From: Lactobacillales bacterium
Lineage (GTDB): Bacteria > Bacillota_I > Bacilli_A > RF39 > UBA660
Assembly: GCA_015059545.1 (NCBI GenBank)
Contig: SVAG01000006.1
Location: 723 to 64,722 of the forward strand
Direction of reading: 5' to 3'
Length of the DNA: 64,000 nt
The number at the start of each line of letters is the position of its first letter. Within the stretch, counting starts at the first letter, position 1. The position numbers were made by a program, and so were the translations under genes. The notes under the pieces are model-generated. The model was given only the letters and a program-made list of their open reading frames with translations. It was not told where the DNA came from and did no database searches. Of the stretch, positions 1 to 64,000 are shown in pieces.

Positions 1-560
1 CTATCTTATACAATAGAAGATAAGGCTGGTAATACTGAAGAATGTTCTAATTTATCAGTAAATGTATATGTAGATAGAACTGCACCAACATGTACATTCA
101 GTAATGAATCAACAAATTGGAGACAATCAGCAACAATAAAAGCAACATGTTCAGATACAAATGGAAGTGGATGTACAACATCAACATCATCAAAATCATG
201 GGCATATACAAGTGGGACAACAACAACAAAAACAGCTTCGTTATCATATACAATAGAAGACAATGTAGGAAATACAAAAACATGTGGTAAAACAGCAAAT
301 GTATATGTAGATAGAACACCACCAACATGTACGTTCAGTAATGAATCAACAAATTGGAGACAATCAGCAACAATAAAAGCAACATGTTCAGATACAAATG
401 GAAGTGGATGTACAACATCAACATCATCAAAATCATGGGCATATACAAATGGGACAACAACAACAAAAACAGCTTCGTTGTCATATACAATAGAAGATAA
501 TGTAGGAAATACAGCAACATGTAAAAAAACAGCAAATGTATATGTAGATAGAACACCACC
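1..560. repeat. Tandem direct repeats of about 237-240 bp, with units starting at about 1, 241 and 478, encoding near-identical 80-aa protein modules
   Basis: Near-identical DNA strings recur at 1, 241 and 478 (ct/ttatc(a/t)tatacaatagaaga...aatgtatatgtagatagaac...). The third unit diverges after about 560. Confidence 0.85.
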
Positions 561-864
561 AACTGTAACTTGTTCAGTTGGATCAGACAATAATTATCAA
601 TCAAATAATGCATTCTTTGCATATTGTACAGATTCGCATAGTGGATGTATAAATAGTATAAATGATGATGCGTATAGTAATTTTGGGCCTATGATTAGTG
701 GATTTGGAGCAACAACATTTACAAATATTAAAAGAGAACCCGATGATATTGGAAAAATTACATGGAGTTGGCCATATTCTGGTAGTGTAACAGTTACAGC
801 TTCTTATTATGATAAAGTAGGAAATAGTTCAACATGTACAGCAACAGTAATAGGAGCGGGATAA
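1..864 (+). CDS. C-terminal part of a large repeat-containing secreted or surface protein; 5' partial, continuing upstream of the window
   Basis: Frame 1 is open from nt 1 to the stop at 862-864. It contains about 80-aa modules (..SYTIEDNVGNT.TC.KTANVYVDRTPPTCTFSNESTNWRQSATIKATCSDTNGSGCTTS..) repeated about 2.3 times, followed by a unique Cys-containing C-terminal domain and then a terminator hairpin. The overlapping minus-strand ORFs are low-complexity artefacts. Confidence 0.55.
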   Translation, partial: LSYTIEDKAGNTEECSNLSVNVYVDRTAPTCTFSNESTNWRQSATIKATCSDTNGSGCTTSTSSKSWAYTSGTTTTKTASLSYTIEDNVGNTKTCGKTANVYVDRTPPTCTFSNESTNWRQSATIKATCSDTNGSGCTTSTSSKSWAYTNGTTTTKTASLSYTIEDNVGNTATCKKTANVYVDRTPPTVTCSVGSDNNYQSNNAFFAYCTDSHSGCINSINDDAYSNFGPMISGFGATTFTNIKREPDDIGKITWSWPYSGSVTVTASYYDKVGNSSTCTATVIGAG

Positions 865-872
865 AATATCTA

Positions 873-900
873 AAAGACTAGAAATCTAGTCTTTTTATTT
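873..900 (+). terminator. Rho-independent terminator
   Basis: aagactag-aaat-ctagtctt hairpin followed by a T-run. Confidence 0.7.
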
Positions 901-944
901 GAATTTAATTCATTTATATTATATAATGTAGATAGGGTGATGGT

Positions 945-1697
945 ATGAAAGCGTTAATTACAGGAGCAAGTTCAGGAATAGGAGCAGATATAGCTAGAGT
1001 ATTAAGTGAAATGGGATATGATTTAATACTAGTTGCTAGAAGAAAAACAAGGTTAAGTAAATTAAAATCAGAATTAGATACAAATGTAGATATAATTAAT
1101 ATGGATATATCAAGTACATTTAATTGCATGGAGCTTTATAATCAAGTAAAAGAAGAAGATATTGAAATACTTGTTAATTGTGCTGGTTTTGGAGTGTTTG
1201 GTGAATTTACAACAACTTCACTAGATAAAGAACTTGATATGATAGATACTAATATAAAAGGATTACATGTATTAACTAAGTTATTTTTACAAGATTTTTC
1301 TAAAAGAAATAGAGGATATATATTAAATGTAGCGTCTTCAGCTGCATTTCAACCGGGTCCTCTAATGGCTAGTTATTATGCTTCAAAGGCTTATGTATTA
1401 AGACTTAGCGAGGCAATATATGGTGAACTAAAAGAAATTAAAAGTAATGTAGGAATATCTGTATTATGTCCAGGACCAGTTGATACAGAATTTAATAAAG
1501 TTGCTAAAGTTAAATTTGCAGTTAAACCATTATCAAGCGAATATGTAGCAAAATATGCAGTAAAGAAAATGTTTAAAAAGAAACTAGTTATAGTTCCTGG
1601 TAAATTGATGAAATTAAATTATACTTTTAATAGATTTATACCAAAGAAATTATTATTAAAAATGAATTATAATATTCAATCAAAAAAGGAAGGTTAG
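945..1697 (+). CDS. SDR-family short-chain dehydrogenase/reductase
   Basis: N-terminal TGASSGIG dinucleotide-binding motif, a YxxxK region (YYASKAY), and about 250 aa. Confidence 0.85.
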   Translation: MKALITGASSGIGADIARVLSEMGYDLILVARRKTRLSKLKSELDTNVDIINMDISSTFNCMELYNQVKEEDIEILVNCAGFGVFGEFTTTSLDKELDMIDTNIKGLHVLTKLFLQDFSKRNRGYILNVASSAAFQPGPLMASYYASKAYVLRLSEAIYGELKEIKSNVGISVLCPGPVDTEFNKVAKVKFAVKPLSSEYVAKYAVKKMFKKKLVIVPGKLMKLNYTFNRFIPKKLLLKMNYNIQSKKEG

Positions 1698-1698
1698 T

Positions 1699-2073
1699 AT
1701 GAATAAAAAAGGATTAACTATTGTAGAATTGCTTGCAGTATTAGTTATAATTGGTTTAATAGCACTTGTTATATTTCCGGTTGTTACTGATAATATAACT
1801 GGTTCTCAAAAAAAATCACAGGAAATACAAAAAGCAAGTATAAAGGAAGCTGCAGAATCATATGTTGCTGAAAATATTGGAAAAACAATAAATTTTACTG
1901 AAGCAGATAATAAAGAAGAAATAAACTTAAATACTTTAATAGAAGAAGGATATTTAAAAGGAAATTATAATAATCCTCAAACTGGAAAAGAGTATGATTT
2001 AGAAACTTCAAAAGTAACTGTAACAAAAGATAATAATAGTTATAGTTATGATGTAGTATTAAATACAAAATAA
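1699..2073 (+). CDS. Prepilin-type N-terminal cleavage/methylation-domain protein, a ComGC/type IV pilin-like pseudopilin
   Basis: MNKKGLTIVELLAVLVIIGLIAL. This is the G|LTIVE class-III signal with Glu at +5, followed by a hydrophobic helix and a 124-aa soluble tail. Confidence 0.7.
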   Translation: MNKKGLTIVELLAVLVIIGLIALVIFPVVTDNITGSQKKSQEIQKASIKEAAESYVAENIGKTINFTEADNKEEINLNTLIEEGYLKGNYNNPQTGKEYDLETSKVTVTKDNNSYSYDVVLNTK

Positions 2074-2075
2074 AA

Positions 2076-2104
2076 TACCATAATTAAATGGTATTTTTAT
2101 TTTA
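2076..2104 (+). terminator. Rho-independent terminator
   Basis: ataccat-aattaa-atggtat hairpin followed by a T-run. Confidence 0.7.
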
Positions 2105-2156
2105 ATAATTGTAAAAAATAATGAAATATATTATAATATACTCTATGGGTGGTTAT

Positions 2157-2948
2157 ATGGATAATATTATTAAAATAAATGATCTTAACTTTAAATATAA
2201 AGATAAAATAATATTTGAAGATTTAAATTTAAATATTAAAAGAAATACTTTTACAACTATTATAGGATCAAATAATTGTGGAAAAAGTACTCTATGTAAA
2301 ATAATATTAGGAATTATAAAAACTGATTCAGAAATTATGATTGATGATATTAATTTGAATGATAAAAATATCAAAAAAATACGTAAAGTAATAGGTTATA
2401 TTCCGAATAATATATCTGATTCTATAATTATGGATACAGTAGAAGAAGAAATAATATCATCAGTTTCTAAATACAAAAAACAAGATTTAGAAGAATTAAT
2501 AAATAAATTTAATTTTAGTCATTTATTAAAAAGAAATCCAAAAACACTAAGTGGTGGAGAACAACAATTAATGTGTATAATTTCTAATTTATTAAAACAC
2601 CCAAAAATATTAATATTTGATAAATCATTTTCTATGTTGGATAATCTTATTAAAGATAAAATATTAAAAATGATGAAAAAAATATCAAAAGAAGAAAATA
2701 TAACAATTATTAATTTTACTAATGATACAGAAGATGTTGTTTATGGAGATAATATAGTTATTATAGATAATAATAAAATATTAATAAATGAAAAAAAAGA
2801 AATATTATTAAATGATGAAAAATTATTTAAAAGTTTAAATTTAAAACTTCCTTTTATGGCTGATTTATCAAAAAAACTTAGTTATTATAATCTTGTTAAT
2901 ACTTTAGAATTAGATATGACTAGAATGGTGAATAAAATATGGAAATAA
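2157..2948 (+). CDS. ecfA1: Energy-coupling-factor (ECF) transporter ATPase subunit EcfA1
   Basis: Walker A GSNNCGKSTL and ABC signature LSGGEQQ. It is the first of two tandem ABC ATPases upstream of ecfT-truA-rplM-rpsI. An ATG at 2121 is an alternative start without an RBS. GGTGG precedes 2157. Confidence 0.75.
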   Translation: MDNIIKINDLNFKYKDKIIFEDLNLNIKRNTFTTIIGSNNCGKSTLCKIILGIIKTDSEIMIDDINLNDKNIKKIRKVIGYIPNNISDSIIMDTVEEEIISSVSKYKKQDLEELINKFNFSHLLKRNPKTLSGGEQQLMCIISNLLKHPKILIFDKSFSMLDNLIKDKILKMMKKISKEENITIINFTNDTEDVVYGDNIVIIDNNKILINEKKEILLNDEKLFKSLNLKLPFMADLSKKLSYYNLVNTLELDMTRMVNKIWK

Positions 2949-3748
2949 CAATAGAAAATCTATATTTTAAATATCCAGAACAAGATTATATATTAAGTAA
3001 TGTTAATTTGATAATTAAATCAAATATAATAACAGGTATTATAGGACCAAATGGAAGTGGAAAAACAACATTAATAGAAATAATAGATGGATTATTAAAA
3101 CCAGTAAAAGGTATAGTTAAATACAATAAAGTGGAAAAAATAAATCCTAAAGATATTGGATATATATTTCAAAATTCTAAGAATCAATTCTTTTCTAAAA
3201 CAGTAAAAGAAGAATTAGAATTAGGAGCTAAAATTAATAATTATAAATTAGATGTTTTAGATAAAAGAGTATTAGATGTATTAAAAATAGTTAAATTAGA
3301 TAAAGAAATATTAGATAAAAATCCTTTAACTTTAAGTAATAGTGAAGCTAAAAAGATTGCTATCGCATCTATTCTTATGTATAATCCAAAACTAATAATA
3401 TTAGATGAACCAACATTGAATTTAGATGATAAGTCTAAAGATGAATTTATCAAACTTATAAAAATGTTAAAAAATAGATATAATAAGACAATAATAATAA
3501 TATCACATGATATAGATTTATTGCATAAAATAGTTGATAATGTAGTTTTATTAAATGAAGGAAAAATAGTATTAGAAGGTAATAAATATGATGTATTTAA
3601 AGATTCAAAAACATTGAAAAAATATGGATTATTACCTCCTAAAGTAATTATGTTTTCAAATAAAGTATTAAATAAAAAAGGTATTAAATTAGGTTATAGA
3701 GATGAAATAAATGATTTAATAAAGGATATATATAGAAATGTTTACTAA
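2939..3748 (+). CDS. ecfA2: ECF transporter ATPase subunit EcfA2
   Basis: Walker A GPNGSGKTTL. It is the second ABC ATPase and overlaps the ecfA1 stop. Synteny is conserved. Confidence 0.8.
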   Translation: MEITIENLYFKYPEQDYILSNVNLIIKSNIITGIIGPNGSGKTTLIEIIDGLLKPVKGIVKYNKVEKINPKDIGYIFQNSKNQFFSKTVKEELELGAKINNYKLDVLDKRVLDVLKIVKLDKEILDKNPLTLSNSEAKKIAIASILMYNPKLIILDEPTLNLDDKSKDEFIKLIKMLKNRYNKTIIIISHDIDLLHKIVDNVVLLNEGKIVLEGNKYDVFKDSKTLKKYGLLPPKVIMFSNKVLNKKGIKLGYRDEINDLIKDIYRNVY

Positions 3749-4475
3749 TATAACAATAGGAAAATATATATATAAAGAATCAATCATACATAAAATTCAT
3801 CCTATAATTAAAATAATAATGTTATTATTTATTATCTTTTTATCATTAATATCAAGTTATAAAGAAAATATTATTTTATTAGCATATGTATTATTAATTT
3901 CAATATTAACAAAAATAAATATAAAAACATATTTAAAAAATATATATGGATTAAGATATCTTATAATATCAATATTATTTATTAATTTAATATTTAATGT
4001 TAGTGTTTTAAATAGTATAAATTCTATAGAAAAATTAATTATCATATTTATATATTCATCAATATTGATGTATACAACAACTATAAATGAAATTAATTTA
4101 GCATTCAATAAATTATTATCACCATTAAAAAGATTAACTTTTGATGTAGATAATATAAGTTTAATACTAACTATTTCAATTAAATTTATAACAACTATAT
4201 TTGAAGAAGTAGATATATTATTTAAAGCTTTTAAAAGTAGAGGATATAAATTTAATGGAAGTGTTAAAGATAGAATAAATAAAGTTAAAAACTTTTTAAG
4301 TACATTATTTTATTTATTACTTAAAAAATCAGATGATATAGGAACTATATTAGAAATAAAAAATTATAATTTAAAAAAGATAGTTAAAAGAAATAAAAGA
4401 AAAATTAAAATAAAAGAGTATTTAATATTAGTTATAAATATAATTTTATTAATTATTATTAAGAAGGTGGTTTAA
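3738..4475 (+). CDS. ecfT: ECF transporter transmembrane subunit EcfT
   Basis: A polytopic hydrophobic protein of 245 aa immediately downstream of ecfA1/ecfA2, in the conserved Firmicute gene order. Confidence 0.7.
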   Translation: MFTNITIGKYIYKESIIHKIHPIIKIIMLLFIIFLSLISSYKENIILLAYVLLISILTKINIKTYLKNIYGLRYLIISILFINLIFNVSVLNSINSIEKLIIIFIYSSILMYTTTINEINLAFNKLLSPLKRLTFDVDNISLILTISIKFITTIFEEVDILFKAFKSRGYKFNGSVKDRINKVKNFLSTLFYLLLKKSDDIGTILEIKNYNLKKIVKRNKRKIKIKEYLILVINIILLIIIKKVV

Positions 4476-5209
4476 TGCGTTATTTAATGACTTTTTCATA
4501 TGATGGTACTAATTATAATGGTTATCAAAAACAACCAAATAAAAATACAGTACAAGATCAAATAGAAGGTGCTTTATTAAAAATATTTAGTAAAGAAATA
4601 TCTATTCATGCATCTGGAAGAACAGATGCTAAAGTACATGCATTAAATCAAAAAGCTCACTTCGATTTAGAAAAAGAAATAGATTTATATAAATTAAAAA
4701 AATCAATTAATAGTTTAATAAATGATGATATTTATATAAAAGAAATAGAAAAAGTAAATGATGACTTTCATGCAAGATTTAATGTTGTAGAAAAAACATA
4801 TATTTATAAACTAAATGTAGGTAGTTATGATCCTATTAATAGGAATTATATATATCAGTATAATAAAGAACTTGATATAGAATCTATTAAGAAAGCAATT
4901 AAATATTTAATAGGTACACATAATTTTAAATCATTTACTAAAACAGATATTGAAAAAGATGATTATATTAGAACTATATATAGTATAGATTTATTAAAAG
5001 AAGATAATTTATTAACTTTTACATTTAAAGGAAATGGCTTTTTAAGATATATGGTTAGAAATATTGTTGGTACTTTAATACAAGTTGGAGAAAATAAATT
5101 AAAATCTGATGATATTTTACATATAATTGAAAGTGAAGATAGAAAAGAAGCAGGAAAAACTGCTAATCCAGAAGGATTATATTTAAAAGATGTAAAATAT
5201 AATAATTAA
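4475..5209 (+). CDS. truA: tRNA pseudouridine(38-40) synthase TruA
   Basis: MRY..FSYDGTNYNGYQKQPN N-terminus, a GRTDAKVHA catalytic-Asp motif, and a position between ecfT and rplM. Confidence 0.85.
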   Translation: MRYLMTFSYDGTNYNGYQKQPNKNTVQDQIEGALLKIFSKEISIHASGRTDAKVHALNQKAHFDLEKEIDLYKLKKSINSLINDDIYIKEIEKVNDDFHARFNVVEKTYIYKLNVGSYDPINRNYIYQYNKELDIESIKKAIKYLIGTHNFKSFTKTDIEKDDYIRTIYSIDLLKEDNLLTFTFKGNGFLRYMVRNIVGTLIQVGENKLKSDDILHIIESEDRKEAGKTANPEGLYLKDVKYNN

Positions 5210-5222
5210 ATATAATAAATTA

Positions 5223-5251
5223 TTGACTTTTTGCTTATTTTTTAATATAAT
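5223..5251 (+). promoter_or_regulatory. Consensus sigma-A promoter (TTGACT, 17 nt, TATAAT) for rplM-rpsI
   Basis: TTGACT at 5223-5228, a 17-nt spacer, and TATAAT at 5246-5251. Confidence 0.7.
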
Positions 5252-5336
5252 TTTAATTGGTACATTTTATTAATCCCATGAGAAATGGTTGTTGGGACCA
5301 ACCGTTTCAAAATCTATTAAAGGAGAGGGAAAAATT
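5252..5336 (+). ncRNA. Possible ribosomal protein L13 leader, an autoregulatory 5'UTR structure
   Basis: An 85-nt leader between the promoter and rplM with a ggttgttgggaccaacc hairpin. L13 leader elements are known upstream of rplM in Firmicutes. Confidence 0.35.
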
Positions 5337-5768
5337 ATGAAAAATACATATATGCAAAAAAAAGAAGAAATCGTTCGTAACTGGTATGTAATTGATGCAG
5401 AAGGAATGCCACTTGGACGTGTTGCTAGTAAAGCAGCTCATATCTTAAGAGGGAAAAATAAACCTACATTTACACCACATGTTGATTGTGGAGACAATGT
5501 AATTATAATCAATGCATCAAAAGTAGTTCTTACAGGTAATAAATTAAATGATAAAATTTATTACAACCATAGTGGATACACTGGTGGATTAAGAGAAAGA
5601 ACTGCAAAAGTTATGAAAGAAAATTATCCAGTTGAGATGATGGAAAGAGCAGTTAAAGGAATGTTACCAAAAGGAAGACTTGGACGTCAAATGTATAGAA
5701 AGTTATTTGTGTATGCTGGAGAAACTCATCCACATGCAGCTCAACAACCTGTTGAGTTAACTAAATAA
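5337..5768 (+). CDS. rplM: 50S ribosomal protein L13
   Basis: [23 protein letters not shown]...; GGAGAGGG RBS 7 nt upstream. The ORF-track start at 5289 is an in-frame upstream extension. Confidence 0.9.
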
Positions 5769-5780
5769 GGAGGAATTTAA

Positions 5781-6197
5781 ATGGCAGATAAAAAAGTTTA
5801 TATTGGAACTGGAAGAAGAAAATCATCTGTAGCACAAGTTAGAATGGTTTCTGGAAAAGGAAAAATAACTGTTAATGGTAGAGATGTTAGAGATTTCTTC
5901 CCATATGAAACTAATGTAATGGATTTAATGCAACCTCTAGTATTAACTTCTACAGACGAAATGTTTGATATTGACGTTAAAGTAAATGGTGGAGGATTCA
6001 CTGGTCAAACTGGTGCTATCCGTTTAGGTATTACAAGAGCTTTACTTGAATATGATAAACCAAATGAAGGTAATGAAGGATGTTTCAGATCAGTTCTTAA
6101 AAGAGCTGGATTCGTAACTCGTGATTCAAGAAGTAAAGAACGTAAAAAACCAGGACTTAAAGCAGCTCGTAGAGCTCCACAATTCTCAAAAAGATAA
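5781..6197 (+). CDS. rpsI: 30S ribosomal protein S9
   Basis: Ends ...[14 protein letters not shown], the canonical S9 C-terminus. AGGAGG RBS. Confidence 0.92.
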
Positions 6198-6211
6198 TAT
6201 ATGTATTAAAG

Positions 6212-6240
6212 GATATAACTTTGTTATATCTTTTTTTGTT
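6212..6240 (+). terminator. Rho-independent terminator after rpsI
   Basis: gatataac-tttg-ttatatc hairpin followed by a T7 run. Confidence 0.75.
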
Positions 6241-6272
6241 TTATGTTATAATTAATCATAGGAAGTGATAAT

Positions 6273-6626
6273 ATGGAAATAAAAAAAATAACAGAAATAA
6301 TAAATGAATGTGATTTATTATTTGATACTTTATCAAATGAAGAATTAACGACTTGGAATTTTCTAAAGGAAGTTAACAATATAGTTTCAAAATACAAGGG
6401 AATAGATTGTTTAACTAATTTTAATTTTGCTAACGGAAATATAATTCAATGTATGTGTATTATTACTGATTGGCAACCCGGGGCACTAGTGTTTCAATCA
6501 GATAACGGTGACATCCCAATGATGCGTTTAGTATATCCTGAGGAATATGTTGAATTTATGAATAAAATACAACCTATATTTGATTCTGATTATCCTGATA
6601 TACCTGAAGATCAAAAGGAAGAATAA
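6273..6626 (+). CDS. Hypothetical protein (117 aa)
   Basis: ORF with an upstream AGGAAGTGATA RBS. No recognisable motif. Confidence 0.45.
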   Translation: MEIKKITEIINECDLLFDTLSNEELTTWNFLKEVNNIVSKYKGIDCLTNFNFANGNIIQCMCIITDWQPGALVFQSDNGDIPMMRLVYPEEYVEFMNKIQPIFDSDYPDIPEDQKEE

Positions 6627-6701
6627 AATAGTTATTTATCTTAAATTCAGTTATTAGATATAAAATTTTTAATATTATAATGAATTATAGGAAGTGATAA
6701 A

Positions 6702-7220
6702 ATGAATAATTATAATACTAAACTACAATCAGAAAATATTGATTATGTTGAAGTAAATGAAAATCTAATTGATGATTATCTTTTAATGGTAAATAATGAA
6801 GAAATTCAAAAACAAATTTCTACTAAAAGAAGAATTTATACATATGAAGATGAATTAAATTGGGTTAAACAAAAGAAAGAAGAAAATGCAGTTATATTTT
6901 CTATGATTGAAAGACAAAGTGGTAAATTTATAGGTAATGTTGAATTTATGGAAATAAATAATGGAGAAGCAGAAATAGGTATTACAATAACACCATTTTA
7001 TCAAAATAAGCATTATGGAACAGAAGCAATGAAAACAATAATTGATTATGGATTTAATGTAATGAATTTAGAAAAAATAAATTTAGTTGTTTTTTCTAAT
7101 AATAAAAGAGCAATACATTGTTATAAAAATTTAGGTTTTATAGAATATGATGTTGAAAAAAACGTAGCAGTTATTGATAATGAATCAATAGATGATATAT
7201 ACATGACATTAAAAAGATAA
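6702..7220 (+). CDS. GNAT-family N-acetyltransferase, RimJ/RimL-like
   Basis: 172 aa with an acetyl-CoA binding-type segment (..INLVVFSNNKRAIHCYKNLGF..). The RBS is identical to that of the upstream gene. Confidence 0.6.
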   Translation: MNNYNTKLQSENIDYVEVNENLIDDYLLMVNNEEIQKQISTKRRIYTYEDELNWVKQKKEENAVIFSMIERQSGKFIGNVEFMEINNGEAEIGITITPFYQNKHYGTEAMKTIIDYGFNVMNLEKINLVVFSNNKRAIHCYKNLGFIEYDVEKNVAVIDNESIDDIYMTLKR

Positions 7221-7223
7221 TTA

Positions 7224-7255
7224 AAGATATAATATTAACTATTATATCTTTTTTA
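7224..7255 (+). terminator. Rho-independent terminator
   Basis: aagatataat / attatatctt hairpin followed by a T-run. Confidence 0.65.
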
Positions 7256-7279
7256 TGTTATAATTAGTTAGGTGGTTAT

Positions 7280-8146
7280 ATGAAAATTAGTAATGAATGG
7301 ATTGATTATAAAATAATAGATGCTGGAAATAAAGAAAAATTAGAAACATGGAAAAATGTTACTTTAAGAAGACCAGATCCTCAAGCTTTATGGCCAATAG
7401 ATTTTGATAATAAGTGGAAAAATATTGATGCTTTTTATCATAGAAGTAATAAAGGTGGAGGTAGTTGGGAATTTAAAAATAAATTACCTGAATATTGGAC
7501 AATAAATTATAAAGAATTAACATTTAAAGTAAGTCCTACTAATTTTAAACATACAGGTTTATTTCCAGAACAAGCAGCAAATTGGGATTATATGATAGAT
7601 AAAATTAAAAATTCAAATAGAAAAATAAATGTGCTTAATCTATTTGCATATACAGGTGCAGCTACTATGGCATGCTCTTATGCAGGAGCAGATGTTGTTC
7701 ACGTTGATTCAGCACGCGGTATGGTTGAATGGGCAAAGGAAAATATGAAATTATCTCATTTAGAAAATAATAAAATTAGATTTATAGTAGATGATTGTTT
7801 AAAATTTGTTTTAAGAGAAAAAAGAAGAGGAAATAAATATGATGCTATTATAATGGATCCACCTTCTTTTGGAAGAGGACCTAGTGGTGAAGTATGGAAA
7901 TTTGAAGATAAAATAATTGAACTTATAGAAGCATGTACGGATATTTTAAGTGATAAACCTTTATTCTTTCAAGTAAATTCATATACAACAGGATTTTCTA
8001 AAACAGTACTTGAAAATGTACTTAAAACTACATTATTAAAAAAATATAAAAGTGGAAGAGTTGAATGTGATGAAATAGGTCTTCCAATTGAAAATAGTGA
8101 TCTTGTTTTACCATGTGGAATATATGGTAGATGGGAAAGTAAATAA
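7280..8146 (+). CDS. Class I SAM-dependent methyltransferase, RlmI/YbaJ-like
   Basis: LNLFAYTGAATMA (motif I-like) and IIMDPPSFGRG (DPPxF motif IV). It occupies the ybaJ position between rpsI and cwlD, as in Bacillus. Confidence 0.6.
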   Translation: MKISNEWIDYKIIDAGNKEKLETWKNVTLRRPDPQALWPIDFDNKWKNIDAFYHRSNKGGGSWEFKNKLPEYWTINYKELTFKVSPTNFKHTGLFPEQAANWDYMIDKIKNSNRKINVLNLFAYTGAATMACSYAGADVVHVDSARGMVEWAKENMKLSHLENNKIRFIVDDCLKFVLREKRRGNKYDAIIMDPPSFGRGPSGEVWKFEDKIIELIEACTDILSDKPLFFQVNSYTTGFSKTVLENVLKTTLLKKYKSGRVECDEIGLPIENSDLVLPCGIYGRWESK

Positions 8147-8177
8147 TATTAAAACATATATTTTATTAGGTGATAAA

Positions 8178-8837
8178 ATGCTTAAATATAAAATATATGT
8201 TTTTTTATTTTTTATAATAGGGGCTCTTAGTATAAATATAGCTTATGCTAGTAACAATAATTTAGAATTGTTTGGTAAAGTAATATATTTAGATGCTGGA
8301 CATGGAGGAGTTGATTCAGGAGCTACTTATAAAAATATAAAAGAAAAAGATATTAATTTAGAAATATGTTTGAAATTAGAAGAAGAATTAACTAAAAGAG
8401 GAGCAATTGTATATCAAACAAGATATGGTGATTATGATTTATCTCTTCCAAATACTATTAATAGAAAAAGAAGTGATTTATCAAGAAGAAGTAATGTTAT
8501 AAACAGAGCTAATCCTGATTTATTTATATCAATTCATTTAAATGCAGAATCAACTGGTATTTGGAGAGGACCTCAAGTATTTTATAATGACAATAATGAA
8601 GATAATGAAATTATTGCTAAATTATTTCAAAAAGAATTAAATAAATCATTAAAGGGTAATAGAGATTATAAAAAAGATAATGGTTTATATTTACAAAAAA
8701 GAGTAAAAGTACCAGGTGTATTAATAGAAGTAGGTTTTTTAAGTAATAATAATGATAGATATTTACTTAAAAATAAAGAATATCAAACTAAAGTATCTAG
8801 AATTATTACTAATAGTATAATCTATTATTTTAAATAG
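8178..8837 (+). CDS. cwlD: Germination-specific N-acetylmuramoyl-L-alanine amidase CwlD (Amidase_3)
   Basis: LDAGHGGVDSGA amidase_3 motif, an N-terminal TM helix, about 220 aa, and the conserved rpsI-(ybaJ)-cwlD synteny. The ORF-track start at 8088 is an upstream extension. AGGTGA precedes 8178. Confidence 0.75.
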   Translation: MLKYKIYVFLFFIIGALSINIAYASNNNLELFGKVIYLDAGHGGVDSGATYKNIKEKDINLEICLKLEEELTKRGAIVYQTRYGDYDLSLPNTINRKRSDLSRRSNVINRANPDLFISIHLNAESTGIWRGPQVFYNDNNEDNEIIAKLFQKELNKSLKGNRDYKKDNGLYLQKRVKVPGVLIEVGFLSNNNDRYLLKNKEYQTKVSRIITNSIIYYFK

Positions 8838-8903
8838 AAATTCATAAAAACTTCACAAATTAAAAATATATTATGTTATAATGTTTATAGTAGGAGGTTT
8901 TAT

Positions 8904-9830
8904 ATGAATAAGATATTCAAAACTCTTGATCAACAAATTGAAATATTAAAATCAAGAAACCTTATTATAAATGATGAAGAAAGTACTAAAGATATATTAC
9001 TTAGAGAAAACTATTTCTTTATAAATGGATATCGTCATATGTTTTTAGATAGTGAAAGAAGTAGAAATTTTTTAGAAGGAACAACATTTGAAGAATTATA
9101 TGCTACATTTTTATTCGATAGAGATGTAAGAAATATAATGTTTAAACATTTACTTATAGTTGAAAATAATTTCAAATCGATTATAAGTTATCAATTATCT
9201 AAAAAATATGGGTTTAAAGAAAAAGATTACTTGGATCCAAAAAACTTTACACAAGATAGTTTAAAATCAAGACATGTTCATGATATTTTAAATAAAATGA
9301 GAAGACAAATTAGAGTTAATGGTAGACAGCATACTGCAACTCTTCACTATTTAAGTAATTATGGATATATTCCTATGTGGATCTTAGTAAAAGTTTTATC
9401 ATTTGGAATAATTGCAGAATTATATGACATTTTAAAATATGAAGATCAAATGACTATTGCAGATTTATATCATTTAGATCCAGATACATTATCAACATAT
9501 CTTCATTTACTTGCAAATTTTAGAAATCTATGTGCTCATGAAGATATTTTATACGATCATAGAACACAAAAAGAAATACCAGATAATAAATATCATTATT
9601 TATTAGATATTGAAATGAAAGATGATCATTATATATATGGAAAAAATGATTTATTTGCAGTAGTAATTATGTTAAAAGAATTATTAACTGAACAAGAATT
9701 TAATGAATTTATTTCAGAATTAGGATATGAAATAGATTTGTTAGACGGAAAAATTAATGTAATTCCAACTAATATAATTTTAAATTGTATTGGTTTTCCA
9801 AATAATTGGCGAGATATAAATAAAGTATAG
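8904..9830 (+). CDS. Abi-family abortive-infection protein, Abi_2/AbiD-AbiF-like
   Basis: N-terminal LDQQIEILKSRNLIINDEE..LLRENYFFINGY is characteristic of Abi_2 (PF07751). 308 aa. Confidence 0.6.
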   Translation: MNKIFKTLDQQIEILKSRNLIINDEESTKDILLRENYFFINGYRHMFLDSERSRNFLEGTTFEELYATFLFDRDVRNIMFKHLLIVENNFKSIISYQLSKKYGFKEKDYLDPKNFTQDSLKSRHVHDILNKMRRQIRVNGRQHTATLHYLSNYGYIPMWILVKVLSFGIIAELYDILKYEDQMTIADLYHLDPDTLSTYLHLLANFRNLCAHEDILYDHRTQKEIPDNKYHYLLDIEMKDDHYIYGKNDLFAVVIMLKELLTEQEFNEFISELGYEIDLLDGKINVIPTNIILNCIGFPNNWRDINKV

Positions 9831-9838
9831 GAGGATAC

Positions 9839-10930
9839 ATGAAAAATAAATTAAATTATTTGATAGGTATTATTATTTCGTTATTTGTAGGATGTATGTG
9901 TACATTGATAGTTTTAAATAATTTTAATTTATTAGGTAGTAATAAAAAAGAAATAATAGAAAAAACCATAAATGAAGTTAACGTAACTGAAACAGATACA
10001 CTTAAAAATTCTATTGATAAAGTTTATGATGCTGTTGTAGTTATACAAGGATATGAGAATGGTAAATTAAGTAGTACAGGTACAGGTTTTTATTATAAAA
10101 AAGATTCTAAAAGAGGTTATATAATAACTAATCATCATGTTATAGAAGATAGCGATTTAATTAAAGTAACAAATACTTCTAATGTTGAAAGTGAAGCTAC
10201 CTTGCTTGGAAGTGATGAATATTTAGATATAGCTATATTGTCTGTTGATGCAAAGGATGTTATTAAAGTAGCTAAATTAGGTGATACTTCTAAAGTTAAT
10301 GTTGGTGATACTGTATTTACAGTAGGATCTCCTTTAGGTATTAAATATATGGGAACAGTAACAAAAGGAATTTTATCTGGTAAAAATAGACAAGTAACAG
10401 TTAGTGTTTCTAGTAATAAATTTATTATGGATGTCTTACAAACAGATGCAGCTATAAACCCTGGTAATAGTGGAGGACCTCTTTTAAACATTAATGGTGA
10501 AGTTATAGGAGTTACATCTTTAAAATTAGTACAAGATGAAATAGAAGGAATGGGTTTTGCTTTACCAATTGAATCGGTAAAAAATTCATTAGAAAGTTTA
10601 GAAAATGGTAAAGAAATTAACAGACCTGTATTCGGAGTTCAATTGCTAGATGTAGAAAATAAGTCTATGCTTAGAAGATATGGTATAGAGTTAAGTGATA
10701 AAATAAATAACGGAGCAATTATAATTAAAATAGAAAAAAATACATCTGCTTCTGAATCAGAATTAAAAGTTGGTGACATTATAGTTAAAATTAATGATGA
10801 TAAAGTAAAAGATTCTGCACATTTTAGATATTGTTTATATAAATATAGTATTGGAGATACAATTAAAGTAACTTACAATAGAAATGGTAAAGAAAATACT
10901 ATAAGTGTAAAATTAACTGATAAATCTTAA
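9839..10930 (+). CDS. htrA: HtrA/DegP-family trypsin-like serine protease with a PDZ domain
   Basis: N-terminal TM helix, an ITNHHV His region, DAAINPGNSGGPLLN catalytic Ser, and a C-terminal PDZ-like region. Confidence 0.85.
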   Translation: MKNKLNYLIGIIISLFVGCMCTLIVLNNFNLLGSNKKEIIEKTINEVNVTETDTLKNSIDKVYDAVVVIQGYENGKLSSTGTGFYYKKDSKRGYIITNHHVIEDSDLIKVTNTSNVESEATLLGSDEYLDIAILSVDAKDVIKVAKLGDTSKVNVGDTVFTVGSPLGIKYMGTVTKGILSGKNRQVTVSVSSNKFIMDVLQTDAAINPGNSGGPLLNINGEVIGVTSLKLVQDEIEGMGFALPIESVKNSLESLENGKEINRPVFGVQLLDVENKSMLRRYGIELSDKINNGAIIIKIEKNTSASESELKVGDIIVKINDDKVKDSAHFRYCLYKYSIGDTIKVTYNRNGKENTISVKLTDKS

Positions 10931-10957
10931 AAGGAATTTTTAATTCCTTTTTTTATA
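10930..10957 (+). terminator. Rho-independent terminator
   Basis: aaaggaatt-ttta-aattccttt hairpin followed by a T-run. Confidence 0.75.
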
Positions 10958-11152
10958 TTCCACAATATAAAATATGTATATATAATTAATTATTACAGAA
11001 AATAAATATTATAATAATATTTTAAATTTTATAAATTATATTTGATAAAAATGTCTTAAAATGTAAAATTAAATGTAAATTAAATTAATTTTGATTGACT
11101 AAATAAAAATACATATGATATAATCGTATTAATGATAGGAGGTTTATACAAT

Positions 11153-11665
11153 ATGGAAAAGAAAAAGAATTTTGTAATCGGTACTTTACTTGCTGCAATC
11201 GTTTTAATGTCAGTAGGTTACGCAGCATTAGCTCAAGTATTAACTATTAACGGTACTGCTAACATTAGTGCTGATTGGGATGTTGAAATCACAGGAATTA
11301 CAGAAGGTACTTTAACAGGAGCAACTACACAAACTGTTACTTCAGATGCTACTTCTGCAACATTCAATGTTGATTTAGCTTATCCAGGTGCAACTGCTAC
11401 TTACGAAATAGATATTGAAAACAAAGGAACAATCGATGCTGTATTAGAAAGTATTACAGGTGTAGATGCTGCAAACACTGCACTTCCAACTGAAGTTCAA
11501 TATACAGTAACAGGAGTTGCTGAAGGAGATACTTTAGATGCTAAAGCAACTACAAAAGCAATTGTTACAGTTACTTGGGTAGCTAGCGCTGACAATACTG
11601 ATACTGTTCCAACAACAACATCAAAAACTGCAACAATTAACTTAAATTATGTTCAAAATACATAA
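11153..11665 (+). CDS. Secreted TasA/camelysin-like beta-rich protein (paralog 1) with a putative SipW-type signal
   Basis: MEKKKNFVIGTLLAAIVLMSVGYAALA|QVLTINGTANI, with Ala-x-Ala before Gln. The body is T/V/A-rich and ends ..ATINLNYVQNT. AGGAGG RBS 10 nt upstream. The ORF-track start at 11132 is an extension. Confidence 0.6.
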   Translation: MEKKKNFVIGTLLAAIVLMSVGYAALAQVLTINGTANISADWDVEITGITEGTLTGATTQTVTSDATSATFNVDLAYPGATATYEIDIENKGTIDAVLESITGVDAANTALPTEVQYTVTGVAEGDTLDAKATTKAIVTVTWVASADNTDTVPTTTSKTATINLNYVQNT

Positions 11666-11670
11666 TAAAA

Positions 11671-11699
11671 AATAAGGGACAGTAATGTCCTTATTTTTG
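11671..11699 (+). terminator. Rho-independent terminator
   Basis: aagggaca-gtaa-tgtcctt hairpin followed by a T-run. Confidence 0.7.
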
Positions 11700-11713
11700 T
11701 TTGGAGGTAAAAG

Positions 11714-12874
11714 ATGAGAAGACGAAGAAGAAGAAAAGAATTAAGTTTAACTAAAATAATTGTTCTTTTTGTTGTATGTACTTTAACTTTTAGTGTTGGA
11801 TATTCACTTTTATCTCAACAATTATCAGTAGAAGGTACAGTAAACCTTTTGTATGAAAAAGAACTAACTTGTAAGGAATATGTAACGGATGAGTTAAAAT
11901 TAACTTATGATAATAAAATGTTATGGCATAATGCAGGTTTAAATTATATGCAAATTGATATAACATTAACTAATTTAACACAAGAAGAAATGACTGACTG
12001 GAAAGTAATGATAAAGTTTATTAGTGATATTGAAATATCGGGTTCTTGGGCAGGTAATTATACAGAAAGTGATAATAAAGTTACAATAACAGGATTAGAT
12101 TGGAATAAAACATTAGCACCTGGTGGACAAACTACTTTTGGATTTCAAGTAAGTACACCTGATGAAGAAATTCATTTAAGCTCAATTTATCTTAATGGTG
12201 ATTTAGCAATACCTGGAGAATCATGTAGTAATGTTTCGGATGGAGACAACACAGGCGGAGATAACACAGGTGGAGATAACACAGGCGGAGACAACACAGG
12301 TGGAGATAACACAGGCGGAGACAACACAGGCGGAGACAACACAGGTGGAGATAACACAGGTGGAGATAACACAGGTGGAGATAATACAGGCGGAGATAAC
12401 ACAGGTGGAGATAACACAGGTGGAGATAATACAGGCGGAGATAACACAGGCGGAGATAACACAGGCGGAGACAACACAGGCGGAGATAACACAGGTGGAG
12501 ATAACACAGGTGGAGATAACACAGGTGGAGATAACACAGGTGGAGGAACATTTACTCCAGAAATAACATCTTCAAATGTAGATGTAAAAGTTACGAATAC
12601 AACTTCATGGGGAACTGAAGGGAATTATACTTATCAATATGATATTACTGTTACAAATAATTCGGATGTCAATATAGATGGATGGAGTTTTCAATTTGAG
12701 ATTCCTGATGGTGCTTCTATGGGAGATTATTGGCAATGTGAATATATAAATGCGGATGGAGTTGTTACAATATTATCCAATACAAATACTGCAAAATTAG
12801 AAGTTGGACAATCTGCTCAAATAGGATTCCACATAAAGGTTCCAACAAACACTTATGTACTTAAAGTAAGATAG
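11714..12874 (+). CDS. Secreted protein with the same SVGY..LSQ signal motif, two CBM2-like beta-sandwich domains and a (GGDNT)x~20 linker
   Basis: [35 protein letters not shown]. The first domain has ...[19 protein letters not shown], as in CBM2. The second domain has W..GW.FQFE..W...[10 protein letters not shown]. Confidence 0.65.
12240..12545 (+). repeat. Array of about 20 copies of a 15-bp repeat, GGAGA(C/T)AACACAGG(C/T), encoding (GGDNT)n
   Basis: Direct reading of the sequence. Two unit variants alternate irregularly. The array is in frame, a multiple of 3. Confidence 0.95.
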
Positions 12875-12883
12875 GAGTTAATT

Positions 12884-14068
12884 ATGACAAAAATTAGTTT
12901 AAGAACAATATTAATATATTTAATTGCAATTCTTTATACTGTATTTGTTTCAATATTATTTATTGATGATATTGTTTCAAGTTACAATTTATTGATAAAT
13001 CCTATCTTTTGGATAGCTTTATTTGGTTTATCATTATATTTATTTAAAGATAGTAAAACTCGAATAAAATTAAAAAAAGATAAGGTTCAAACTATATTTA
13101 TAATAATCCTTATGTACTTGATTTTCTATTTTTTATCAGGGTTATTCTTTGGATACTCTAGAAGCCCATATGCCCATTCAATAATTGGGATAATCAAAAA
13201 TTTATGGTCATTTGTAATAATAATATTTTTTCAAGAATATGTTAGACATATATTGGCAAATAATTGTTCTAAAAGAAAACTTTTCTATGTATTAACAACT
13301 ATACTATTTATATTAATTGAAATAAATTTTTATAATTTTGAAAACAATTTTGTATCAGGAGAGTCAGGTTTTAAATATATCAGTTCAATTTTATTACCAA
13401 TAATAGTTAGAAATATATTATTTACTTATTTAACACTTGAATGTGGTTTTGAGGCTGTATTAGCATATAGAATGCCAATTATGTTTGCTAATATAATATT
13501 ACCAATATTTCCTGATTTAAACTGGTTTATTATAGCTTTATATGAATTAGTTTTACCATTTGTATGTTTTATTGTTATAAATTATATGCATACAAAAAAA
13601 CAAGAAAGAATATCAAGAAGAAGAATAAGAAAGCAAAATCCAATTAAAAATGTACCATTTATATTAGTATTATTCTTATTTGTTGGGTTTGTTGCTGGTT
13701 TCTTTAAATATATGCCTATTGCAGTTATGTCTAATAGTATGTCTAATGTAATAAATAGGGGAGATATGGTTGTAGTAGAAAAATTAAGTAAAAAAGAAGT
13801 TAAAAATTTGAAGAAACAAGATATTATTGAATATAATTTAGATGGAGATGTTATTATCCATAGAATTATAGAAGTTCAAAAGCAAAAGGATGGATCTGTT
13901 AGATTTATAACTATGGGTGATAATAATACAGCTCCAGATAATAAACCTGTAAAACAAGATCAGGTTATGGGAAAAGTAAAATTTAAAGTTTCTTATATAG
14001 GATATCCAGTTGTGTATTTAAATGACTTCTTCCAAAAAACTAAACCAGATGTTGAAATGGGAAAATAA
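12884..14068 (+). CDS. sipW: Fusion protein of an N-terminal polytopic membrane domain (about 8 TM, 290 aa) and a C-terminal SipW/Sec11-type (archaeal-type) signal peptidase I domain
   Basis: The C-terminal domain has AVMSNSMSNVINRGDMVVVEK (SxSMxP..GD box), VIIHRII (His box) and FITMGDNNTAPD (GDNN box), as in TIGR02228. The preceding 290 aa are multi-pass hydrophobic. Confidence 0.7.
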   Translation: MTKISLRTILIYLIAILYTVFVSILFIDDIVSSYNLLINPIFWIALFGLSLYLFKDSKTRIKLKKDKVQTIFIIILMYLIFYFLSGLFFGYSRSPYAHSIIGIIKNLWSFVIIIFFQEYVRHILANNCSKRKLFYVLTTILFILIEINFYNFENNFVSGESGFKYISSILLPIIVRNILFTYLTLECGFEAVLAYRMPIMFANIILPIFPDLNWFIIALYELVLPFVCFIVINYMHTKKQERISRRRIRKQNPIKNVPFILVLFLFVGFVAGFFKYMPIAVMSNSMSNVINRGDMVVVEKLSKKEVKNLKKQDIIEYNLDGDVIIHRIIEVQKQKDGSVRFITMGDNNTAPDNKPVKQDQVMGKVKFKVSYIGYPVVYLNDFFQKTKPDVEMGK

Positions 14069-14075
14069 ATATGTA

Positions 14076-14102
14076 AAATGCAGTGTAAACTGCATTTTTT
14101 TT
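14076..14102 (+). terminator. Rho-independent terminator
   Basis: aaatgcag-tgtaaac-ctgcattt hairpin followed by a T8 run. Confidence 0.75.
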
Positions 14103-14159
14103 GGTTGTATCTAATATATTTGATGTGATATACTAATAACAGAATAGGAGAGTTTAGAT

Positions 14160-14672
14160 ATGACAGATAAAAAAAGAAATATACTTATAGTAGCTTTATT
14201 TGTAGCAATAGTGGCAATGTCTGTTGGTTATGCAGCATTAGCACAAGTTTTAAATATTAATGGTACAGCAAATATAGCGGCAGAATGGAATGTAGAAATA
14301 ACTGATATTCAAGTTAAAGAACAAAACGGTGCAACTGATAGAGTTAATCCATCATATACAAGTAAAACAGCAAGTTTTGATGTAAATTTAGCTTATCCAG
14401 GAGCAAGTTCTACATATATAGTAACAGTAAAAAATAGTGGAACTATAAATGCAAAATTATCTGAAATTACAGGTATAGATGCAGCAAATTTATCTGATCC
14501 AACTGCAGTACAATATACTGTTACAAAAGTGGACACTAATGATGAATTAAATGTAGGTGAAACTAAAACATTTGAAGTAAAAGTTGAATGGTTAAGTACA
14601 GATGATGGTACAAATATAACAGCTTCAAATAAAACAGCAACAATTAACTTTAATTATGTACAAAATCAATAA
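14160..14672 (+). CDS. Secreted TasA/camelysin-like beta-rich protein (paralog 2) with a putative SipW-type signal
   Basis: MTDKKRNILIVALFVAIVAMSVGYAALA|QVLNINGTANI and ...ATINFNYVQNQ C-terminus. It aligns end to end with the 11153..11665 product. Confidence 0.6.
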   Translation: MTDKKRNILIVALFVAIVAMSVGYAALAQVLNINGTANIAAEWNVEITDIQVKEQNGATDRVNPSYTSKTASFDVNLAYPGASSTYIVTVKNSGTINAKLSEITGIDAANLSDPTAVQYTVTKVDTNDELNVGETKTFEVKVEWLSTDDGTNITASNKTATINFNYVQNQ

Positions 14673-14701
14673 AAGAATAAGAGGAGATAGTAGGTGATTA
14701 T

Positions 14702-15766
14702 ATGAGTAACAATATGACTTTTCCAAAAAGAAAAGTTCTTAAAAAATGGGCTCGTTATTCTTTATTAGGAATAATAATAACATTTTTTATATCTTCTATT
14801 GTTATTATATTAACTAGTTTTAATAAACCTGATAAAAACGAAGACGTATTATTATACTCATATAATGTAAATCAGGATTTAGATTATAAAGTAAATTTAT
14901 ATGACAATAGTTATATAGAATCTAGTTATTTAGGGAAAGATGATACTTATATTTCAGATTTAATAAAAGAAATACAAATAGATTATAAGTATAAATATGC
15001 TGGTTCAAAAGTTGTTCCATTAAATTATACTTATGATGTAGTAGCGACTATAAATGGTGAATATAGTCTAGAAGAAGAAGATTCTAAAGTATGGACTAAA
15101 GAATATAAATTGGTTCAAAATAGAAATGGTAAAATTACAGACAAGACATCTATAAATATAACTGAACCAGTAAGTTTAAATTTTAGTTATTATAATAATG
15201 TAGTATCAAATTTTAGAAAAGAACTACGTTTACCAATAAAAGCCTCATTAATAGTAGTATTTAAGATAAACGTTACAGGTGAAGTATCAGGACAAAAAAT
15301 AAATGATACAAAACAAATGACTTTATCATTTCCTTTAAATCAGCAAGCATTTAAAATTACTGAAAAATATGAGGAAAACTTTAATAATAGTATAAAGCCA
15401 CCTGTAGAAAAGAAAGAAAAAGTTAATTCTAGAAAATTAATATGTGGAATTATATTATTATCAACAGCTATATTTATATTTATATTATTCTTTAGAGAAA
15501 TATTTAATATTCCAAGAAAAAATAAATATACAATTCAATTAAATAAAATATTAAAAGAATATGGAGATATCATAATCGAAGTAATAAATCCAGTAAGTGA
15601 ATTTGAAATGGATATTGTAGAAGTCAAAAACTTCAATGAAATGATAGACTTAGAAGAAGAACTTAGGGTTCCAATAATGTTCTATGAAACAATAGAATAT
15701 TTAGAAGGAGAATTTACATTAGTTCATAATAATATATTATATAAATTTGTTTTAAGAAATGAATAG
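14702..15766 (+). CDS. Bitopic membrane protein of unknown function (354 aa), a possible fibre-assembly accessory
   Basis: TM helix at residues 20-40, a central beta-rich extracytoplasmic region, a second TM at about 240-260, and an acidic C-terminal cytoplasmic domain. Its position in the locus is the basis for the accessory suggestion. Confidence 0.45.
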   Translation: MSNNMTFPKRKVLKKWARYSLLGIIITFFISSIVIILTSFNKPDKNEDVLLYSYNVNQDLDYKVNLYDNSYIESSYLGKDDTYISDLIKEIQIDYKYKYAGSKVVPLNYTYDVVATINGEYSLEEEDSKVWTKEYKLVQNRNGKITDKTSINITEPVSLNFSYYNNVVSNFRKELRLPIKASLIVVFKINVTGEVSGQKINDTKQMTLSFPLNQQAFKITEKYEENFNNSIKPPVEKKEKVNSRKLICGIILLSTAIFIFILFFREIFNIPRKNKYTIQLNKILKEYGDIIIEVINPVSEFEMDIVEVKNFNEMIDLEEELRVPIMFYETIEYLEGEFTLVHNNILYKFVLRNE

Positions 15767-15788
15767 GAAAACTATTCATTTTTTATGT
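15761..15788 (+). terminator. Rho-independent terminator
   Basis: aatgaatag-gaaaa-ctattcatt hairpin followed by a T-run. Confidence 0.7.
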
Positions 15789-15831
15789 ACAAAATTAGGC
15801 TTATTTCATAGAATAATCTAGGAGGTAAATT

Positions 15832-17187
15832 ATGGCAAAGATAGTTATTGATGCTGGACATGGAGGAGATGATCCTGGTGCTAGTGGAAATGGTATTATA
15901 GAAAAAGATTTAGTTTTAGACATTTCTAATTATATGTATGATAGATTTAGAGAATTAGGTATACCTGTTGCTTTAACTAGATCTACAGATATTACATTAA
16001 ATCCAACAGATAGAACAAATAAAATTCTAAATCAATTTGGTAATACAAGTGATGTAATTGTTATTTCCAATCATATAAATGCAGGTGGAGGAGATGGTGC
16101 TGAAGTAATATATGCGCTTAGAGATAATAATAATTTATCTAATTTAATATTAGAAAATTTTGAAGAAGTAGGTCAAAATGTAAGAAAAGCATATCAGAGA
16201 AGATTACCTAGTGATACTTCAAAAGATTATTATTTTATACATAGAAATACAGGAAATACGGAACCTATTATAGTAGAATATGGATTTTTAGATAGCACAG
16301 GTGATGATGTAAATCAATTAAAAAATAATTGGAGAAATTTAGCAGAAGCTGTTGTTAAATCAGTAGCAGAGTATACAAATACATCATATGATAAAGGGTT
16401 AGGAACTACTTATACAGTAAAAAGTGGAGATACATTATGGAGTATAGCTAAAAAATTTAATATGACTGTAAATGAATTAAAAGAAATAAATAATTTGACA
16501 AGTAATACACTTAGAATAGGCCAAATATTGAAGATAAATGAGCAACTTCCATCATCAGATGAAAATACATATATAGTAAAAAGAGGGGATACATTATATG
16601 GAATTGCTAATAAATATGGTGTTACAGTTAATGAAATAAAGAATTTAAATAATTTAATGAATAGTTCACTTAGTATAGGTCAAATTCTTAAAATTCCAGT
16701 AAATGAAGACAATATGGAAGATTATTTAATTTACACAGTAAAAAATGGAGATACATTATACGGAATAGCAAGAACATATAATATAACACCAAGTGAAATT
16801 ATTTCTTATAATAATTTAAATAGTACGGTATTAAATATAGGACAAAATTTAAAAATACCATTTAAAAATATTTCTGACGATGAACAAAATATAGAATATA
16901 TTATTTATACAGTAAAAAGCGGAGACTCTTTATATAGTATAGCTAGAAAATACAATACATCTGTTAATGAGATAATGAATTTAAATAATTTAACAAGTAA
17001 TTTATTAAGCATAGGTCAAACTTTAAAAATTCCTGTAGAAGAATCAAAAGATATAGTTTATACAGTAAAGAGTGGAGATAATCTTTATAGTATAGCAAGA
17101 AAATATAATACAACTGTTGCTAATATAAAAAATAAAAATAATTTAACAACTAATTTACTTAGTATAGGACAAAAATTAATAATATAA
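15832..17187 (+). CDS. N-acetylmuramoyl-L-alanine amidase (Amidase_3) with five C-terminal LysM repeats
   Basis: IDAGHGGDDPGA motif, then 5x YTVKxGDTLYxIAxKYN..Nx(L/I)..IGQxLKIP LysM units. Confidence 0.85.
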   Translation: MAKIVIDAGHGGDDPGASGNGIIEKDLVLDISNYMYDRFRELGIPVALTRSTDITLNPTDRTNKILNQFGNTSDVIVISNHINAGGGDGAEVIYALRDNNNLSNLILENFEEVGQNVRKAYQRRLPSDTSKDYYFIHRNTGNTEPIIVEYGFLDSTGDDVNQLKNNWRNLAEAVVKSVAEYTNTSYDKGLGTTYTVKSGDTLWSIAKKFNMTVNELKEINNLTSNTLRIGQILKINEQLPSSDENTYIVKRGDTLYGIANKYGVTVNEIKNLNNLMNSSLSIGQILKIPVNEDNMEDYLIYTVKNGDTLYGIARTYNITPSEIISYNNLNSTVLNIGQNLKIPFKNISDDEQNIEYIIYTVKSGDSLYSIARKYNTSVNEIMNLNNLTSNLLSIGQTLKIPVEESKDIVYTVKSGDNLYSIARKYNTTVANIKNKNNLTTNLLSIGQKLII

Positions 17188-17216
17188 AAGCACTTAATCA
17201 AGTGCTTTTTATTTTT
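17186..17216. terminator. Bidirectional terminator between convergent genes
   Basis: aaaagcactt-aatca-agtgctttt hairpin with A- and T-runs on both sides. Confidence 0.7.
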
Positions 17217-20118
17217 CTAATTTATATATATAATGTCTTGCTGTTGTGTTTTCAACTTTTTTTGAAAAACCTAAAAATATTTTATTATTAATAATTTTTA
17301 TACCTTCTGGCTCCCATATTTCTTTATTAGTAGGATTACCTAATTTATAACGATATGCAATCTTTTCGCCTTGAAGCGAATAAATTGAAAGGAATGGTCC
17401 TATGCTGTAATTATTGTTAGTAGTAGGGTTTCCTTCTAGTATATATATATAATTTCCATTAACTGTAAACCCTTGCCAACTTATATTGTTAGTATTATCT
17501 GGTAATGAAAATTTAAAAGCTATTTTAGGTGAACTTGAATTTATGAAATCATCTAAATTATATACTTTATAAGTTGTATCATGCCTTATAACTAAAATTC
17601 GATTATTATTATCAATGGCTGCTTGTCCTTGATAATTGTAAGTTTTAACATTTAATTGATCTTTAGTTATTGTTTTACAATTATTCCCATTTGGACTAAA
17701 TAAATTATTTGTTAATTTAATTCTACATATTTTTGTTGATTTATATTCTCCAGGTGCATCTTTTTTTTCTATTCCATCACAACCAACCCATATAAATGTA
17801 TTGTTATTAGTTTTTTCAAAATCAATATTACCTAAGTGTCCAAATTTAGGAAGATTTATACATGAAACTATTGAGTTATTATTTGCATCTATTTTATTAA
17901 TATAAGCATCTCTTTGTGTAATGTATAAGTAGTTATCATCCTTAATCCATGATTGCATGTTTCTAGCTTTATTTGATAATGTTAACTTTGATTTATATAC
18001 TTTTTTAGTTGTTGTAGGATTAATATAATTTCCTGCAACTTTAACGCTTACTTTTGTTTTTGCTTTGAAATTTCCATCTTTAGTTTTAGCTGTAATAGTA
18101 GCTGTACCTATTTTTTTAGCTGTTATAATACCTTTTGCATCAACAGAAACAATTTCTGGGTCATTACTAGACCAAATAATTGTTTTATTAGTAGCATCAT
18201 TAGGTTTAATGGTAGCAATAATTTTTTTAGTATTAGTTTTATTAATAGTAATATTACTAGTATTTAATTTAATTCCAGTAACAGGTGTTTTAACAGTTAT
18301 AGTAGATATTATTTTATAATTATTTTCTTTAGTGGCTGCTGTTATATTTGTTATACCGTCACTAATAGCTTTTATATTACCATTTTGATCAACAGTAGCA
18401 ACTTTCGGATTACTACTAGACCAAATAATTGTTTTATTAGTGGCATCACTAGGTTTAATAGTAGCAGTAATTTTTGAATTTTGACCTTTATTTAAATTAA
18501 TCTTCTTTTTATCAATTTGTATTCCAGTAACAGGTACATTTACTATAACTCTACAAGATGTTTTAAAGTTTCCGTCTTTAGAAGAAATATAAATATATGT
18601 TATTCCTCCAGAAACAGCAGTAACTTTTCCGTTTTGATCGACAGTAGCGATTTTTGGATTACTACTAGACCAAGTTACACTTTTATTTGATGCATATTCA
18701 GGATATATATCATAAGTTAAATTAAAACTCTTATTTTTATTTAGTGTTAAACTTGTTTTATTTAATTTAATATTTGTAACTAAATTTTTTACTGTAACAT
18801 TTATGGATGTTTTAAATTTATTATCTTCTGATTTTACTATTATAGTTGTGGAACCATTAGAAATACCTTTAATATTACCATTTTGATCAACAGTAGCGAT
18901 TTTTTGATTGCTACTAGACCAAATAATTGTTTTATTAGTAGCATCACTTGGGGTAAAAATGACATTAACTTTTTTTATCTCATTTTTTCCTAATTGTAGG
19001 TTAGTAACATTTGTTTTAATTCCATTTAATGGGACATAAACATTAACTTTGCAAGTTGCTTTTGTATTTCCATCTTTAGAAGAAGCAGTTATAATTGAAT
19101 TACCACTAGAAATAGCAGTAACTTTTCCGTTTTGATCAACAGTAGCGATTTTAGAATTACTACTAGACCAAATAATATCTTTATTTCCAGCATCATTAGG
19201 TTTTATAGTATAAGTTAAATTAAATGTATTATTCTTTTTTAAAGAAATATTTGTTTTATTTAAAGTTATATTAGTTACTAGTTTATTAACTATTATTTTA
19301 ATAGAAGTTTTAAATTTATTATCTTTAGTTTTAACTGTAATAGTTGTAGTTCCATTAGAAATAGCAGTAACTTTTCCGTTTTGATCAACTGTAGCGATTT
19401 TAGAATTACTACTGGACCAATAAAAATCTTTATTGTCTGCATCATTAGGTGTTATAATCAAGTTTAATTTTTTTGTAGAATCATTATTCATATATATATT
19501 TTTTTCTTTAAATTTAATCTCTTTTATATGTGATGTAACTTTTATATTACATTTATCTTTATAGCCACCATCTTTAGAAGTAACAGTGATAATTGTATTT
19601 CCTTTTTGTAATGCAGTAACTTTTCCATTTTGATCAACAGTAGCAACTTTTGGGTTACTACTAGACCAGTAAAAATCTTTATTAGTGGCGTTATTAGGTT
19701 CAATATTAACTTTTAAATTAATAGAATCTGATTTATTTAAAGTTTTATTATTATAATTTAGTTTTACGTTTTTAATATATATATATTGTTTTTCATTTGT
19801 TTCTTTTTCCCATTTTGCTGTTAAAGTAGTGTTTTTTGTTATTTGAATATCATTCTCTATTTTGTTATTATTTTCATCATACCATCCTAAAAATATGTAG
19901 TTTTCTTTTTGAGGAGATATTAAATTTTTTAAATTACTATTACAATCTATTTTTTTATTAGGAATATTAAAATCACTATTACTATTAAAGACTATTAAAC
20001 ATTCATTTTTAGTTGAAGAAAATTTATTTGTTGTAAAAATAAGTATTCCAGTAAATAAAAATACAAATATAAGAATCCTATAATCTATTATTTTTAAAAT
20101 TTTCTTCATAAATATCAT
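17209..20118 (-). CDS. Large surface protein with about 8 tandem bacterial Ig-like (Big_2) domains and a C-terminal non-Ig domain of about 280 aa
   Basis: N-terminal TM/signal. Repeated ..ATNKDFYWSSSNPKVATVDQNGKVTA...TIITV.. Big_2 units. The C-terminal domain is rich in N/Y/W. Confidence 0.75.
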   Translation of the reverse strand: MIFMKKILKIIDYRILIFVFLFTGILIFTTNKFSSTKNECLIVFNSNSDFNIPNKKIDCNSNLKNLISPQKENYIFLGWYDENNNKIENDIQITKNTTLTAKWEKETNEKQYIYIKNVKLNYNNKTLNKSDSINLKVNIEPNNATNKDFYWSSSNPKVATVDQNGKVTALQKGNTIITVTSKDGGYKDKCNIKVTSHIKEIKFKEKNIYMNNDSTKKLNLIITPNDADNKDFYWSSSNSKIATVDQNGKVTAISNGTTTITVKTKDNKFKTSIKIIVNKLVTNITLNKTNISLKKNNTFNLTYTIKPNDAGNKDIIWSSSNSKIATVDQNGKVTAISSGNSIITASSKDGNTKATCKVNVYVPLNGIKTNVTNLQLGKNEIKKVNVIFTPSDATNKTIIWSSSNQKIATVDQNGNIKGISNGSTTIIVKSEDNKFKTSINVTVKNLVTNIKLNKTSLTLNKNKSFNLTYDIYPEYASNKSVTWSSSNPKIATVDQNGKVTAVSGGITYIYISSKDGNFKTSCRVIVNVPVTGIQIDKKKINLNKGQNSKITATIKPSDATNKTIIWSSSNPKVATVDQNGNIKAISDGITNITAATKENNYKIISTITVKTPVTGIKLNTSNITINKTNTKKIIATIKPNDATNKTIIWSSNDPEIVSVDAKGIITAKKIGTATITAKTKDGNFKAKTKVSVKVAGNYINPTTTKKVYKSKLTLSNKARNMQSWIKDDNYLYITQRDAYINKIDANNNSIVSCINLPKFGHLGNIDFEKTNNNTFIWVGCDGIEKKDAPGEYKSTKICRIKLTNNLFSPNGNNCKTITKDQLNVKTYNYQGQAAIDNNNRILVIRHDTTYKVYNLDDFINSSSPKIAFKFSLPDNTNNISWQGFTVNGNYIYILEGNPTTNNNYSIGPFLSIYSLQGEKIAYRYKLGNPTNKEIWEPEGIKIINNKIFLGFSKKVENTTARHYIYKLEK

Positions 20119-20171
20119 TCCTATTCCTATTATAAATAATTATAGCACATAATAAAAAAAACATTAATATA

Positions 20172-20597
20172 TTAATGTATTTCTTTACATATCCCTGGAT
20201 CAGGTATATAGAAACAATGACTTTTATATCTTCCTGATAATTTTTGATCATACCAAGTATTTGTACATGCTACACCTGTTTTAGGAGCATAAAACCATAA
20301 TGAATTAGTAGCTGGATGGTAATATTCTCCTCTTATTATTCTGTCGGCTAAATTTTTTTCTGTAGTTGTAGGATTACCATAAAATAAAGAACCTTTTGTT
20401 CCAGAAAATTGATTTGGTTGATATATAACATCTGATATCGTGGAAACATTTTTAAAAGTTAAACAGTTTGCAAGTGCTCTATTAACTACAACATTACCAA
20501 CCATAAGCATTCCAAGGTTACCTTCTCCTACAGCTTCAGCTCTCATTATTCTAGCAAGTAAATCTCTTTCTTTACTTGTATATTTTATAATTGACAT
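20172..20597 (-). CDS. SleB/CwlJ-family cell-wall hydrolase (Hydrolase_2 domain), CwlJ-like
   Basis: LLARIMRAEAVGEG..GMLMVGNVVVNR matches the Hydrolase_2/SleB catalytic-domain signature. 141 aa. Confidence 0.7.
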   Translation of the reverse strand: MSIIKYTSKERDLLARIMRAEAVGEGNLGMLMVGNVVVNRALANCLTFKNVSTISDVIYQPNQFSGTKGSLFYGNPTTTEKNLADRIIRGEYYHPATNSLWFYAPKTGVACTNTWYDQKLSGRYKSHCFYIPDPGICKEIH

Positions 20598-20657
20598 ATA
20601 ATCACCTATTTAATTATATGAATTTACATTAATATAGTGAATATATTTAATTAAACC

Positions 20658-20686
20658 TTGAAATTATTATTATTTCATGTTATAAT
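20658..20686 (+). promoter_or_regulatory. Consensus sigma-A promoter (TTGAAA, 17 nt, TATAAT) for tRNA-Trp
   Basis: TTGAAA at 20658-63, a 17-nt spacer, and TATAAT at 20681-86, 14 nt before the tRNA 5' end. Confidence 0.7.
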
Positions 20687-20700
20687 CAATTTGTCCGTTT

Positions 20701-20774
20701 AGGGGTGTAGTTAAATGGTATAATAACGGTCTCCAAAACCGCTGTTGGGAGTTCGATTCTCTCCACCCCTGCCA
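20701..20774 (+). tRNA. tRNA-Trp (anticodon CCA)
   Basis: AGGGGTG/CACCCCT acceptor stem, CTCCAAA anticodon loop, TTCGATT T-loop, encoded 3' CCA. 74 nt. Confidence 0.9.
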
Positions 20775-20918
20775 TTTAGAATAATTCGAACAAATATGTT
20801 CGTTTCCGTAAAACTTGATATAAAAATATCAAGTTTTTTAATATTTTAATAAAAACTTGACAAAAATAAAAAATGTGATAAAATATATTACACTTTTTAA
20901 GAAGAGGGGGAATTTTAT

Positions 20919-21977
20919 ATGGAAAACGTGGTACTTAAAAAGGAAAATGGAGTAGTTATTGAATCTGTTCGTAAGACTTTAGTTAGTAAAACACCTTATT
21001 TAGGAAAAAATGAAAAATGTTTTTCTGATGCTGTAGAAAATATTAATAAACCTAAAAATAATGATGTTATGGCTATCAAAAAGTCAATTTATACAATGGT
21101 ACAAACTATATCAAAAGCAGAAGGTGGTTCCGAAGTAATTGCTGAATTTTATAATAGATTAAAATTAGCACAAACTCGTGAAGAACTATTAGCCATTGTT
21201 AATTTATTATGCAAAGGTTATGATCAAGTCTTAAAGGGTATGAAACCAGTTAAATCAAGAGAAAAAAATAAAGAAGAAATAATAGTTGACATAAAAATTA
21301 ATACAAAATTTAACGAACAATTAAAAACTAATCCTGATCTTGTTATTTCAATAGCAACTAAAAAGATTATTTCTAATTATTATTTAAATAAAATCTTATC
21401 TTCAGGAAAAGAAAGAGTTAATGAATTAGAAAACTTAAAAATGAGTGGTGTATCTATTGATGAAATTCTAGAATTTTTCGGTGAAAGTTTTAATGAAACT
21501 TCGATTTCAAATGGAATAGAAAAATTATCTAAAAAAATATTTTCAGACACAATAGATGTTGTATCTGATCAATTACAAACACATTTATGTTGGGAACATT
21601 GTGTTAATGCATCAGTATTACAATGTCCAAAAATAGCGGATCAAGTAAAACAAAAGATCGGAGAATATGATTTTATAACAGATGGTTATCAAATATTTGA
21701 TGCAAATGGAAAAGTTGATCAATTTATTGTAACAGGTTGTGATAATTACGTTAAAGCAGAACCAAAAGTTCTTACATCAGAAGAAAAGAAAAGATTAAAA
21801 ATAGCAAAAGAAAGTTTAAGAATGGCATATTTTGATGCATCTTCATTAGAAGAAGCTTATCTTATCCAAGCAGATTTAGAAGCAAGAGGTCAAATTCATA
21901 GTATTAGGGGAAGAAGACCTGATGAAAAAACAATTAAACTTATAAAAGCAAGAAGAAATTCAAAAAATAATTATTAA
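20919..21977 (+). CDS. Hypothetical protein (352 aa)
   Basis: Long ORF with a GAGGGGG RBS. No recognisable motif. Confidence 0.5.
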   Translation: MENVVLKKENGVVIESVRKTLVSKTPYLGKNEKCFSDAVENINKPKNNDVMAIKKSIYTMVQTISKAEGGSEVIAEFYNRLKLAQTREELLAIVNLLCKGYDQVLKGMKPVKSREKNKEEIIVDIKINTKFNEQLKTNPDLVISIATKKIISNYYLNKILSSGKERVNELENLKMSGVSIDEILEFFGESFNETSISNGIEKLSKKIFSDTIDVVSDQLQTHLCWEHCVNASVLQCPKIADQVKQKIGEYDFITDGYQIFDANGKVDQFIVTGCDNYVKAEPKVLTSEEKKRLKIAKESLRMAYFDASSLEEAYLIQADLEARGQIHSIRGRRPDEKTIKLIKARRNSKNNY

Positions 21978-22064
21978 GAGGATTATATAACCCTCTTTTT
22001 TTGTAAAATTATTTGACATTATAAAAAAATAATAGTATTATAACATCTAATTGAGGGGGATAAT

Positions 22065-22460
22065 ATGTCAAAAAATATAGAAATAAAGAATTGGAACGAA
22101 TATTCTTCAGAAGAAAAAAATATTTTGTTACAACATTGGTGGCATTATTATGGAAAAATATTATATACTTTAGATGAATGTGAACAATTTGATAGTTTAT
22201 TAGAAAAAGATATTGATAAAATTTTTATAGCTGCGATTGGTAGTTTTATTATAGGATTAAGTAGTCAACCTTTGATTGATTCTATGAGAAGAAATAATAT
22301 TGATGAATTATTATCAGCATTACCAGAAATGAAAAAATTAGAAGATAATGAGATGTATCATAAAGTCGAAGTTAGTTTAATAACACAATTAGTTGATAGT
22401 TATAATAATCAAGATTTTAATACATTAATTAATCAAAAAACTGCAAAAAAGCATAAATAA
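22065..22460 (+). CDS. Hypothetical protein (131 aa)
   Basis: ORF with a GAGGGGGA RBS. Confidence 0.45.
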   Translation: MSKNIEIKNWNEYSSEEKNILLQHWWHYYGKILYTLDECEQFDSLLEKDIDKIFIAAIGSFIIGLSSQPLIDSMRRNNIDELLSALPEMKKLEDNEMYHKVEVSLITQLVDSYNNQDFNTLINQKTAKKHK

Positions 22461-22477
22461 TTTAATAGGGAGAATTT

Positions 22478-22858
22478 ATGAAAAAAGATTTAAATAATAT
22501 TTGTGGGTGCCAAGGAAATTGCTTATTGTATATGGGAGATTATTATATAAAAGGATTTAACATAAAAGATGAACCATATATTGTTAATTGTTATTATTGC
22601 TCTATATGTGGTAAAGAATTACAAATATATAATGGTTATCATGATAAAGAAACAAGAAAACTATATGAAGAATCATTAAAATATTCACATATAAATAGAT
22701 CTTCGGCATTTGTTTTTGATGTTACAAAATTTAATTCAGAAGTTTTTGGTTGTAGTTTGGAAGAAAAAAGAAGTTTAATTTATGATATAAAAAATAAAAA
22801 TGGGATCGGATCACCAGCAGGGCTACAATTAGTTTTATCTTTTAAAAGAAAAAAATAA
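22478..22858 (+). CDS. Hypothetical Cys-rich protein (126 aa)
   Basis: CGCQGNC...CYYCSICGKE. A putative zinc-ribbon-like small protein. Confidence 0.45.
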   Translation: MKKDLNNICGCQGNCLLYMGDYYIKGFNIKDEPYIVNCYYCSICGKELQIYNGYHDKETRKLYEESLKYSHINRSSAFVFDVTKFNSEVFGCSLEEKRSLIYDIKNKNGIGSPAGLQLVLSFKRKK

Positions 22859-22943
22859 AAGCTCATAATTGAGTTTTTTTATTGTAATTAAAAAATATAT
22901 ATGATATTATATAAATGCAAAAAAATTGCATTTAGGAGGATTT

Positions 22944-23789
22944 ATGAAACACGCATTAATTCATACATTAAAAGATTCAATTAAAATATTACCATTCTTA
23001 TTTATTGCATTTTTAATAATGGAATATTTTGAACATAAATTAAATAATAAAAATAAAGAAATTATAAAAAAATCTGGTAAATTTGGCCCATTATTTGGCG
23101 GAATATTAGGAGCATTTCCTCAATGTGGATTTTCTGTTTTAGCAACTAATTTTTATGCAGCTAGAATAATATCTATTGGAACATTAGTAGCAGTTTATTT
23201 ATCAACATCAGATGAAATGTTACCAATATTATTATCTGAAGGTGCAAAAATAGATGTAATTATTAAATTAATTGGTTTAAAAGTTATAATTGGTATTATT
23301 TTTGGATTTATAATTGATTTTATTTTTAGAAAAACAATTGATAAAAAAGATCATATACATGAAATATGTGATGAAGAACACTGTGATTGTAATCATGGAA
23401 TATTAAAATCTAGTATAAAACATACAATTAATATATTTATATTTATATTAATTACTACTTTTTTAATTAATATTGTAATGGAATATTATGGGGAAGAAAA
23501 ACTATCTAATATATTTATATCTAATAATATATTAAGTTCTTTTATAGCAAGTCTAGTAGGATTAATTCCTAATTGTGCATCAAGTGTTATTATTACAGAA
23601 CTTTATTTAAATGGTATTTTTACTTTAGGATCAGCTATGGCAGGGTTGTTAACTGGTAGTGGAGTAGCTATTATGGTATTATTTAAAATAAATCATAATA
23701 TGAAAGAAAATATAAAAATAGTAGCTATTATATATTCTATAGGAGTTATATGTGGAATTCTTATTGATTTATTAGGTGTAGTTATATGA
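22944..23789 (+). CDS. Polytopic membrane permease with a His/Cys-rich loop, DUF2899/ArsP_2-like; a putative metal exporter
   Basis: About 10 TM segments and a HEICDEEHCDCNH loop. It is adjacent to and translationally coupled with a Fur-family regulator. An ATG at 22926 is an alternative start. Confidence 0.4.
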   Translation: MKHALIHTLKDSIKILPFLFIAFLIMEYFEHKLNNKNKEIIKKSGKFGPLFGGILGAFPQCGFSVLATNFYAARIISIGTLVAVYLSTSDEMLPILLSEGAKIDVIIKLIGLKVIIGIIFGFIIDFIFRKTIDKKDHIHEICDEEHCDCNHGILKSSIKHTINIFIFILITTFLINIVMEYYGEEKLSNIFISNNILSSFIASLVGLIPNCASSVIITELYLNGIFTLGSAMAGLLTGSGVAIMVLFKINHNMKENIKIVAIIYSIGVICGILIDLLGVVI

Positions 23790-24166
23790 TAAATTATTTT
23801 AAATCAAAAAATATTAAATTAACTAAACAAAGAAAATTAGTTTTTGAAACTATTTCTAAATTGGAAGAAGCTAACTTAAAAGATATTCAAAAAATATGTG
23901 GAAAAGAAATGGATAATTCTACTATATATAGAATAATAGATTTATTTTTAAAAAAAGGTATGATAAATAAAAATATTGATAATTCTAATAATCTAGTATA
24001 TATGATAAATAAAGAAGAACATAAACATTACATATATTGTGTAGAATGTCATAACAAAGAAGTTATAGATATATGTCCTATAGATAGTATTAAAAATACA
24101 GGTTATAAGTTATTATCACATCAAATAAGAATAGATGGTATATGTAGTGATTGTCAAAAAAAATAA
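23786..24166 (+). CDS. Fur-family metalloregulator, Zur/PerR-like
   Basis: KLTKQRKLVFETI DNA-binding-helix region and C-terminal CxxC..CxxC (CVECH...CSDC). 126 aa. Confidence 0.7.
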   Translation: MINYFKSKNIKLTKQRKLVFETISKLEEANLKDIQKICGKEMDNSTIYRIIDLFLKKGMINKNIDNSNNLVYMINKEEHKHYIYCVECHNKEVIDICPIDSIKNTGYKLLSHQIRIDGICSDCQKK

Positions 24167-24192
24167 GAGTAAAACTCTTATTTTATTATTTC
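24161..24192. terminator. Bidirectional terminator
   Basis: aataagagt-aaa-actcttatt palindrome followed by a T-run, between convergent genes. Confidence 0.7.
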
Positions 24193-25794
24193 CATAATGT
24201 TTGGAACGATTTGTTTTTTTCTTGAAACAAATTCAGGTAAATAATATCCTTGATAAATGTTTTCTATATTGAAGGCTAAACCAATTTGTTCTTTATTATC
24301 TTCTGTATAGAAAAGATAAGAACCATTTTTAATTATATCAGTTACACATAATAATACTAAATCACATTCTTTATTTATTTTTATATCTTCAATAATTTTA
24401 ATATATTCATCTTTTTCGTTTAATATTTCTTCAAAGTTTAAAGTAAATACTTGTGAAATAGCAATTTTCTTATCATCAACTTGGAAAGTTTTAATATCTT
24501 CATTTACTATTTCATTTTTAGTTTTTCCTTCTAATGAAGTTCCTGCTTTAAACATTTCAGTAGCATATTCATTAAAATCAAATCCTATAATATTAGCTAA
24601 TGATGCTACTACGGTTCTATCTAAACTAGTAGTAGTTGGACTTGTTAAAGCTAGTGTATCAGATAATATACCTGATATCATAAGGCCGGCTATATCTTTA
24701 GGAATTTCAATCTTATTTTCTTTATATAAAGAATATATTATTGTATTCGTACTACCAACTGTCATATTTCTAAAATTAATTGGTTGATTAGTTGTTAAAT
24801 CACCTATTTTATGGTGATCTACTATTTCTAGTATATCAGCTTCATCAAGCCCCATAACACTTTGTTCAGCTTCATTATGATCTACTAAAATACATTTTTT
24901 CTTTCTTTTTTCAGTTATTTCTGTAACTCTTATAAGTCCATGACAATATCCTTTTTTATCAATTATAGGATAGTTATTATGTCCTAATTTACTACTTTTA
25001 ATTAAAAATTCATCATAATAGTCATTTTCATCAAAAGTTTCTATAGAGTCTTCAGTAATTAAATTTTTAATATAATTAGAAAGTCCAATTAATTTAGCTG
25101 TATGGAAACTATCATAAGATGTTCTAATAACATTGACATTATTTTTTCTTGCTATTTCTAGGTGTTCTTCTTTTATTTCGTTATCTCCAACTATAATTAA
25201 TAGTTTTATTTTACTATTAACGGCATATTCAATAACACTATGTCTATCTCCAACTATTAATATAGTTTTATCATCTAATTTTAAATTTTCTAAAAATGTT
25301 GTACTTCTATAAGTAGCAGCTAAAATATTACCATTTATTTCTTCATCACATTTATTTAATATATTAGCTTTTAATACATCAACAATATTTTTTAATGAAG
25401 TATTAAGTAGTGTTTGATCAGTAGCAAGTAATTCTTTAAATATAGTTTTAATTGTTACTAATCCTTTAAATTTATTATTATCATCTACTATAGGTACACC
25501 AGTTATATTTTTTTCTAATAAGAAATTATATACATCTGATACTGATTTATTTTCATTTAAAAAATAATTCCTATGATAATTTATATCTTTTAATTGTAAT
25601 TTAACATCATTTAAATAAGAAGGCACTTTAACTTTAAAATAGTCTAATACAAATTTTGTTTCTTGATTTATTGGGCCTAATACTCTTGGCTCAGTATTGT
25701 ATCCTAACTTATTTTTTAAGTAAGATAGAGTTAGTGCTGCAGTTACTGAATCTGTATCAGGTTTCTTATGACCAAAAATATATACTTTTTGCAT
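24178..25794 (-). CDS. ppaC: Mn-dependent inorganic pyrophosphatase (DHH family II) with a CBS-domain insertion
   Basis: MQKVYIFGHKKPDTDS DHH motif, central CBS pair, DHHA2 C-terminus. GAGGTG RBS. 25803 is an in-frame GTG extension. Confidence 0.8.
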   Translation of the reverse strand: MQKVYIFGHKKPDTDSVTAALTLSYLKNKLGYNTEPRVLGPINQETKFVLDYFKVKVPSYLNDVKLQLKDINYHRNYFLNENKSVSDVYNFLLEKNITGVPIVDDNNKFKGLVTIKTIFKELLATDQTLLNTSLKNIVDVLKANILNKCDEEINGNILAATYRSTTFLENLKLDDKTILIVGDRHSVIEYAVNSKIKLLIIVGDNEIKEEHLEIARKNNVNVIRTSYDSFHTAKLIGLSNYIKNLITEDSIETFDENDYYDEFLIKSSKLGHNNYPIIDKKGYCHGLIRVTEITEKRKKKCILVDHNEAEQSVMGLDEADILEIVDHHKIGDLTTNQPINFRNMTVGSTNTIIYSLYKENKIEIPKDIAGLMISGILSDTLALTSPTTTSLDRTVVASLANIIGFDFNEYATEMFKAGTSLEGKTKNEIVNEDIKTFQVDDKKIAISQVFTLNFEEILNEKDEYIKIIEDIKINKECDLVLLCVTDIIKNGSYLFYTEDNKEQIGLAFNIENIYQGYYLPEFVSRKKQIVPNIMEIIK

Positions 25795-25934
25795 TCTAAT
25801 CACCTCTATTATACCTAATAATTATAAAGCAAATTACTAAAAAAATAAAGTTTATTTTGTATAAAAAAGTTAACTTGTCATATTTTTACATTGAAAAATT
25901 TAAAATAAGATATATAATATAGTTAGGTGGTTTT

Positions 25935-26324
25935 ATGGATTTTTGTAATTGTAATAGGTGTAATAAAATTTTTAATCATATGAGTGGACCTGTTTTATGT
26001 AGAGATTGTGATAAAATTGTATTTGATAAAATAAAAGAATATTTAGAAAATAATCCTTCATCAACTACAAAACAAATAAGTGAAAATACGGAAATTTCTA
26101 TTAAAATAATAAGACAATATATTAAAGATCAAAGATTAATGGAAATAAGAAAAGATTTAAATACATGCATATTATGTGGAGAAGTTATAGAAGAAAATTT
26201 AAAGTATTGTATAGAATGCTCTAAAAAGATAAGTTTGACTAATGAACTTCAGAACATGTATGAAAGTAGAGATAAAGAAGGACCAAAAATGAGATTTTTA
26301 AATAATAATAGAAAAAAGAGATAA
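25935..26324 (+). CDS. Small zinc-ribbon/HTH protein, possibly of the YvyF (TIGR03826) family
   Basis: CNCNRCNK...CRDCD N-terminal zinc ribbon and a second CILCG..C..C ribbon. 129 aa. Confidence 0.35.
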   Translation: MDFCNCNRCNKIFNHMSGPVLCRDCDKIVFDKIKEYLENNPSSTTKQISENTEISIKIIRQYIKDQRLMEIRKDLNTCILCGEVIEENLKYCIECSKKISLTNELQNMYESRDKEGPKMRFLNNNRKKR

Positions 26325-26398
26325 TGTCATAAATTGTCTTTTTTTTTATCTTCTATAAATTAAGTGTCTTAATATATTTTTAATATAGGAGGCAATAT

Positions 26399-29023
26399 AT
26401 GAATAATACTAATATTAATAATGGTTTAAATAATGAAGAAGTAGAAAAATCTAGAGAAAAATATGGTAATAATTGTTTAACAAAAAGTAATAGTACAAGT
26501 TTTATAAAAAAATTTATAGAGTGTTTAGGAGATCCTATTATAAAGATTCTTTTAATAGCGCTTGCAATAAAAACAATATTTTTATTTAAAAATTTTGATT
26601 GGTATGAAACCATAGGGATTGTAATAGCAATTCTTCTTGCTTCTTTTATATCAACTATATCTGAATATGGAAGTGAAAAAGCTTTTATAAAAATGCAAGA
26701 GGAAGCAGCTAAAATAAAATGTAGAGTTTTAAGAAATTCTAAAATAGAGGAAATAAGTGTAGATGATGTTGTGGTTGGCGATATAGTATTACTTAATTCA
26801 GGTGATAAAGTACCTGCTGATGGAATTATAGTAGATGGTGATATAAGTGTAGATGAGTCATCTTTAAATGGTGAAGCAAAAGAAGCTTATAAAGAAGCAA
26901 TAAAAAATAATTTAATAAGTGAAAAAAATAAAGTATATAGAGGAAGTGTTGTTTATTCTAAAAGTGCTAAAATGTTAGTAGAAAAAGTAGGTAATCAAAC
27001 TATATATGGTGGTATTGCTAAAGAACTTTCTGAAAAAAGTCCTATAAGTCCACTTAAATTAAGACTTACTGAACTTGCTAAATTCATAAGTAAAATTGGT
27101 TATGTAGCAGCTTTTTTAATAAGTATATCTTATTTATTTTCAGTGATTGTAATAAAAAATAATTTTGATATTAATTTAATAATTGAAACTATTACAAATT
27201 TTCCAGTAATAACAGGTCATTTATTATATGCTATGACACTTGTTGTTACTGTTATTATAGTAGCAGTACCAGAAGGGCTTCCTATGATGATTACTTTAGT
27301 ATTATCATCTAATATGAAACGAATGCTTAAAAATAATGTATTAGTTAGAAAATTAATGGGAATAGAAACTGCAGGAAATATTAATATTTTATTTACTGAT
27401 AAGACAGGTACATTAACTAAGGGTAAACTAGAAGTAATTGGTTTTGTTAGTGGATCAAAAAAAGAATATAGTAATATGCTAGAATTAAAAAAATATTCTA
27501 AATTAAATGAGTTATTAGAAATAAGTATTGTTTATAATAATGAAAGTGTTTATAGTGATAATAAAATAATAGGTGGAAATATAACCGATAGAGCACTTCT
27601 TTCATTTGTTAATTCTTATAATAAAAATGTTAAAGTAATTAATAAAATACCTTTTAATAGTAAAGATAAATATTCTATAACAACAGTTGATTTTAATGGT
27701 AAAAAACATTTAATCAAAGGTGCTCCTGAAGTAGTAATGAAAAACTGTAAATATTATTATGATGAATTTGGAAATAAAAAATCATTTAATATGGAATTAT
27801 TTAATAATAAAATAGATAGTTATACTAAAAGAGGTATAAGAGTACTAGCTCTTGCTATAAATGACAATTATAGTTTAGAAGATAAGTTTAAAAATTTAAC
27901 ATTAGTTGGAATTGTTTTAATAAAAGATGAAGTAAGAGAAGATGCTATAGAAGGAGTTAAATTAGTTAAAAATGCTCATATTCAGACTGTTATGATAACA
28001 GGTGATAATAAAAATACTGCAGTTGGAATAGCAAAAGAAGTTGGACTGTTAGAAAATAATTATGATATAGTATTAACTAGTGAAGAATTAAAAATGAAAA
28101 CAGATGAAGAATTAAAAAAAATAATACCTAATCTAAGAGTAGTTGCAAGAGCGCTTCCTCAAGATAAAAGTAGATTAGTAAAATTAAGTCAAGAATTAGG
28201 ATTAGTAGTTGGTATGACTGGAGACGGAGTAAATGATGCTCCTGCATTAAAAAAAGCAGATGTTGGATTTGCTATGGGTAGTGGAACGGAAGTAGCAAAA
28301 GAAGCTAGTGATATAGTTATTTTAGATGATAATTTTATGTCTATATCAAAAGCTGTTTTATTTGGAAGAACAATATTTAAAAGCATTAGAAAATTTATCA
28401 TCCTTCAGTTAACTATTAATTTATGTGCTATGAGTTTATCTTTTGTAGGACCATTTATTGGTATAGATACACCTATTACAGTTATTCAAATGTTATGGGT
28501 AAATATGGTTATGGATACATTAGCAGGTTTAGCATTTGCTTTTGAACCTCCTTTACTTGAATATATGAATGAGTATCCTAAAAAGAAAAATGAATCAATT
28601 ATGAATAAATATATGATTAATGAAATTTTATTTACAGGTATTTATTCATCAATTTTATGTGTTTTATTTTTAAAACTTCCAATTATTAAAGAAATATATG
28701 ATTATTATATAACTGATGAATATTTATTAACTGCTTTCTTTGGATTATTTATATTTATTGATATATTTAATTGTTTTAATGCAAGAACTCATCGTATTAA
28801 TATTTTAGCTAATATAATGAAAAATAAAGTATTTATATTTATAATTGGATTTATTACAGTTATTCAATTGTGTATGATTTATTTTGGTCATAATATATTT
28901 AGAACAACTGATCTAACTTTTATAGAATTACAAATTATGATTTTGCTTGCATTTACTGTAATTCCAGTTGATTGGATAAGAAAATTATATTTAAAGAAAA
29001 AAGGTAAATTAACAGGGGTTTAA
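26399..29023 (+). CDS. Cation-transporting P-type ATPase, Ca2+-ATPase-like (type IIA/IIB)
   Basis: DKTGTLT phosphorylation motif, TGDN and GDGVNDAPALKKADVG hinge, and about 10 TM. 874 aa. Confidence 0.85.
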   Translation: MNNTNINNGLNNEEVEKSREKYGNNCLTKSNSTSFIKKFIECLGDPIIKILLIALAIKTIFLFKNFDWYETIGIVIAILLASFISTISEYGSEKAFIKMQEEAAKIKCRVLRNSKIEEISVDDVVVGDIVLLNSGDKVPADGIIVDGDISVDESSLNGEAKEAYKEAIKNNLISEKNKVYRGSVVYSKSAKMLVEKVGNQTIYGGIAKELSEKSPISPLKLRLTELAKFISKIGYVAAFLISISYLFSVIVIKNNFDINLIIETITNFPVITGHLLYAMTLVVTVIIVAVPEGLPMMITLVLSSNMKRMLKNNVLVRKLMGIETAGNINILFTDKTGTLTKGKLEVIGFVSGSKKEYSNMLELKKYSKLNELLEISIVYNNESVYSDNKIIGGNITDRALLSFVNSYNKNVKVINKIPFNSKDKYSITTVDFNGKKHLIKGAPEVVMKNCKYYYDEFGNKKSFNMELFNNKIDSYTKRGIRVLALAINDNYSLEDKFKNLTLVGIVLIKDEVREDAIEGVKLVKNAHIQTVMITGDNKNTAVGIAKEVGLLENNYDIVLTSEELKMKTDEELKKIIPNLRVVARALPQDKSRLVKLSQELGLVVGMTGDGVNDAPALKKADVGFAMGSGTEVAKEASDIVILDDNFMSISKAVLFGRTIFKSIRKFIILQLTINLCAMSLSFVGPFIGIDTPITVIQMLWVNMVMDTLAGLAFAFEPPLLEYMNEYPKKKNESIMNKYMINEILFTGIYSSILCVLFLKLPIIKEIYDYYITDEYLLTAFFGLFIFIDIFNCFNARTHRINILANIMKNKVFIFIIGFITVIQLCMIYFGHNIFRTTDLTFIELQIMILLAFTVIPVDWIRKLYLKKKGKLTGV

Positions 29024-29086
29024 CTTTTTTGTCGGTATCATCTTGATTTTCATATTTATCTATAATATAATTATTAAGGTGATTAT

Positions 29087-29635
29087 ATGATAATTAGACA
29101 TAAAGATTTAGTAAATAAGGGATATAGTGCTTATCAAATAAAGAAAATGGTTAATGATAAAAAGTTATATTTTGTAAAAAAAGGTGTATATTCTACTGAT
29201 GAAAATGTAAATTATTTTGAAGTAATCGCTAAAAAACATCCTAATGCAATATATACTTTAGAAACAGCTTGTTATATATATAAATTAAAAAAAGATATGC
29301 CTAAATTATATTATGTAGCAAGCAAACAAAAAGATAGAAAAATGAAAGAAGAATATATAAAACAAATTTTTATGACAGATAGCTTATATACTATAGGTGT
29401 TAATAATATGACATATATGGGTGTTAATATTAAAGCATATGATTTAGAAAGAACTTTAATAGAAGTTGTAAGAAATAAAACAAATATAGAAAATGATTCT
29501 TATAGGGAAATAATAGAATCTTATAGTAAAATATCAAAGCTTTTAAATAAAAGAAAATTAGAAGAATATTTACCTAATTTTAAAGATCCAAAAATCATTG
29601 AAAGAATAAATCACGAAGTTTTTAAAACACAATAA
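29087..29635 (+). CDS. Hypothetical protein with an AbiEi-antitoxin-like N-terminal domain
   Basis: MIIRHKDLVNKGYSAYQIKKMVNDKKLYFVKKGVYS resembles the AbiEi_4 N-terminal domain. No AbiEii partner is adjacent. Confidence 0.35.
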   Translation: MIIRHKDLVNKGYSAYQIKKMVNDKKLYFVKKGVYSTDENVNYFEVIAKKHPNAIYTLETACYIYKLKKDMPKLYYVASKQKDRKMKEEYIKQIFMTDSLYTIGVNNMTYMGVNIKAYDLERTLIEVVRNKTNIENDSYREIIESYSKISKLLNKRKLEEYLPNFKDPKIIERINHEVFKTQ

Positions 29636-29650
29636 TATTGTGTTTTTTAT
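29623..29650 (+). terminator. Rho-independent terminator
   Basis: aaacacaat-aata-ttgtgttt hairpin followed by a T-run. Confidence 0.7.
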
Positions 29651-29728
29651 TGTAATAAATTCCAAAATATGGTAATATTGATACTGTATTAACGTAAAGC
29701 AAATAGTAAAGGGAGCAAGTGAAATAGT

Positions 29729-30448
29729 ATGATTAAATTCGTAGTTTATGATGACGAAGAAGTATTTAGAAGTAATATTGTAAGTTGTATAAATAAAGTT
29801 ATAGATAATAATAAAATTGATTATAAGATTGAGGAGTTTTCTAAGTATAATAGTAGAATGCAAAAGGTTATCGATGAAGATTGTCCTAAAATTTATATTT
29901 TAGATATTGAAATACCAAATGGATTATCTGGTATTGATGTTGCTAGAAAAATTAGGGTAGATGATTGGAATAGTATAATTATTTTAGTTACATCTCATGT
30001 AGATATGGGTTACGATGCTTTGAAAGCACAAATTATGTTATTGGACTTCATATCAAAATATAATGATTGTAATAGAAATATTGAAAAAACAGTCAAGAAA
30101 GCATTATTGAAAATTGATAATAAGAAAGTTTTAATATTTGAATCTAATGATATTACTTATAAAGTATATACTGATGATATAGTTTATATTGTAAAAGATA
30201 CAATTGATAGAAAATGTATTATTAAGACAGTTTATAATGAGATTAGTATTAATGAAAATATTAGTACTTTATTTGATATGCTTGATAATAGATTTTTTAT
30301 GACACATAGAAGTTGTATAGTAAATACTGAAAAGATTGATAGAATTGATTGGAGAAATAATATAGTTTATTTTAAGAATGGATTCAATACAGATTATTTA
30401 TCAAGAGATAGAAAGAAGGAGTTTAAGGCGTATGTTAGAGGTTGTTAG
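29729..30448 (+). CDS. LytTR-family response regulator, AgrA-like
   Basis: REC domain (MIKFVVYDDEE...DIEIPNGLSGID) and a C-terminal LytTR DNA-binding domain. 239 aa. Confidence 0.8.
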   Translation: MIKFVVYDDEEVFRSNIVSCINKVIDNNKIDYKIEEFSKYNSRMQKVIDEDCPKIYILDIEIPNGLSGIDVARKIRVDDWNSIIILVTSHVDMGYDALKAQIMLLDFISKYNDCNRNIEKTVKKALLKIDNKKVLIFESNDITYKVYTDDIVYIVKDTIDRKCIIKTVYNEISINENISTLFDMLDNRFFMTHRSCIVNTEKIDRIDWRNNIVYFKNGFNTDYLSRDRKKEFKAYVRGC

Positions 30449-31736
30449 TTCGTTTATAATTTATTTTATTACACATTTATTAGATTGTAGTGTATTTTCT
30501 AAATTAATTGGTACAAAATTTAAAATAGATATTAAATTTATAGTATTGATTTCTATTTTTTCTTTTTTAAATATATATGCAGGATTGCAATATGGGAGCC
30601 TTGTTAAATTAATTATAACAAATTTGATAACATTTATATTATTTTTACTCATATATAAACAAACGATGTATAAAACTTTGATAGGAACAATATTTACATT
30701 TATAGGTGTGGTATTGTCAGAATCATTTTTTTCTGTTATTGCATTTGAAATTTTTAATATTAATACAATCAGTTTTATGAATAGTTTGTTTGGATTGATT
30801 GTAATTAATTTTTCAATATTTATTATATATCTACTAATATTTAAAATTAAATTTGTTGTAAGTTTTATTTCAAAAATAATGAAGTGGTATGAAGAAAGTA
30901 AACTGCTAAATTTAATTAGTTTATTTATAATTGTTATATCAATATGTTATGTTATTGGATATAAAATAATTTTTGACATATTTGCTTTGAATATTACTTT
31001 TTTACTTTTTAATATATTAGTTGGCATAATTATATTTATAGGAGGATATTTTAAAGAAAAATCTAGTAATAATAAATTAACAATTGAGTATGATCAATTG
31101 CTTGATTATGTAAAAACATATGAAGAAGAAGTAGTTGATAAGAGTAAAAAACAACATGAATATAAAAATCAACTTATAATTATAGATGATATGATTCCAA
31201 AAACGAATAGGAAAGCAAAGGATTATTTAAAGAAAGTATTAAATAATGTTGAAGATATCACTGATAATGATTGGCTAGTGAAATTAAAAAATTTACCATC
31301 AGGTGGTATAAAGGGGTTAGTTCATTTTAAAATAAAAAAAATGATAGAAAATAAAATATCTGTTTATATAGATGTTGATAAGAAGTTATCTAAAAAAGAT
31401 AATTGGGTTAATGTCGATAAAAATTTAGAAGATGTAAGTAGAATATTGGGTGTTTATTTGGATAATGCTATAGAAGCTGCATCAAAAGCTAAAGATAAAC
31501 AAATAATAATTGAATTTATAAATGGAGAAGATAGTATAGAGTTTGTTTTATCGAATAGTTATAGTGGAAATATAAGTTTTGCTGAATTAGATAAGGAAGG
31601 ATATTCAACCAAAGGAAAAAATCGTGGTGTAGGATTATCGCTAGTTAAAGATATTATTAAAAACAATAAATTATTAGAACAATCAAGGGAAATAAATGGT
31701 AAATTTTATGTTCAAAAATTATATATAAAAAAATAA
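30432..31736 (+). CDS. GHKL-type sensor histidine kinase, AgrC-like, with a 6-7 TM sensor
   Basis: Polytopic N-terminus and a C-terminal HATPase (..GVGLSLVKDII..). Overlaps the RR stop by 17 nt. AAGGAG RBS. The ORF-track start at 30378 is an extension. Confidence 0.75.
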   Translation: MLEVVSSFIIYFITHLLDCSVFSKLIGTKFKIDIKFIVLISIFSFLNIYAGLQYGSLVKLIITNLITFILFLLIYKQTMYKTLIGTIFTFIGVVLSESFFSVIAFEIFNINTISFMNSLFGLIVINFSIFIIYLLIFKIKFVVSFISKIMKWYEESKLLNLISLFIIVISICYVIGYKIIFDIFALNITFLLFNILVGIIIFIGGYFKEKSSNNKLTIEYDQLLDYVKTYEEEVVDKSKKQHEYKNQLIIIDDMIPKTNRKAKDYLKKVLNNVEDITDNDWLVKLKNLPSGGIKGLVHFKIKKMIENKISVYIDVDKKLSKKDNWVNVDKNLEDVSRILGVYLDNAIEAASKAKDKQIIIEFINGEDSIEFVLSNSYSGNISFAELDKEGYSTKGKNRGVGLSLVKDIIKNNKLLEQSREINGKFYVQKLYIKK

Positions 31737-31770
31737 GATTTAAATTAATAAATCTTATTTTTATTTTTAT
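31726..31770. terminator. Bidirectional terminator between the convergent HK and agrD genes
   Basis: aagattta-aattaa-taaatctt hairpin flanked by an A-run upstream and a T-run downstream. Confidence 0.6.
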
Positions 31771-31889
31771 TTTTCAATCATACTTTTTGGCATTTCTGGT
31801 TCATCTAAAATAAATCTTGGTGAACAAACATTTGTCATGCTTAAACTTCCAATAGTTTTAAATAATTTTGAAAAAAAACTTCTGAACAT
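31767..31889 (-). CDS. agrD: AgrD-like autoinducing-peptide precursor (40 aa); not in the supplied ORF track
   Basis: Minus-strand ORF MFRSFFSKLFKTIGSLSMTNVCSPRFILDEPEMPKSMIEK with a GGAGGA RBS 7 nt upstream. It has an amphipathic leader, a single Cys core, and a C-terminal DEPEMPKSM that matches the DEVEVPKEL / EEPKSL AgrD recognition tail. It lies immediately downstream of agrB. Confidence 0.7.
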   Translation of the reverse strand: MFRSFFSKLFKTIGSLSMTNVCSPRFILDEPEMPKSMIEK

Positions 31890-31934
31890 ACTTTAATCCT
31901 CCTTTTTGTTCTTTTATAATTAAACGGGCCCTGT

Positions 31935-32543
31935 TTAATTCATATTTAATAAGTAAGTTTTATAATTATCGTAACTCAAATGAAATATTTTATAAGTAAT
32001 AGGGAGAATAAGGAATATTTCAATCCATATTGAGAAAATAATTATATTTGAAATTATATCGTCTTTAATTATTAAAGATAAAATTGTAAGAATTATGCAA
32101 CTTATTGTTGATATTATTTTGTATTTTTTTCTTCTTTGTTCTTTTATAATTGGTGCTTTTTTAGTATCCGCAGGTGCATACTTAAATATTAATAATGTAC
32201 CAATTATTCCTAAAATAAATTTAATTATAAAAGGAATAATTATTATTTTTGTTAAAAAAGGTATTCCTAAAAATACAATTGAAGATGATAATAGACATAT
32301 CCAACTTTTAGTAGCATGCAATCCATGGGCTGATTCTCTTAATATATTAAAGAAGAATAAAAGTATTATCATTTCTCTAAATACACCTAATATAATAGAC
32401 ATTGGAATTATAAATAACATTTTAGTAAAAGTTAAATAAAATCCTTCTAGACTATATCTATATTCATCTATTTTAATATCATCTGTTTCAGGATATTGCT
32501 CTTTTATTAATCTAGTAGCAAAATTTAAAAATCTTTTTTTCAT
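31935..32543 (-). CDS. agrB: AgrB-family AgrD-processing membrane peptidase
   Basis: RESAHGLHATKSWICLLSS carries the conserved catalytic His and Cys spacing of AgrB. 4-6 TM. 202 aa. Confidence 0.8.
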   Translation of the reverse strand: MKKRFLNFATRLIKEQYPETDDIKIDEYRYSLEGFYLTFTKMLFIIPMSIILGVFREMIILLFFFNILRESAHGLHATKSWICLLSSSIVFLGIPFLTKIIIIPFIIKFILGIIGTLLIFKYAPADTKKAPIIKEQRRKKYKIISTISCIILTILSLIIKDDIISNIIIFSIWIEIFLILPITYKIFHLSYDNYKTYLLNMN

Positions 32544-32867
32544 ATAATCACCAACTACTATAAAAATTTTATCACTTAAAAATTAGATTTCAATCAGTAT
32601 TGCAAGTTATGTTTTTAAAGCAGTTTTAAATGTAATTTTGATTTAATTTTTGTTAAAAAAATACAATTCATGTTTCTAAAATGACGTTTTGCACAAAACT
32701 AATTGATTATGAAGAAATATCTTGGTATCATAAACTCGTTCGCTAAAAATAATGCCTTAAATGCAGCTGCGAAATTTGTCGGAATTTAGGGTTTTGTTTT
32801 TCTTGAAACAATAGCAGTAGAAGATGTATATTTAATATGTAAACAGAAATAAGAAGGAGGCATTATT

Positions 32868-33080
32868 GTGAGAGGAAAAGTGAAATGGTTCAATAATGAA
32901 AAAGGATATGGATTTATTGAATATAATGATCATGAAGATATCTTTGTTCATTATTCAGCTATATTAACTGAAGGTTATAAAACTTTAGTTGAAGGACAAT
33001 ACGTTGACTTTGAACTTGTGAGAACTGACAAGGGATTACAAGCTAAAAATGTTATCGAAGTAAAAACTGCTTTAGTATAG
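32868..33080 (+). CDS. csp: Cold-shock protein (CspA family)
   Basis: [18 protein letters not shown]..., containing the RNP1 motif. 70 aa. GGAGG RBS. Confidence 0.92.
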
Positions 33081-33142
33081 TAGTTTTTTTGTTTATTTTA
33101 TTTTTTTTTTATGATATAATCAATTAAAGAGAGGATGATGTT

Positions 33143-33670
33143 ATGAGATACAATATTCGTGGAAGTAAAATGGAAGTTACAGATTCAATTAGAAATTATA
33201 TTGAAGAAAAATTAGGTAAACTTGATAAATACTTCGAAAATCCAGATGAAATAACAGCAAGTGTGTTAGTTAGAGAAAGTGGAATAAACGATAAGGTTGA
33301 AGTTACAATTCCAATTAAAACTACAATTTTAAGAGCAGAAGTTTCAACAAAAGATTTATATGAAGCAATAGATTTAGTTGTTGAAAAATTAGAAAGACAA
33401 ATAAGAAAAAATAAGACAAGAATGAATAAAATAAATAAAGAATCAATAGTTGCATTTATTGATTTTGAAATTACAGAAGAAGAAAAGAAAGAAGAAGCTG
33501 TTGTAAAAAGAAAAACAGTTGAAATGAAACCAATGAGTGAAGAAGAAGCAATTCTTCAAATGAATTTAATAGGGCATGATTTCTTTATATTTAAAAATTC
33601 AGCGACTGATGAAGTTTCTGTATTATATAGAAGAAATGATGAACAATATGGAATAATTGATGTAAAATAG
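33143..33670 (+). CDS. hpf: Ribosome hibernation-promoting factor, long form (YvyD/HPF)
   Basis: M.YNIRG..MEVTDSIRNYIEEKLGKL N-terminal domain and a C-terminal dimerisation domain. 175 aa. Confidence 0.85.
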   Translation: MRYNIRGSKMEVTDSIRNYIEEKLGKLDKYFENPDEITASVLVRESGINDKVEVTIPIKTTILRAEVSTKDLYEAIDLVVEKLERQIRKNKTRMNKINKESIVAFIDFEITEEEKKEEAVVKRKTVEMKPMSEEEAILQMNLIGHDFFIFKNSATDEVSVLYRRNDEQYGIIDVK

Positions 33671-33695
33671 GTACAAATATGTACCTATTTTTTGT
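33667..33695 (+). terminator. Rho-independent terminator after hpf
   Basis: ataggtac-aaat-atgtacctat hairpin followed by a T-run. Confidence 0.75.
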
Positions 33696-33743
33696 TTTTA
33701 TGCATATAATGTTATATAATTTTGAAAAAAAACAAAAAAAATG

Positions 33744-33772
33744 TTGCATTTTAAAAAAAAAAATGTTATACT
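33744..33772 (+). promoter_or_regulatory. Sigma-A promoter (TTGCAT, 17 nt, TATACT) for the tRNA-Arg/tRNA-Pro pair
   Basis: TTGCAT at 33744-49, a 17-nt spacer, and TATACT at 33767-72, 20 nt before tRNA-Arg. Confidence 0.6.
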
Positions 33773-33792
33773 TTTGGAGTCAGAAGAAAGCC

Positions 33793-33869
33793 GCGCTCGT
33801 AGCTCAGCTGGATAGAGTGTTTGGCTACGAACCAAAAGGTCAGGGGTTCGAATCCCTTCGAGCGCACCA
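33793..33869 (+). tRNA. tRNA-Arg (anticodon ACG)
   Basis: GCGCTCG/CGAGCGC acceptor, CTACGAA anticodon loop, TTCGAAT T-loop, CCA encoded. 77 nt. Confidence 0.9.
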
Positions 33870-33874
33870 TATTT

Positions 33875-33951
33875 CGGGAAATGGCTCAACTTGGTAGAGC
33901 ACTTGGTTTGGGACCAAGGGGTTGCAGGTTCAAATCCTGTTTTCCCGACCA
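33875..33951 (+). tRNA. tRNA-Pro (anticodon UGG)
   Basis: CGGGAAA/TTTCCCG acceptor, TTTGGGA anticodon loop, TTCAAAT T-loop, CCA encoded. 77 nt. Confidence 0.9.
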
Positions 33952-33961
33952 TTTAGTAAGA

Positions 33962-33992
33962 TAAAGAACTTCTAGTGAGTTCTTTTTTTCTT
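33962..33992 (+). terminator. Rho-independent terminator after the tRNA pair
   Basis: aagaact-tctagtg-agttctt hairpin followed by a T7 run. Confidence 0.75.
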
Positions 33993-34081
33993 TTTATTTG
34001 CAAGCCCCTTGTGCTCCCAAACCTTATAAAGAAAAAAGCGTATACTAAAATACGCTCTGGGATTCAACAAAGACATTTTGG

Positions 34082-34825
34082 TTATATAATAATTTCATCA
34101 TATAATTGTAATAAATCTTCTTCTTTAATATCAAAACCAGTTCCATGGTCATATGTTTTTCCTTTTTTCTTTCCTTTTTTATAGACACTTACTTTGAAAG
34201 TAACCCTTATTTTACCTTGATCTAAAAGATTTATAAATTCATTAAAAGTTTTAAGTTTATAAAATTTTATTTTTGTATATTTAAAATAGATCCCATCTTT
34301 ACTATATTTTTTTATAGCATGAATATATGCTAGATATTCTAATTTTCTATACAATTTTTCTTCTAATGTTTGAAAATCCCAATATACATCTTTTTCTAGT
34401 AAATTATTTTTTGTATCATATATATGCAAAAATATTTTTTTATCTTTTTTGTTAATTTTTAATTCAAAGTAAAATCTATTGCCAATTTTTGTTTTTTCAT
34501 TACAAAAAACAGAATTGTTTAATACTTTATATTTTGGAAAATTCCTGTCAGGATATCCATATGTATCTTTAATTCTTTCAGTTTCTTTGTAATACAATCC
34601 TTCTGGTTTACAATTAAATAATGTAGTAAAAATATTTTTTTTACTTGTTTTAGTTTTGATTTCAATTCCATTATAATCAGGTATTTCTAAATTGTTTTCA
34701 TTATTTCCTAGTAGTGTTTCAAAAGTTCTTCCCACACTACTGTTTCCATCAATAATACTTTTTATCCATCCTTTCATTTTAATGTCTATAAATTTTTGAT
34801 TTAAATCTATAATGTTTTTTAACAT
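34082..34825 (-). CDS. MvaI/BcnI-family (MutH-like) type II restriction endonuclease homologue
   Basis: SSVGRTFETLLG..NNLEIPDYNGIEIKT matches the G..E..G..NN...D..G.E(I/L)K catalytic signature of MvaI/BcnI/MutH. 247 aa. Confidence 0.5.
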   Translation of the reverse strand: MLKNIIDLNQKFIDIKMKGWIKSIIDGNSSVGRTFETLLGNNENNLEIPDYNGIEIKTKTSKKNIFTTLFNCKPEGLYYKETERIKDTYGYPDRNFPKYKVLNNSVFCNEKTKIGNRFYFELKINKKDKKIFLHIYDTKNNLLEKDVYWDFQTLEEKLYRKLEYLAYIHAIKKYSKDGIYFKYTKIKFYKLKTFNEFINLLDQGKIRVTFKVSVYKKGKKKGKTYDHGTGFDIKEEDLLQLYDEIII

Positions 34826-34969
34826 ATAATTTCCTCCTCAATTATATTATTCGATATGAATAACTAAAAATCCTTCTAATTTCATAAAAAAATAATAAAA
34901 TAATAATAATAGATATTTGATATTTATTATTAAATATGTTATTATTTTATAGAAAGGAGTGGAGTGTAT

Positions 34970-35407
34970 ATGAAAAAAACTTTAGTTTTATTAGCAACAG
35001 TTGTAATGATAGGTCTTTCTACAGGTTGTAAAAAAGAAAAAGTATTAGACTGTTCAACTACACAAGAACAATCTGGTATTGAAATGAAACAAAATATGAA
35101 AGCAACTTTCAAAGGTAATGAAGTTACTGATGTAAAAGTTACTGTTGATGCAGTTTTAGGAGAAACTTATAAAAATTATAAAAGTTTATTTGTTTCATCA
35201 ATTGAATCATCATTTAAAAAATATGAAGATTTAAAAGGTGTAGATATCAAAACTACTGATAAAGATGATGTTGTAACAGTTACTTTAAAAGCAGATATTA
35301 CAAAAATGGATGATGAAGCAAAAGATGCTTTAGATATTGTTGATACAACAGGAAATTATGAAGCAACTAAAAAAGCTTTAGAAAAAGAAGGATACACTTG
35401 TAAATAA
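34970..35407 (+). CDS. Lipoprotein, DUF1307/YehR-like
   Basis: MKKTLVLLATVVMIGLSTGC lipobox. AAGGAG RBS. The ORF-track start at 34964 is a GTG extension. Confidence 0.6.
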   Translation: MKKTLVLLATVVMIGLSTGCKKEKVLDCSTTQEQSGIEMKQNMKATFKGNEVTDVKVTVDAVLGETYKNYKSLFVSSIESSFKKYEDLKGVDIKTTDKDDVVTVTLKADITKMDDEAKDALDIVDTTGNYEATKKALEKEGYTCK

Positions 35408-35434
35408 CATTTGATTTAATCAAATGTTTTTTCT
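35405..35434 (+). terminator. Rho-independent terminator
   Basis: aacatttgatt-taa-tcaaatgtt hairpin followed by a T-run. Confidence 0.75.
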
Positions 35435-35480
35435 TGCTTTTTTGTTATTCTGAATATATAATTAATATGCGAGGTGACTT

Positions 35481-36197
35481 ATGGAAAGATTACAAAAGGT
35501 TATAGCAAATAGTGGATATACTTCAAGAAGAAAAGCGGAAGAGTTAATATCAAAAGGCTTAGTAAAAGTAAATGGTGTAACTGTTTATGAATTAGGAGTT
35601 AAAGTAAATACTAATGATTTAATTGAAGTAGATGGATACATAATAAAAAATGAAAATAAAGTTTACTATTTGTTAAATAAACCAAGAGGCATAATAACAT
35701 CTACATCAGATGATAAAGGGAGAAAAACAGTAGTAGATTTAATTAATACTAATGTAAGAATTTATCCAGTAGGAAGACTTGATTATGATACAACAGGTGC
35801 TATTATATTAACAAATGATGGAGAACTTGCTAATTTAATAATGCATCCAAAGTCAAAAATTGATAAAGTATATATTGCAAAAATTAACGGATTGATTGGA
35901 AAAAGTCAATTACAAAGATTAGAAAAGGGTGTATTTATAGATGGTAAAAAAACATCTAAATCAAGAGCTAGAATTAAAAATTATGATAAAAAAACAGATA
36001 CTTCTATAGTAGAATTAACAATTCATGAAGGTAGAAATCATCAAGTAAAGAAAATGTTTGAATCATTAGGGTATGATGTTTTAAAATTAAAAAGAGAAAG
36101 AATTTCTTTCTTAGATGTTAATAATTTAAAATCTGGAGAATATAGAATTTTAAATCCAAAGGAAGTAAAAAAATTATATAATGAAACAACAAAATAA
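35481..36197 (+). CDS. rluB: RsuA/RluB-family pseudouridine synthase with an S4 domain
   Basis: MERLQKVIANSGYTSRRKAEELI S4 domain and an RLDYDTTG catalytic-Asp motif. 238 aa. Confidence 0.85.
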   Translation: MERLQKVIANSGYTSRRKAEELISKGLVKVNGVTVYELGVKVNTNDLIEVDGYIIKNENKVYYLLNKPRGIITSTSDDKGRKTVVDLINTNVRIYPVGRLDYDTTGAIILTNDGELANLIMHPKSKIDKVYIAKINGLIGKSQLQRLEKGVFIDGKKTSKSRARIKNYDKKTDTSIVELTIHEGRNHQVKKMFESLGYDVLKLKRERISFLDVNNLKSGEYRILNPKEVKKLYNETTK

Positions 36198-36226
36198 AAA
36201 TGTGTTTGTAAACACATTTTTATTTA
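36196..36226. terminator. Bidirectional terminator
   Basis: aaatgtgtt-tgta-aacacattt palindrome flanked by A- and T-runs, between convergent genes. Confidence 0.7.
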
Positions 36227-36435
36227 TCTTCTTCTTTATAAATAGCATTGGTAGGACATCCTTCTAATGCATCCATAACATCATTTTTTAATTCTTCTTC
36301 CATTGTATCAATTGTATTATTATCTTCATTTGCTTCAGCAAATCCGTCATCATTAAATGAAAATACATCACTTGCAATAGCAGTACATGCTCCACAACCA
36401 ATACATGCGTCTTCATTAACTCTTACTTTTTCCAT
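36220..36435 (-). CDS. fer: Small [4Fe-4S] ferredoxin
   Basis: CIGCGAC...EGCP motif. 71 aa, acidic. Confidence 0.8.
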   Translation of the reverse strand: MEKVRVNEDACIGCGACTAIASDVFSFNDDGFAEANEDNNTIDTMEEELKNDVMDALEGCPTNAIYKEEDK

Positions 36436-36537
36436 ATTAATTCCTCCTTATATGATTATATAAAAAAATATATATTAAATGCAAGTAAAGGTTTAAAAAA
36501 AATAAAAAATGTGATATTATTATTAATAGGTGATAGT

Positions 36538-37344
36538 ATGGTAAGCAGAATGGAAAAATATTATAAAAATGAAGTTGCTTCAAAACAACGAAGTCAAAAA
36601 AATAAAGATCTTTATCGTAGTATATATGATGATGGTGAATATTCTAATATAGAAGGTATTGCTACCATGGATAAAAATAATGAAATTGATATCACTAAAG
36701 TAAGAAATACATTAAAAAACAGAGAAAATTATAAAAGACAAAAACAATATAGACAGATTACAAAACAAAAAGATGATTATGAAGAAAAAAATGTAAGTCG
36801 TGATTTCACTTCTAATGAACAAAAGAATTATGATATTAGAGATATTTTAAATAAAGCAAGAGATAAAAAACCAGTTGAAGATACACCTAGAAGTTTAGAT
36901 AATACAAATTATAATATATTAAAAAGTCTAAAACTAAATAGTGAAAAGGATCATCATAAAGAATTTGAGGATGATGAACTTAAAGAATTAATTAATACTA
37001 TTACAAGTACTAGTATGTTAAATCAAATGAATGATAAAGAACTTGGACTAAATATGTTTGATTTAGAGGAAACAACTGAAAATAAAATTGAAGGTAAAGA
37101 ATCCGTTAAACAATTATTAGAACAAGCTAAGAAGTATCAAGAAAATAAATCTGATACAATACCAGATTTAGATGATTCTTTTTATACATCTAGTTTAAAT
37201 TTCAATAAAGAGGATTTTGAAGAAGCTAATGATTATATTAAAAAGAAAAAATCAAAAAAAATCCTATCAAAAATACTTCTTTTTGTAGGACTTATAGTTG
37301 TAACTGGATTAATTATATTTGGAGTTTACTACCTAATTAAATAA
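36538..37344 (+). CDS. Hypothetical Lys/Asp/Glu-rich protein with a C-terminal TM anchor
   Basis: ORF 36511..37344. The internal start MVSRMEKYYKNE is more plausible. A single C-terminal TM helix, LLFVGLIVVTGLIIFGVYYLI. Confidence 0.4.
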   Translation: MVSRMEKYYKNEVASKQRSQKNKDLYRSIYDDGEYSNIEGIATMDKNNEIDITKVRNTLKNRENYKRQKQYRQITKQKDDYEEKNVSRDFTSNEQKNYDIRDILNKARDKKPVEDTPRSLDNTNYNILKSLKLNSEKDHHKEFEDDELKELINTITSTSMLNQMNDKELGLNMFDLEETTENKIEGKESVKQLLEQAKKYQENKSDTIPDLDDSFYTSSLNFNKEDFEEANDYIKKKKSKKILSKILLFVGLIVVTGLIIFGVYYLIK

Positions 37345-37360
37345 TTAGGTAGTTTTTTTA
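37328..37360. terminator. Bidirectional terminator
   Basis: tactacctaatt-aaat-aattaggtag palindrome followed by a T7 run. It overlaps both stop codons. Confidence 0.7.
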
Positions 37361-38439
37361 TATTTAGTTCTTATAAATACTAGTAATGGTAATATAAATA
37401 ATATTACCATCATAACAAATGGAAGTTTATATAATATAAAATTATCTCCAACAGTATTATTTTGAAATAAATAATTACTAGATATAAAACATACTATTAT
37501 TATCAAAACAGAAATAAATAAATTATCATATTTACAATTTGTAATGTGTTTAAATGAATATTTTATAAAATGAAAACATATTGAAAGCATCATGAATAAA
37601 TCAAATATCCATTGAGTTGCTAGTATACTCTCAAATCTTTGAAAGAAACCTGTTGTAGCAATTCTTCTTAAAAGAACAAAATCAGGAAATTCATACATAC
37701 TTGCTAAATCAATACCAAACGTTGATAGTACATAAAAAATTACTATAAATTTTCCAATGTTAGTAAATATATAGAAAAATATAATAGTTTTTGTTAAGTT
37801 TTTATTGTTTTTTACATCCTTTTTAGGAATAAATAATAATATATTTAATGGAAGAATAGAATATGCTACATGTGCTAGTCCACTAAGTAACGGATTTTTT
37901 ATACCATGTTCTAAGAAAGGTAATAAGTTTGTTAACTTAGAACTTCCAATTAATCCTAAAGCGCATATTAAAAATATTATTATTGATATATAAAATAATA
38001 TATTTGATGTTCTAACTAATGTATTTAAACTTTTAGTACAAGTATAAATAAAACATATTCCAAATATGATAGCAACATATAGTGTAGAAGTTCTAAATAG
38101 ATATTGAGAGCTTATAAAATTAAGCAAATTCCAAAATATAATACATGTTAAGAAAATAATTGTTCCTACAACTATAATATTAATAATTTTTCCAATTTTT
38201 TTTCCAAATAAAGAATCAAATTTTTCAAATATATTTAAATCAGGTCTATAATTTAATAATTTAAGAAAAATATATAGCGGAATAAACCCAATTATCGTAC
38301 CAATTATTGGTGATAAGTATCCATCTACACCTCCTATATGTATATAAGAATTCATAGATATTCCAAGTGACATAGATCTTATTAAGAAATAAATCAATAT
38401 ACCATATTCAAAGCATGTAATTTTATTTAATTTAATCAT
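37345..38439 (-). CDS. Spore germination protein, GerAB-type amino-acid-permease-like subunit
   Basis: 10-TM Spore_permease-like protein and the last gene of the gerA-type operon. Confidence 0.7.
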   Translation of the reverse strand: MIKLNKITCFEYGILIYFLIRSMSLGISMNSYIHIGGVDGYLSPIIGTIIGFIPLYIFLKLLNYRPDLNIFEKFDSLFGKKIGKIINIIVVGTIIFLTCIIFWNLLNFISSQYLFRTSTLYVAIIFGICFIYTCTKSLNTLVRTSNILFYISIIIFLICALGLIGSSKLTNLLPFLEHGIKNPLLSGLAHVAYSILPLNILLFIPKKDVKNNKNLTKTIIFFYIFTNIGKFIVIFYVLSTFGIDLASMYEFPDFVLLRRIATTGFFQRFESILATQWIFDLFMMLSICFHFIKYSFKHITNCKYDNLFISVLIIIVCFISSNYLFQNNTVGDNFILYKLPFVMMVILFILPLLVFIRTKYKKTT

Positions 38440-39613
38440 ATTTTTTCGCCGCCTTTAATGATTGTTTAGTTGCTCCCATTGTTTTAATATTAACATCTAT
38501 ATCTATATTTATATCTAAAGTAATAAATTTTTTATTCCAGTCATCTATTTCTTTAAAATATTTAGGATTTTTTTTATAAACTAAATTACCATAACCAAAA
38601 ATATCAGTTTCATTTTCTTTAGCTACTTCTATTCCTTGATTAACTAATTTTTTTACTTTTTTCTCTGTTTTTTCTTCTATCATTTGAATGTTTTCTTGTT
38701 TTTTTAAGTCAGTATCACAAGTAATTTCTTGAATATTACCATCAGCTTTAACATTTATATTAACAATTGGTTCGTTACCAACAAATTTAATTTTAGTTTT
38801 TGTTTCTAAACCTGATAGTGCAGTTATAATATATCCATCATCACAAGTTGTTTCTACTATCATTTCAGTTGTATTATCAGTTGCTATATTAATTCCTCTA
38901 CTTTCATCATCAGTCGCATAGTCTAAAAACTTAGAATTCTTAAAAAGTGCTAAACCTTTAAGTCCTACAAAAGCTTTTAATTCAGTTGATTCTAAAGCTT
39001 TACTAGTGCTTCCTTTATCTTCTTTTCCATATATTTTAATAGTTGGAAGATATGGTTCAGCTCCTTTTCTTAAATAAGTTTCCATAAAATCACTATATGT
39101 CATATCATCTGATATCGAACTAGCATTATTAGCGTTTTCAATATTTAATTTTACATTTTGAGAAGGAAATGATTCAAGTGGTGATAGTATTTTTAATACA
39201 TCACTAGCTTTTTCATCATTTCTTGTCATTATTAGATAAGATCTTTTAGTTGTTTCAGGACTCCTAAATAAATAGTCGCTTATATCAGCAAGGCCTTTTT
39301 TTGCGACATCTTCAGATACTATAATAACTGCTAAATGTCCTAAATATATTTTTTTAGGAATTCTATTATCTATTTTTTTTAATGCCATGGAAAAGTTTTT
39401 GCCAGTACCATCATATACTATTGTTCCAGCATCTCCTTCTTTAGAACTTTCTTGAGCTTTTTTAGAATTTGATATTAATATACTTACTTTATATTTATCA
39501 TCTTCCATATCAACAGCAATTCCAGTAACAATCGCGATATTATTTAATTCTTTATAATCAGCACATCCTGTAAAAATTAATAATATAGGAATAATTAATA
39601 AAAGTTTTTTCAT
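38432..39613 (-). CDS. Spore germination lipoprotein, GerAC-type
   Basis: MKKLLLIIPILLIFTGCADYKELNNIAIVTGIAVD, the typical Ger(x)C lipobox and N-terminus. Confidence 0.8.
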   Translation of the reverse strand: MKKLLLIIPILLIFTGCADYKELNNIAIVTGIAVDMEDDKYKVSILISNSKKAQESSKEGDAGTIVYDGTGKNFSMALKKIDNRIPKKIYLGHLAVIIVSEDVAKKGLADISDYLFRSPETTKRSYLIMTRNDEKASDVLKILSPLESFPSQNVKLNIENANNASSISDDMTYSDFMETYLRKGAEPYLPTIKIYGKEDKGSTSKALESTELKAFVGLKGLALFKNSKFLDYATDDESRGINIATDNTTEMIVETTCDDGYIITALSGLETKTKIKFVGNEPIVNINVKADGNIQEITCDTDLKKQENIQMIEEKTEKKVKKLVNQGIEVAKENETDIFGYGNLVYKKNPKYFKEIDDWNKKFITLDINIDIDVNIKTMGATKQSLKAAKKYD

Positions 39614-41073
39614 TTATATTCCTCCATTCTTGTTTCATTTTTTGTAAGATATGGTGCTCTTGTTTTTTGCCTTAATTTTGAAAATCTAATAATACTATCT
39701 TTTAGCATCTTAGGATATAAGGGAGCACTTGGAACCATATATGGAATATTTAAATATTCTATACTACATAATTTAACTACAAATATTAAGAAGGCAATTA
39801 TAAGCCCAATAAATCCTAATATAGTAGAGAAGAAAATAAATATAAGTCGCCACCATCTAATACCATTTATAAAATCAATATCGGTATATAATAAACCTGA
39901 AATTGAAGTAAATGCTACTACTATTATGACGATAGGCGATACAATTCCTGCACTAACAGCTGCTTCTCCAAGTATTAGTGCCCCAACAATACTGATTGCT
40001 GCTCCTGTATTATTTGGCATTCTAGTATCAGCTTCTCTTAATATTTCAAATATTGCTATCATTAGTATTAATTCTAAAGCTGTAGGAAAGGGTACTCCTG
40101 ATTTTTGAATTGATAAAGATATTAATAATTCATTTGGAATAACTTCTTGATTCCATGTTGTAACAGCAATATAAAATCCAGGTGTTATTATAGTAAGAAT
40201 AAAACCAATAAATCTAAGTATTCTTGTTAAACTTATATTAATTGGTTTTTGATAATAGTCTTCTGGATTATGTAAAAAATCTATTAATAATCCAGGTAGT
40301 ATTAAAGCAAATGGACTATTTTCAACTAGTATTACTATTTTACCTTCTAATAAGGCACCACTTACTAAATCTGGTCTTTCAGTACTTATCATATTTGGTA
40401 ATGAATTATTTGATTTATTAGTTAGAAATTCTCTTATATAGCCACTATCTAAAACTCCATCAACATCTATTTTACTAAGTCTCTCTTCTATTATTTTTAC
40501 GTTTTTTTTATTAACTATATCATTTATATATCCGATTGATACTTTTGTTTTTGTTCTTCTACCAATTCTTATATCTTTAAACCATAGATTTTCATCTTTA
40601 ACTCTTTTTCTTATTAAACCTAAATTGATATTATGGTTTTCTGTAAAACTATCTTTTGGACCTCTAATTACTGCTTCACTAGATGATTCTGTAACACCTC
40701 TATCTAGTTGCATCCTTGTTTCAATAGTTATTGCTTCATCATAACCATCTACAAATATACAAGCAAATCCCGATGATAATTTATAAACAATATCTTCTTT
40801 TGTTTTAGAAGTTGATAAATTACTATTATAAATAGTATTTTCTAATCTTTTAAATAAGTCTTTAAATAAATTTAAACTATTTTCTTTAACAAAACTACTT
40901 ATATTTTTCATTAAAAAATTACTTATTTTATCATCACTACTAACACTTGCTAAATATATATAAGCTATTTTTTTATTTTTAATAGTTATAGTTCTAGTTA
41001 CTAAATCACCACTATTACCATAACTATCTTGTATAGTTTTTACATTCTTTTCTAAATTATCACTTATTTTCAT
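39610..41073 (-). CDS. Spore germination protein, GerAA-type subunit
   Basis: GerA-family soluble N-terminal domain plus a C-terminal 4-5 TM. Overlaps the GerAC start by 4 nt. Confidence 0.8.
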   Translation of the reverse strand: MKISDNLEKNVKTIQDSYGNSGDLVTRTITIKNKKIAYIYLASVSSDDKISNFLMKNISSFVKENSLNLFKDLFKRLENTIYNSNLSTSKTKEDIVYKLSSGFACIFVDGYDEAITIETRMQLDRGVTESSSEAVIRGPKDSFTENHNINLGLIRKRVKDENLWFKDIRIGRRTKTKVSIGYINDIVNKKNVKIIEERLSKIDVDGVLDSGYIREFLTNKSNNSLPNMISTERPDLVSGALLEGKIVILVENSPFALILPGLLIDFLHNPEDYYQKPINISLTRILRFIGFILTIITPGFYIAVTTWNQEVIPNELLISLSIQKSGVPFPTALELILMIAIFEILREADTRMPNNTGAAISIVGALILGEAAVSAGIVSPIVIIVVAFTSISGLLYTDIDFINGIRWWRLIFIFFSTILGFIGLIIAFLIFVVKLCSIEYLNIPYMVPSAPLYPKMLKDSIIRFSKLRQKTRAPYLTKNETRMEEYK

Positions 41074-41159
41074 ATTATCCCTCGACTTTTAATATTCCCA
41101 AAATATGAAAATATATGACATTAACTTATATTTTTGATATAATGTTTTTGGTGAATACT

Positions 41160-42380
41160 ATGATAGTAAAAGTAGAAAAAATGGATCATCAAGGAAGAGG
41201 AATTGCTAAAGTAAATGATAAAACAGTTTTTATTTATAATGCACTTCCTCTTGAATTAGTTGATATTAGAATAATTAAAGAAAATAAAAGAATTATGGAA
41301 GCTGTTGTTTTAAAGTACATTGAAACATCTAAAAAAAGAATTAATCCAATTTGTCCATATTACTTAGAATGTGGTGGTTGTGATTTAATGCATATTAACT
41401 ATGATGATGAATTAGAATATAAAGAAAATAAGATTAGACAAATTATAGAAAAATTTACGACTTTACCTTTACAAATAATTAAACCAATTGTAGGTAATAG
41501 TTGTGATAACTATAGAAATAAAGTAACATTTCATGTAAATAGCAAAATAGGATATTATTCTAAAAAGAGTTTTAAAATAATAGATATAGATAATTGTTTT
41601 ATAGCCTCTAATGAAATAAATAATATTTTAAAAAATTTAAAAGAAATTAATTTAAATAATATTTATGAAATAGTTATTAGAACTTCTAAATATATGAATG
41701 ATAAAATGATTGTTTTAAAAATTAATAATTATATTAATGAAGAAGAAATAATTGATAAATTAAAGGATATAGTAGACTCTATTATTGTTTACCAAAATAA
41801 AGAATATAAAACTATATATGGTAAAGGATTTATAAATGATAAAATAGGTGATTATATATTTAAGATATCACCAGATTCATTTTTTCAGGTTAATACTATT
41901 CAAGCTAAGGTTTTATATGATAAAGTTTTAGAATATTTAGAACCAAATAAAGATGAAAATATATTAGATTTATATTGTGGTACAGGAACTATTGGTATTT
42001 ATGTTAGTAAATATGTTAAGAGTGTTAAAGGAATTGAAATAAATAAGTATGCAGTAATAGATGCGAATTATAATAAAAAAATAAATAATGTAGATAATAT
42101 TTCATTTGAATGTTTAGATGCTTCAAAAGTAGATAAAATTAAAGATAAATTTGATAGTGTTATAGTAGATCCACCAAGAAGTGGACTTGATAAAAAAACA
42201 ATAAATTATTTAATAAATTTGAAAGCTAAAAAAATAGTATATGTATCATGTGATCCTGTTACATTAGCACGTGATTTAGAACTTTTAAAAGATTATTATA
42301 ATGTAGAAGAAATAACACCTGTTGATATGTTTAGTAATACATATCATGTAGAATGTGTAAGTGTTTTGAAACTTAAATAG
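41160..42380 (+). CDS. rlmD: 23S rRNA (uracil-C5)-methyltransferase RlmD/RumA family, with TRAM domain and Fe-S Cys cluster
   Basis: TRAM N-terminus, CPYYLECGGCDLMH cluster, DLYCGTGTIG SAM motif, and a C-terminal VDMFSNTYHVECV. The ORF-track start at 41115 is a probable extension. Confidence 0.8.
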   Translation: MIVKVEKMDHQGRGIAKVNDKTVFIYNALPLELVDIRIIKENKRIMEAVVLKYIETSKKRINPICPYYLECGGCDLMHINYDDELEYKENKIRQIIEKFTTLPLQIIKPIVGNSCDNYRNKVTFHVNSKIGYYSKKSFKIIDIDNCFIASNEINNILKNLKEINLNNIYEIVIRTSKYMNDKMIVLKINNYINEEEIIDKLKDIVDSIIVYQNKEYKTIYGKGFINDKIGDYIFKISPDSFFQVNTIQAKVLYDKVLEYLEPNKDENILDLYCGTGTIGIYVSKYVKSVKGIEINKYAVIDANYNKKINNVDNISFECLDASKVDKIKDKFDSVIVDPPRSGLDKKTINYLINLKAKKIVYVSCDPVTLARDLELLKDYYNVEEITPVDMFSNTYHVECVSVLKLK

Positions 42381-42431
42381 AGAACCTTCTATAATACAGA
42401 ATTAGTTATTTTTAGAAAGTAGGAAAATAAT

Positions 42432-42998
42432 ATGAAGAATATATTAATACTTGGAACTTGTAGAACAGGAAAAACTACTTTTTCAAAGATGTTACAAAAA
42501 GAGTTAGATAATTACCAAATTCTTGAAGTTGATTCAATCATTTCAGCATTACAAAGAACGTTTGATGATATTGAAGTAGGTTTTATACATGATAATTTAG
42601 AGAATAATAAATTAACTGAATTTATAAGCATTTTAATTGAAAAATTTCAAGTAAGATTAGGAAATGAATATGGGTTTATCATAAATTCTGATTCAATATT
42701 ACCAGAAGATTTAATTAAATATTTTGATTTAGATAATACAATAGTTTATTATTTTGTAAGTTCAAAGTTGACAGTAGATGAAATTGTTCAAAACTGTAGA
42801 AATTATGATAATTTGAATCAATGGACAACTAAAAGAACAGATGAACAATTATCAAATCATTTGAAAATTGCAAAGAATTTTGAAATTAAAGTCATTGAAC
42901 AATGTAAAAAATACAATATCGAATGTATTGATACATCACATAATAGAGAGATTATTTTCAAACAATTATTAGATGATATTAAAAGTATCCTTAATTAA
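42432..42998 (+). CDS. P-loop NTPase, small kinase-like fold (paralog A)
   Basis: Walker A GTCRTGKTT. 188 aa. Confidence 0.5.
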   Translation: MKNILILGTCRTGKTTFSKMLQKELDNYQILEVDSIISALQRTFDDIEVGFIHDNLENNKLTEFISILIEKFQVRLGNEYGFIINSDSILPEDLIKYFDLDNTIVYYFVSSKLTVDEIVQNCRNYDNLNQWTTKRTDEQLSNHLKIAKNFEIKVIEQCKKYNIECIDTSHNREIIFKQLLDDIKSILN

Positions 42999-43015
42999 AA
43001 TACATATATGGAGGA

Positions 43016-43579
43016 ATGATTATGAAAAATATAATAATTATTGGACCATCTAGAGTTGGTAAATCTACATTAGCATCTATATTGTGCCAAAAATATAATT
43101 TTAATTATATAAGTGGTGATAGCATTAGAAATGCTTTTATTGATATATATCCTGAACTTGGATATACAGTAAAAGACACAATAGAAAGAAAAGATTTTTG
43201 TGAGTTTATAAATTTTATAATTAATCAAAATAATATTCATTTAAAAAGAGATATTTATTATGTTATTGATTCAGCTGATATTTCAATTAAAAATGCTAAA
43301 GAAGTCTTTAAAAATTCTTTGATAATTGGTATTGGATGTAAAGATATTTCTGCTGAAGAATTAAAAAATAAAATATTAGAACATGATAATAATCTTGATT
43401 GGACTTACGGATATAATGAAGAAGATCTTTTATCTATTTCAAAAGGAACTATTAATAGTAGTATTAATCTTTATAATGAATGTGTTTTAAATAATATTTG
43501 TTATTTTGATGCGTCAACAGATAGATATGAAACATATAATGAAATTTATAAATATATAGAAAGTAATATTGAGGTATAA
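43016..43579 (+). CDS. P-loop NTPase, small kinase-like fold (paralog B)
   Basis: Walker A GPSRVGKST. 187 aa. It can be aligned with the preceding gene along its full length. Confidence 0.5.
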   Translation: MIMKNIIIIGPSRVGKSTLASILCQKYNFNYISGDSIRNAFIDIYPELGYTVKDTIERKDFCEFINFIINQNNIHLKRDIYYVIDSADISIKNAKEVFKNSLIIGIGCKDISAEELKNKILEHDNNLDWTYGYNEEDLLSISKGTINSSINLYNECVLNNICYFDASTDRYETYNEIYKYIESNIEV

Positions 43580-43581
43580 TT

Positions 43582-44172
43582 ATGGATAGAATATTTTTAT
43601 TTGATCTTGGAGATGTTTTGGTAGAGTTCTTAGATGACTATGATTTGTATAATAAACTAAATTGTAAAATTTCATATGATGAATTTTTACCATATTGGTG
43701 GGGAGATGATTTAGTAATAAAAGCTCACATGGGACTTGCTATAGATGATGAACATGTTGAAGCATTATTAAAATTTTGTAAAAGTGATTTATCAATAAGT
43801 GAATTTTATGAAATGTATAATAATTTGGATAAATCTTTATATAATGATACTGTTCAAATTATAAATGAATTAAAAAATAAAGGATATAAGGTTGGACTTT
43901 TATCCAATCTTAGATTAATGGATTACAAAAGATATGAAGAACAAATCAAAAAAATAGATTTTGATTATGTATTTTTATCATATGAGATGAAATGTATAAA
44001 ACCATCAAAAGATATTTATTTACAAGTAATTAATAAACTTAATTGTGAAGCAAATAATATAATATTTTTTGATGATAATGAAAAAAATGTAGAGGGTGCT
44101 AAAGCAGTTGGAATTAATGCTTATCAAGTTACTGGTAAAAATATAAAAGAAGTATTTAATAAAATAATATAA
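43582..44172 (+). CDS. HAD-superfamily hydrolase
   Basis: Motif I FDLGDVLV, motif IV FFDDNEKNVEGAKAVGINAY. 196 aa. Confidence 0.65.
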   Translation: MDRIFLFDLGDVLVEFLDDYDLYNKLNCKISYDEFLPYWWGDDLVIKAHMGLAIDDEHVEALLKFCKSDLSISEFYEMYNNLDKSLYNDTVQIINELKNKGYKVGLLSNLRLMDYKRYEEQIKKIDFDYVFLSYEMKCIKPSKDIYLQVINKLNCEANNIIFFDDNEKNVEGAKAVGINAYQVTGKNIKEVFNKII

Positions 44173-44288
44173 GATTTGTATAAATACATGTGGAATGTGT
44201 ATGTGCTTTAAAACATAAGTAAATAATTGAAATATAAAATGAAATTCATTATAATAATTACATTAGAAAAAAGAAGGAGGTTTAAAAT

Positions 44289-44474
44289 TTGCTAAATTCT
44301 AAAAATAAAAGAATACAATATTTAAAACAACAAAAGTATTTGTCAATTAAAGAAAAAAAAGAATTGATTTTAGCTGGAGAAGATGTACCTATTTGTATTG
44401 GTAGTAGTAAAAGTGATATAGGTGGTCCTGTTAAATATTATTCTCATCATGTTAAAAAGAAAATAAGATTATAA
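44289..44474 (+). CDS. Hypothetical small protein (61 aa, TTG start)
   Basis: AAGGAGG RBS 8 nt upstream of TTG. Basic. Confidence 0.3.
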   Translation: MLNSKNKRIQYLKQQKYLSIKEKKELILAGEDVPICIGSSKSDIGGPVKYYSHHVKKKIRL

Positions 44475-44577
44475 ACAGATTAATTATATATAAAGATATT
44501 TTAATGTTAGAAAAAATAATTTTTTTCTTTTTTTATATTGTATAATGAACAAATGTTTGGTATAATTTAATTATTAA

Positions 44578-45165
44578 ATGAAGGATGTGACTTTAATGAA
44601 TGAAAGCAATATTTTGTTATATGAAACAGATGAAGGAAAAGTTAATGTTGATGTAATATTAAAGGATGAAACTATATGGTTAACACAAAAAAGTATGTCA
44701 GAATTGTTTGATGTTAATGTACCTGCAATAAATAAACATTTAAATAATATTTATGATGAAGAAGAATTAACTAAGATTTCAACTATTTCCAAAATGGAAA
44801 TAGTTCGAAAAGAAGGAAATCGTAATGTAAAAAGAGACCTTGATTTTTATAATTTGGATGCAATAATTGCAGTAGGTTATAGAGTTAATTCTAAAAAAGC
44901 CACTAAGTTTAGAATATGGGCAACTAAAATATTAAAAGAATATATGATTAAAGGTTTTGTAATAGATGATGAAAAATTAAAAAATGGACCTAAATTTGGT
45001 AAAGATTATTATGATGAATTATTGCAAACTATTAAGGAAATTAGATTAAGTGAAAGAAGACAATATCAAAAGATTACAGATGTATTTGAAGCAACAAGTA
45101 TTGATTATAATAAAAATTCTGAAGAAGCATATACATTCTTTAAAATAGTTCAAAATAAATTACAT
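44578..45165 (+). pseudogene. rhuM-family (Virulence_RhuM) gene, 5' fragment, interrupted after ...FFKIVQNKLH
   Basis: The N-terminus LLYETDEGKVNVDVILKDETIWLTQKSMSELF..INKHL..IY is the RhuM signature. The frame runs into the inserted DNA and stops 8 codons later. Confidence 0.6.
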
Positions 45166-45336
45166 GATGCAATTTGTAATAACGTTTAAAAGCCTTGAAA
45201 TACAAGGGGTTGTGAAATTTTAATATGCGATTAGATACGAATTAGATATTAAAAAATTGAATTATAGGTATGTTATATGTTTATTTTTAATAATTAATTC
45301 GTATCTAAAAATAATTATCAAAGGAGGAAATGTCGA

Positions 45337-45669
45337 ATGATAAAAAATTATAAAGTCATAACTTTATGTGGTTCAACTAGATTTAAGAAAGAGTTTATGA
45401 ATGTTCAAAAGGAATTAACACTTAAAGGTAACATTGTTATATCCGTAGGATTGTTCGGACATTCTGGTGACAACGAGGTATGGGAAAATATGGATGAAGG
45501 GACTTTAACTAAAACAAAAGAAATGTTAGATGATATGCATAAAAGGAAAATAGATATGGCAGATGAAATATTTGTAATAAATGTAGATGGTTATATTGGT
45601 GAAAGCACAAAATCAGAAATAGAGTATGCTAAAAAGACAGGAAAAAAAGTGAACTATCTTGAAAAATAA
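45337..45669 (+). CDS. Hypothetical protein, DUF4406/nucleoside 2-deoxyribosyltransferase-like fold (110 aa)
   Basis: ITLCGSTRF...ADEIFVINVDGYIGESTKSEIEYAKKTGKKV pattern. GGAGG RBS. Confidence 0.4.
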   Translation: MIKNYKVITLCGSTRFKKEFMNVQKELTLKGNIVISVGLFGHSGDNEVWENMDEGTLTKTKEMLDDMHKRKIDMADEIFVINVDGYIGESTKSEIEYAKKTGKKVNYLEK

Positions 45670-45688
45670 AATAGAGGAGGTTGTGGTA

Positions 45689-46570
45689 TTGAAACAAGAG
45701 TTAATAAAGACAGAGATAATAGTCAAAGAAAATAAAGTAGGAATCTTAAGGGTAGGAAATGTTAATTATATTTCTTTAACAGACTTAGCAAAATATCAAA
45801 ATTCTTCTGATCCATCATTTACAGTTAAAAATTGGTTAAGAAGAGTAACTACTATAGATTATGTTGGACTTTGGGAACAAATACATAATATTGATTTTAA
45901 TTTGGTCGAATTCGACCAAATTAAAAAAGAGTATGGTAAAAACTCATTTGCAATGTCTCCAACTCAATGGATAAAAAGAACTAATGCAATAGGTATTGTA
46001 TCAAAAGGTGGAAGATATAGTATTGGAACATATGCTCATCCTGATATTGCTTTTGAATTTGCTAGTTGGCTTTCTCCAGAATTTAAATTATATTTAATAA
46101 CAGAGTTTGAAAGATTAAAAGTGAATGAAGCTTATCAAGAAAAGATAGATTGGCAAGCAAATAGAATTCTTTCAAAATTAAATTACGTTGTTCATACTGA
46201 TGCAATAAAGGAGTATATAGTACCTAAACTTACAGAAAAACAAATTAAATTTATTTATGCAGAAGAAGCAGATGTTTTAAATGTTGCATTATTCGGAATG
46301 ACTGCAAAAGAATGGAGAGAAGCTAATCCAGAATTAGCTAAAAAAGGAAATATTAGAGATTATACAGATTTACTTCATTTAGTTATTTTAAATAATTTGC
46401 AAAATACTAATGCAGAGTTAATTGAAAATAATATTCCACAAAGCGAAAGATTAGTAAGATTAAATAATTCTGCAAGAAGACAAATGAAATCATTACAAAA
46501 TAATAAAAATATACATGAACTAGAAAAACTTCAAAGTCAAGTAAATAATGAGAAATATCTATTAGAATGA
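45689..46570 (+). CDS. KilA-N domain protein
   Basis: VGLWEQIHNIDFNLVEF...SPTQWIKRTNAIGIVSKGGRYSIGTYAHPDIAFEFASWLSPEFKLYL is a KilA-N/APSES-type DNA-binding domain. A probable TTG start lies after the GAGGAGG RBS. The ORF-track start at 45659 is also TTG. Confidence 0.6.
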   Translation: MKQELIKTEIIVKENKVGILRVGNVNYISLTDLAKYQNSSDPSFTVKNWLRRVTTIDYVGLWEQIHNIDFNLVEFDQIKKEYGKNSFAMSPTQWIKRTNAIGIVSKGGRYSIGTYAHPDIAFEFASWLSPEFKLYLITEFERLKVNEAYQEKIDWQANRILSKLNYVVHTDAIKEYIVPKLTEKQIKFIYAEEADVLNVALFGMTAKEWREANPELAKKGNIRDYTDLLHLVILNNLQNTNAELIENNIPQSERLVRLNNSARRQMKSLQNNKNIHELEKLQSQVNNEKYLLE

Positions 46571-46724
46571 TTGCAAAATTAAATATTTAAAATTTTTAAA
46601 TTAGATACGAATTTAGATACTAATAGCAAAATTTAATAGTGGAATGGAGTGTAGCTAGGTTGAGTTAAAGGTTGAAAAATAAGGCTAGAATGGAACTGAG
46701 TTGACCTGGATAAGCATTAATTAA

Positions 46725-47168
46725 CTTCACTATGCAATAACAGGTAAAACAGCTGCAGAATTAATTTATGAAAGAGTTGATTCTGAAAAAATACATATGG
46801 GACTTACTAATTGGAAAAATAGTCCTGATGGTAAAATAATGAAATATGACGTAGGAGTTGCTAAAAATTATTTAAATGAGAGTGAACTTAAAAAATTAAA
46901 TAATTTAACAATCTTATTTTTAGATTATGCAGAAGATATGGCTTTAGAAAATGAATTGATGACTATGAAAAAATGGATAGATGCTACTGATAAATTATTA
47001 AAATTTAGAGATAAAAAAATATTGCAAGATTCTGGTAATGTTTCACATAAAAAAGCTATAGAAAAAGCAGAAAATGAATATGAAAAATTTAGAATAAAAC
47101 AAGATAAAGAATATATATCAAGTATGGATGAAATGTATAAAAGATATTTAGAAGAAAATGATAAATAA
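46725..47168 (+). pseudogene. rhuM-family gene, 3' fragment (..HYAITGKTAAELIYERV...)
   Basis: Open frame from 46725. LHYAITGKTAAELIYERVDSEKIHMGLTNW continues the RhuM sequence interrupted at 45165. ORF-track 46797..47168 is the ATG-initiated part. Confidence 0.6.
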
Positions 47169-47183
47169 GTATAGGAGGAAAAT

Positions 47184-47369
47184 ATGAAAAAATATATAAA
47201 AGAATTAAATAAAACACAACTTGTTTTGTATATAATTTTAATGATTATAGATATTTATGTGTTAGGAAGTATAGATTTTGTTGAACATAAAATATATGGT
47301 GTTTTATTTGTAGTAATTAATGCTTGTTTAATAAGTTTTATAAAATATGGTGGAAAAGATAAAAAATAA
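47184..47369 (+). CDS. Small membrane protein (61 aa)
   Basis: AGGAGG RBS and two hydrophobic helices. Confidence 0.4.
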   Translation: MKKYIKELNKTQLVLYIILMIIDIYVLGSIDFVEHKIYGVLFVVINACLISFIKYGGKDKK

Positions 47370-47389
47370 TTGATTTCTTTGCTGATATT

Positions 47390-47584
47390 ATGCTAATAAC
47401 TTTAGCTGATATTACTAGTGATGCAACAACATATTACTTAGTAAAAAAAGATAATTTGAAATTATTAGTAAATATTAAAAACTATACTTTAGAAGTTATA
47501 GAATTACCATCTAATACAAATGATAAAAAATTTGTATATGGTCAAAATAAATTTAAAAATTATGGTGAGTTTAAAATTAAATAA
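47390..47584 (+). CDS. Hypothetical small protein (64 aa)
   Basis: ORF only. Confidence 0.25.
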   Translation: MLITLADITSDATTYYLVKKDNLKLLVNIKNYTLEVIELPSNTNDKKFVYGQNKFKNYGEFKIK

Positions 47585-47689
47585 TAATATAGGAGCAAAT
47601 CAAAAAATGATTTGTTTTTTTATAGACAATTATTGACAAATTATATGTGTGTGTTTATAATATACGACAATTTGTGAAGGGAATATAAT

Positions 47690-48700
47690 ATGAAAAAAAT
47701 AAGAATGAATTATTTAAATTTACTAAATTTTAATAAAAAGAATAAGTTTCATGATTTTATTAAAAATGAAACTTTAATAGATGAATATACTGAAGGATTA
47801 TCATATAGTGAATTAAATTATTTGACATTTGATGAAATTGAGTATCTTTTTAATAACTTGGATAAGACTTATGAAATGTATAATGATATATGTGAGATGT
47901 ATGAACAATCTAAAAATATTTTAAATAAATTTTTTAAATGTGTTGAAACTTCTAATTTTGAAGAATTATCTACATTTGAAGAAAATAGAGTTTTAATTTT
48001 ACAAGGTTATAAAACATATCTAGATGTATTTCCTGATTTCTTTAAAAAAGTCGATGATGAATTTGTTTTTTCAAATGAAGAATTAGAAATAAAAACTAAA
48101 TTTGAAGATCATGTGATTTTAAAAACAATTAATTCAAAAAATCGTAATTTAGCTATTAATTGTTATAAATATAATTATATTTACTATTCAATGCAACTAT
48201 ATTTAATGTGTAAAGAAAATAATAATATAGATGAAGAATTAATAAAAAATAAAGAACGGGAAGTGCTTTTAAATACTTTTGAAATAGAAAAAAGTATTGA
48301 AAGACCGACAAAAAATGGTATAAATACACTACGTGTTTTTTATATTAATGAAAAGAATCCTATGAATAAGTTTTCATATTATCATTTAATTGTTGAATCA
48401 AGTAGACAACAGGATTTAGTAAACAGATTGGCAAAACAGTCAGAACTTGATAAATTAAATTTAATGGCTCTAATTCATATGTATTTAGTAGGTGGTGGTA
48501 ATACATTTGCATTAAATAAAAAAATAAAAGTATCTACATTAAATAATAATACATTAGATGAAATATATAAATTATTAAAGGATAAGTTTCCTGAAATTAC
48601 GGCTTTATCTAATATATATAAAGCTGACTCTGATAATTCATGTGATAATAATGAGAAAGATGATAGTGGAAAAATAATAAATTTCCCTAAAAGAAAATAA
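47690..48700 (+). CDS. Hypothetical protein (336 aa)
   Basis: Long ORF ending with a basic tail. No recognisable motif. Confidence 0.45.
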   Translation: MKKIRMNYLNLLNFNKKNKFHDFIKNETLIDEYTEGLSYSELNYLTFDEIEYLFNNLDKTYEMYNDICEMYEQSKNILNKFFKCVETSNFEELSTFEENRVLILQGYKTYLDVFPDFFKKVDDEFVFSNEELEIKTKFEDHVILKTINSKNRNLAINCYKYNYIYYSMQLYLMCKENNNIDEELIKNKEREVLLNTFEIEKSIERPTKNGINTLRVFYINEKNPMNKFSYYHLIVESSRQQDLVNRLAKQSELDKLNLMALIHMYLVGGGNTFALNKKIKVSTLNNNTLDEIYKLLKDKFPEITALSNIYKADSDNSCDNNEKDDSGKIINFPKRK

Positions 48701-48707
48701 TAAAAAT

Positions 48708-48738
48708 AAAACAGATTTAAATTAATCTGTTTTTTTGA
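48708..48738 (+). terminator. Rho-independent terminator
   Basis: aacagatt-taaat-taatctgtt hairpin followed by a T7 run. Confidence 0.7.
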
Positions 48739-48780
48739 TATAATAGTTTTATTAGAAAAATTAGATAAAGGAGTTATAAA

Positions 48781-50736
48781 ATGAAGAAAAATATAAAAAA
48801 GATAATAATAATTTCATTAGTAGTTATTTTAATATTAGGGATTGTAACATTATTATTCCTAAATAATAAAAATACTAATAAAAAGGAAGTAGAAGTTATA
48901 TCAAGTTTAATAGAACAACAATCAAAGAAGGAAAAAGAATTTAAAATAGATGGATATACAATTGATAAACCTAATGTTATTTTAAATCCATATGGTAATT
49001 CACCTCTTACAGCTTTAATTTTATTTGAAACTGAAAAAGAAGTGGAAGTTAAAGTTACAATTGAAGGTAAAGATAAACATTCAACATTTACTCATACTTT
49101 TGAAAAAGCAAAACAACATTATTTACCAATATACGGGTTGTATGCTGATAAAGAAAATAAAGTTGTAATTGAATGTAATGATACTAAAAAAGAAGTAACA
49201 CTTAAAACTGATAAATTACCAGAAAATATGGCACTTCCAACTGATATTTATGCGAATAAAGATGAATTAGGTAATGAATTATATTTCTTTACTCCATCAA
49301 GTGCAGGATATACTATGGCTTACGATGTTAATGGAGATGTTAGATGGTATCTTACTAATTATGCATTATGGAAAATTGATAGATTAAAAAATGGTCATTT
49401 ACTTGTAAGTACAGAAAGATTAGTTAATAGTCCATATTATATGACAGGGTTATATGAAATGGATTTATTAGGTAAAATATATACTGAATATAGTTTAGAA
49501 GGTGGATATCACCATGACTATTATGAAATGGAAAATGGCAATTTGTTAATAGCAAGTGATGATTTTAATAGTGGAGAAGGTACTGTAGAAGATTATATAG
49601 TTGAAATTGATAGAGAATCAGGAAAAATTGTTAAAAAATTTGATTTAAAAGATTTATTAAACATGAAAGATGGTCAAAGTGAAAACTGGGCAGCATATGA
49701 TTGGTTCCATAATAATTCAGTTTGGTATGATAAAAAGACAAATTCTATTACATTATCAGGAAGACATCAAGATGCAGTAATTAATATAGATTATAAAACA
49801 GGTAAATTAAATTGGATAATAGGTGATCCTACAAATTGGAGTGAAGAATATCAAAAATATTTCTTTAAACCAGTAGGTGATGATTTTGAATGGCAATGGA
49901 GTCAACATGCCGCTATGGTAACACCAGAAGGATATGTATTTATATTAGATAATGGTAATAATAAATCTAAAATAGAAGAAAAATATGTAGATGCATCTAA
50001 TAGTTATACAAGGGGTGTAATGTACAAAATAGATACAGAAAAAATGACAATTGAACAAGTATGGCAATATGGTAAAGAACGTGGTAGTGAATTTTATTCA
50101 CCATATATTTCAGATGTTGATTATATAGATAGTAATCATTATATAGTACATTCTGGAGGAATTGTATATGTAGATGGTAAAAATTCAAATCAACCTGCAG
50201 GAATAAGCGGATATGATAAACTCGTATCAGATACCGTAGAAATAAAAAATAATAAAGTAATTTTTGAAATAAAGTTACCAACAAATAATTATAGAGTAGA
50301 AAAAATGAGCCTTTATGCTCAAGATGAAAATTTTAAAATTACAGAAGCTAAAAGAGTTGGAACATTAGGAACAACTGAAGTAGATTCTTCAAAATTAACA
50401 CTAAATCTTTCTACTAAAAAAATAGATAAAGAATATAAATCACATGATATAAAAATTACAAAAGAAATAGATAGATTAGTAATAAAAGGAATATTTAAAA
50501 AATGTTCAGAAGTTAATATAGTTTTATATAGTAATTTTAATAGTAAAACATACAATTTCCCAGTAAGTAAGAAACCATATACAGCTTTATGTGTTGATAT
50601 ACTAACAGAAGAAGAAAATGAAAATGGTATAGTAGTTACTAAATATATAAATGATGAAGGTTTAAGTGGTAAATATTCTATTTATTTACAAATAGATGGT
50701 AAATTATATGATACAGAAGAATATGTTAAATTCTAA
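48781..50736 (+). CDS. Membrane-anchored aryl-sulfate sulfotransferase (ASST)-like beta-propeller protein
   Basis: N-terminal TM anchor. His/Trp-rich repeated blades (GGYHHDYYEMENGNLL, WFHNNSVWYD, WQWSQHAAMVTPEGYVFILDNGNN) are typical of ASST. 651 aa. Confidence 0.5.
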   Translation: MKKNIKKIIIISLVVILILGIVTLLFLNNKNTNKKEVEVISSLIEQQSKKEKEFKIDGYTIDKPNVILNPYGNSPLTALILFETEKEVEVKVTIEGKDKHSTFTHTFEKAKQHYLPIYGLYADKENKVVIECNDTKKEVTLKTDKLPENMALPTDIYANKDELGNELYFFTPSSAGYTMAYDVNGDVRWYLTNYALWKIDRLKNGHLLVSTERLVNSPYYMTGLYEMDLLGKIYTEYSLEGGYHHDYYEMENGNLLIASDDFNSGEGTVEDYIVEIDRESGKIVKKFDLKDLLNMKDGQSENWAAYDWFHNNSVWYDKKTNSITLSGRHQDAVINIDYKTGKLNWIIGDPTNWSEEYQKYFFKPVGDDFEWQWSQHAAMVTPEGYVFILDNGNNKSKIEEKYVDASNSYTRGVMYKIDTEKMTIEQVWQYGKERGSEFYSPYISDVDYIDSNHYIVHSGGIVYVDGKNSNQPAGISGYDKLVSDTVEIKNNKVIFEIKLPTNNYRVEKMSLYAQDENFKITEAKRVGTLGTTEVDSSKLTLNLSTKKIDKEYKSHDIKITKEIDRLVIKGIFKKCSEVNIVLYSNFNSKTYNFPVSKKPYTALCVDILTEEENENGIVVTKYINDEGLSGKYSIYLQIDGKLYDTEEYVKF

Positions 50737-51268
50737 AATATTTATACAAGAGCTTTTAACTTCAGATGATGTAGTAGATAGTATAAAAAGTAATTTAGAT
50801 GAATTACTTGAAATAATACCTGAATTAAAAGCTATGATTGGATTTGTTCATAAACATCCGCATCATCATTTAGATGTTTTTGAACATACTTTATTAGCTT
50901 TATCAAAATCAGAAAATGATTTTGAAGTAAGACTTGTATTATTACTTCATGATATAGGTAAACCACATTGTTACATTGATGGAGAAGTAAGAAATTTTAA
51001 GGGACATCCTAAAGTTTCAAAAGAAATATCTTTAAACATATTAAAAAGATTAAATTATACTGATAAATTTATAGAAGAAATTTGTTATTTAATAGAAAAA
51101 CATGATGATATAATAATAAGAGAAGATATAGAAAATAATTATGATTTAGCTTATAAAAGATATTTAGTTCAAGAATGTGATGCATTAGCTCATCATCCAG
51201 ATAAATTAGATAAAAGAATTAAGTATTTAGAAAAAACAAAAACTAAATTTAAAGAATATTCACATTAG
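50723..51268 (+). CDS. HD-domain phosphohydrolase
   Basis: HPHHHLDVFEHTL ... LLLHDIGKP H..HD metal-binding motifs. The start is ambiguous, at 50696 or 50723. Confidence 0.7.
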   Translation: MLNSKIFIQELLTSDDVVDSIKSNLDELLEIIPELKAMIGFVHKHPHHHLDVFEHTLLALSKSENDFEVRLVLLLHDIGKPHCYIDGEVRNFKGHPKVSKEISLNILKRLNYTDKFIEEICYLIEKHDDIIIREDIENNYDLAYKRYLVQECDALAHHPDKLDKRIKYLEKTKTKFKEYSH

Positions 51269-51335
51269 TGAGTATTTTTTATTTGAATTTATTACTTTAA
51301 TAAGTTATAATAATTAAGTATTAAGTAGGTGTTTT

Positions 51336-53426
51336 ATGAAAGTTATAATTGCAGAAAAACCTAGTCTTGCTCGTAATATAGTAGATGCGATAGGTAATAT
51401 GAAAAAAAATAACGGATATTTTTCTAATAATGACTATATAGTAACATGGGCATTTGGACATTTATTTAGTCTATATGATATAGAAGATTATGAAGAAAAT
51501 CCTGACAAGAAATGGAAAATGGATAACTTACCATGTTTTCCAGAAAAATTTAAATTTAAATTAAAAGAAGATAATAATAAAAAAATCGATAGTGGAGTAT
51601 TAAAACAATTTAATATTATAAAAGAATTAGTTAATATGAGTGATGTAGATGCAATTATAAATGCAGGCGATGCTGATAGAGAAGGAGAAATAATAGTAAG
51701 ACTTTGTATAATGAATGCACTTAAAGGTAAGAAAAAATTACTTAGATTATGGCTTCCTGATCAAACACCTGAAACTATAAATAAAGCATTAACTGAAATG
51801 AAAGAAGAAGTAGAATACAATAATTTAGCAAATGAAGGATTTGCTAGAACATATATTGATTGGTTATATGGAGTTAATTTAACAAGATATGCAACTTTAA
51901 AAACAGGAACACTACAAAGAGTTGGAAGAGTCATTGTCCCAATTGTAAAAGCTATATATGATAGAGATTTAAGTATAAGAAACTTTGTAGAAGATATTTA
52001 TTATTCTATAAGTAGTAAAGAAGAAACTAATGGGGAAGTAGTTGAACTTAATAGTAAATTAAAATTTGATAAAAAAGATTTAAGTAAAGCTGGGGAAACT
52101 TGCGATAAATATAATAGTTTAGAAGCAATAGTTACTGATAAAAAAGTAAAAAAAGATAAGATGGAACCAGGTAAATTATATTCTTTATCAAAATTACAAA
52201 ATGTACTTGGTAAAAAATATAAGATGTCTATGGATAAATCTTTAGCTATTATTCAAAAATTATATGAAGATGGATATTTAACTTACCCACGTACTAATTC
52301 AGAGTATTTAGCTACTCCAGAAAAAGATAAAATAAAAACTATTATAAATAATTTATCTAAATTAAATTATCCTGTAACTTTTAAAGATAAAAAAACAATA
52401 TTTAATGATGCTAAAATAGAATCACATTCAGCATTAACTCCTACTTATAAAATACCTGATATAAAGAAGTTAACTGAAGATGAAAAAATAGTATATAAAA
52501 CAGTACTTAAAAGATTTGTTGCTGTTTTCTGTAATGAAGAATGTTTAGTAGAAAAAACAGAAATAAAGATTAAATTAGATGAAGAAGAATTTAATTTAAA
52601 AGGAACAGTTATTCTAGAACCAGGTTGGACAAAATATGATGATTATACAGCTAAAGATAAAATACTTCCTAATTTAAATAAAGGGGATGTTGTAAATATC
52701 AATTTTAAACCTGTAGAAAAGAAAACAACACCTCCTAAACATTACACAATTGAAACTTTAAATAATTATTTAAAGAATCCTTTTAAAGAAGATAAAGCTA
52801 AGGCAAATGAAGATGAATATGATGATGAAGAAGATTATAAAGCAATATTTGAAGGATTAGAATTAGGTACAGAAGCAACAAGAACTGGTATAATTGATAA
52901 TGCTATTAGAAGTGAATATATTAGTTTAAAAAAAGATGTTTATCATATTTTACCTAAAGGTGAATATTTAATAGAATCGTTAATACAAATGGAAATATCT
53001 ATGGATAAATATAAAACTAGTGAAATGGGTAAAGCCTTAAAGAAAGTATTTAGAAATGAAATAAAAGTAGAAGATTCTGTTGAAGTCGCAAAAAATGAAA
53101 TAAACGATGTATTTAGTAAAAAACAAGTATCTATTGAAAAAGATACTGATAATGGTTTTTATGGAGATTATATTGGTAAATGTCCAAAATGTGGTAAAGA
53201 TGTATTAAAAAATAGATATGGTTATGGATGTATAGGATATAAAGAAGGTTGTGACTTTAGAATTAATGGTGTTATTTGTAAAAGAGTTATTTCTAAAAGT
53301 AATGCTGTTAAATTACTAGAGACAGGTAAAACATCTAAAATAGAAGATTTTATATCAAAAAAAGATACTAAATTTAGTGCATATTTAGTTCTTAAAGATA
53401 ATAAGATAGAATTTAGTTTTGATTAG
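51336..53426 (+). CDS. topB: DNA topoisomerase III
   Basis: Toprim N-terminus (MKVIIAEKPSLARNI...DREGE), a type IA core and a C-terminal zinc ribbon CPKCGKD...GCIGYKEGCDF. 696 aa. Confidence 0.85.
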   Translation: MKVIIAEKPSLARNIVDAIGNMKKNNGYFSNNDYIVTWAFGHLFSLYDIEDYEENPDKKWKMDNLPCFPEKFKFKLKEDNNKKIDSGVLKQFNIIKELVNMSDVDAIINAGDADREGEIIVRLCIMNALKGKKKLLRLWLPDQTPETINKALTEMKEEVEYNNLANEGFARTYIDWLYGVNLTRYATLKTGTLQRVGRVIVPIVKAIYDRDLSIRNFVEDIYYSISSKEETNGEVVELNSKLKFDKKDLSKAGETCDKYNSLEAIVTDKKVKKDKMEPGKLYSLSKLQNVLGKKYKMSMDKSLAIIQKLYEDGYLTYPRTNSEYLATPEKDKIKTIINNLSKLNYPVTFKDKKTIFNDAKIESHSALTPTYKIPDIKKLTEDEKIVYKTVLKRFVAVFCNEECLVEKTEIKIKLDEEEFNLKGTVILEPGWTKYDDYTAKDKILPNLNKGDVVNINFKPVEKKTTPPKHYTIETLNNYLKNPFKEDKAKANEDEYDDEEDYKAIFEGLELGTEATRTGIIDNAIRSEYISLKKDVYHILPKGEYLIESLIQMEISMDKYKTSEMGKALKKVFRNEIKVEDSVEVAKNEINDVFSKKQVSIEKDTDNGFYGDYIGKCPKCGKDVLKNRYGYGCIGYKEGCDFRINGVICKRVISKSNAVKLLETGKTSKIEDFISKKDTKFSAYLVLKDNKIEFSFD

Positions 53427-53537
53427 TTGATTTAAAATAATATTTATGATATTATGTATATAGATGAGGGAAACTTCATAAAATAAAAAAGGATACATTT
53501 GATTGTGGTTGATCAAATGCAATCCCTTATGGATGTA

Positions 53538-53577
53538 GCATCTGAAATCACATAGTTGTGAAATCAGATGCTTTTTC
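53538..53577 (+). terminator. Strong Rho-independent terminator (15-bp stem) inside a 370-bp non-coding leader
   Basis: gcatctgaaatcaca-tagt-tgtgaaatcagatgc followed by a T5 run. Confidence 0.7.
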
Positions 53578-53798
53578 TATTTAAATAGTATTACAAATAC
53601 CAATATAAATAGGAGGATAATTATAATAAATTGAGATTGTTCTCTCTTTGTCATAAGTATCACCAACTTTCATTTATCATAGATATATGAAAGGGAAAGC
53701 ATCTGATATATTTCAAATGTATCCAATAACATTATAACAAACAAAAGTTCGTAATACAATATTTTTGGATAAAATAATTAAAATTAAAGGAGTAGAAT

Positions 53799-54623
53799 AT
53801 GAATTTTATTGTAAAAGAAAAAATAGAATTATTAGAATTTTTATATCAAAATATTAATAAATCTAAAAACACGATTAAAAATATTTTAAAAGATAATACT
53901 TATGTTAATGATAAAAAAATTAGTAAGTTTAATTATGTATTAAAAGTAAATGATATTGTTTCTATTAAAAATAAAATAGATGATATTGAAATAATATATG
54001 AAGATAAAGATTTAATAGTTGTTAATAAACCTTATAATTTACTTACAATTGGAACTAATAAAGAAAAAGAGAAAACTTTATATCATATGGTATCAGATTA
54101 TATAAAAACTAGTAATAAAAATAATAGAATATTTGTAGTACATAGATTAGATAAGGATACATCTGGAATAGTAGTATTTTCTAAATCAGAAAAATTAAAA
54201 GAAGAATTACAAAAAGATTGGAATTCTATTGTTAAATTAAGAAGTTATATAGCTATTGTAGAAGGTAATACTAAAGATTCTGGAACAATAAAATCATATT
54301 TAAAAGAAAAAGATATGTATACATATTCTACTAATAGTAAAGATGGTAAATTAGCAATTACACATTATAAAAAAATAAAAAGTAATGATAAATATACTAT
54401 GCTTAATATAAATATAGAAACAGGTAGAAAAAATCAAATAAGAGTTCATTTAAAAGAAATGGGTAATTTAATAGTTGGAGACAAAAAATATGGTTCAAAG
54501 GATAATTCTATTAAAAGAATGGCATTACATGCTAATGAATTAGAATTTATTAATCCTAAAAATAAAAAAATAATGAAATTTAAAACAGATATACCAAATA
54601 GTTTTAAAAAATTAATAAAGTAA
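53799..54623 (+). CDS. RluA-family pseudouridine synthase with an S4-like N-terminal domain
   Basis: VVHRLDKDTSGIVVFSK catalytic-Asp motif. 274 aa. Confidence 0.8.
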   Translation: MNFIVKEKIELLEFLYQNINKSKNTIKNILKDNTYVNDKKISKFNYVLKVNDIVSIKNKIDDIEIIYEDKDLIVVNKPYNLLTIGTNKEKEKTLYHMVSDYIKTSNKNNRIFVVHRLDKDTSGIVVFSKSEKLKEELQKDWNSIVKLRSYIAIVEGNTKDSGTIKSYLKEKDMYTYSTNSKDGKLAITHYKKIKSNDKYTMLNINIETGRKNQIRVHLKEMGNLIVGDKKYGSKDNSIKRMALHANELEFINPKNKKIMKFKTDIPNSFKKLIK

Positions 54624-54646
54624 AAGACAAATTGTCTTTTTTTTGT
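54623..54646 (+). terminator. Rho-independent terminator
   Basis: aagaca-aat-tgtctt hairpin followed by a T8 run. Confidence 0.65.
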
Positions 54647-54666
54647 TATAATTTTAAGTAGGTGAT

Positions 54667-55653
54667 TTGATGTTTAAAATTGGAAATATCGAAATAAAAA
54701 ATAAAGTTGTTTTAGCACCTATGGCTGGTATATGTAATCATGCCTATAGAACGATTATAAAAGAAATGGGAGCAGGACTTATATATGCTGAAATGGTTAG
54801 TGATAAAGCTATAAGTTATGGTAGTAAAAAAACAATTGATATGCTTTATATGACAGATAATGAAAGACCAATTGCTCAACAAATATTTGGTAGTGATAAA
54901 GAATCTTTTGTTACAGCAGCTAAATATATTGAGTCAAATATGCATCCAGATATTATTGATATTAATATGGGATGTCCTGTACCAAAGGTAGCTTTAAAAT
55001 CACAAGCTGGTAGTGCTCTTTTAAAAAATCCAGAAAAAGTTTATGAAATAGTTAAATCTGTAGTAGAAGCGGTAAATGTACCAGTTACAGTTAAAATTAG
55101 AAGTGGCTGGGACTCAAGTAGTATTAATGCAGTAGAGATTGCTAAGATAGTAGAAAAAGCTGGAGCAAGTGCTATTACAGTTCATCCGAGAACGAGATCA
55201 CAAGGTTATAGTGGTAAAGCAGATTGGAATATAATTAAAGTTGTTAAACAAAATGTCGGTATTCCTGTTATTGGTAATGGGGATATAAAGAGTTGTTATG
55301 ATGCTAAAAGAATGTTAGAAGAAACAGGTTGTGATGCTGTTATGATAGGTAGAGGAGTACTTGGTAATCCTTGGCTTATTAAAGAATGTGTGGATTATTT
55401 GGAAAATAATATTATTCCAGATAAAATATCACATGAAGAAAAGTTAGAAATGATATTACATCATTTAGATTTACTTGAAAATTTAAAAAATAGTAAAGTT
55501 GCTTTACTTGAAATGAGAAGTCATACAGCATGGTATTTAAAAGGAATACCTAATACATCAAAATTAAAAGAAGATATTTTTAAAACAAAAACGATAGAAG
55601 AATTTAAAGAATTAATAACTAATTTCTTAAAGGAGGGGTCTTATGAGTGCTAA
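54667..55653 (+). CDS. dusB: tRNA-dihydrouridine synthase DusB
   Basis: VLAPMAGICNHAYR..., DINMGCP catalytic-Cys motif, and a conserved dusB-lysS neighbourhood. Confidence 0.85.
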   Translation: MMFKIGNIEIKNKVVLAPMAGICNHAYRTIIKEMGAGLIYAEMVSDKAISYGSKKTIDMLYMTDNERPIAQQIFGSDKESFVTAAKYIESNMHPDIIDINMGCPVPKVALKSQAGSALLKNPEKVYEIVKSVVEAVNVPVTVKIRSGWDSSSINAVEIAKIVEKAGASAITVHPRTRSQGYSGKADWNIIKVVKQNVGIPVIGNGDIKSCYDAKRMLEETGCDAVMIGRGVLGNPWLIKECVDYLENNIIPDKISHEEKLEMILHHLDLLENLKNSKVALLEMRSHTAWYLKGIPNTSKLKEDIFKTKTIEEFKELITNFLKEGSYEC

Positions 55654-56239
55654 TGCATCTAAAAGAATAATTGCTTATATAATAGATTTTATATTTATAT
55701 CAGCAATTTTAATGATAGTTTCATACTTTATACCTAAAAACAGTAATGTAGAATTTTTAAATAATGATATAAATAATTTAACAGAACAAGTTTTAAATAA
55801 TGAAATAACATTTGAATCTTATGCAAGAGAATATTCTATATATTTAAGTAGTATAGATAAAGAAAATGTTATTTATAATGTTATAAGCGTAGTAATAATG
55901 CTTGTATATTATGTAATAATACCAGTAATATTTAAAGCTACGTTAGGTAAGTATATAATGAAATTAGAAATTAAAAATAAAGATGGAAAGAAACTAAATT
56001 TATATAATACATTTATAAGAAGTGTAGTTACTGAAGGAATGCTATATTCGTTAATTACAATTTTTTTAGTACAAATTGTTAGTAGTAAGACATATTTGTT
56101 AAATTTAATTATTTTAGGATTTATAGAGTTTATACTAGTAATTATAAGTCTTTTTATGATATTATATAGACGAGACAAAAGAGGACTACATGATATTTTA
56201 AGTAGAAGTATTGTAGTCGACAAAGAGGTGAAAGAATGA
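55643..56239 (+). CDS. RDD-family membrane protein
   Basis: 3 TM, a C-terminal RRDKRGLHD motif (RDD), and overlaps with both neighbours. Confidence 0.6.
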
Positions 56240-57723
56240 GAGAATTTACAGAACAAGAATTAGTAAGAAGAGAAAAATTAGAAAAATTAAAAGAACTTAA
56301 TTTAGATCCATTTGGACAAGCATTTAAAAGAGATGCTTATGCTTTAGATTTAAAAGAAAAATATAAAGATATTGATCATGAAGAATTTGATAATATGGAT
56401 GATACTGCTACTGTAGCAGGAAGAATTATGTTTATAAGAAAAATGGGTAAAGCTTCTTTCTTTACAATTAAAGATAAAACTGGACCTATTCAAATATATA
56501 TATCAATTAATGATATAGGAGAAGATAAATATAATTTATTTAAATCAGCAGATATTGGAGATATCGTTGGTGTACATGGTAAAGTTATGAAAACTAAAAC
56601 TGGAGAAGTTACAATTAAATGTTTAGAATATACACATTTAGTTAAATCATTAAAACCACTTCCAGAAAAATTCCATGGACTTACAGATATAGAAGAAAGA
56701 TATAGAAGACGTTATGTTGATTTAATAATGAATGATGAATCAAGAAAAGTAGCATTTACTCGTCCTAAAATTATTAGATGTATTCAAAATTATATGGATT
56801 CATTAGGATTTACAGAAGTAGAAACTCCAGTACTTACAACATTACTTACAGGAGCATCTGCTCGTCCATTTATAACTCATCATAATACACAAAACTTAGA
56901 TATGTATTTACGTATAGCTTTAGAATTACCACTTAAAAGATTATTAGTTGGTGGAATGGAAGCCGTATATGAAATAGGAAGAGTATTTAGAAATGAAGGT
57001 ATGGATCCAAGACACAATCCAGAATTTACTTTAATGGAAGCTTATTTAGCTTATTCTAATTTAGAAGGTATGATGGATTTAACTGAAAATATGTTTCAAA
57101 AAATTGCTAAAGAAGTAACAGGTAAAATGATATATAACTGGAATGGACATGAAATTAATCTAGAAGGGCCATGGAAAAGAATTAGCATGGTAGATTCTAT
57201 AAAAGAAGTAACAGGAATTGATTTCAAAAAAGAAATGACTGTTGAAGAAGCTTTAGAATTAGCTAAAGAACACAATATTGAAGTACAAGATCATGAAAAA
57301 ACAGTAGGACATATTATTAATTTATTCTTTGAAAAATATGTAGAAGAAACTTTAATTCAACCTACATTCCTATATGGTCATCCAGTAGAAATATCTCCAC
57401 TTACTAAGAAAAATCCAGAAGATCCTAGATTTGTAGATAGATTTGAATTATTTATAGATGGAAAAGAATTTGCTAATGCATATACAGAATTAAATGATCC
57501 AATTGATCAATTAGAAAGATTTGAAGATCAATTAAAAGAAAAAAATCTTGGTAATGATGAAGCAAATGATATCGATATGGATTTCGTAGAAGCTTTAGAA
57601 TATGGTATGCCACCAGCAGGTGGAATTGGATATGGTATTGATAGATTAGTAATGTTATTTACTGAATCAGAATCAATAAGAGACGTTATTTTATTCCCAA
57701 CAATGAAACCAATAGATAAATAA
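56236..57723 (+). CDS. lysS: Lysine--tRNA ligase (class II)
   Basis: OB-fold N-terminus, class II motifs (..FRNEG.., [15 protein letters not shown]). 495 aa. Confidence 0.92.
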
Positions 57724-57724
57724 T

Positions 57725-58258
57725 ATGAAACTTTATTTAGTAAGACATGGACAAACTGAAAAAAATGTATTAGGTTTAGTTCAAGGTCAAACAGAAGCTG
57801 ACTTAACAGAAAAAGGAATAAAAGAAGCAGAAAAATTGCAAGAATTAATTGAATCATTAAATATTGATGTAGTTATTTCTTCTCCACTTAGAAGAGCAAA
57901 AGATACAGCAAAAATTATTACAAATAACAAATATCCTATAAATATAGATGATAGAATAATTGAAAGAAGTTGGGGACTTAGAGAAGGTGTTAATGTTGAA
58001 CTTCTCGATACTACAAAATGTTGGAATTTTAACTTAAATGATGGTGATCATCAAATAGAAAAAGTTCAAGATTTTATGAAAAGAATATCAGAGTTTATAG
58101 AAGATATTAGAGCTAAACATAAAGATAAAAAAGTATTAGTAGTAGCTCATAGTGCTGTATTAAGAGGTGCGCATTATTTAATAAATGGTGTTCCAGAAGA
58201 TGGAGATATGAGTAAAATAGAAATACCAAATTTAAGAATAATAGAATATGAAATATAG
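57725..58258 (+). CDS. Histidine-phosphatase (phosphoglycerate-mutase-like) family protein
   Basis: LYLVRHGQTEKN, the RHG catalytic motif. 177 aa. Confidence 0.8.
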   Translation: MKLYLVRHGQTEKNVLGLVQGQTEADLTEKGIKEAEKLQELIESLNIDVVISSPLRRAKDTAKIITNNKYPINIDDRIIERSWGLREGVNVELLDTTKCWNFNLNDGDHQIEKVQDFMKRISEFIEDIRAKHKDKKVLVVAHSAVLRGAHYLINGVPEDGDMSKIEIPNLRIIEYEI

Positions 58259-58272
58259 AAAAGAGGAATTAT

Positions 58273-59448
58273 ATGAAAATATTAACAATTAATGCAGGAA
58301 GTTCATCAATGAAATTTAGCGTAATGGAAATACCAGAAGGAAAAGAATTAATAAATGGATATTTCCAAAGAATAGGTTTAGAAGGATCATTCTATGATGT
58401 AAAAATAAATGGTGAAAAATTACATAGAGATGAAGTATTAACTAATCATTTAGAAGCATTAGAATGTATTAAAAAAGAATTAGTAGAATTAAATGTCGTA
58501 GAAAACTTAGATGAAATAGATGCTGTTGGACATAGATTAGTTCATGGTGGAGAAAAATTCAAAAATTCAACACTTATTACAGATGAAGTAATTGAAGAAT
58601 GTAAGAAATTTACTAAATTAGCACCACTTCATAATCCAGCTATGTTAGCTTGTATTGAAGCTGCTAAACAAGCATTCCCAAATCAACCAATGGTTGCTGT
58701 ATTTGATACATCATTCCATCAAACAATGGATAAAGCAAATTTCTTATATCCAGTTCCATATGATTGGTATACAAAATATGGTGTAAGAAAATATGGATTC
58801 CATGGAACAAGCCATAAATTTATAAATAGAGAAATATCTAAACATTTAAATAGAGATGACTTAAAAGTGATTTCATGTCATATTGGTAGTGGAGCAAGTA
58901 TTTGTGCTATAGACTCAGGAAAAGTAGTTGATACTTCAATGGGATTTAGTCCAATGACAGGAATTATGATGGGTACAAGACCAGGTGATGTTGATCCATC
59001 AATCGTAACTTATGTTGCTGAAGAAGAAGGAACTTCTGTAGAAGAAGTAATGACAATGTTAAATAAACATAGTGGATCAGAAGGTATTTGTGGTAAATCA
59101 GATTCAAGAGATATTGAAGATGGTATCAAAGCTGGAGATGAATTATGTATTTTAGCACAAGAAATGTATGCAAGAAGAATTGCTAACTATGTAGCTATGT
59201 ATAATAATGAACTTAATGGAGCAGATGTAATTGTTTTAACTGCAGGAATTGGAGAAAATTCTAAAGATACAAGAAAAGATATAATTGAACATATCCAATC
59301 ATTAGGCGTTAAATTAGATGAAGAAAAGAACAACTTTAGAGGTGAATTTAGACTTATATCAACAGAAGATTCTAAAATACCTGTATATGTAATTCCAACA
59401 AATGAAGAATTAATGATTGCATTAGATACTTATGAATTAATAAAATAG
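58273..59448 (+). CDS. ackA: Acetate kinase
   Basis: MKILTINAGSSSMKF N-terminus, GFHGTSH and ..GIGEN.. motifs. 391 aa. Confidence 0.85.
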   Translation: MKILTINAGSSSMKFSVMEIPEGKELINGYFQRIGLEGSFYDVKINGEKLHRDEVLTNHLEALECIKKELVELNVVENLDEIDAVGHRLVHGGEKFKNSTLITDEVIEECKKFTKLAPLHNPAMLACIEAAKQAFPNQPMVAVFDTSFHQTMDKANFLYPVPYDWYTKYGVRKYGFHGTSHKFINREISKHLNRDDLKVISCHIGSGASICAIDSGKVVDTSMGFSPMTGIMMGTRPGDVDPSIVTYVAEEEGTSVEEVMTMLNKHSGSEGICGKSDSRDIEDGIKAGDELCILAQEMYARRIANYVAMYNNELNGADVIVLTAGIGENSKDTRKDIIEHIQSLGVKLDEEKNNFRGEFRLISTEDSKIPVYVIPTNEELMIALDTYELIK

Positions 59449-59451
59449 GAT

Positions 59452-60429
59452 GTGAATAAAATGGGAAACACAATATATAGAAAAATATATAATGCTATAA
59501 AAAAATACGATAATATTGTAATAGCACGTCATGTAGGACCAGATCCAGATGCACTTGGAAGTAGTATGGGACTTAAAGATATAATACAAAATACTTTTCC
59601 AAATAAAAAAGTTTATGTAGTTGGATGTTCAGCTGCTAAATTTAGATATTTTGGAAATTTAGATAAATGTCCAGATGATACTTCTAAAATGTTACTTATA
59701 GTAACTGATACACCAGATAAAGGTAGAGTAGATTCAGCAATTCCTAATGAATTTGCTTATAGTATTAAAATAGATCATCATCCATTTATAGAAGAATTCT
59801 GTGATATAGAATGGATAGATGAAGAAGCTAGTAGTGCATCACAAATGGTTATGGAGCTAGCGTTTAATACAAAATTAAAAATGAGTAAAAGCGCAGCTGA
59901 AAAACTATTTATTGGTTTAGTTGCAGATACAGATCGTTTCCTATTTTCATATACAACTCCTAAAACTTTTGATTTAATATCAAAGCTTATTAAAGAAACA
60001 AAATTAGATTTTACACCTTTATATAAAAAACTATATATGAGACCATTTAAAGAAATAAGATTTCATGGTTTCTTAGAAGATAATTTAAATATCACTAAAA
60101 ATGGTTTTGCTTATATAAAAATAACAGAGGAAATATTAGAAAGATATGGAGTAGATGCTGCAACTGCTGGTAATATGGTTAATGATTTTAATTATATTGA
60201 AAATGTAGAAGCATGGGCAGTATTTTCATATGATAGAGTTAATAATAATATAAGAGGATCTATTAGATCAAGAGGACCTGTTATTAATGAAGTTGCTAGT
60301 AAATATAATGGTGGAGGACACAAATTTGCTAGTGGGGTAAGAGTAAAAGATTTTGATGAAGTAGATAAATTAATTAAAGACTTAGATCAAGTTTGTTTAG
60401 AATATAAAGACTTAGATGATAATATCTAA
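59452..60429 (+). CDS. nrnA: DHH/DHHA1 phosphoesterase, NrnA-type bifunctional oligoribonuclease/pAp phosphatase
   Basis: IARHVGPDPDALGS (motif I/II), KIDHHP (DHH), and a C-terminal GGGHKFASG (DHHA1). Confidence 0.8.
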   Translation: MNKMGNTIYRKIYNAIKKYDNIVIARHVGPDPDALGSSMGLKDIIQNTFPNKKVYVVGCSAAKFRYFGNLDKCPDDTSKMLLIVTDTPDKGRVDSAIPNEFAYSIKIDHHPFIEEFCDIEWIDEEASSASQMVMELAFNTKLKMSKSAAEKLFIGLVADTDRFLFSYTTPKTFDLISKLIKETKLDFTPLYKKLYMRPFKEIRFHGFLEDNLNITKNGFAYIKITEEILERYGVDAATAGNMVNDFNYIENVEAWAVFSYDRVNNNIRGSIRSRGPVINEVASKYNGGGHKFASGVRVKDFDEVDKLIKDLDQVCLEYKDLDDNI

Positions 60430-60434
60430 GTCTT
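60400..60434 (+). terminator. Rho-independent terminator overlapping the nrnA 3' end
   Basis: aagacttagat-gataat-atctaagtctt hairpin followed by a T7 run. Confidence 0.7.
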
Positions 60435-60504
60435 TTTTTATTGTAGTAACAACTTTAGATTTGTGGTATACTATTAATATAGTTGATAATAAGGGAAGTG
60501 TTGT

Positions 60505-61483
60505 AATGCTAACTATTGATGAAATAAATTTTTATATAAATAAGTATAATATCGTTGATGGTAATGTATATATAAAAGAAAACAATCAACAAGTTTTTGA
60601 TGAAGATATAATTCTTAAAGCAAAATCATCACGTTTAATATATAATGAAGCCCATTTACTTTATAATAATGACATAAAACAATTTGGCAAAACAAACAAT
60701 GATGCTAGTTATTATATAAAAAAAATAATGGAACGATTATCAGTAAACAATGAGATTAATAGTTATGGTACTAATAAATTAATTAATGCATTATTATCTT
60801 CGAATGGACAATATGAAGAAATGATGAGTGGTAGTAATTTAAATGAAAGTAAGTTTTCGATGTTTTGTGATCAAAAATACGATTATGGAATAGCATATTT
60901 GAGAATGAAATTTAGAGAAAATAAATTAGATATTGATAGTTTTGAAATAAAACAAGATTTATCTGAAATACAACATAATGGTGTTTCTAAGGTAATTATA
61001 AATTTTAAAATAAAACCATATGAAAAAAAACAAGAAAATATTCATAGTATTCAGGGTGATGATAGAAAAAAATATGCTGAAGAACAGTTAGCAATTGCAA
61101 TTCAAAAAAATGATGATGCAATGATATCATATTGGAATACAATGATTAGTAATTTAAATAAAAATTTAGTATTTTCACATCCAAAAGCAGACATTTTAAA
61201 TGAATTAGAGACTATGAAAAAACAAGCAGCAAAATTGGATGACGATGTGACTGTAAATTATTATCAATCTAATATTAATAAGATATTAACAGAAAATCCG
61301 ATTGAAATAACACAAGAAGAGTGGGATATGATGGATTATGATGCAAGACGTAGATTTTTAAATTTAAAAATGAAAGAGGCAAAAGCTTTAAATGATGAAG
61401 ATTCTTTCAATTATTGGCGTGCAAATATGATTTCATTAGAAGAAAAAAATACAGAATTATCACAAGGAGTACATAAAAAATAG
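60505..61483 (+). CDS. Hypothetical protein (about 326 aa)
   Basis: A long ORF. MLTIDEINFY, with a GGGAAG RBS, is the plausible start. ORF-track 60416 is an upstream extension across a terminator. Confidence 0.45.
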
Positions 61484-61500
61484 TTAAAAACTATTTTTTT

Positions 61501-61890
61501 TTATAAATTAGGATTTCCACTTCCAATAATTATATTATAATTATCACCACATGATTTAATAACAACATATAATACAATTAATGTAGATACTAAAGATATT
61601 TCAGAAGCTAATACTTGTAGATTAGAAAGATTTAATTTTTTACCCTTTTGATTAGCTATTTTTCTATTATTATAACTTATGTATAAATAACTTAATGATA
61701 ATATAACTACTAATGTACGATTAAATATAGATATTTTAGAAGTATCTGGATATTTAATATTAGGATTAAGTGTTGATTTTTTATCAATAGTGGTAATATA
61801 TATAGATATTAATAAACTTATTATAAATATAGCTGTAGTTATATTTTGTAAATCTAAAAGATTAACTTCTTTTTGTTTTAATTCATCCAT
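61501..61890 (-). CDS. Small membrane protein (129 aa, 3 TM)
   Basis: Hydrophobic ORF overlapping the upstream deacetylase gene by 8 nt. Confidence 0.45.
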   Translation of the reverse strand: MDELKQKEVNLLDLQNITTAIFIISLLISIYITTIDKKSTLNPNIKYPDTSKISIFNRTLVVILSLSYLYISYNNRKIANQKGKKLNLSNLQVLASEISLVSTLIVLYVVIKSCGDNYNIIIGSGNPNL

Positions 61891-63148
61891 TACTTCTTAA
61901 CTTTTTAATTTCTTGTAATTCTCTAACTGTTACAAAAGTAAATCCTTGTTCTTTTAAAACAGGTATTATTTTTTTTACAGCATCTACTGTTCTTTTTCTT
62001 GTATCATGCATTAATATAATATCTAAATCTTTAGTATTTTTAGTAGCTCTTGATACTATTTTATCAACACTTTTATATTTCCAATCCATTGTATCAACAT
62101 TCCATAAAACAATATTTAAATTAATATTATTTCGCATATTATTATTTATTGAACCATATGTTGGTCTAAAATTAGTAGGTGTATAATTTAATGTTTCATA
62201 TATAATATCTTGTGTTTTAGTTATTTGATTATGTAATTCATCATTATTAACTTTTGTTAACCATTTATGATTATATGAATGATTACCTAATTCATTACCA
62301 TTTTTAATAGCTTTATTTAAAGTATCAGAATATATTTCTACTTTATTTCCGGTAATAAAAAATGTTCCAACCGCATCATTTTCTTTTAAAACATTAATTA
62401 ATTCATCTGTATATTTACTAGGGCCATCATCAAATGTTAAAGCAACTACTTTTTTATTAATATCAATAACATTATTAACAGGTACGTTTTGTTTGATTTT
62501 TTCTTTTTGGTTATTTTCAAATGATAAATTTATTTTATTTAAAGGTATTAATATCTCTATAATATCATCATAATTATCAGTTATTTCACTAGGATTGTAA
62601 TAAATATATAAATAATCATTATCTATACTAAATAATTCATAATTATATTCTATATTATTAAGTTCATTTATATTAATAAATTCACCATAATTTTTAATTA
62701 GATAAGTATTTATTATTTTAGGTATTTTTTTTATATTATCATTGTCTACTATATCATTTAAAGTTAATATTTTATTTTTATTAATATCATAGTTATATGT
62801 TTTTATATAGTTGATACTTGTATCTAATTTAGAACTATTAATATATATGTTTATAGTGATTGTAATTATATTATTATCAAGTTTATTATATGTATAATCA
62901 ATATTTAATTCTGACTTAGTAGTAAGATTTGAAAAACTTTCATATTCATCTTTAAAATTATTATAGATTATTTCAATATCTTTATTTATTAAATTATCAA
63001 TTTTTTTATAACCAGTAGTTGGATAATTAATTCCTACAATTATGTTTTTATTTTCTTCTATAACAGTATTAACATCTTCATTTATATCTTTTTTGCACCC
63101 ACTAAAAAGTAAAATAATTAAAGTAAAGATAAATATTTTTTTATACAT
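61883..63148 (-). CDS. Lipoprotein polysaccharide deacetylase (NodB homology domain) with an N-terminal unknown domain
   Basis: MYKKIFIFTLIILLFSGC lipobox. C-terminal VALTFDDGPSKYT...HSYNH... NodB motifs. 421 aa. Confidence 0.8.
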   Translation of the reverse strand: MYKKIFIFTLIILLFSGCKKDINEDVNTVIEENKNIIVGINYPTTGYKKIDNLINKDIEIIYNNFKDEYESFSNLTTKSELNIDYTYNKLDNNIITITINIYINSSKLDTSINYIKTYNYDINKNKILTLNDIVDNDNIKKIPKIINTYLIKNYGEFININELNNIEYNYELFSIDNDYLYIYYNPSEITDNYDDIIEILIPLNKINLSFENNQKEKIKQNVPVNNVIDINKKVVALTFDDGPSKYTDELINVLKENDAVGTFFITGNKVEIYSDTLNKAIKNGNELGNHSYNHKWLTKVNNDELHNQITKTQDIIYETLNYTPTNFRPTYGSINNNMRNNINLNIVLWNVDTMDWKYKSVDKIVSRATKNTKDLDIILMHDTRKRTVDAVKKIIPVLKEQGFTFVTVRELQEIKKLRSNG

Positions 63149-63341
63149 ATAATCACCTATAAAAGTATATTCAATATAAAAAAAATAATTAATATTATCA
63201 CAAATAGTCGAATAATGAAAAAATATGGTGTTTTTGTTAAAAAATAAGGGTAAATTACATAAAAAGTGTTGATTTTATTATAAAAAAATGGTATTCTTAA
63301 AATGTAAGCAAGATAGCTTAGAAATATAGGAGGTAATTAGA

Positions 63342-63614
63342 ATGTCAAAAACTGAATTAGTAAACTTTATTGCTGAAGAAGCAGGATTAACTAAAGCTGA
63401 TGCTACTCGTGCATATGATGCTATGGTTAAAGGAATTGAAAAAGGATTAAAAGCTGAAGGAAAAGTAACTTTAACTGGTTTCTTAACTTTCACTGCTAAG
63501 AAAAAAGCAGCTACTACAGCTCGTAATCCAAGAACTGGAGAAACTGTACCAGTTCCAGCAAGAACTGCAGTTACAATCAAAGCTGGTTCTAAATTAAAAG
63601 AAGCTTTAAACTAA
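63342..63614 (+). CDS. hup: DNA-binding protein HU
   Basis: MSKTELVNFIAEEAGLTKADA...ARNPRTGE..., the canonical HU. 90 aa. GGAGG RBS. Confidence 0.93.
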   Translation: MSKTELVNFIAEEAGLTKADATRAYDAMVKGIEKGLKAEGKVTLTGFLTFTAKKKAATTARNPRTGETVPVPARTAVTIKAGSKLKEALN

Positions 63615-63619
63615 TATAA

Positions 63620-63648
63620 AAAAGCCATTGGCTTTTTTTATTTTTTTT
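63620..63648 (+). terminator. Rho-independent terminator after hup
   Basis: aaagcc-attg-ggcttt followed by a long T-run. Confidence 0.7.
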
Positions 63649-63672
63649 GTTATGATTTAATTGGTGATATCT

Positions 63673-64000
63673 ATGTATGAAATAGCTTTAAATATTTTAA
63701 ATAAATTAGAAAAAGAAGGATTTAAATCATATATAGTTGGTGGTTATCCACGGGATAAATATATGAATAGAGAATCATTTGATATAGATATATGTACTAG
63801 TGCTAAAGTAGAAGATATAGAAAAATTATTTGATAATATTGATAAAACATATAGTAAATATGGTAATGTAATTATTAATATTGAAAATTATAAATTTGAA
63901 GTAACTACATTTAGAAGTGATATATATTTAAAAAATAGAAATGATGTTATTATTAGTTTTGTAGATACATTAGAAGAAGATTTGAAAAGAAGAGATTTTA
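63673..64000 (+). CDS. cca: CCA-adding tRNA nucleotidyltransferase / poly(A) polymerase head-domain protein; 3' partial, running off the window
   Basis: MYEIALNILNKLEKEGFKSYIVGGYPRDKYM...FDIDICT is the GG(x)RD..D.D nucleotidyltransferase head motif. The frame is open to nt 64000. Confidence 0.7.
   Translation, partial: MYEIALNILNKLEKEGFKSYIVGGYPRDKYMNRESFDIDICTSAKVEDIEKLFDNIDKTYSKYGNVIINIENYKFEVTTFRSDIYLKNRNDVIISFVDTLEEDLKRRDF

Follow-up and report, generated by a model that had tools for sequence, protein, structure and literature searches.

The protein encoded between positions 12,884 and 14,068 of the window (the whole stretch of 64,000 nucleotides that was analysed) carries a Sec11/SipW-type signal peptidase (SPase) catalytic domain fused to an 8-TM membrane domain. 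Most likely, the fused peptidase trims the leaders of neighbouring fibre-forming surface proteins. On balance, we favour a dedicated leader peptidase for AbpX-like fibres, in which a non-catalytic pseudo-protease module restricts the enzyme to G-Y-A leaders. In its predicted structure, the N-terminal domain (N-domain) resembles an inactivated CAAX-type membrane protease with a CPBP/Rce1-like fold, and it is from this resemblance that we infer its role.

The gene is complete and has an AGGAG ribosome-binding site 8 nt 5' of its open reading frame (ORF). The features of the gene and its product are as follows, in window coordinates.

12884..14068, + strand: complete fused peptidase gene from the ORF list, 394 aa, comprising the CPBP-like 8-TM domain, a linker, a TM anchor and the Sec11/SipW-type signal peptidase
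12884..13603, + strand: N-terminal 8-TM domain, residues 1-240, with a predicted CPBP/Rce1-like fold and degenerate catalytic motifs
13232..13246, + strand: Q117-E118-Y-V-R121 at the cytoplasmic end of TM4, in the position of CPBP motif 1 (EExxxR) but with the spacing ExxR
13502..13525, + strand: P207-I-F-P210-D-L-N-W214, a conserved loop that joins TM7 to TM8 on the extracytoplasmic side
13592..13639, + strand: basic cytoplasmic linker, residues 237-252, TKKQERISRRRIRKQN, in which 8 of 16 residues are K or R
13640..13702, + strand: TM9, approximately residues 253-273, the peptidase's own anchor, from hydropathy, a model helix at 253-271 and a TIGR02228 match starting at residue 259
13709..13999, + strand: Sec11/SipW-type (S26B) catalytic domain, residues 276-372, beta-rich
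13736-13738, 13859-13861, 13919-13921 and 13937-13939, + strand: catalytic codons for Ser285, His326, Asp346 and Asp352, respectively
14075..14098, + strand: intrinsic terminator-like hairpin directly 3' of the fused peptidase gene

Hydropathy and an AF2 model of the 394-aa protein (pLDDT 83) place TM helices 1-8 within residues 6-240. The first-pass annotation had described about 290 residues with at least eight TM helices ahead of the catalytic boxes. The polytopic domain stands, but its layout is refined to 8 + 1 TM with a domain of approximately residues 1-240, since the ninth helix (253-271) anchors the peptidase itself. Taken over all loops, the positive-inside pattern is consistent with a topology in which the N-terminus lies inside and the SPase domain outside.

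A polytopic domain followed in one polypeptide by a Sec11/SipW-type catalytic domain, as first described, is a genuine and conserved arrangement. Because 14 contigs of several origins encode an identical fused protein, and because the full-length architecture is common to more than 120 clusters at 38-95% identity, a frameshift or mis-assembly is ruled out as the source of the fusion. Searches with the N-domain matched 1,478 cluster representatives, including Clostridia and a Thermoprotei archaeon, nearly all of them at residues 1 to ~238 of proteins of ~380-400 aa. Homologues of the fused protein are present in Proteocatella, Acidaminobacter and a Thermoprotei archaeon, and a scan of genome contigs with the single protein returned 5 MAG loci only. 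Judged by its sequences, the fusion is ancient. A separate N-domain gene next to sipW, which had been suggested as something to look for in relatives, has no clear example among the top 150 matches; the short matches in this set mostly stop inside the domain, as contig-end fragments would. A 244-aa protein, P0304, ends in the linker and could be a stand-alone N-domain.

The peptidase portion is recognised by TIGR02228 (ER/archaeal-type signal peptidase I) over residues 259-380, at 84.8 bits against a cutoff of 51.85, and the Pfam S26 and S24 scores barely exceed their cutoffs. Its SPase boxes (S283-N-S285-M, H326-R327 and G345-D346-N-N348...D352) lie where the first-pass annotation placed them and are invariant in 35 homologues; S285, M286, H326, R327, G345, D346, N348 and D352 are likewise invariant in alignments A1 and A4. 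The catalytic roles of the Ser, His and Asp residues are assigned by likeness to Sec11 and TafD, and cleavage activity is predicted. As in ER/archaeal-type SPase I, an N-in TM anchor directly precedes an extracytoplasmic catalytic domain. The best Foldseek matches of the fused protein are SEC11A/C (E 2.5e-5), which provide the closest solved fold for the catalytic domain. The replacement of Gly by Asn in the S-G-S-M box, singled out earlier, is real in the window protein; its significance is not borne out, since the position is N, G or D among relatives and distant members carry the canonical GSMEP. The fused peptidase is not a SipW orthologue, because the SipW equivalog NF046067, a model of 189 positions, scores only 67 bits against a cutoff of 190 and matches residues 274-377 only.

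Turning to the N-domain, Foldseek pairs its predicted structure with Rce1 at a probability of 0.85 and a TM-score of 0.52, with an E-value of only 0.57. The model thus has the eight-TM Rce1-like fold of CPBP, or type II CAAX, proteases. TMEM147 and APH-1, which we take to belong to the same fold class as CPBP/Rce1, are also among the fold matches; SpdC is absent from the top 50 of the Foldseek search. By position rather than by superposition, Q117-E118-Y-V-R121 would be the equivalent of Rce1 motif 1, with one Glu lost and the spacing one residue shorter; annotated plasmid CPBP proteins, as genuine members of the family, show P-I-x-E-E-I-x-F-R-G at this motif. For motifs 2 (FxxxH) and 3 (HxxxN/D), residues 1-240 hold no invariant or near-invariant His. 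These His residues are said to be critical for Rce1-type activity, as Manolaridis reportedly found in 2013.

In the broad comparison, the only N-domain residues that persist are N106, E118, R121, G86, P207 and P210. In alignments A1 and A2, E118 and R121 never vary, and in A4, the broad alignment, both reach at least 90% conservation. P207 shows no variation and P210 keeps a conservation of at least 90%, archaeal members included. Polar residues that had been called conserved-looking in the stretches FFQEYVRH and LPIFPD have therefore proved to be so, with E118, R121, P207 and P210 approximately invariant down to ~20% identity. In the AF2 model, a short strand at 208-210 lies alongside another, at 91-93, which belongs to the conserved G-Y-x-x-S-P-Y loop. 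The N-domain has no conserved His, Cys or Ser, which excludes CPBP motifs 2 and 3, the Cys-Arg-His triad of exosortases and the Ser-His dyad of rhomboids, and the earlier suggestion of a second catalytic module falls with them. Neither an exosortase nor a rhomboid fold is among the fold matches. An exosortase or archaeosortase was rejected for want of any conserved Cys or His, and a rhomboid because the combination of a GxSG Ser, a dyad His in a TM helix and a core of six or seven TM helices was not found.

At the level of sequence profiles, the N-domain stands apart. PF02517 has no match in any of 24 members at E-values up to 10, PDB sequences give zero matches with the N-domain profile at E 10, and Pfam and NCBIfam return nothing meaningful. 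TauE, TIGR04002, Lig_chan and OpgC appeared as weak matches below cutoff that were inconsistent between members, and were set aside. Alignment by hhalign of N-domain profiles with six annotated CPBP proteins gave a probability of 0.3%, with no signal in local, greedy or global modes. Those six proteins came from plasmids found with a varied synthetic CPBP core (1,015 plasmids retrieved), and all six of the plasmids examined from that search carry annotated CPBP or CAAX endopeptidase genes; a Leu-rich synthetic core found nothing among plasmids, probably through low-complexity masking. A combined regex and TM scan detected no stand-alone CPBP gene in the window or at any locus.

The surroundings of the gene point to its substrates. 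To judge by sequence comparison, the locus is of the abpX-like (TasA-superfamily) type that encodes donor-strand fibres, and it has the following features.

11095..11124, + strand: sigma-70-like promoter match 5' of subunit 1, TTGACT-18-TATAAT with TG, 11/12; a consensus match only, the best in the region
11153..11665, + strand: small fibre subunit 1, AbpX-family, 170 aa counted from Met8 of a 177-aa ORF
11153-11224, + strand: subunit 1 leader, residues 1-24, ending in G22-Y23-A24, all three invariant
11225-11266, + strand: putative N-terminal donor strand of subunit 1, ALAQVLTINGTANI
11675..11692, + strand: terminator-like hairpin between the subunit 1 and CBM2 genes
11714..12874, + strand: CBM2 + CBM49 protein with a leader ending ...SVGYS31 and a (GGDNT)x20 linker; Pfam CBM_2 2.3e-24, CBM49 7.7e-11
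14160..14672, + strand: small fibre subunit 2, 170 aa, leader end G23-Y24-A25, a paralogue of subunit 1 at 53% identity
14702..15766, + strand: DUF5305 protein, 354 aa, with TM helices at ~16-43 and 243-271; PF17231 4.4e-22

Nearly all of the subunit 1 homologues listed are 167-184 aa long and align from Met8, and the G-Y-A of the leader is invariant in 30 subunit homologues. The subunit 1 model consists of a TM helix, a disordered segment (27-43) and a beta-sandwich. By hhalign, the window-type subunits (A3) match AbpX at 87.7% (E 3.4e-6) and the subunits of distant loci (A6) at 99.1%, and the latter match AbpX at 98.0%. AYPGA...EN-GTI motifs and a Y-A cleavage context are common to window-type subunits and AbpX. 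The CBM2 + CBM49 protein, whose (GGDNT)x20 repeat spans 12241-12545, is probably a tip or minor fibre subunit and a second substrate of the peptidase; a CBM2 protein gene occupies the same position in loci L003, L004 and L006. The hairpin downstream of subunit 1 is possibly an attenuator that sets subunit stoichiometry, in a region where 6 terminator-like sites are observed against 0.9 expected. In each of the 14 loci examined, the gene for the DUF5305 protein lies no more than two genes downstream of the fused peptidase, and in 12 it is directly adjacent; at L001 and L002 the peptidase-DUF5305 pair occurs without an adjacent subunit gene. By analogy with TafG, the DUF5305 protein is proposed as an SPase accessory subunit, a role put forward for this family in PMC11821415 and in the AbpX preprint (bioRxiv 10.64898/2026.01.04.697558).

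A leader ending in G-Y-[A/S] is common to all three window substrates and recurs in the CBM2 proteins and in longer neighbours. Cutting after it is the only choice that obeys the -3/-1 rule in every substrate class. The alternatives between A27 and Q28 and between A40 and D41 were dropped because they break the rule in several classes and because the mature form of AbpX from P. abyssi starts with QWSETL and is preceded by ...L-T-Y-A. With this common leader and a conserved gene cassette, the link of the fused peptidase to neighbouring substrates, raised in the first-pass annotation, is strongly supported. The cleavage site, the dependence of substrates on the enzyme and the fibre itself are predictions for the window clade.

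A mechanism may be outlined as follows. The Sec11/SipW-type domain keeps its catalytic residues and lies outside the membrane, to which TM9 anchors it. It would cleave the three neighbouring precursors directly after G-Y-[A/S] (positions -3 to -1), where their N-terminal TM helix ends. Cleavage would free an N-terminal strand of alternating hydrophobic residues (ALAQVLTINGT...) to serve as donor strand in polymerisation. Since the predicted CPBP/Rce1 fold lacks the catalytic His and Asn motifs, the eight-helix module would be a non-catalytic pseudo-protease scaffold comparable to SpdC and LnsB and most of all to SpbR. We assume that TM9 and the catalytic domain pack against this module. In the least certain step, the module would pack in cis on TM9 and provide, within the membrane, a lateral site at which the TM helix and basic N-region of the leader can dock, and such docking would limit the peptidase to leaders with G-Y-A. 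With DUF5305 as a partner, the fused peptidase may correspond in prokaryotes to the signal peptidase complex of eukaryotes with its several subunits. The module may be an assembly platform coupling cleavage to polymerisation or sorting, as first suggested. Only tentatively, we extend this to a self-contained holo-complex of module, Sec11-type domain and DUF5305 in which the module holds the leader helix and the fresh donor strand is then passed straight to the previous subunit; it would be the assembly machine so far missing for AbpX/TasA-type fibres, which have neither chaperone nor usher, and would be conserved from Bacilli to Thermoproteota.

An alternative that we consider unlikely is a built-in regulator. 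Here the CPBP-like module would restrain the fused peptidase, as SpbR does SpsB, rather than recruit substrate, and the block would be lifted by DUF5305, the growing fibre or a signal so that donor strands are not exposed early. SpbR is the only characterised CAAX-like partner of a signal peptidase and is an inhibitor (PMC12260438), DUF5305 is always encoded alongside and might act as the releasing partner, and donor-strand exposure must be controlled in chaperone-free donor-strand polymers (AbpX preprint, bioRxiv 10.64898/2026.01.04.697558). However, SpbR is a separate protein with regulated levels that targets a P-type (Ser-Lys) peptidase, and an inhibitor fused permanently and 1:1 to a dedicated enzyme seems wasteful. 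Inhibition and recruitment by the module are both compatible with the present observations. Quite unlikely, in our estimate, is a fortuitous fold resemblance, with the N-domain an unrelated polytopic module, such as a membrane platform for localising the enzyme or anchoring the base of the fibre, and no mechanistic link to CPBP pseudo-proteases; the relationship to CPBP proteins is a matter of predicted structure only. A second active protease, namely a divergent glutamate-type intramembrane enzyme using E118 (with N106 and R121) to degrade the cleaved leader as a signal-peptide peptidase or to cut again, is highly improbable: E118 and R121 occupy the motif 1 position and are conserved across domains of life with an intramembrane N106, and with abundant subunits many leader peptides would be left behind in the membrane, but the His of motifs 2 and 3 has no conserved counterpart, the spacing is ExxR instead of ExxxR, active CPBPs have no sequence homology to the N-domain, and mutation of the retained Glu and Arg of SpbR is without phenotype (PMC12260438). 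A chemical role for N106, E118 and R121 could nonetheless exist, because their conservation from Bacilli to Archaea is stronger than a passive scaffold obviously needs.

Returning to the dedicated leader peptidase with its pseudo-protease module, the wider interest lies in how such fibres are built. Fibres of the TasA, Abp and Tafi types polymerise through donor-strand exchange, with no known chaperone, usher, sortase or ATPase. A permanently attached pseudo-protease-like module in a widespread peptidase family (more than 1,000 clusters across Bacteria and Archaea) is a candidate, amenable to mutation, for coordinating cleavage, substrate choice and polymerisation. In addition, the invariant G-Y-A leader and the fused peptidase could define a portable secretion and processing module.

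The nearest known system is the SPase I at abpX loci, which a January 2026 preprint (Sleutel et al., bioRxiv 10.64898/2026.01.04.697558) describes as "ten-TM" without giving a fold or function for the extra helices. A polytopic SPase at abpX loci has thus already been noted, and the window protein adds a member of that type. In both, a polytopic TIGR02228-type SPase lies beside AbpX-like subunits and DUF5305, in Bacillota and Thermoproteota, and one Thermoprotei member, with neighbours that bear an AbpX-type N-terminus, can be aligned with the window protein along its entire length. Compared by description, the window protein and its close relatives differ in having nine TM helices, without a C-terminal one, and end in a conserved ..VE[T/M]G tail, whereas the archaeal homologues P0447 and P0439 have a tenth, C-terminal TM helix. 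SipW of the Bacillus subtilis tapA-sipW-tasA operon is likewise an ER/archaeal-type Ser-His peptidase for neighbouring TasA-superfamily subunits with the same catalytic boxes, but it has neither a CPBP-like domain nor a DUF5305 partner. In the haloarchaeal Tat-fimbriae, a dedicated Sec11-type peptidase (TafD) and a DUF5305 protein (TafG) are encoded with donor-strand pilins, and deletion of tafD blocks pilin processing (PMC11821415, PMC12337348). Unlike the window protein, TafD has four TM helices, an N-terminal catalytic domain, a second extracellular domain, Tat-pathway substrates and no CPBP-like module. The eukaryotic signal peptidase complex (SEC11A/C, SPC22/23, SPC25, SPC12; PDB 7p2p/7p2q) has, among solved structures, the catalytic fold nearest to that of the window peptidase and sets its Sec11 subunit amid accessory TM subunits and a beta-sandwich partner, a role proposed for DUF5305 in the AbpX preprint (bioRxiv 10.64898/2026.01.04.697558); its accessory TM subunits, however, are separate polypeptides with a fold unrelated to CPBP.

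Among CPBP-fold proteins, Rce1 (PDB 4cad) is an active glutamate intramembrane protease with EExxxR, FxxxH and HxxxN motifs, whereas the window domain keeps no such His. The myxosortase MrtX (PMC11980579) recognises a tripartite tag on surface proteins made up of a signature motif, a TM helix and basic residues; in contrast to the window protein, it is active with intact motifs and its tags are C-terminal, whereas the window substrates bear theirs at the N-terminus and the fused SPase domain is taken to make the cut. SpdC (LyrA) and LnsB are non-catalytic (PMC12260438), and the partner of SpdC is the glucosaminidase SagB (PDB 6u0o) rather than a peptidase. [quoted passage not shown] In the motif 1 region, a Glu and an Arg are kept at nearly the same residue numbers in the two, as H118-E119...R123 in SpbR and Q117-E118...R121 in the window protein. 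SpbR is a separate gene product that inhibits cleavage by a Ser-Lys enzyme, whereas the window peptidase is Sec11-type and its association with the module is guaranteed because both are one polypeptide. The window family suggests that the pairing of SpbR with SpsB, described in S. aureus in 2025, goes back to a much older and more general partnership between CPBP-fold scaffolds and signal peptidases.

The fused peptidase is encoded within a cassette of same-strand genes, the features of which are as follows.

11153-11665, +: small subunit 1 (probable start)
11714-12874, +: protein with CBM2 and CBM49 domains, 5' of the fused peptidase gene and ending 9 nt before it
12884-14068, +: fused peptidase, a single uninterrupted ORF of 394 aa with a ribosome-binding site (AGGAG) 8 nt 5' of its ATG
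14075-14098, +: strong hairpin with a T-run, 3' of the fused peptidase gene
14160-14672, +: small subunit 2, 3' of the fused peptidase gene
14702-15766, +: DUF5305 protein, the last cassette gene

Hydropathy and an AlphaFold2 model built from 35 homologues (mean pLDDT 83.2, pTM 0.69) agree on eight transmembrane (TM) helices in the N-terminal domain (6-25, 31-53, 64-89, 100-126, 132-146, 159-187, 189-205 and 214-240) and a ninth, TM9, at 253-271 that anchors the peptidase. Between them lies a very basic linker (237-252, 8 K/R), and a beta-rich domain follows at 276-372. Lysine and arginine are concentrated in the loops following TM2, TM4 and TM8, a pattern consistent with an N-terminus inside the cell and a C-terminal domain on the outer face. 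NCBIfam TIGR02228 (archaeal/ER-type signal peptidase I) covers residues 259-380 with a score of 84.8 bits (cutoff 51.85); the Bacillus SipW equivalog is not reached (67 bits against the 190 needed). The Sec11/SipW-type domain behind an 8-TM domain reported in the first-pass annotation is real and was aptly described there, and the catalytic boxes it quoted are invariant across homologues (S283-x-S285-M286, H326-R327 and G345-D346-x-N348...D352). The Asn it took as a replacement of the canonical Gly is present, but relatives have N, G or D there, and distant members read G-S-M-E-P. The protein closes with a short tail of a conserved type (residues 385-394, 14036-14065). Variants of this tail (P-D-V-E-M-G-K, V-D-V-E-T-G, E-Y-E-L-G) end most bacterial members of the broad alignment that have no tenth TM helix; archaeal members carry one more C-terminal helix, ten in total, where the window protein has its ..VE[T/M]G tail.

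An assembly or frameshift artefact as the source of the fusion is ruled out by the identical protein on 14 contigs (called 'signal peptidase I' in one Lactobacillales MAG) and by more than 120 clusters of 38-95% identity that span its full length at 379-398 aa. In a search of 1.84 billion proteins, a profile of the N-domain alone retrieved representatives of 1,478 clusters with E <=1e-3, 1,085 of them with E <=1e-10. Nearly all of the best 150 matches cover residues 1 to ~238 of proteins about 370-400 aa long, the shorter ones mostly breaking off inside the domain like contig-end fragments, and none of them clearly represents an N-domain split off as its own gene. One database hit, P0304 (244 aa), terminates in the linker and could be a stand-alone N-domain. 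In another, P0384 (655 aa), a CBM-type accessory protein is joined directly to the peptidase (...FVRW-YMKK...), which may reflect a TGA stop read through by a gene caller using another code and not a true triple fusion. A search started from a distant member reached the cultured Clostridia Proteocatella sphenisci and Acidaminobacter sp. as well as a Thermoprotei archaeon MAG. Over this Bacilli-to-archaea breadth the peptidase boxes are invariant, and only G86, N106, E118, R121, P207 and P210 are kept in the N-domain.

Neither Pfam nor NCBIfam recognises a family for the N-domain, and its profile finds zero matches among PDB sequences at E 10. The suggestion that it is a second catalytic module is not supported: homologue alignments contain no conserved His anywhere in the domain, what is left of motif 1 of the CPBP membrane proteases is Q-E118-x-x-R121 where TM4 reaches the cytoplasm, and neither an exosortase-type Cys-Arg-His nor a rhomboid-type Ser-His set is found. 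The CPBP lead itself gains support from the predicted fold. Profile-profile comparison with six annotated CPBP proteins from plasmids, bearing canonical EExxxR, FGxxH and HxxxN motifs, gave no signal (probability 0.3%); the relationship therefore stands only at the level of predicted fold, and 'CPBP-like pseudo-protease' is the most fitting description of the domain.

In each of thirteen further loci, ranging from 35% identity to archaeal distance, a DUF5305 gene lies downstream of the peptidase, adjacent or one gene apart. Small subunits without a Pfam family adjoin the peptidase in all of them except one species (loci L001/L002). Two spore-forming lineages have the peptidase and DUF5305 genes between spoVIF and spoIVA (L001/L002 8001-10295 and L005 6511-12489), and in L001/L002 no subunit gene adjoins them, a hint that the role is tied to sporulation or that the substrates are encoded at other loci. 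Immediately 5' of the cassette, the window (8904-10930) and the close relative L003 (4446-6464) have genes for an Abi_2 protein and an HtrA-type protease (Trypsin_2 + PDZ); more distant loci do not have them there, and both are probably outside the system. Cell-envelope genes surround the cassette (8088-8837; 15832-17187; 17209-20118, -; 20172-20597, -), comprising two Amidase_3 proteins, one with five LysM repeats, a 969-aa protein with seven Big_2 repeats and a Hydrolase_2 cell-wall hydrolase. Farther off, at 2001-4000, G+C falls to 17% from about 23-29% elsewhere, and the ORFs there include an ABC transporter ATPase.

The three proteins flanking the peptidase share an unusual leader, found in no other ORF of the window, that consists of a basic N-region, one TM helix and S-V-G-Y-[A/S]-x-L-x-x-x-L-x-[I/V]-x-G-T. 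All 30 subunit homologues keep its G, Y and A, and no bond other than the one following G-Y-[A/S] meets the -3/-1 rule in every substrate class. The same leader occurs on longer proteins 3' of DUF5305 in L007 (3210-3878; 222 aa, truncated at the contig end) and L009 (3744-5348; 534 aa), so that the substrate set evidently extends beyond the 170-aa subunits. For subunit 1, the mechanical ORF (11132-11665, 177 aa) probably overstates the gene: almost every homologue listed has 167-184 aa and an alignment that begins at Met8, which points to the ATG at 11153 (MEKKKNF...). The region's best promoter match is 5' of this gene, and a weaker terminator-like hairpin follows it (11675-11692), the layout expected if the major subunit outproduces the downstream genes. 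In the CBM protein, twenty tandem 15-nt units (12241-12545) encode a (GGDNT)n linker between the CBM2-like and CBM49-like domains; the L003 and L004 homologues have 270 and 289 aa, and may thus contain a much shorter repeat or none.

The AlphaFold2 model of subunit 1 (pLDDT 85.7) shows a TM helix, a disordered stretch (27-43) and a beta-sandwich, for which fold search alone returns only generic Ig-like matches. Profile comparison joins window-type subunits to those of distant loci, the archaeal one included (99.1%, E 7.5e-19), the latter to Pyrodictium AbpX (98.0%, E 2.3e-13) and the window type to AbpX directly (87.7%, E 3.4e-6). The AbpX supplement gives ...A-I-G-L-T-Y-A / Q-W-S-E-T-L-S-L-S-A-T-I-S-T-G, with mature start QWSETL (bioRxiv 10.64898/2026.01.04.697558), where window subunits read ...M-S-V-G-Y-A / A-L-A-Q-V-L-T-I-N-G-T-A-N-I, and both carry A-Y-P-G-A ... 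E-N-x-G-T-I-x-A further on. Taken with the leader context, these profile matches make the window locus an abpX-like, TasA-superfamily donor-strand fibre locus of an uncultured, low-GC Bacilli member. One difference concerns Trp2 and Asp/Glu4, present in AbpX and L017/L018 subunits and tied to calcium-mediated strand complementation (bioRxiv 10.64898/2026.01.04.697558); the predicted donor strand of the window subunits has Leu2 and Gln4 (11225-11266), so this clade may polymerise its subunits without calcium.

On this evidence the Sec11-type catalytic domain is intact, faces outward and co-occurs with DUF5305 and, except in L001/L002, with AbpX-like subunits. Cleavage after G-Y-[A/S] of the neighbours' leaders would expose an N-terminal strand in which hydrophobic residues alternate (L6, I8, G10, A12, I14), the putative donor strand. 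The 8-TM module, presumably a non-catalytic scaffold, would clamp TM9, intramolecular packing being assumed, and offer the leader helix a lateral docking site, thereby giving the peptidase specificity for G-Y-A leaders. Several precedents favour this model, the most telling being SpbR of S. aureus, which is CAAX-like, is encoded as a separate protein and has degenerate motifs (HELYMR, FIYLD, QIVAI). Its TM5 and TM7 bind the TM helix of the signal peptidase SpsB, and one of its surface loops binds the extracellular domain of SpsB; SpbR modulates cleavage, and substitutions of the Glu and Arg that it retains are without effect (PMC12260438). SpdC and LnsB are other non-catalytic CPBP scaffolds of membrane enzymes (PMC12260438), and the active CPBP myxosortase shows that tripartite TM sorting tags can be recognised by the same fold (PMC11980579). 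Less likely alternatives are an inhibitory gate of the SpbR kind and a fortuitous fold match; a divergent active protease that clears leaders is unlikely.

A January 2026 preprint on Pyrodictium AbpX describes the dedicated signal peptidase I of bacterial and archaeal abpX loci as a ten-TM protein and DUF5305 as its probable accessory subunit, and makes no proposal on what the additional helices are or do (bioRxiv 10.64898/2026.01.04.697558). In the haloarchaeal Tat-fimbriae, the corresponding peptidase and DUF5305 protein are TafD and TafG (PMC11821415, PMC12337348). The fused peptidase appears to belong to the polytopic class of the 2026 preprint, as a nine-TM Bacilli variant of what is mentioned there without explanation. 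The biology is not categorically new; what is new is that the extra helices are ascribed to a predicted CPBP-like pseudo-protease fold and that a parallel is drawn with SpbR-SpsB. The fused peptidase would be a specific, testable component in the processing and assembly of chaperone-free donor-strand fibres. DUF5305 would round off an assembly resembling the eukaryotic signal peptidase complex; among solved folds, that of the SEC11 subunit comes closest to the catalytic domain of the fused peptidase.

Follow-up and report, generated by a model that had tools for sequence, protein, structure and literature searches.

In Staphylococcus aureus, agrBDCA is transcribed as a single operon from promoter P2, and RNAIII is transcribed divergently from P3. 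Both promoters have suboptimal spacers (PMC4227749). R70 and the catalytic H77/C84 dyad of its AgrB have been described, E34 and L41 of its AgrD are essential for processing by AgrB, and the last AIP residue of AgrD-I is M32 (PMC10482373). In clostridia, which have no RNAIII, separate agrBD and agrCA operons and rings of more than five residues are documented (PMC8251862; PMC12312760); six-residue rings have been described for Clostridium acetobutylicum and for Ruminiclostridium cellulolyticum, whose Rc-AIP1 is CWFWSY (PMC8251862), and six-residue exceptions are also recorded in PMC12312760. Among non-staphylococcal Bacilli, Lactiplantibacillus plantarum (lamBDCA, CVGIW) and Listeria monocytogenes (agrBDCA, CFMFV) have single co-directional operons and five-residue rings, again with no RNAIII. 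The fsrABDC system of Enterococcus faecalis, in which FsrD derives from the end of fsrB, is also of the AgrB/AgrD type. Its product GBAP, closed on a Ser, is a lactone of nine residues (PMC12312760).

Herein, we analysed a window of 64,000 nucleotides (the whole stretch of DNA under study) from an uncultured organism with 24% G+C, known only from metagenomes. This RF39-like host belongs to the Bacilli and has a small genome, whereas the clostridial hosts are spore-forming. The locus contains the same four protein families as that of S. aureus, and all four genes (agrB, agrD, regulator, and kinase) bear their family signatures. Unlike the single operon of S. aureus with its divergent RNAIII, they form two convergent operons, the regulator preceding the kinase, and a cold-shock gene, csp, takes the position of RNAIII. 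The window also differs from L. plantarum and L. monocytogenes in operon layout and predicted ring, and from E. faecalis in gene order, in box sequence, and in having agrD as a separate reading frame; its predicted ring, of more than five residues, is in this respect like GBAP and the clostridial peptides. Judged from its sequence, the locus probably encodes a functional peptide quorum-sensing module of the agr type in an uncultured gut bacterium with RF39 relatives.

agrB-agrD and regulator-kinase are two convergent units

The minus-strand reading frame from 31889 to 31767 translates to MFRSFFSKLFKTIGSLSMTNVCSPRFILDEPEMPKSMIEK, identical to the peptide in the initial annotation, and the GGAGGA ribosome-binding site described there is present. 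Its identity as an AgrD was confirmed by two models, both of whose curated cut-offs were exceeded: Pfam AgrD PF05931 (24.9 bits, cut-off 22.7) and TIGR04223, cyclic lactone autoinducer peptide (23.3 bits, cut-off 19). As in S. aureus, the product has an amphipathic leader and a single Cys (C22); the hydrophobic moment of the leader was 0.55 for residues 1–16, in the top 2% of shuffles, and that of the S. aureus AgrD-I leader was 0.51 by the same measure. The gene follows agrB on the same strand after a gap of 45 nt. When all six frames of the 64 kb were scanned with a regular expression for an AgrD-like core and tail, the agrD site was the sole match and no second motif was found. The gene had been described as missing from the ORF track; in public records it is called and named, as "cyclic lactone autoinducer peptide" under MBE6160346.1 in GenBank, and both the JGI and ENA gene calls include it. 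agrD is a genuine gene and an ordinary new member of the agr family; the finding as first given was accurate annotation of a routine kind, and what gives it value is the context.

The neighbouring protein proved to be the AgrB homologue that had been proposed directly 5′ of agrD, with its conserved His and Cys. The RESAHGLHATKSWIC motif begins at residue 69 and is in register with the R/G/H/C motif of S. aureus AgrB (R69 for R70, H76/C83 for H77/C84), and 80/80 family members share R69, G74, H76, and C83 without exception. With the NCBIfam AgrB equivalog NF002210 it scored 114.9 bits, under the cut-off of 282, so it is an AgrB family member outside the orthologue set of that model. A PDB sequence search with AgrB returned only chance matches, to a phosphate transporter (E of at least 0.3), and there is therefore no solved structure of a relative for comparison.

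The best NCBIfam match of the regulator was quorum_RR_AgrA (NF046049, 54.7 bits, equivalog cut-off 400) and that of the kinase was AgrC (NF046015, 92.2 bits, equivalog cut-off 500); both are best matches but distant ones, missing the cut-offs by a wide margin. The kinase has about 6–7 hydrophobic segments in residues 1–205, an H-box QHEYKN at H242 (the S. aureus AgrC counterpart of which we take to be H239), and a GHKL domain at its C-terminus (HATPase_c_5, PF14501, E = 4.8e-14). It is AgrC-like and convergent with agrBD as first described, but its start had to be corrected to 30432 (434 aa), the position given by public gene callers, and not 30378. Compared with the relative L001, the sensor part was 44% identical and the kinase part 71–81%, which fits a co-diversifying signal and receptor. 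No paralogues of AgrB, the kinase, or the regulator were found within the 64-kb window.

agrB and agrD form one unit, and the LytTR regulator and the AgrC-like kinase form a second, convergent unit. The domain matches bear out the convergent LytTR regulator and GHKL kinase of the initial annotation, and the split into two halves is real, being kept in 62 of the 63 related loci with enough sequence. For the bidirectional terminator suggested between them there is a candidate: a hairpin of −11 kcal/mol (z = −4.0 on the plus strand and −2.5 on the minus strand) is flanked by U-runs on both strands, but a scan for G+C-rich consensus terminators did not pick it up and found nothing. The promoter of the regulator-kinase operon lies directly 3′ of another hairpin, which terminates the upstream gene; because this hairpin abuts the promoter and leaves no space, there are no LytTR boxes, another difference from S. 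aureus. A possible fifth component, a 182-aa ORF 5′ of the regulator, was rejected, since only 10/80 loci have one and it falls outside the conserved module.

Table 1. Features of the agr locus, in window coordinates
Feature	Position	Strand	Evidence or remark
Regulator-kinase operon promoter, sigma-70-type: TTGTAA, 17 nt, TGgTAATAT	29650..29678	+	
AgrA-like response regulator, REC + LytTR, 239 aa	29729..30448	+	Response_reg and LytTR domain matches
AgrC-like (HPK10-type) histidine kinase, 434 aa	30432..31736	+	HATPase_c_5 match, H-box
Candidate bidirectional terminator, AT-rich 14-bp hairpin between convergent kinase and agrD	31729..31762	both	Repeat search, folding
agrD, 40-aa autoinducing-peptide precursor	31767..31889	−	Translation, HMM matches, six-frame motif scan
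agrD stop codon	31769-31767	−	
agrD acidic tail, D29-K40, DEPEMPKSMIEK	31805-31770	−	
agrD core, C22-L28, CSPRFIL	31826-31806	−	
agrD leader, residues 1-21	31889-31827	−	
GGAGGA ribosome-binding site, 7 nt 5′ of agrD ATG	31897..31902	−	Direct sequence reading
agrB, membrane cysteine peptidase/cyclase, 202 aa, H76/C83 dyad	31935..32543	−	PF04647 E=1.8e-35
agrBD promoter: −35 TTGAAA 32593-32588, 16-nt spacer, extended −10 TGaTAAAAT 32574-32566	32566..32593	−	
LytTR box pair B, degenerate: ACATTTAAAACT 32633-32622 and ACATAACTTGCA 32612-32601, 21-nt period	32601..32633	−	Canonical strand towards agrB
LytTR box pair A (candidate): ACAATTCATGTT 32663-32674 and ACGTTTTGCACA 32684-32695, 21-nt period	32663..32695	+	Canonical strand towards csp
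Candidate csp promoter: −35 TTGATT 32703-32708, 17-nt spacer, extended −10 TGgTATCAT 32723-32731	32703..32731	+	
csp, cold-shock-domain protein, 70 aa, divergent from agrB	32868..33080	+	PF00313 E=2e-26

The predicted AgrB cleavage site and ring

The window AgrD was aligned by MAFFT with seven reference AgrDs whose sequences had all been confirmed by exact look-up; candidate AgrD sequences for C. difficile and C. acetobutylicum had no exact match and were left out of the set. The tail was in register with staphylococcal, listerial, and clostridial tails and with that of L. plantarum, in agreement with the AgrB-recognition motif read from it at first. D29 E30 P31 E32 M33 P34 K35 S36 M37 aligned with DEVEVPKEL and the other reference tails; D29-E30-x3-P34 fell in the column of S. 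aureus D33-E34-x3-P38, and M37, which is Leu in most relatives, occupied the place of S. aureus L41, so that a D-E-x3-P-K-x-L/M tail is common to both. The tail also resembles the clostridial x-E-P-x-x-P-K-S-L type, as in C. perfringens HQPEEPKSL. Counted from the cut, E at +2, P at +6, and an L-like residue at +9 follow the family pattern. In all seven references, the residue just before the x-E/Q-x3-P column is presumably the last AIP residue, as we take it from published AIP structures. Because the tail aligns with verified AgrDs, we predict that AgrB cuts at L28|D29, and homology favours a seven-residue ring, CSPRFIL. The larger ring, raised earlier as a possibility, thereby becomes the favoured prediction.

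C22 stands six residues before L28, compared with five in 70/77 family members and the four that the classic five-residue-ring rule requires and S. aureus has; the window AgrD departs from that rule. Between Cys and DEPE the family has x5 in 70 members and x6 in six. Tail homology therefore predicts a ring size of six in most relatives and seven in the window, against at most six in clostridial rings, and no seven-residue AgrD-derived ring was found in the literature searched.

A canonical five-residue ring would arise if AgrB cut at F26|I27, giving cyclo(CSPRF) and leaving I27-L28 as a hydrophobic linker in the discarded tail. The staphylococcal AIPs, which are the best studied, and the pentameric AIPs of Listeria have rings of this size (PMC12312760; PMC11297923), and a variable linker explains the Cys-to-DEPE distances as well as a variable ring does. 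We nevertheless consider this cut unlikely. The essential S. aureus residues E (+2) and L (+9) have E30 and M37 as counterparts only with a cut at L28|D29, and it is the column of L28 in which the last AIP residue presumably sits in the seven references, a placement documented for M32 of AgrD-I (PMC10482373). The residues preceding D29 are also as variable and hydrophobic as the rest of the core, although this discriminates weakly.

Closure as a Ser23 lactone is less probable still. The ring would be SPRFIL, with the six residues usual in the family, and Cys22 would be free in an exocyclic part. Ser23 does occupy the alignment column of the Cys in the closest relatives: in an ungapped codon alignment, TGT-TCA (C22-S23) is opposite the GCA-TGT (Ala-Cys) of L002 and L004 with equal total length, and the P0031 peptide is also of 40 aa with Cys at 23. 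In the relative L030, Ser replaces Cys, and Ser-lactone AIPs are known from S. pseudintermedius and as GBAP (PMC12312760). However, the second core position is not a Ser in any of the other four x6 members (L015, L018, L043, and L070), so ring or linker length varies in the family without any Ser. Moreover, a thiol is a better nucleophile than Ser for attack on the acyl-enzyme thioester.

For the preferred seven-residue ring closed on C22, maturation could proceed as follows. AgrD would be brought to the membrane by its amphipathic leader, and AgrB (H76/C83) would cut at L28|D29, removing the 12-residue tail. The L28 carbonyl would then be passed by AgrB to the C22 thiol, generating the CSPRFIL macrocycle, and the leader would be removed by a further protease. 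If no exocyclic tail were left, rearrangement of the thiolactone would yield a lactam, as happens with the clostridial AIPs, which lack such a tail.

Candidate box pairs and promoters between agrB and csp

A search for LytTR direct repeats upstream of agrB, proposed with the initial annotation, was only partly successful. One well-scoring pair was present in 32544–32867 (pair A), but it is placed and oriented for the divergent csp promoter, and the agrB-side pair (pair B) is degenerate. Imperfect direct repeats of the LytTR type, which measure about 9 bp with a 12–13 bp spacer and lie just 5′ of a −35 element, are clear at the family level. In a histogram of box offsets over 79 promoters, the peak was at 21 nt (10 loci versus 0–3 at other offsets). 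Scored with a position weight matrix trained on the same promoters, the best pair ranked above the 95th shuffle percentile at 62/75 loci, 58 of which had boxes exactly 21 nt apart. By position and orientation the pairs fell into two clusters, where 0.085 pairs would be expected in each shuffled region. The spacing between either box pair and an extended −10 is constant, and on the csp side this −10 is conserved at a fixed distance from pair A in 53 loci.

In the window itself the repeats are weak. Pair A scored 11.9, a marginal excess over the 11.0 set by shuffles as threshold, whereas the score of pair B was 0.5, compared with 25.8 in L001; the position of pair B coincides with strong pairs in about 25 of the 75 relatives. 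A box pair correctly spaced from an extended −10 was found once in the window, at pair A, versus 0.0 expected. A consensus scan of the window with GAAWTGT-N14-GAAWTGT gave 6 matches where 6.0 were expected by chance and is uninformative alone.

The orientation of the boxes in S. aureus was read from metagenomic S. aureus contigs. P2 and P3 carry back-to-back pairs, the ACAGTTAAG strand of each reading towards its own promoter, and ACAGTTAAG-N12-ACAGTTAGG is the P2 (agrB-side) pair, not that of P3. The window likewise has two candidate back-to-back direct-repeat pairs with a 21-nt period, one of them degenerate, each directed towards its own divergent promoter, which begins 7 nt past the pair on either side. 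The layout of csp and agrB resembles P2/P3 of S. aureus, with csp in place of RNAIII, and we infer that csp is a direct target of the LytTR regulator. Both promoters are conserved among relatives. Considering their near-consensus −35 elements, extended −10 elements, and optimal spacers of 16–17 nt, which S. aureus lacks, they may be active independently of an activator. Rfam searches with the window and with the locus revealed neither an RNAIII-like RNA nor any other known RNA in the locus. Across the window, Rfam returned only three tRNAs and one sub-threshold chance match.

Pair A could instead activate agrBD through a distal promoter (TTAACA 32656–32651, 16 nt, TACATT 32634–32629) with a leader of about 85 nt, csp being a mere syntenic neighbour. 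On the agrB side such a promoter-like site does stand 5 nt past pair A, agrBD would be expected to autoinduce, and pair B is almost unrecognisable in the window. The family analysis speaks against this: what reads as TACATT here corresponds in relatives to the first pair B unit (ACATTTCATGCA in L001), no −10 is conserved beyond pair A on the agrB side, as it is on the csp side, and the orientation of pair A fits the S. aureus rule for csp only. The distal promoter was dropped on these grounds, and we regard such a role for pair A as improbable. It is very unlikely that this lineage has a decaying or silent module, with genes intact, autoinduction lost because pair B is degenerate, and the peptide constitutive or absent. 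Pair B does score low, and the good −35 and extended −10 of the agrBD promoter suggest activator independence. All four ORFs, however, are intact with their catalytic residues, the identical AgrD peptide is found on 17–23 independent contigs, and the complete locus persists in L002, L004, and L008, where pair B is weak as well.

On the reading that we prefer, the peptide would be detected by the kinase through its rapidly evolving multi-pass sensor, and the kinase would phosphorylate the regulator. The regulator would bind 12-nt boxes (ACAtTTCAgrCA) repeated at 21 nt, in two back-to-back pairs, with 7 nt between the end of each pair and a −35 and about 30 nt between it and an extended −10. Pair B, degenerate in this window, would provide feedback on agrBD, and the better-conserved pair A would drive csp and perhaps hpf, while the regulator-kinase operon would be served by its own box-free sigma-70-type promoter. 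The conserved box pair at the csp promoter leads to the hypothesis that the agr output is an RNA chaperone and possibly ribosome hibernation (hpf).

Conservation of the locus among gut relatives

The initial annotation had made the case for agrD depend on its conservation next to agrB in related genomes. In 75/75 related loci whose sequence extends far enough, agrB is followed by an agrD, intact in 74 of them and frameshifted in one, and csp adjoins agrB in 79/80 loci. The tail is near-invariant in the family (DEPE[CM]PKSLIK), with synonymous differences among its codons; no matches to the tail strings were returned by a full-text literature search. Among the public genomes scanned, family members were found only in uncultured gut MAGs, some assigned to the order RF39, and no link between RF39 and AgrB was found in the literature searched.

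A joint reading of these results is offered tentatively, as a possibility that we rate below even. The agr circuit may be a vertically inherited core locus across an uncultured, AT-rich clade of gut Bacilli that includes RF39, with the divergent csp (possibly with hpf behind it), not agrBD, as its best-conserved direct output. csp would then stand where RNAIII does in staphylococci, the signals of the clade would be six-residue macrocycles, and the window peptide would be the first seven-residue AgrD-derived thiolactone or lactam.

The AgrD cores are hypervariable, with 74 distinct sequences among 77 family peptides, which points to a large untapped set of candidate gut signals and cross-inhibitors. 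One of the relatives that carry the family is a closed genome of 1.26 Mb.

The four agr genes and their annotation

The 40-aa minus-strand ORF of the initial annotation translates as MFRSFFSKLFKTIGSLSMTNVCSPRFILDEPEMPKSMIEK and carries a GGAGGA RBS 7 nt 5' of its ATG, exactly as given. Against the AgrD family, it exceeded the curated cut-offs of both models: 24.9 bits versus 22.7 for Pfam AgrD PF05931 and 23.3 bits versus 19 for NCBIfam TIGR04223. The gene had been reported as missing from the ORF track; exact look-up revealed that public annotation already holds it as NCBI MBE6160346.1, 'MAG: cyclic lactone autoinducer peptide [Lactobacillales bacterium]', that the peptide occurs on 17 contigs, and that JGI and ENA pipelines also call it on contigs of several samples. 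A six-frame regex scan of the 64 kb found the AgrD-like core plus tail at agrD only, and neither AgrB nor the kinase or regulator had a paralogue elsewhere within this window.

The agrB gene, upstream of agrD, matched PF04647 with E=1.8e-35. As claimed, its His and Cys are conserved: R69, G74, H76, and C83 were invariant in an alignment of 80 homologues, and H76/C83 and R69 are the counterparts of the invariant catalytic dyad H77/C84 and of R70 in S. aureus AgrB (PMC10482373). In GenBank, this AgrB (MBE6160347.1) is just a 'hypothetical protein' despite its Pfam match, next to a correctly named 40-aa neighbor.

The LytTR regulator and GHKL kinase said to converge on agrBD were recovered on the opposite strand, the regulator with Response_reg and LytTR domains and the kinase, 3' of it, with a HATPase_c_5 domain. 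Residues 1-205 of the kinase contain ~6-7 hydrophobic segments, and its H-box, QHEYKN, lies at H242. The best NCBIfam matches were staphylococcal AgrC for the kinase and AgrA for the regulator, both far under the equivalog cut-offs; by these thresholds, the window proteins are not orthologues of the staphylococcal ones, and the locus also differs from staphylococcal agr in lacking the agrBDCA-RNAIII architecture. Split operons and rings of more than five residues have already been described in clostridial agr (PMC12312760). The window system, with the families AgrB, AgrD, HPK10, and LytTR, works like agr and is an already machine-annotated member of a well-known system type. The first finding was correct and its interpretation is supported.

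The 30 nt separating the kinase and agrD stop codons fall inside a 14-bp AT-rich hairpin (-11 kcal/mol; z=-4.0 on the plus strand and -2.5 on the minus strand). For the claimed bidirectional terminator, the hairpin and U-runs on both strands were found, but the hairpin escaped a consensus-based terminator search, for which G-C pairs are mandatory.

Coordinates of the agr locus and adjoining features
Feature	Position	Strand	Details
182-aa ORF	29087-29635		
Hairpin of 182-aa ORF	29624-29646		-7.4 kcal/mol
Regulator-kinase promoter	29650-29678	+	TTGTAA, 17 nt, TGgTAATAT
GTTAAC-N5-6-GCAAA(C/T) element	29689-29703		TTAACGTAAAGCAAA
Regulator	29729-30448	+	
Kinase start, public gene callers	30432	+	434 aa; 17-nt overlap with regulator
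Kinase start, longest ORF	30378	+	
Hairpin between operons	31729-31762	both	
agrD	31889-31767	-	
agrD RBS	31902-31897	-	GGAGGA
agrB	31935-32543	-	
Promoter 7 nt after pair B	32593-32566	-	TTGAAA, 16 nt, TGaTAAAAT
Pair B	32633-32622 + 32612-32601	-	PWM 0.5; little beyond ACA...GCA flanks
Pair A	32663-32674 + 32684-32695	+	PWM 11.9, shuffle threshold 11.0
Promoter 7 nt after pair A	32703-32731	+	TTGATT, 17 nt, TGgTATCAT
csp	32868-33080	+	cold-shock-domain protein
csp and hpf	32868-33670		hpf, ribosome-hibernation factor
tRNA-Arg + tRNA-Pro	33793-33951		
Endonuclease gene	34082-34825	-	MvaI/BcnI-type

Conservation across relatives

Searching with AgrB across GTDB species, each represented by a single genome, yielded 80 loci, all from gut, rumen or faecal MAGs labeled as uncultured Bacilli, Tenericutes, Erysipelotrichaceae and similar; one of them, L031, lies in a closed 1.26-Mb genome. 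Among the hosts were Candidatus Coprosoma and Ca. Faecisoma, both placed in GTDB order RF39, family CAG-822, by Gilroy et al. (PMC8035907). The G+C content of the window was 24%. No link between RF39 and AgrB was found in the literature searched, and the top matches for RF39 plus agr terms held no mention of RF39.

ATG-start scanning found agrB followed by an AgrD-like ORF of 37-47 aa in 72 loci, and agrD was recognized in three more, two with other start codons and one frameshifted. With the five of 80 loci that run off the contig left out, agrD was encoded in 75/75 loci with enough sequence. Because it is conserved next to agrB in related loci, agrD is a real gene. In the frameshifted locus, L011 (~4572-4760), the leader and Cys lie in one frame and WWDEEETPKSLIK in another, which points to a pseudogene or to a faulty assembly.

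The AgrD peptides have their leader in common and also a tail that hardly varies, DEPE[CM]PKSLIK, whose codons differ synonymously between close relatives. The stretch from the Cys to the tail is hypervariable: the 77 peptides show 74 distinct versions of it. A second Cys within the tail (DEPECPKSLIK) is conserved in most relatives (L003, L005, L010, L018-L080); at this position, the window clade carries Met (DEPEMPKSMIEK).

Relatives keep the gene order hpf - csp <> agrB-agrD >< kinase-regulator: agrBD faces the kinase and regulator in 62 of the 63 loci with room to judge, csp is the divergent neighbor of agrB in 79/80 loci (L001-L080), and hpf (raiA) follows csp in 61. Compared with the relative L001, the kinase was 44% identical in its sensor part and 71-81% in its catalytic part. 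Such far faster divergence of the sensor is the sequence pattern of a co-diversifying signal and receptor, known in staphylococcal agr groups.

Predicted cleavage site and ring size

Exact look-up confirmed seven reference precursors (S. aureus AgrD I, II, and III, S. epidermidis, L. monocytogenes, C. perfringens, and L. plantarum LamD), whereas two other candidate references had no exact match and were left out. MAFFT was used to align the seven with the window peptide and those of related loci. P34 was invariant and E30 nearly so, and window D29-E30-P-E-M-P34-K-S-M37 shared columns with S. aureus D33-E34-V-E-V-P38-K-E-L41, placing the claimed staphylococcal/clostridial tail match in register. 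Because the tail is homologous to that of the reference AgrDs, AgrB should cut the window peptide at L28|D29. In each reference, the column just before this tail motif was taken to hold the last AIP residue, in line with published AIP structures and with the 5-residue ring rule (PMC12312760). In S. aureus, the last AIP residue is M32, and processing requires E34 and L41 (PMC10482373).

The Cys stood 4 residues before the last predicted ring residue in the references and 5 before it in 70/77 peptides of the agrD family, whose norm would be a 6-residue ring; 6-residue AgrD rings are documented in C. acetobutylicum and R. cellulolyticum (CWFWSY) (PMC8251862). In the window peptide and five others, this distance was 6. 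The window peptide would accordingly carry a 7-residue ring, CSPRFIL, the larger ring suspected initially and here a prediction from the tail alignment. The literature searched yielded no ring of 7 residues derived from an AgrD.

Two other readings remain. A 6-residue lactone could form via Ser23, which occupies the column of the nearest relatives' Cys in an ungapped codon alignment; in the related locus L030 (AgrD 4605-4727), Ser replaces the ring Cys as the sole candidate nucleophile (GSEASLVVIFDEEETPKSLIK), which predicts a lactone variant inside the same AgrD family. The other is CSPRF, a ring of the canonical five residues given by the ring rule for AIPs (PMC12312760), with two further residues linking it to the tail. 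Masses were calculated for the candidate products, among them [M+H]+ 817.4389 for CSPRFIL and 591.2708 for CSPRF. The homology-predicted ring of 7 residues, where 6 are predicted elsewhere in the clade, lifts the locus slightly above routine. Without an exocyclic tail, the mature peptide should rearrange to a lactam, by analogy with clostridial AIPs (PMC8251862).

Candidate LytTR boxes and promoters

The evidence for LytTR boxes is comparative, because searching just the window with a plain consensus gave hits at chance level. When 12-mers with at least 3 G/C, repeated at at least 10/12 positions, were counted in 79 orthologous promoters, repeats occurred at a 21-nt offset in 10 loci, whereas each of the other offsets between 13 and 40 had 0-3. 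With a PWM refined on, and then scored against, the same promoters, the best pair exceeded the 95th percentile of shuffles in 62/75 loci, and the spacing was exactly 21 in 58 of these 62. The pairs form two clusters, against an expectation of 0.085 pairs per shuffled region: the end of pair A lies 100-140 nt from the agrB ATG (~55-59 loci), that of pair B, in opposite orientation, 50-70 nt from it (~25 loci), and 19 loci have both. On the strand resembling the AgrA box ACAGTTAAG (ACAtTTCAgrCA), pair A reads towards csp and pair B towards agrB, and alignments anchored on each pair revealed an extended -10 (TGnTAnAAT) whose position is constant, ~30 nt past the proximal unit.

Within 32544-32860, where a search for LytTR repeats had been proposed, pair A was just over its threshold, whereas pair B scored 0.5, versus 25.8 at this position in L001. 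The combination of a box pair and a correctly spaced extended -10 occurred once in the window (pair A) versus 0.0 in Markov shuffles. Both promoters look, from their sequences, strong enough to work without an activator.

S. aureus agr regions were taken from metagenomes to check box orientation. The ACAGTTAAG-N12-ACAGTTAGG pair reads towards agrB, and on the same strand the second pair appears as CTTAACTAG...CTTAACTGT; it stands back to back with the first and faces hld/RNAIII. Published repeats lie 12-13 bp apart, immediately upstream of the -35 (PMC5600425; PMC4227749). Because the candidate box pairs of the window locus are likewise back to back, each towards its own promoter, its layout resembles that of P2/P3, with csp standing where RNAIII stands. 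This order-wide candidate box pair on the csp promoter also places the locus slightly above routine. No terminator-like hairpin was found between csp and hpf, hpf has its own extended -10, and a strong hairpin lies 3' of hpf; co-regulation of hpf with csp is thus a possibility.

The analysis shows the four genes with their family signatures and conservation and, at the level of the family, how the boxes are arranged. In the proposed mechanism, the AgrD leader would mediate membrane association, AgrB would cleave at L28|D29 with cyclization on C22, and some protease would then remove the leader. The polytopic kinase would sense the peptide and pass phosphate to the regulator, which may activate csp and, weakly in the window, agrBD through the putative boxes.

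The regulator-kinase promoter has no room for boxes because it lies directly 3' of the upstream gene's hairpin. That gene, the 182-aa ORF, has weak AbiEi_3_N and DUF3173 similarity and its own hairpin terminator; it was present only in the 10 closest of the 80 loci and is therefore outside the conserved agr module. Just downstream of the promoter, the GTTAAC-N5-6-GCAAA(C/T) element is kept in seven relatives (L001, L002, L004, L007, L008, L013, and L016) amid diverged surroundings and could be an operator or leader element. Beyond hpf, the endonuclease gene adjoins two tRNA genes, and a conspecific contig, L082, carries LRR_5, Inhibitor_I42, and HTH_26 genes at the endonuclease position; 33793-34825 looks like a strain-variable islet beside tRNAs.

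Follow-up and report, generated by a model that had tools for sequence, protein, structure and literature searches.

Recent insertion of a two-gene cassette carrying a candidate defence gene into a rhuM coding sequence

A segment of 1,565 bp has been inserted, truly and recently, into a formerly intact rhuM gene in a low-GC gut Firmicute, a Lactobacillales bacterium (assembly GCA_015059545.1, contig SVAG01000006.1). The window, a term used here for the whole stretch of 64,000 nucleotides that was analysed, supplies all coordinates given below (Table 1). With about even confidence, we read the segment as a non-autonomous, self-expressing defence-gene cassette that would have entered the rhuM coding sequence, at a cassette hotspot next to rlmD, by short-patch exchange performed by host functions. 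The insertion event is ordinary in itself; the notable part is the movement between genomes of the family to which its KilA-N gene belongs.

Table 1. Features of the interrupted rhuM locus and its surroundings (a slash marks a junction or centre of symmetry)
Feature	Position	Strand	Description
Neighbouring cassette	42345..44226	+	Separate from the insert; three genes: P-loop NTPase, dNMP-kinase-like, HAD phosphatase
rhuM 5' part	44596..45165	+	Conserved start ATG 44596, in-frame alternative ATG 44578; C-terminal residues ...FFKIVQNKLH
Left junction patch	45154..45173		AATAAATTACAT/GATGCAAT; final 8 nt form the left-hand unit of the imperfect direct repeat
Insert	45166..46730	+	1,565 bp; two-gene cassette with its own regulatory region; missing from intact alleles L016-L019
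Foreign RhuM tail	45166..45189	+	DAICNNV*, seven codons and a stop from the insert; within ORF 44578-45189
Regulatory region	45230..45308		Tandem TTAGATAY octamers at 45231 and 45242, 28-nt AT-rich spacer, inverted copy at 45296-45308
DUF4406-like gene	45337..45669	+	110 aa; phage-type; nucleoside-deoxyribosyltransferase-like clan
KilA-N gene	45689..46570	+	293 aa; PADLOC PDC-S22; N-terminal KilA-N DNA-binding domain, helical C-terminal half
Palindrome	45895..45926		TTTTAATTTGGTCGAA/TTCGACCAAATTAAAA; perfect, 32 bp, 100% complementary; codons 69-80, in the KilA-N domain region (FNLVEFDQIK)
Third 13-mer copy	46600..46624	+	Two tandem TTAGATAC octamers, 3' of the operon; direct repeat, tandem period 12
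Right junction patch	46719..46738		AATTAACTTCAC/TATGCAAT; last 8 nt are the original target sequence
rhuM 3' part	46731..47168	+	Starts YAITGKTAAEL..., ends at the stop codon

The Pfam RhuM profile (PF13310) matches window 44578-45165 at profile positions 1-127 (E 1.7e-56) and 46731-47168 at positions 128-249 (E 1.7e-43). Together the two fragments make a full-domain match spanning positions 1-249 of 252, broken between positions 127 and 128, with the halves collinear and no position lost or duplicated. The intact reading frame that is usual in rhuM relatives is absent here, being cut after H196 and brought to a stop by foreign codons. Spliced together, the two parts match PADLOC PDC-S05 over its full length (E 2e-141), and the best 120 homologues of the spliced protein are all full length at 331-343 aa, the top ones being 96-97% identical to it. 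The rhuM gene is itself a candidate defence or toxin gene. In the literature RhuM figures as a domain with a putative toxin role that is frequently fused to DOC or found in its place (PMC3710099). It is not itself a Fic/DOC protein, so that the Fic/DOC-like label given to it in the sequence-only reading was mistaken.

Uninterrupted alleles, the search for which the sequence-only reading had called for, were found at four DNA loci (L016-L019) that run without a break across the insertion point. The 5' part of rhuM is 94-96% identical to these alleles, and the 3' part has 97-98.6% amino acid identity with them and is free of frameshifts and stops. Window positions 44509-45173 align with positions 5921-6578 of L017, and 46719-47371 with its positions 6559-7215, which places the insert at exactly the ends given in Table 1, with no target bases lost. 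L017 is syntenic with the window, sharing the gerA operon and rlmD at 95.5% nucleotide identity. The close identity of the intact alleles, the syntenic context and the undecayed state of both rhuM halves mark the insertion as recent. Nor is the interrupted allele an assembly artefact, since it is seen, at 98.9% identity, in two independent metagenome contigs (L212 from JGI and L213 from ENA), each spanning the 3' end of the DUF4406-like gene, the KilA-N gene, the 3' junction and the 3' part of rhuM. The first claim of the sequence-only reading, a rhuM gene that breaks off and resumes collinearly 1,565 bp later, is thus borne out by the profile match and by the intact alleles.

That reading had also allowed that rhuM relatives might naturally hold an equivalent internal segment, the two pieces being separate genes and no insertion having taken place. 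Some PDC-S05 models in PADLOC do stop at the N-terminal 170-214 residues, so short RhuM forms occur; but the uniform length of the best 120 homologues, the four loci contiguous across the site and a profile cut in mid-domain all speak against separate genes, no such natural segment was found, and by these sequence comparisons the idea, to which we give almost no probability, is refuted.

The two junctions resemble each other. They carry an imperfect direct repeat of 8 bp with one mismatch (GATGCAAT at 45166-45173 and TATGCAAT at 46731-46738), and the 20-bp patches around them are identical at 15 of 20 positions (empirical P about 2e-4), the right-side portion matching at 7 of 8 (P 0.0024). The two junctions are the only places where the pattern CAYKATGCAAT is found; they have the heptamer ATGCAAT in common, but an exchange within this heptamer would put the adjoining G/T difference on its other side. 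The similarity between the junctions is therefore non-random, as had been suspected from an imperfect string common to both.

Within the insert there are only two open reading frames, and neither the ORF list nor Pfam revealed an integrase, transposase, recombinase, intron reverse transcriptase, maturase or homing endonuclease, in keeping with the sequence-only reading, which had noted the lack of an integrase, transposase and intron reverse transcriptase. A wider survey of 31.9-63.1 kb, in which the ORFs of the gerA operon were identified through their counterparts in L017, gave no recombinase Pfam match in 33 ORFs tested (32 of them of at least 100 aa). The marks of an insertion sequence, transposon or MITE are missing: Pfam, PHROG and NCBIfam gave no transposase, and neither a repeat search nor inspection by eye found terminal inverted repeats or any inverted repeat joining the two ends. 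An intron or ribozyme was rejected, as the only Rfam matches at E<=10 over 44400-47400 were chance microRNA-like matches on the palindrome. RNA folding of the insert ends was no better than that of shuffled sequences (z -0.45 for the 3' end and +0.53 for the joined ends), and on direct reading the boundaries have neither the 3' G of group I nor the GUGYG of group II introns.

These results bear on the proposal that the interruption is programmed or reversible, caused by a self-splicing intron or by an excisable element that restores rhuM, comparable to the skin element in sigK or the comK prophage. The insertion is base-exact and in frame relative to the two rhuM halves, both of which are undecayed, and the 8-bp repeat could allow rare precise excision. 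Against this stand the unstructured ends devoid of intron features, the lack of a recombinase gene, and an insert that adds an in-frame stop after seven codons; in addition, none of the rhuM relatives, including 54 viral loci, is interrupted at this position, and the same strain gives no hint of an allele from which the insert has been excised. The proposal, one of three put forward in the sequence-only reading, finds no recombinase, structured RNA or excised allele in its favour; it is largely refuted already, and we regard it as very improbable.

The insert forms one operon, made up of an operator-flanked promoter region, the DUF4406-like gene and the KilA-N gene. The 13-mer TTAGATACGAATT occurs exactly three times, at 45231 (+), 45296-45308 (-) and 46601 (+), against an expectation of 0.00, and the arms of the inverted repeat (45231-45255 and 45284-45308) are 25 nt long and 92% complementary. 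The three exact copies are real, although the repeated 20-mer of the sequence-only reading proved to be 14 exact nucleotides plus AGATA after a 1-nt indel. We assigned the promoter by eye, and it probably lies in the AT-rich spacer; a consensus scan for promoters and terminators was uninformative at 22% GC (20 sites found, 24 expected), and when further copies of the cassette ends were sought with the operator motif, 14 chance matches came up. These internal repeats resemble operator sites or the product of an older duplication more than they do element termini.

The cargo was described from the start as a DUF4406-like and a KilA-N gene. Two genes are present and the KilA-N assignment is clear; the DUF4406 match (PF14359) of the window protein falls below threshold, at 18.2 bits under a Pfam cut-off of 22 (E 0.0033). 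The family is matched by 11 of 32 homologues of the 110-aa protein (best E 3e-6), and 71 relatives with 58-87% amino acid identity are found in IMG/VR viral contigs. PHROG, PADLOC and NCBIfam gave no match to this protein, and its profile gave one weak, LOG-like match in the PDB.

The KilA-N protein matches Pfam KilA-N (PF04383) at E 8.6e-18 (64.6 bits, cut-off 23.8), PHROG 2657 at E 1.5e-50 and, as its sole PADLOC match, PDC-S22 at E 2.1e-117, where residues 8-282 cover model positions 5-277 of 281; it has more than 8,000 homologues. Its coding sequence most likely starts at TTG 45689, where a GGAGG lies 10 nt upstream and where homologues start; with this start it does not overlap the upstream gene. 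Apart from the KilA-N domain and an all-helical C-terminal half, no catalytic domain was detected, and sequence and profile searches found no relative in the PDB. AlphaFold models built from alignments of 30 and 43 sequences reached pLDDT values of 50 and 44, too low in confidence to judge the fold. From the PADLOC assignment, the gene is a candidate anti-phage gene.

Both PDC-S22 (KilA-N) and PDC-S05 (RhuM-like) were proposed as defence candidates from guilt by embedding, the embedded genes lying between the genes of a multi-gene system (Payne et al. 2024, 10.1101/2024.01.29.577857). Like embedded candidates, the two genes here sit as small same-strand inserts among other genes, with no mobility genes; unlike them, one candidate destroys the other by lying within its coding sequence.

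The insert lies among chromosomal housekeeping genes, with no prophage around it and no tRNA gene, as a possible integration target, near the insertion site. The rhuM locus belongs to a hotspot for cassettes at the rlmD 3' end. A separate neighbouring cassette is bracketed by a direct repeat of 40 nt, 80% identical (42345-42384 and 44187-44226), formed by the 3' end of rlmD, and window segment 42359-44508 is missing from L017. This 40-nt copy of the rlmD 3' end is a duplication signature like that of KilA-N loci.

In streptococci the 3' end of rumA/rlmD is a known hotspot for integration of ICEs and IMEs (integrative mobilisable elements), and islands accrete there. As with such islands and with CIMEs (cis-mobilisable elements, flanked by attachment sites of an ICE that can mobilise them), the window has recombinase-less cassettes in tandem downstream of rlmD, bracketed by direct repeats into which the 3' end of the conserved gene falls. 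It differs in that no cognate ICE or integrase was identified within the window and in that the rhuM insertion lies in mid-gene, away from the rlmD site, with imperfect, locus-specific repeats.

As an alternative, the cassette might be a non-autonomous integrative element, CIME-like or the remnant of a small IME, moved by a tyrosine or serine recombinase from an ICE, prophage or satellite, with the junction patches as attL and attR around an ATGCAAT core. The geometry is that of attL and attR, each inner end resembling the target on the opposite side; in Staphylococcus phage EW and in Streptococcus satellite prophages (Javan588) an integrase gene lies directly beside a KilA-N homologue, and one homologue adjoins a serine recombinase on Photorhabdus plasmid pPAU1; and the diverged rlmD copy beside the neighbouring cassette looks like an element-borne attachment site. 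Yet the ORFs tested across the surrounding 31 kb include no recombinase, searches for the cassette ends at other sites found none, strand exchange within the putative core would put the G/T mismatch on its other side, and KilA-N loci lack common ends and have variable duplications where a site-specific enzyme predicts otherwise. We hold this origin to be unlikely, at about one chance in five.

Our preferred reading, entry by short-patch exchange, instead dispenses with a dedicated recombinase: we infer integration by short homology. The cassette would enter through a single reciprocal exchange, or through two template switches, between a circular or tandem cassette, with joined ends ...AATTAACTTCAC/GATGCAAT..., and the look-alike rhuM sequence AATAAATTACAT/TATGCAAT. 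This would amount to an insertion-duplication of the Campbell type where the two sequences are briefly similar, with host recombination or repair, rather than an enzyme encoded by the cassette, doing the joining, and in its outcome one candidate defence gene would have replaced another in a hotspot for defence genes.

Several results count against this reading. A 20-bp imperfect patch would be a poor RecA substrate, and the crossover needs a circular or tandem intermediate, whose predicted joint TTAATTAACTTCAC/GATGCAATTTGT had zero matches in viral contigs. The position of the G/T difference means either that the exchange fell exactly between CAT and (G/T)AT or that an 8-bp target duplication mutated later, in which case a transposition-like staggered cut explains the junctions equally well. 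This is the only site at which the exact cassette, non-coding ends included, was found: none of the fetched loci and none of the phage, plasmid and viral collections held a relative of the ends, distant blastn of the cassette against phages and plasmids matched the ORFs alone, and a scan of viral contigs with a 19-mer from the 3' end of the insert gave a single unrelated match (L214). Beyond these points, the ends contain no degraded rhuM fragment detectable by hmmsearch of six-frame translations with the RhuM profile. No KilA-N or DUF4406 gene lies beside viral rhuM genes, and no rhuM or KilA-N gene beside viral DUF4406 genes.

Campbell-type insertion-duplication and homology-facilitated illegitimate recombination in naturally transformable Firmicutes need tens to hundreds of base pairs of good homology. 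The likeness lies in the duplication of the targeting segment around the insert with no need for an element enzyme, and in the upstream gene staying intact where the duplicated segment is its 3' end; the difference lies in a rhuM patch of just 20 bp at 75% identity, and the model leaves the origin of the first duplication at a new site unexplained. IS1634 of Mycoplasma mycoides, an element with a DDE transposase, terminal inverted repeats and long variable target duplications, shares with the KilA-N loci variable duplications of tens to more than 100 bp and a setting in low-GC, Mollicutes-related bacteria, but both its transposase and its terminal inverted repeats are absent here. Phage morons, too, are self-contained expression units; the cargo genes have phage relatives, and KilA-N homologues lie beside integrases at prophage ends, although the insert stands in a housekeeping context with no surrounding prophage. 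With viral DUF4406 relatives and integrase-adjacent KilA-N homologues, a non-autonomous cassette or moron mobilised in trans fits best of the three explanations offered by the sequence-only reading.

Sequence comparison of KilA-N loci shows that this gene moves horizontally as a nearly bare gene. Its closest relatives (92-95% amino acid identity) stand alone in unrelated contexts, and nucleotide homology between loci ends at the ORF ends or within about 90 nt, at ragged end points. Between genomes in which dus, hpf and ackA are only 66-72% identical, the KilA-N gene is 82-90% identical at the nucleotide level. At 13 of 69 KilA-N loci the gene is flanked by direct duplications of local sequence, 19 bp or longer and reaching 124 bp, against 2 of 91 size-matched neighbouring ORFs, and the duplications often take in the 3' end of the upstream gene; they differ in sequence and length, no end sequence is common among the loci, and the remaining 56 of 69 loci show none. 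Loci with such flanking duplications include L102, L021, L055, L061, L049, L047 and L211. The 8-bp duplication in rhuM is much shorter than these 19-124 bp, which counts against our preferred reading. The gene is repeatedly found in or beside rhuM (in the window and in L215, L055, L065, L030, L068 and L058), and remnants of the DUF4406 3' end lie upstream of it in L033, L100 and L101. This pattern of movement fits transfer without a dedicated recombinase.

The palindrome in the KilA-N coding sequence is conserved or symmetrically co-varied across the family from Firmicutes to Gammaproteobacteria, and its codons are rare (joint probability 7e-6). GT/TG and AC/CA mismatches are balanced in it (28 and 24), which places its action at the DNA level.

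Could the KilA-N gene itself be a new selfish single-gene element, the protein or a recruited host factor driving insertion with long variable duplications, the palindrome serving as its cis site and the DUF4406-like gene being a passenger? Lone genes at many unrelated sites, conservation far above that of housekeeping genes in the same genome pairs, the enrichment of flanking duplications, the repeated landing in or beside rhuM, the DUF4406 remnants and a palindrome maintained by symmetric co-variation and rare codons would all suit such an element. Set against them are a protein with no detected catalytic domain and no PDB relative, structure predictions too low in confidence for a fold test, the lack of defined element ends and the majority of loci without a duplication; moreover, recombination at a palindrome within the ORF would split the gene, and strong selection on an often-transferred defence gene accounts for the conservation equally well. 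We consider this possibility doubtful, giving it little more than one chance in ten.

Hardly more probable, at perhaps one chance in seven, is a broader suggestion in which the PDC-S22 KilA-N gene would be the core of a hitherto unrecognised class of minimal mobile units: a lone gene lacking conserved ends, which spreads between genomes, inserts with long variable target duplications, prefers gene 3' ends and rhuM and carries a dyad site co-evolving with its protein, for aba-like immunity or as a cis site for movement, the rhuM insertion being one footprint of it. Such a unit would be placed in gut Firmicutes, their phages and their satellites.

The analogy with immunity comes from BstA, an abortive-infection protein of prophages that has a KilA-N domain and is paired with a cognate DNA element for self-immunity, aba, which is 63 bp long, is bounded by terminal direct repeats and lies at the start codon (Owen et al. 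2021, PMC8585504). The protein described here shares with BstA an N-terminal KilA-N domain, a length of about 300 aa and carriage by prophages, satellites and plasmids, and resembles it in domain architecture only: PADLOC gave no match named BstA, and no homology to BstA was found, a tblastn search against 50,697 phage records giving no match in Salmonella, Klebsiella or Escherichia phages. As with aba, a short DNA element overlaps the gene's own coding sequence and differs between variants, following the logic of cognate pairs; unlike aba, it is a perfect palindrome well inside the gene. By this analogy the palindrome is a candidate cognate cis DNA element, recalling BstA/aba self-immunity.

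The locus offers a clean case of a candidate defence gene embedded without mobility genes: the filled site can be set beside the empty one of a close relative, both rhuM halves are undecayed and the junctions are exact. The family data give a signature that can be tested elsewhere, namely homology limited to the ORF, long variable target duplications and recurrent association with rhuM. The symmetric, rare-codon palindrome suggests that the KilA-N family may carry a cognate DNA element in its own gene, as BstA does; if true, this principle of self-immunity would reach well beyond the prophages of Gram-negative bacteria.

The sequence-only reading, in which an insertion splits a once-whole rhuM gene, proved to be real and correctly delimited. 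The window is chromosomal DNA of about 22% G+C, and the genes around the insert are housekeeping genes (topoisomerase, LysRS, acetate kinase, Dus, HPF, gerA and rlmD). The two parts of rhuM cover consecutive, complementary segments of the RhuM profile, which shows that the gene was cut cleanly in mid-domain, and the best 120 homologues of the spliced product all fall within 331-343 amino acids in length, with identity of up to 97%. Four loci of such homologues were fetched for comparison, and the uninterrupted gene that the earlier reading proposed to seek in relatives was found: in L017, a close syntenic relative whose gerA operon and rlmD match those of the window at 95.5% nucleotide identity, rhuM is contiguous and sets the ends of the insert. 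When both window junctions were aligned with three intact rhuM alleles (insertion point marked by a slash), the intact allele read ...AAATTACAT/TATGCAATAACAGG, the left junction ...AAATTACAT/GATGCAATttgtaataacg and the right junction ...aattaacttcac/TATGCAATAACAGG, with no target bases lost. The possibility that rhuM is naturally split here was rejected, as none of 54 rhuM loci from viral contigs has an interruption at this position. The exact cassette is known in a single copy. The right half of the interrupted structure is reproduced by two independent metagenome contigs at 98.9% identity.

Features of the interrupted rhuM locus, the neighboring cassette and related KilA-N loci (positions without a locus name are those of the window; L-numbers are fetched relative loci)
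Feature	Position	Details
Second cassette	42345-44226	P-loop NTPase, dNMP-kinase-like gene, HAD phosphatase
Second-cassette direct repeats	42345-42384 and 44187-44226	40 nt, 80% identical, duplicate of rlmD 3' end
rhuM 5' part	44578-45165	RhuM profile positions 1-127 (Pfam model)
Insert	45166-46730	1,565 bp, from junction alignment with intact alleles
Tail added to truncated RhuM	insert left end	7 codons and stop
Two tandem TTAGATAY octamers, 28-nt AT-rich spacer, inverted copy		25-nt arms, 92% complementary
First gene	45337-45669	110 aa, GGAGG upstream
Second gene (KilA-N)	45689-46570	293 aa, second GGAGG upstream
Perfect 32-bp palindrome	45895-45926	KilA-N codons 69-80, KilA-N domain coding region
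Two further tandem octamers	46601-46624	downstream of KilA-N gene
Right end of insert	after last octamers	110 bp, slightly more G+C-rich DNA
rhuM 3' part	46731-47168	RhuM profile positions 128-249 (Pfam model)
Flanking repeat pair	L102 4763-4885 / 5998-6121	
Flanking repeat pair	L021 2473-2560 / 3673-3760	
Flanking repeat pair	L055 3852-3922 / 4902-4972	
Further duplication-flanked solitary KilA-N loci	L211, L061, L049, L047, L006 group	

The 13-mer TTAGATACGAATT has three copies in 64 kb, all within the insert, versus 0.00 expected. The second gene of the insert encodes a KilA-N domain (Pfam, E 8.6e-18), and its protein matches PHROG 2657 as well as, from end to end, the PADLOC model PDC-S22 (E 2.1e-117); the spliced RhuM matches PDC-S05 (PADLOC, E 2e-141). 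The PDC families are candidates proposed from members embedded in BREX, DISARM and type I restriction-modification loci (10.1101/2024.01.29.577857), and RhuM has been proposed as a toxin domain taking the position of DOC in restriction-modification loci (PMC3710099); the defense or toxin roles of these families are putative. The first gene matches DUF4406 weakly and has relatives in 71 viral contigs (58-87% identical); 3'-end remnants of a DUF4406-like gene upstream of KilA-N in three other loci (L033, L100 and L101) indicate that the two-gene arrangement is older than this insertion. In two viral contigs (L157 4001-4297 and L171 4001-4288), DUF4406-like homologues have in-frame stops at sites occupied by E, K or Q in relatives, which may reflect stop-codon reassignment in these phages. 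The closest database entry to the cassette KilA-N comes from a metagenome-assembled genome (MAG) named 'Lactobacillales bacterium', and related loci are found in MAGs of gut Bacilli, Clostridia and 'Tenericutes'. An integrase lies directly downstream of an annotated KilA-N homologue in Staphylococcus phage EW (L220 2998-4927) and Streptococcus satellite Javan588 (L221 2818-5171), and in Photorhabdus plasmid pPAU1 (L222 2833-4282) such a homologue lies upstream of a serine recombinase.

No integrase, transposase or recombinase domain was detected in either ORF of the cassette, as the earlier reading had stated of integrases and transposases, nor in the remaining tested ORFs from 31.9 to 63.1 kb. 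An intron or other RNA family was not found by Rfam (E<=10), shuffled sequence folds as well as the insert ends do, a repeat search found no inverted repeat joining these ends, and no tRNA gene lies near the insertion site. Elsewhere in the window, an MvaI/BcnI-family restriction endonuclease gene (34082-34825, minus strand, E 6.9e-48) adjoins tRNA-Arg and tRNA-Pro, next to a 147-aa ORF (34964-35407) without a family match.

Around the two junctions, 15 of 20 positions are identical (12 nt before and 8 nt after; empirical P 2e-4 from random position pairs in the window), and the insert is similar at each of its inner ends to target sequence across the insertion point. Such a geometry would result from a single exchange with a circular or tandem donor, in which a joint ...AACTTCAC/GATGCAAT... 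would recombine once with the target AAATTACAT/TATGCAAT. A G/T difference argues against simple exchange inside the shared heptamer. On the right side the junctions match at seven of eight positions (empirical P 0.0024, random position pairs in the window); alternatively, 8 bp of target may have been duplicated, with a later T to G change in the left copy. Given the junction similarity and the G/T difference, we favor integration at a short patch of similarity, probably by host recombination, repair or template switching, and rank insertion by a site-specific recombinase acting in trans second.

The insertion lies in a cassette hotspot. In all four relatives, rlmD is followed directly by rhuM. 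In the window, an extra 2.15 kb (42359-44508) with three nucleotide-metabolism-like genes stands between them. The three-gene unit within this stretch, the second cassette, is absent from L017, and each copy of the rlmD 3' end around it encodes its own C-terminal tail after HVECV, an arrangement that looks like cassettes added in tandem at an rlmD attachment site. Comparison of window positions 44509-47167 with the other three relatives (L016, L018 and L019) found rhuM 94-97% identical in nucleotides between genomes whose rlmD is 71% identical, the homology beginning in the last rlmD codons and stopping at the rhuM stop codon. Thus, rhuM also has the look of a bare-gene cassette that is exchanged horizontally.

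The KilA-N family is widespread, with more than 8,000 database matches and at least 575 species genomes, and the closest relatives (92-95% amino acid identity) stand alone in unrelated contexts, among them after a Bro-N gene, comEC or gpr, and also with a beta-lactamase-family gene on one side and minD on the other, or flanked by secA and a metallophosphatase gene. Nucleotide homology to the window is limited to the KilA-N ORF, with ragged ends (-88 to +50 nt). In the same genome pairs (window versus L101/L216, L006/L007, L020, L023 and L034), KilA-N is 82-90% identical in nucleotides versus 66-72% for dus, hpf and ackA, an excess that indicates horizontal transfer. KilA-N adjoins hpf or secA in the L006 group, L023, L034, L021 and L072, which suggests a second hotspot. 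Flanking direct repeats of at least 19 bp occur at 13 of 69 KilA-N loci versus 2 of 91 size-matched neighboring ORFs; spaced 1.0-2.2 kb apart (mostly 1.0-1.3 kb), they are 19-124 bp of local sequence, unlike at each site. The 3' end of the upstream gene often falls within the repeat, as for a SEC-C motif gene (L021, L072), rhuM (L055) and an ABC transporter (L049), and the stop codon lost in this way is replaced by one from the insert in L055 and L072. In L049 (3715-3858 and 4799-4858), about 77 bp between two ATGCAGA microhomologies are missing from the downstream ABC-transporter 3' end, implying an original duplication of at least 140 bp. Together, these features point to horizontal movement of the family. 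Immediately before KilA-N in L001 (2930-3863), a germination protease (Peptidase_A25) gene is called as two overlapping ORFs (234 and 78 aa), suggesting a frameshift beside the insertion. rhuM lies within 4 kb of KilA-N in 7 of 80 species loci; in L055 the KilA-N unit is six codons ahead of the rhuM stop, and L215, which has the closest non-identical KilA-N (94% amino acid identity), is a second, independent pairing with a broken rhuM, a degraded, frameshifted fragment (residues ~112-170, at 1-221) that precedes KilA-N.

The KilA-N gene also contains a palindrome, of which the outer TTTTAA/TTAAAA and central CGAATTCG are conserved among 47 representative sequences down to 44% amino acid identity, while at the five to seven positions between them both arms change together. 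Paired cells make up 91.9% versus 74.8% in shuffles, and double changes number 115 versus 39.7, values reached in none of 500 shuffles (slid controls, 28-60%). Amino acids at the variable positions track reverse-complement codon pairs. In the window, the palindrome is composed of rare codons, which serve for 1.6% of Val, 12% of Phe, 6.5% of Asp and 5.4% of Leu residues (joint probability 7e-6). The Streptococcus satellite and Photorhabdus plasmid genes carry the palindrome as well; its symmetric co-variation spans Firmicutes to Gammaproteobacteria (also L001-L211, L221 and L222). G-T-type and A-C-type mismatches are equally common (28 and 24), which places the constraint on DNA and not on a sense-strand RNA hairpin. 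A published description of this palindrome was not found in a literature search of incomplete coverage. The nearest precedent is aba, a DNA element for self-immunity that overlaps the bstA start and has a cognate form for each BstA variant (PMC8585504), and the KilA-N palindrome may be an aba-like cognate DNA element.

The event in the window is an ordinary one: a recent, disruptive insertion of a small, recombinase-less cassette that puts one candidate defense gene in place of another at a hotspot. The interest of the locus lies in the pattern, to which it led, that is displayed by the KilA-N family as a whole.
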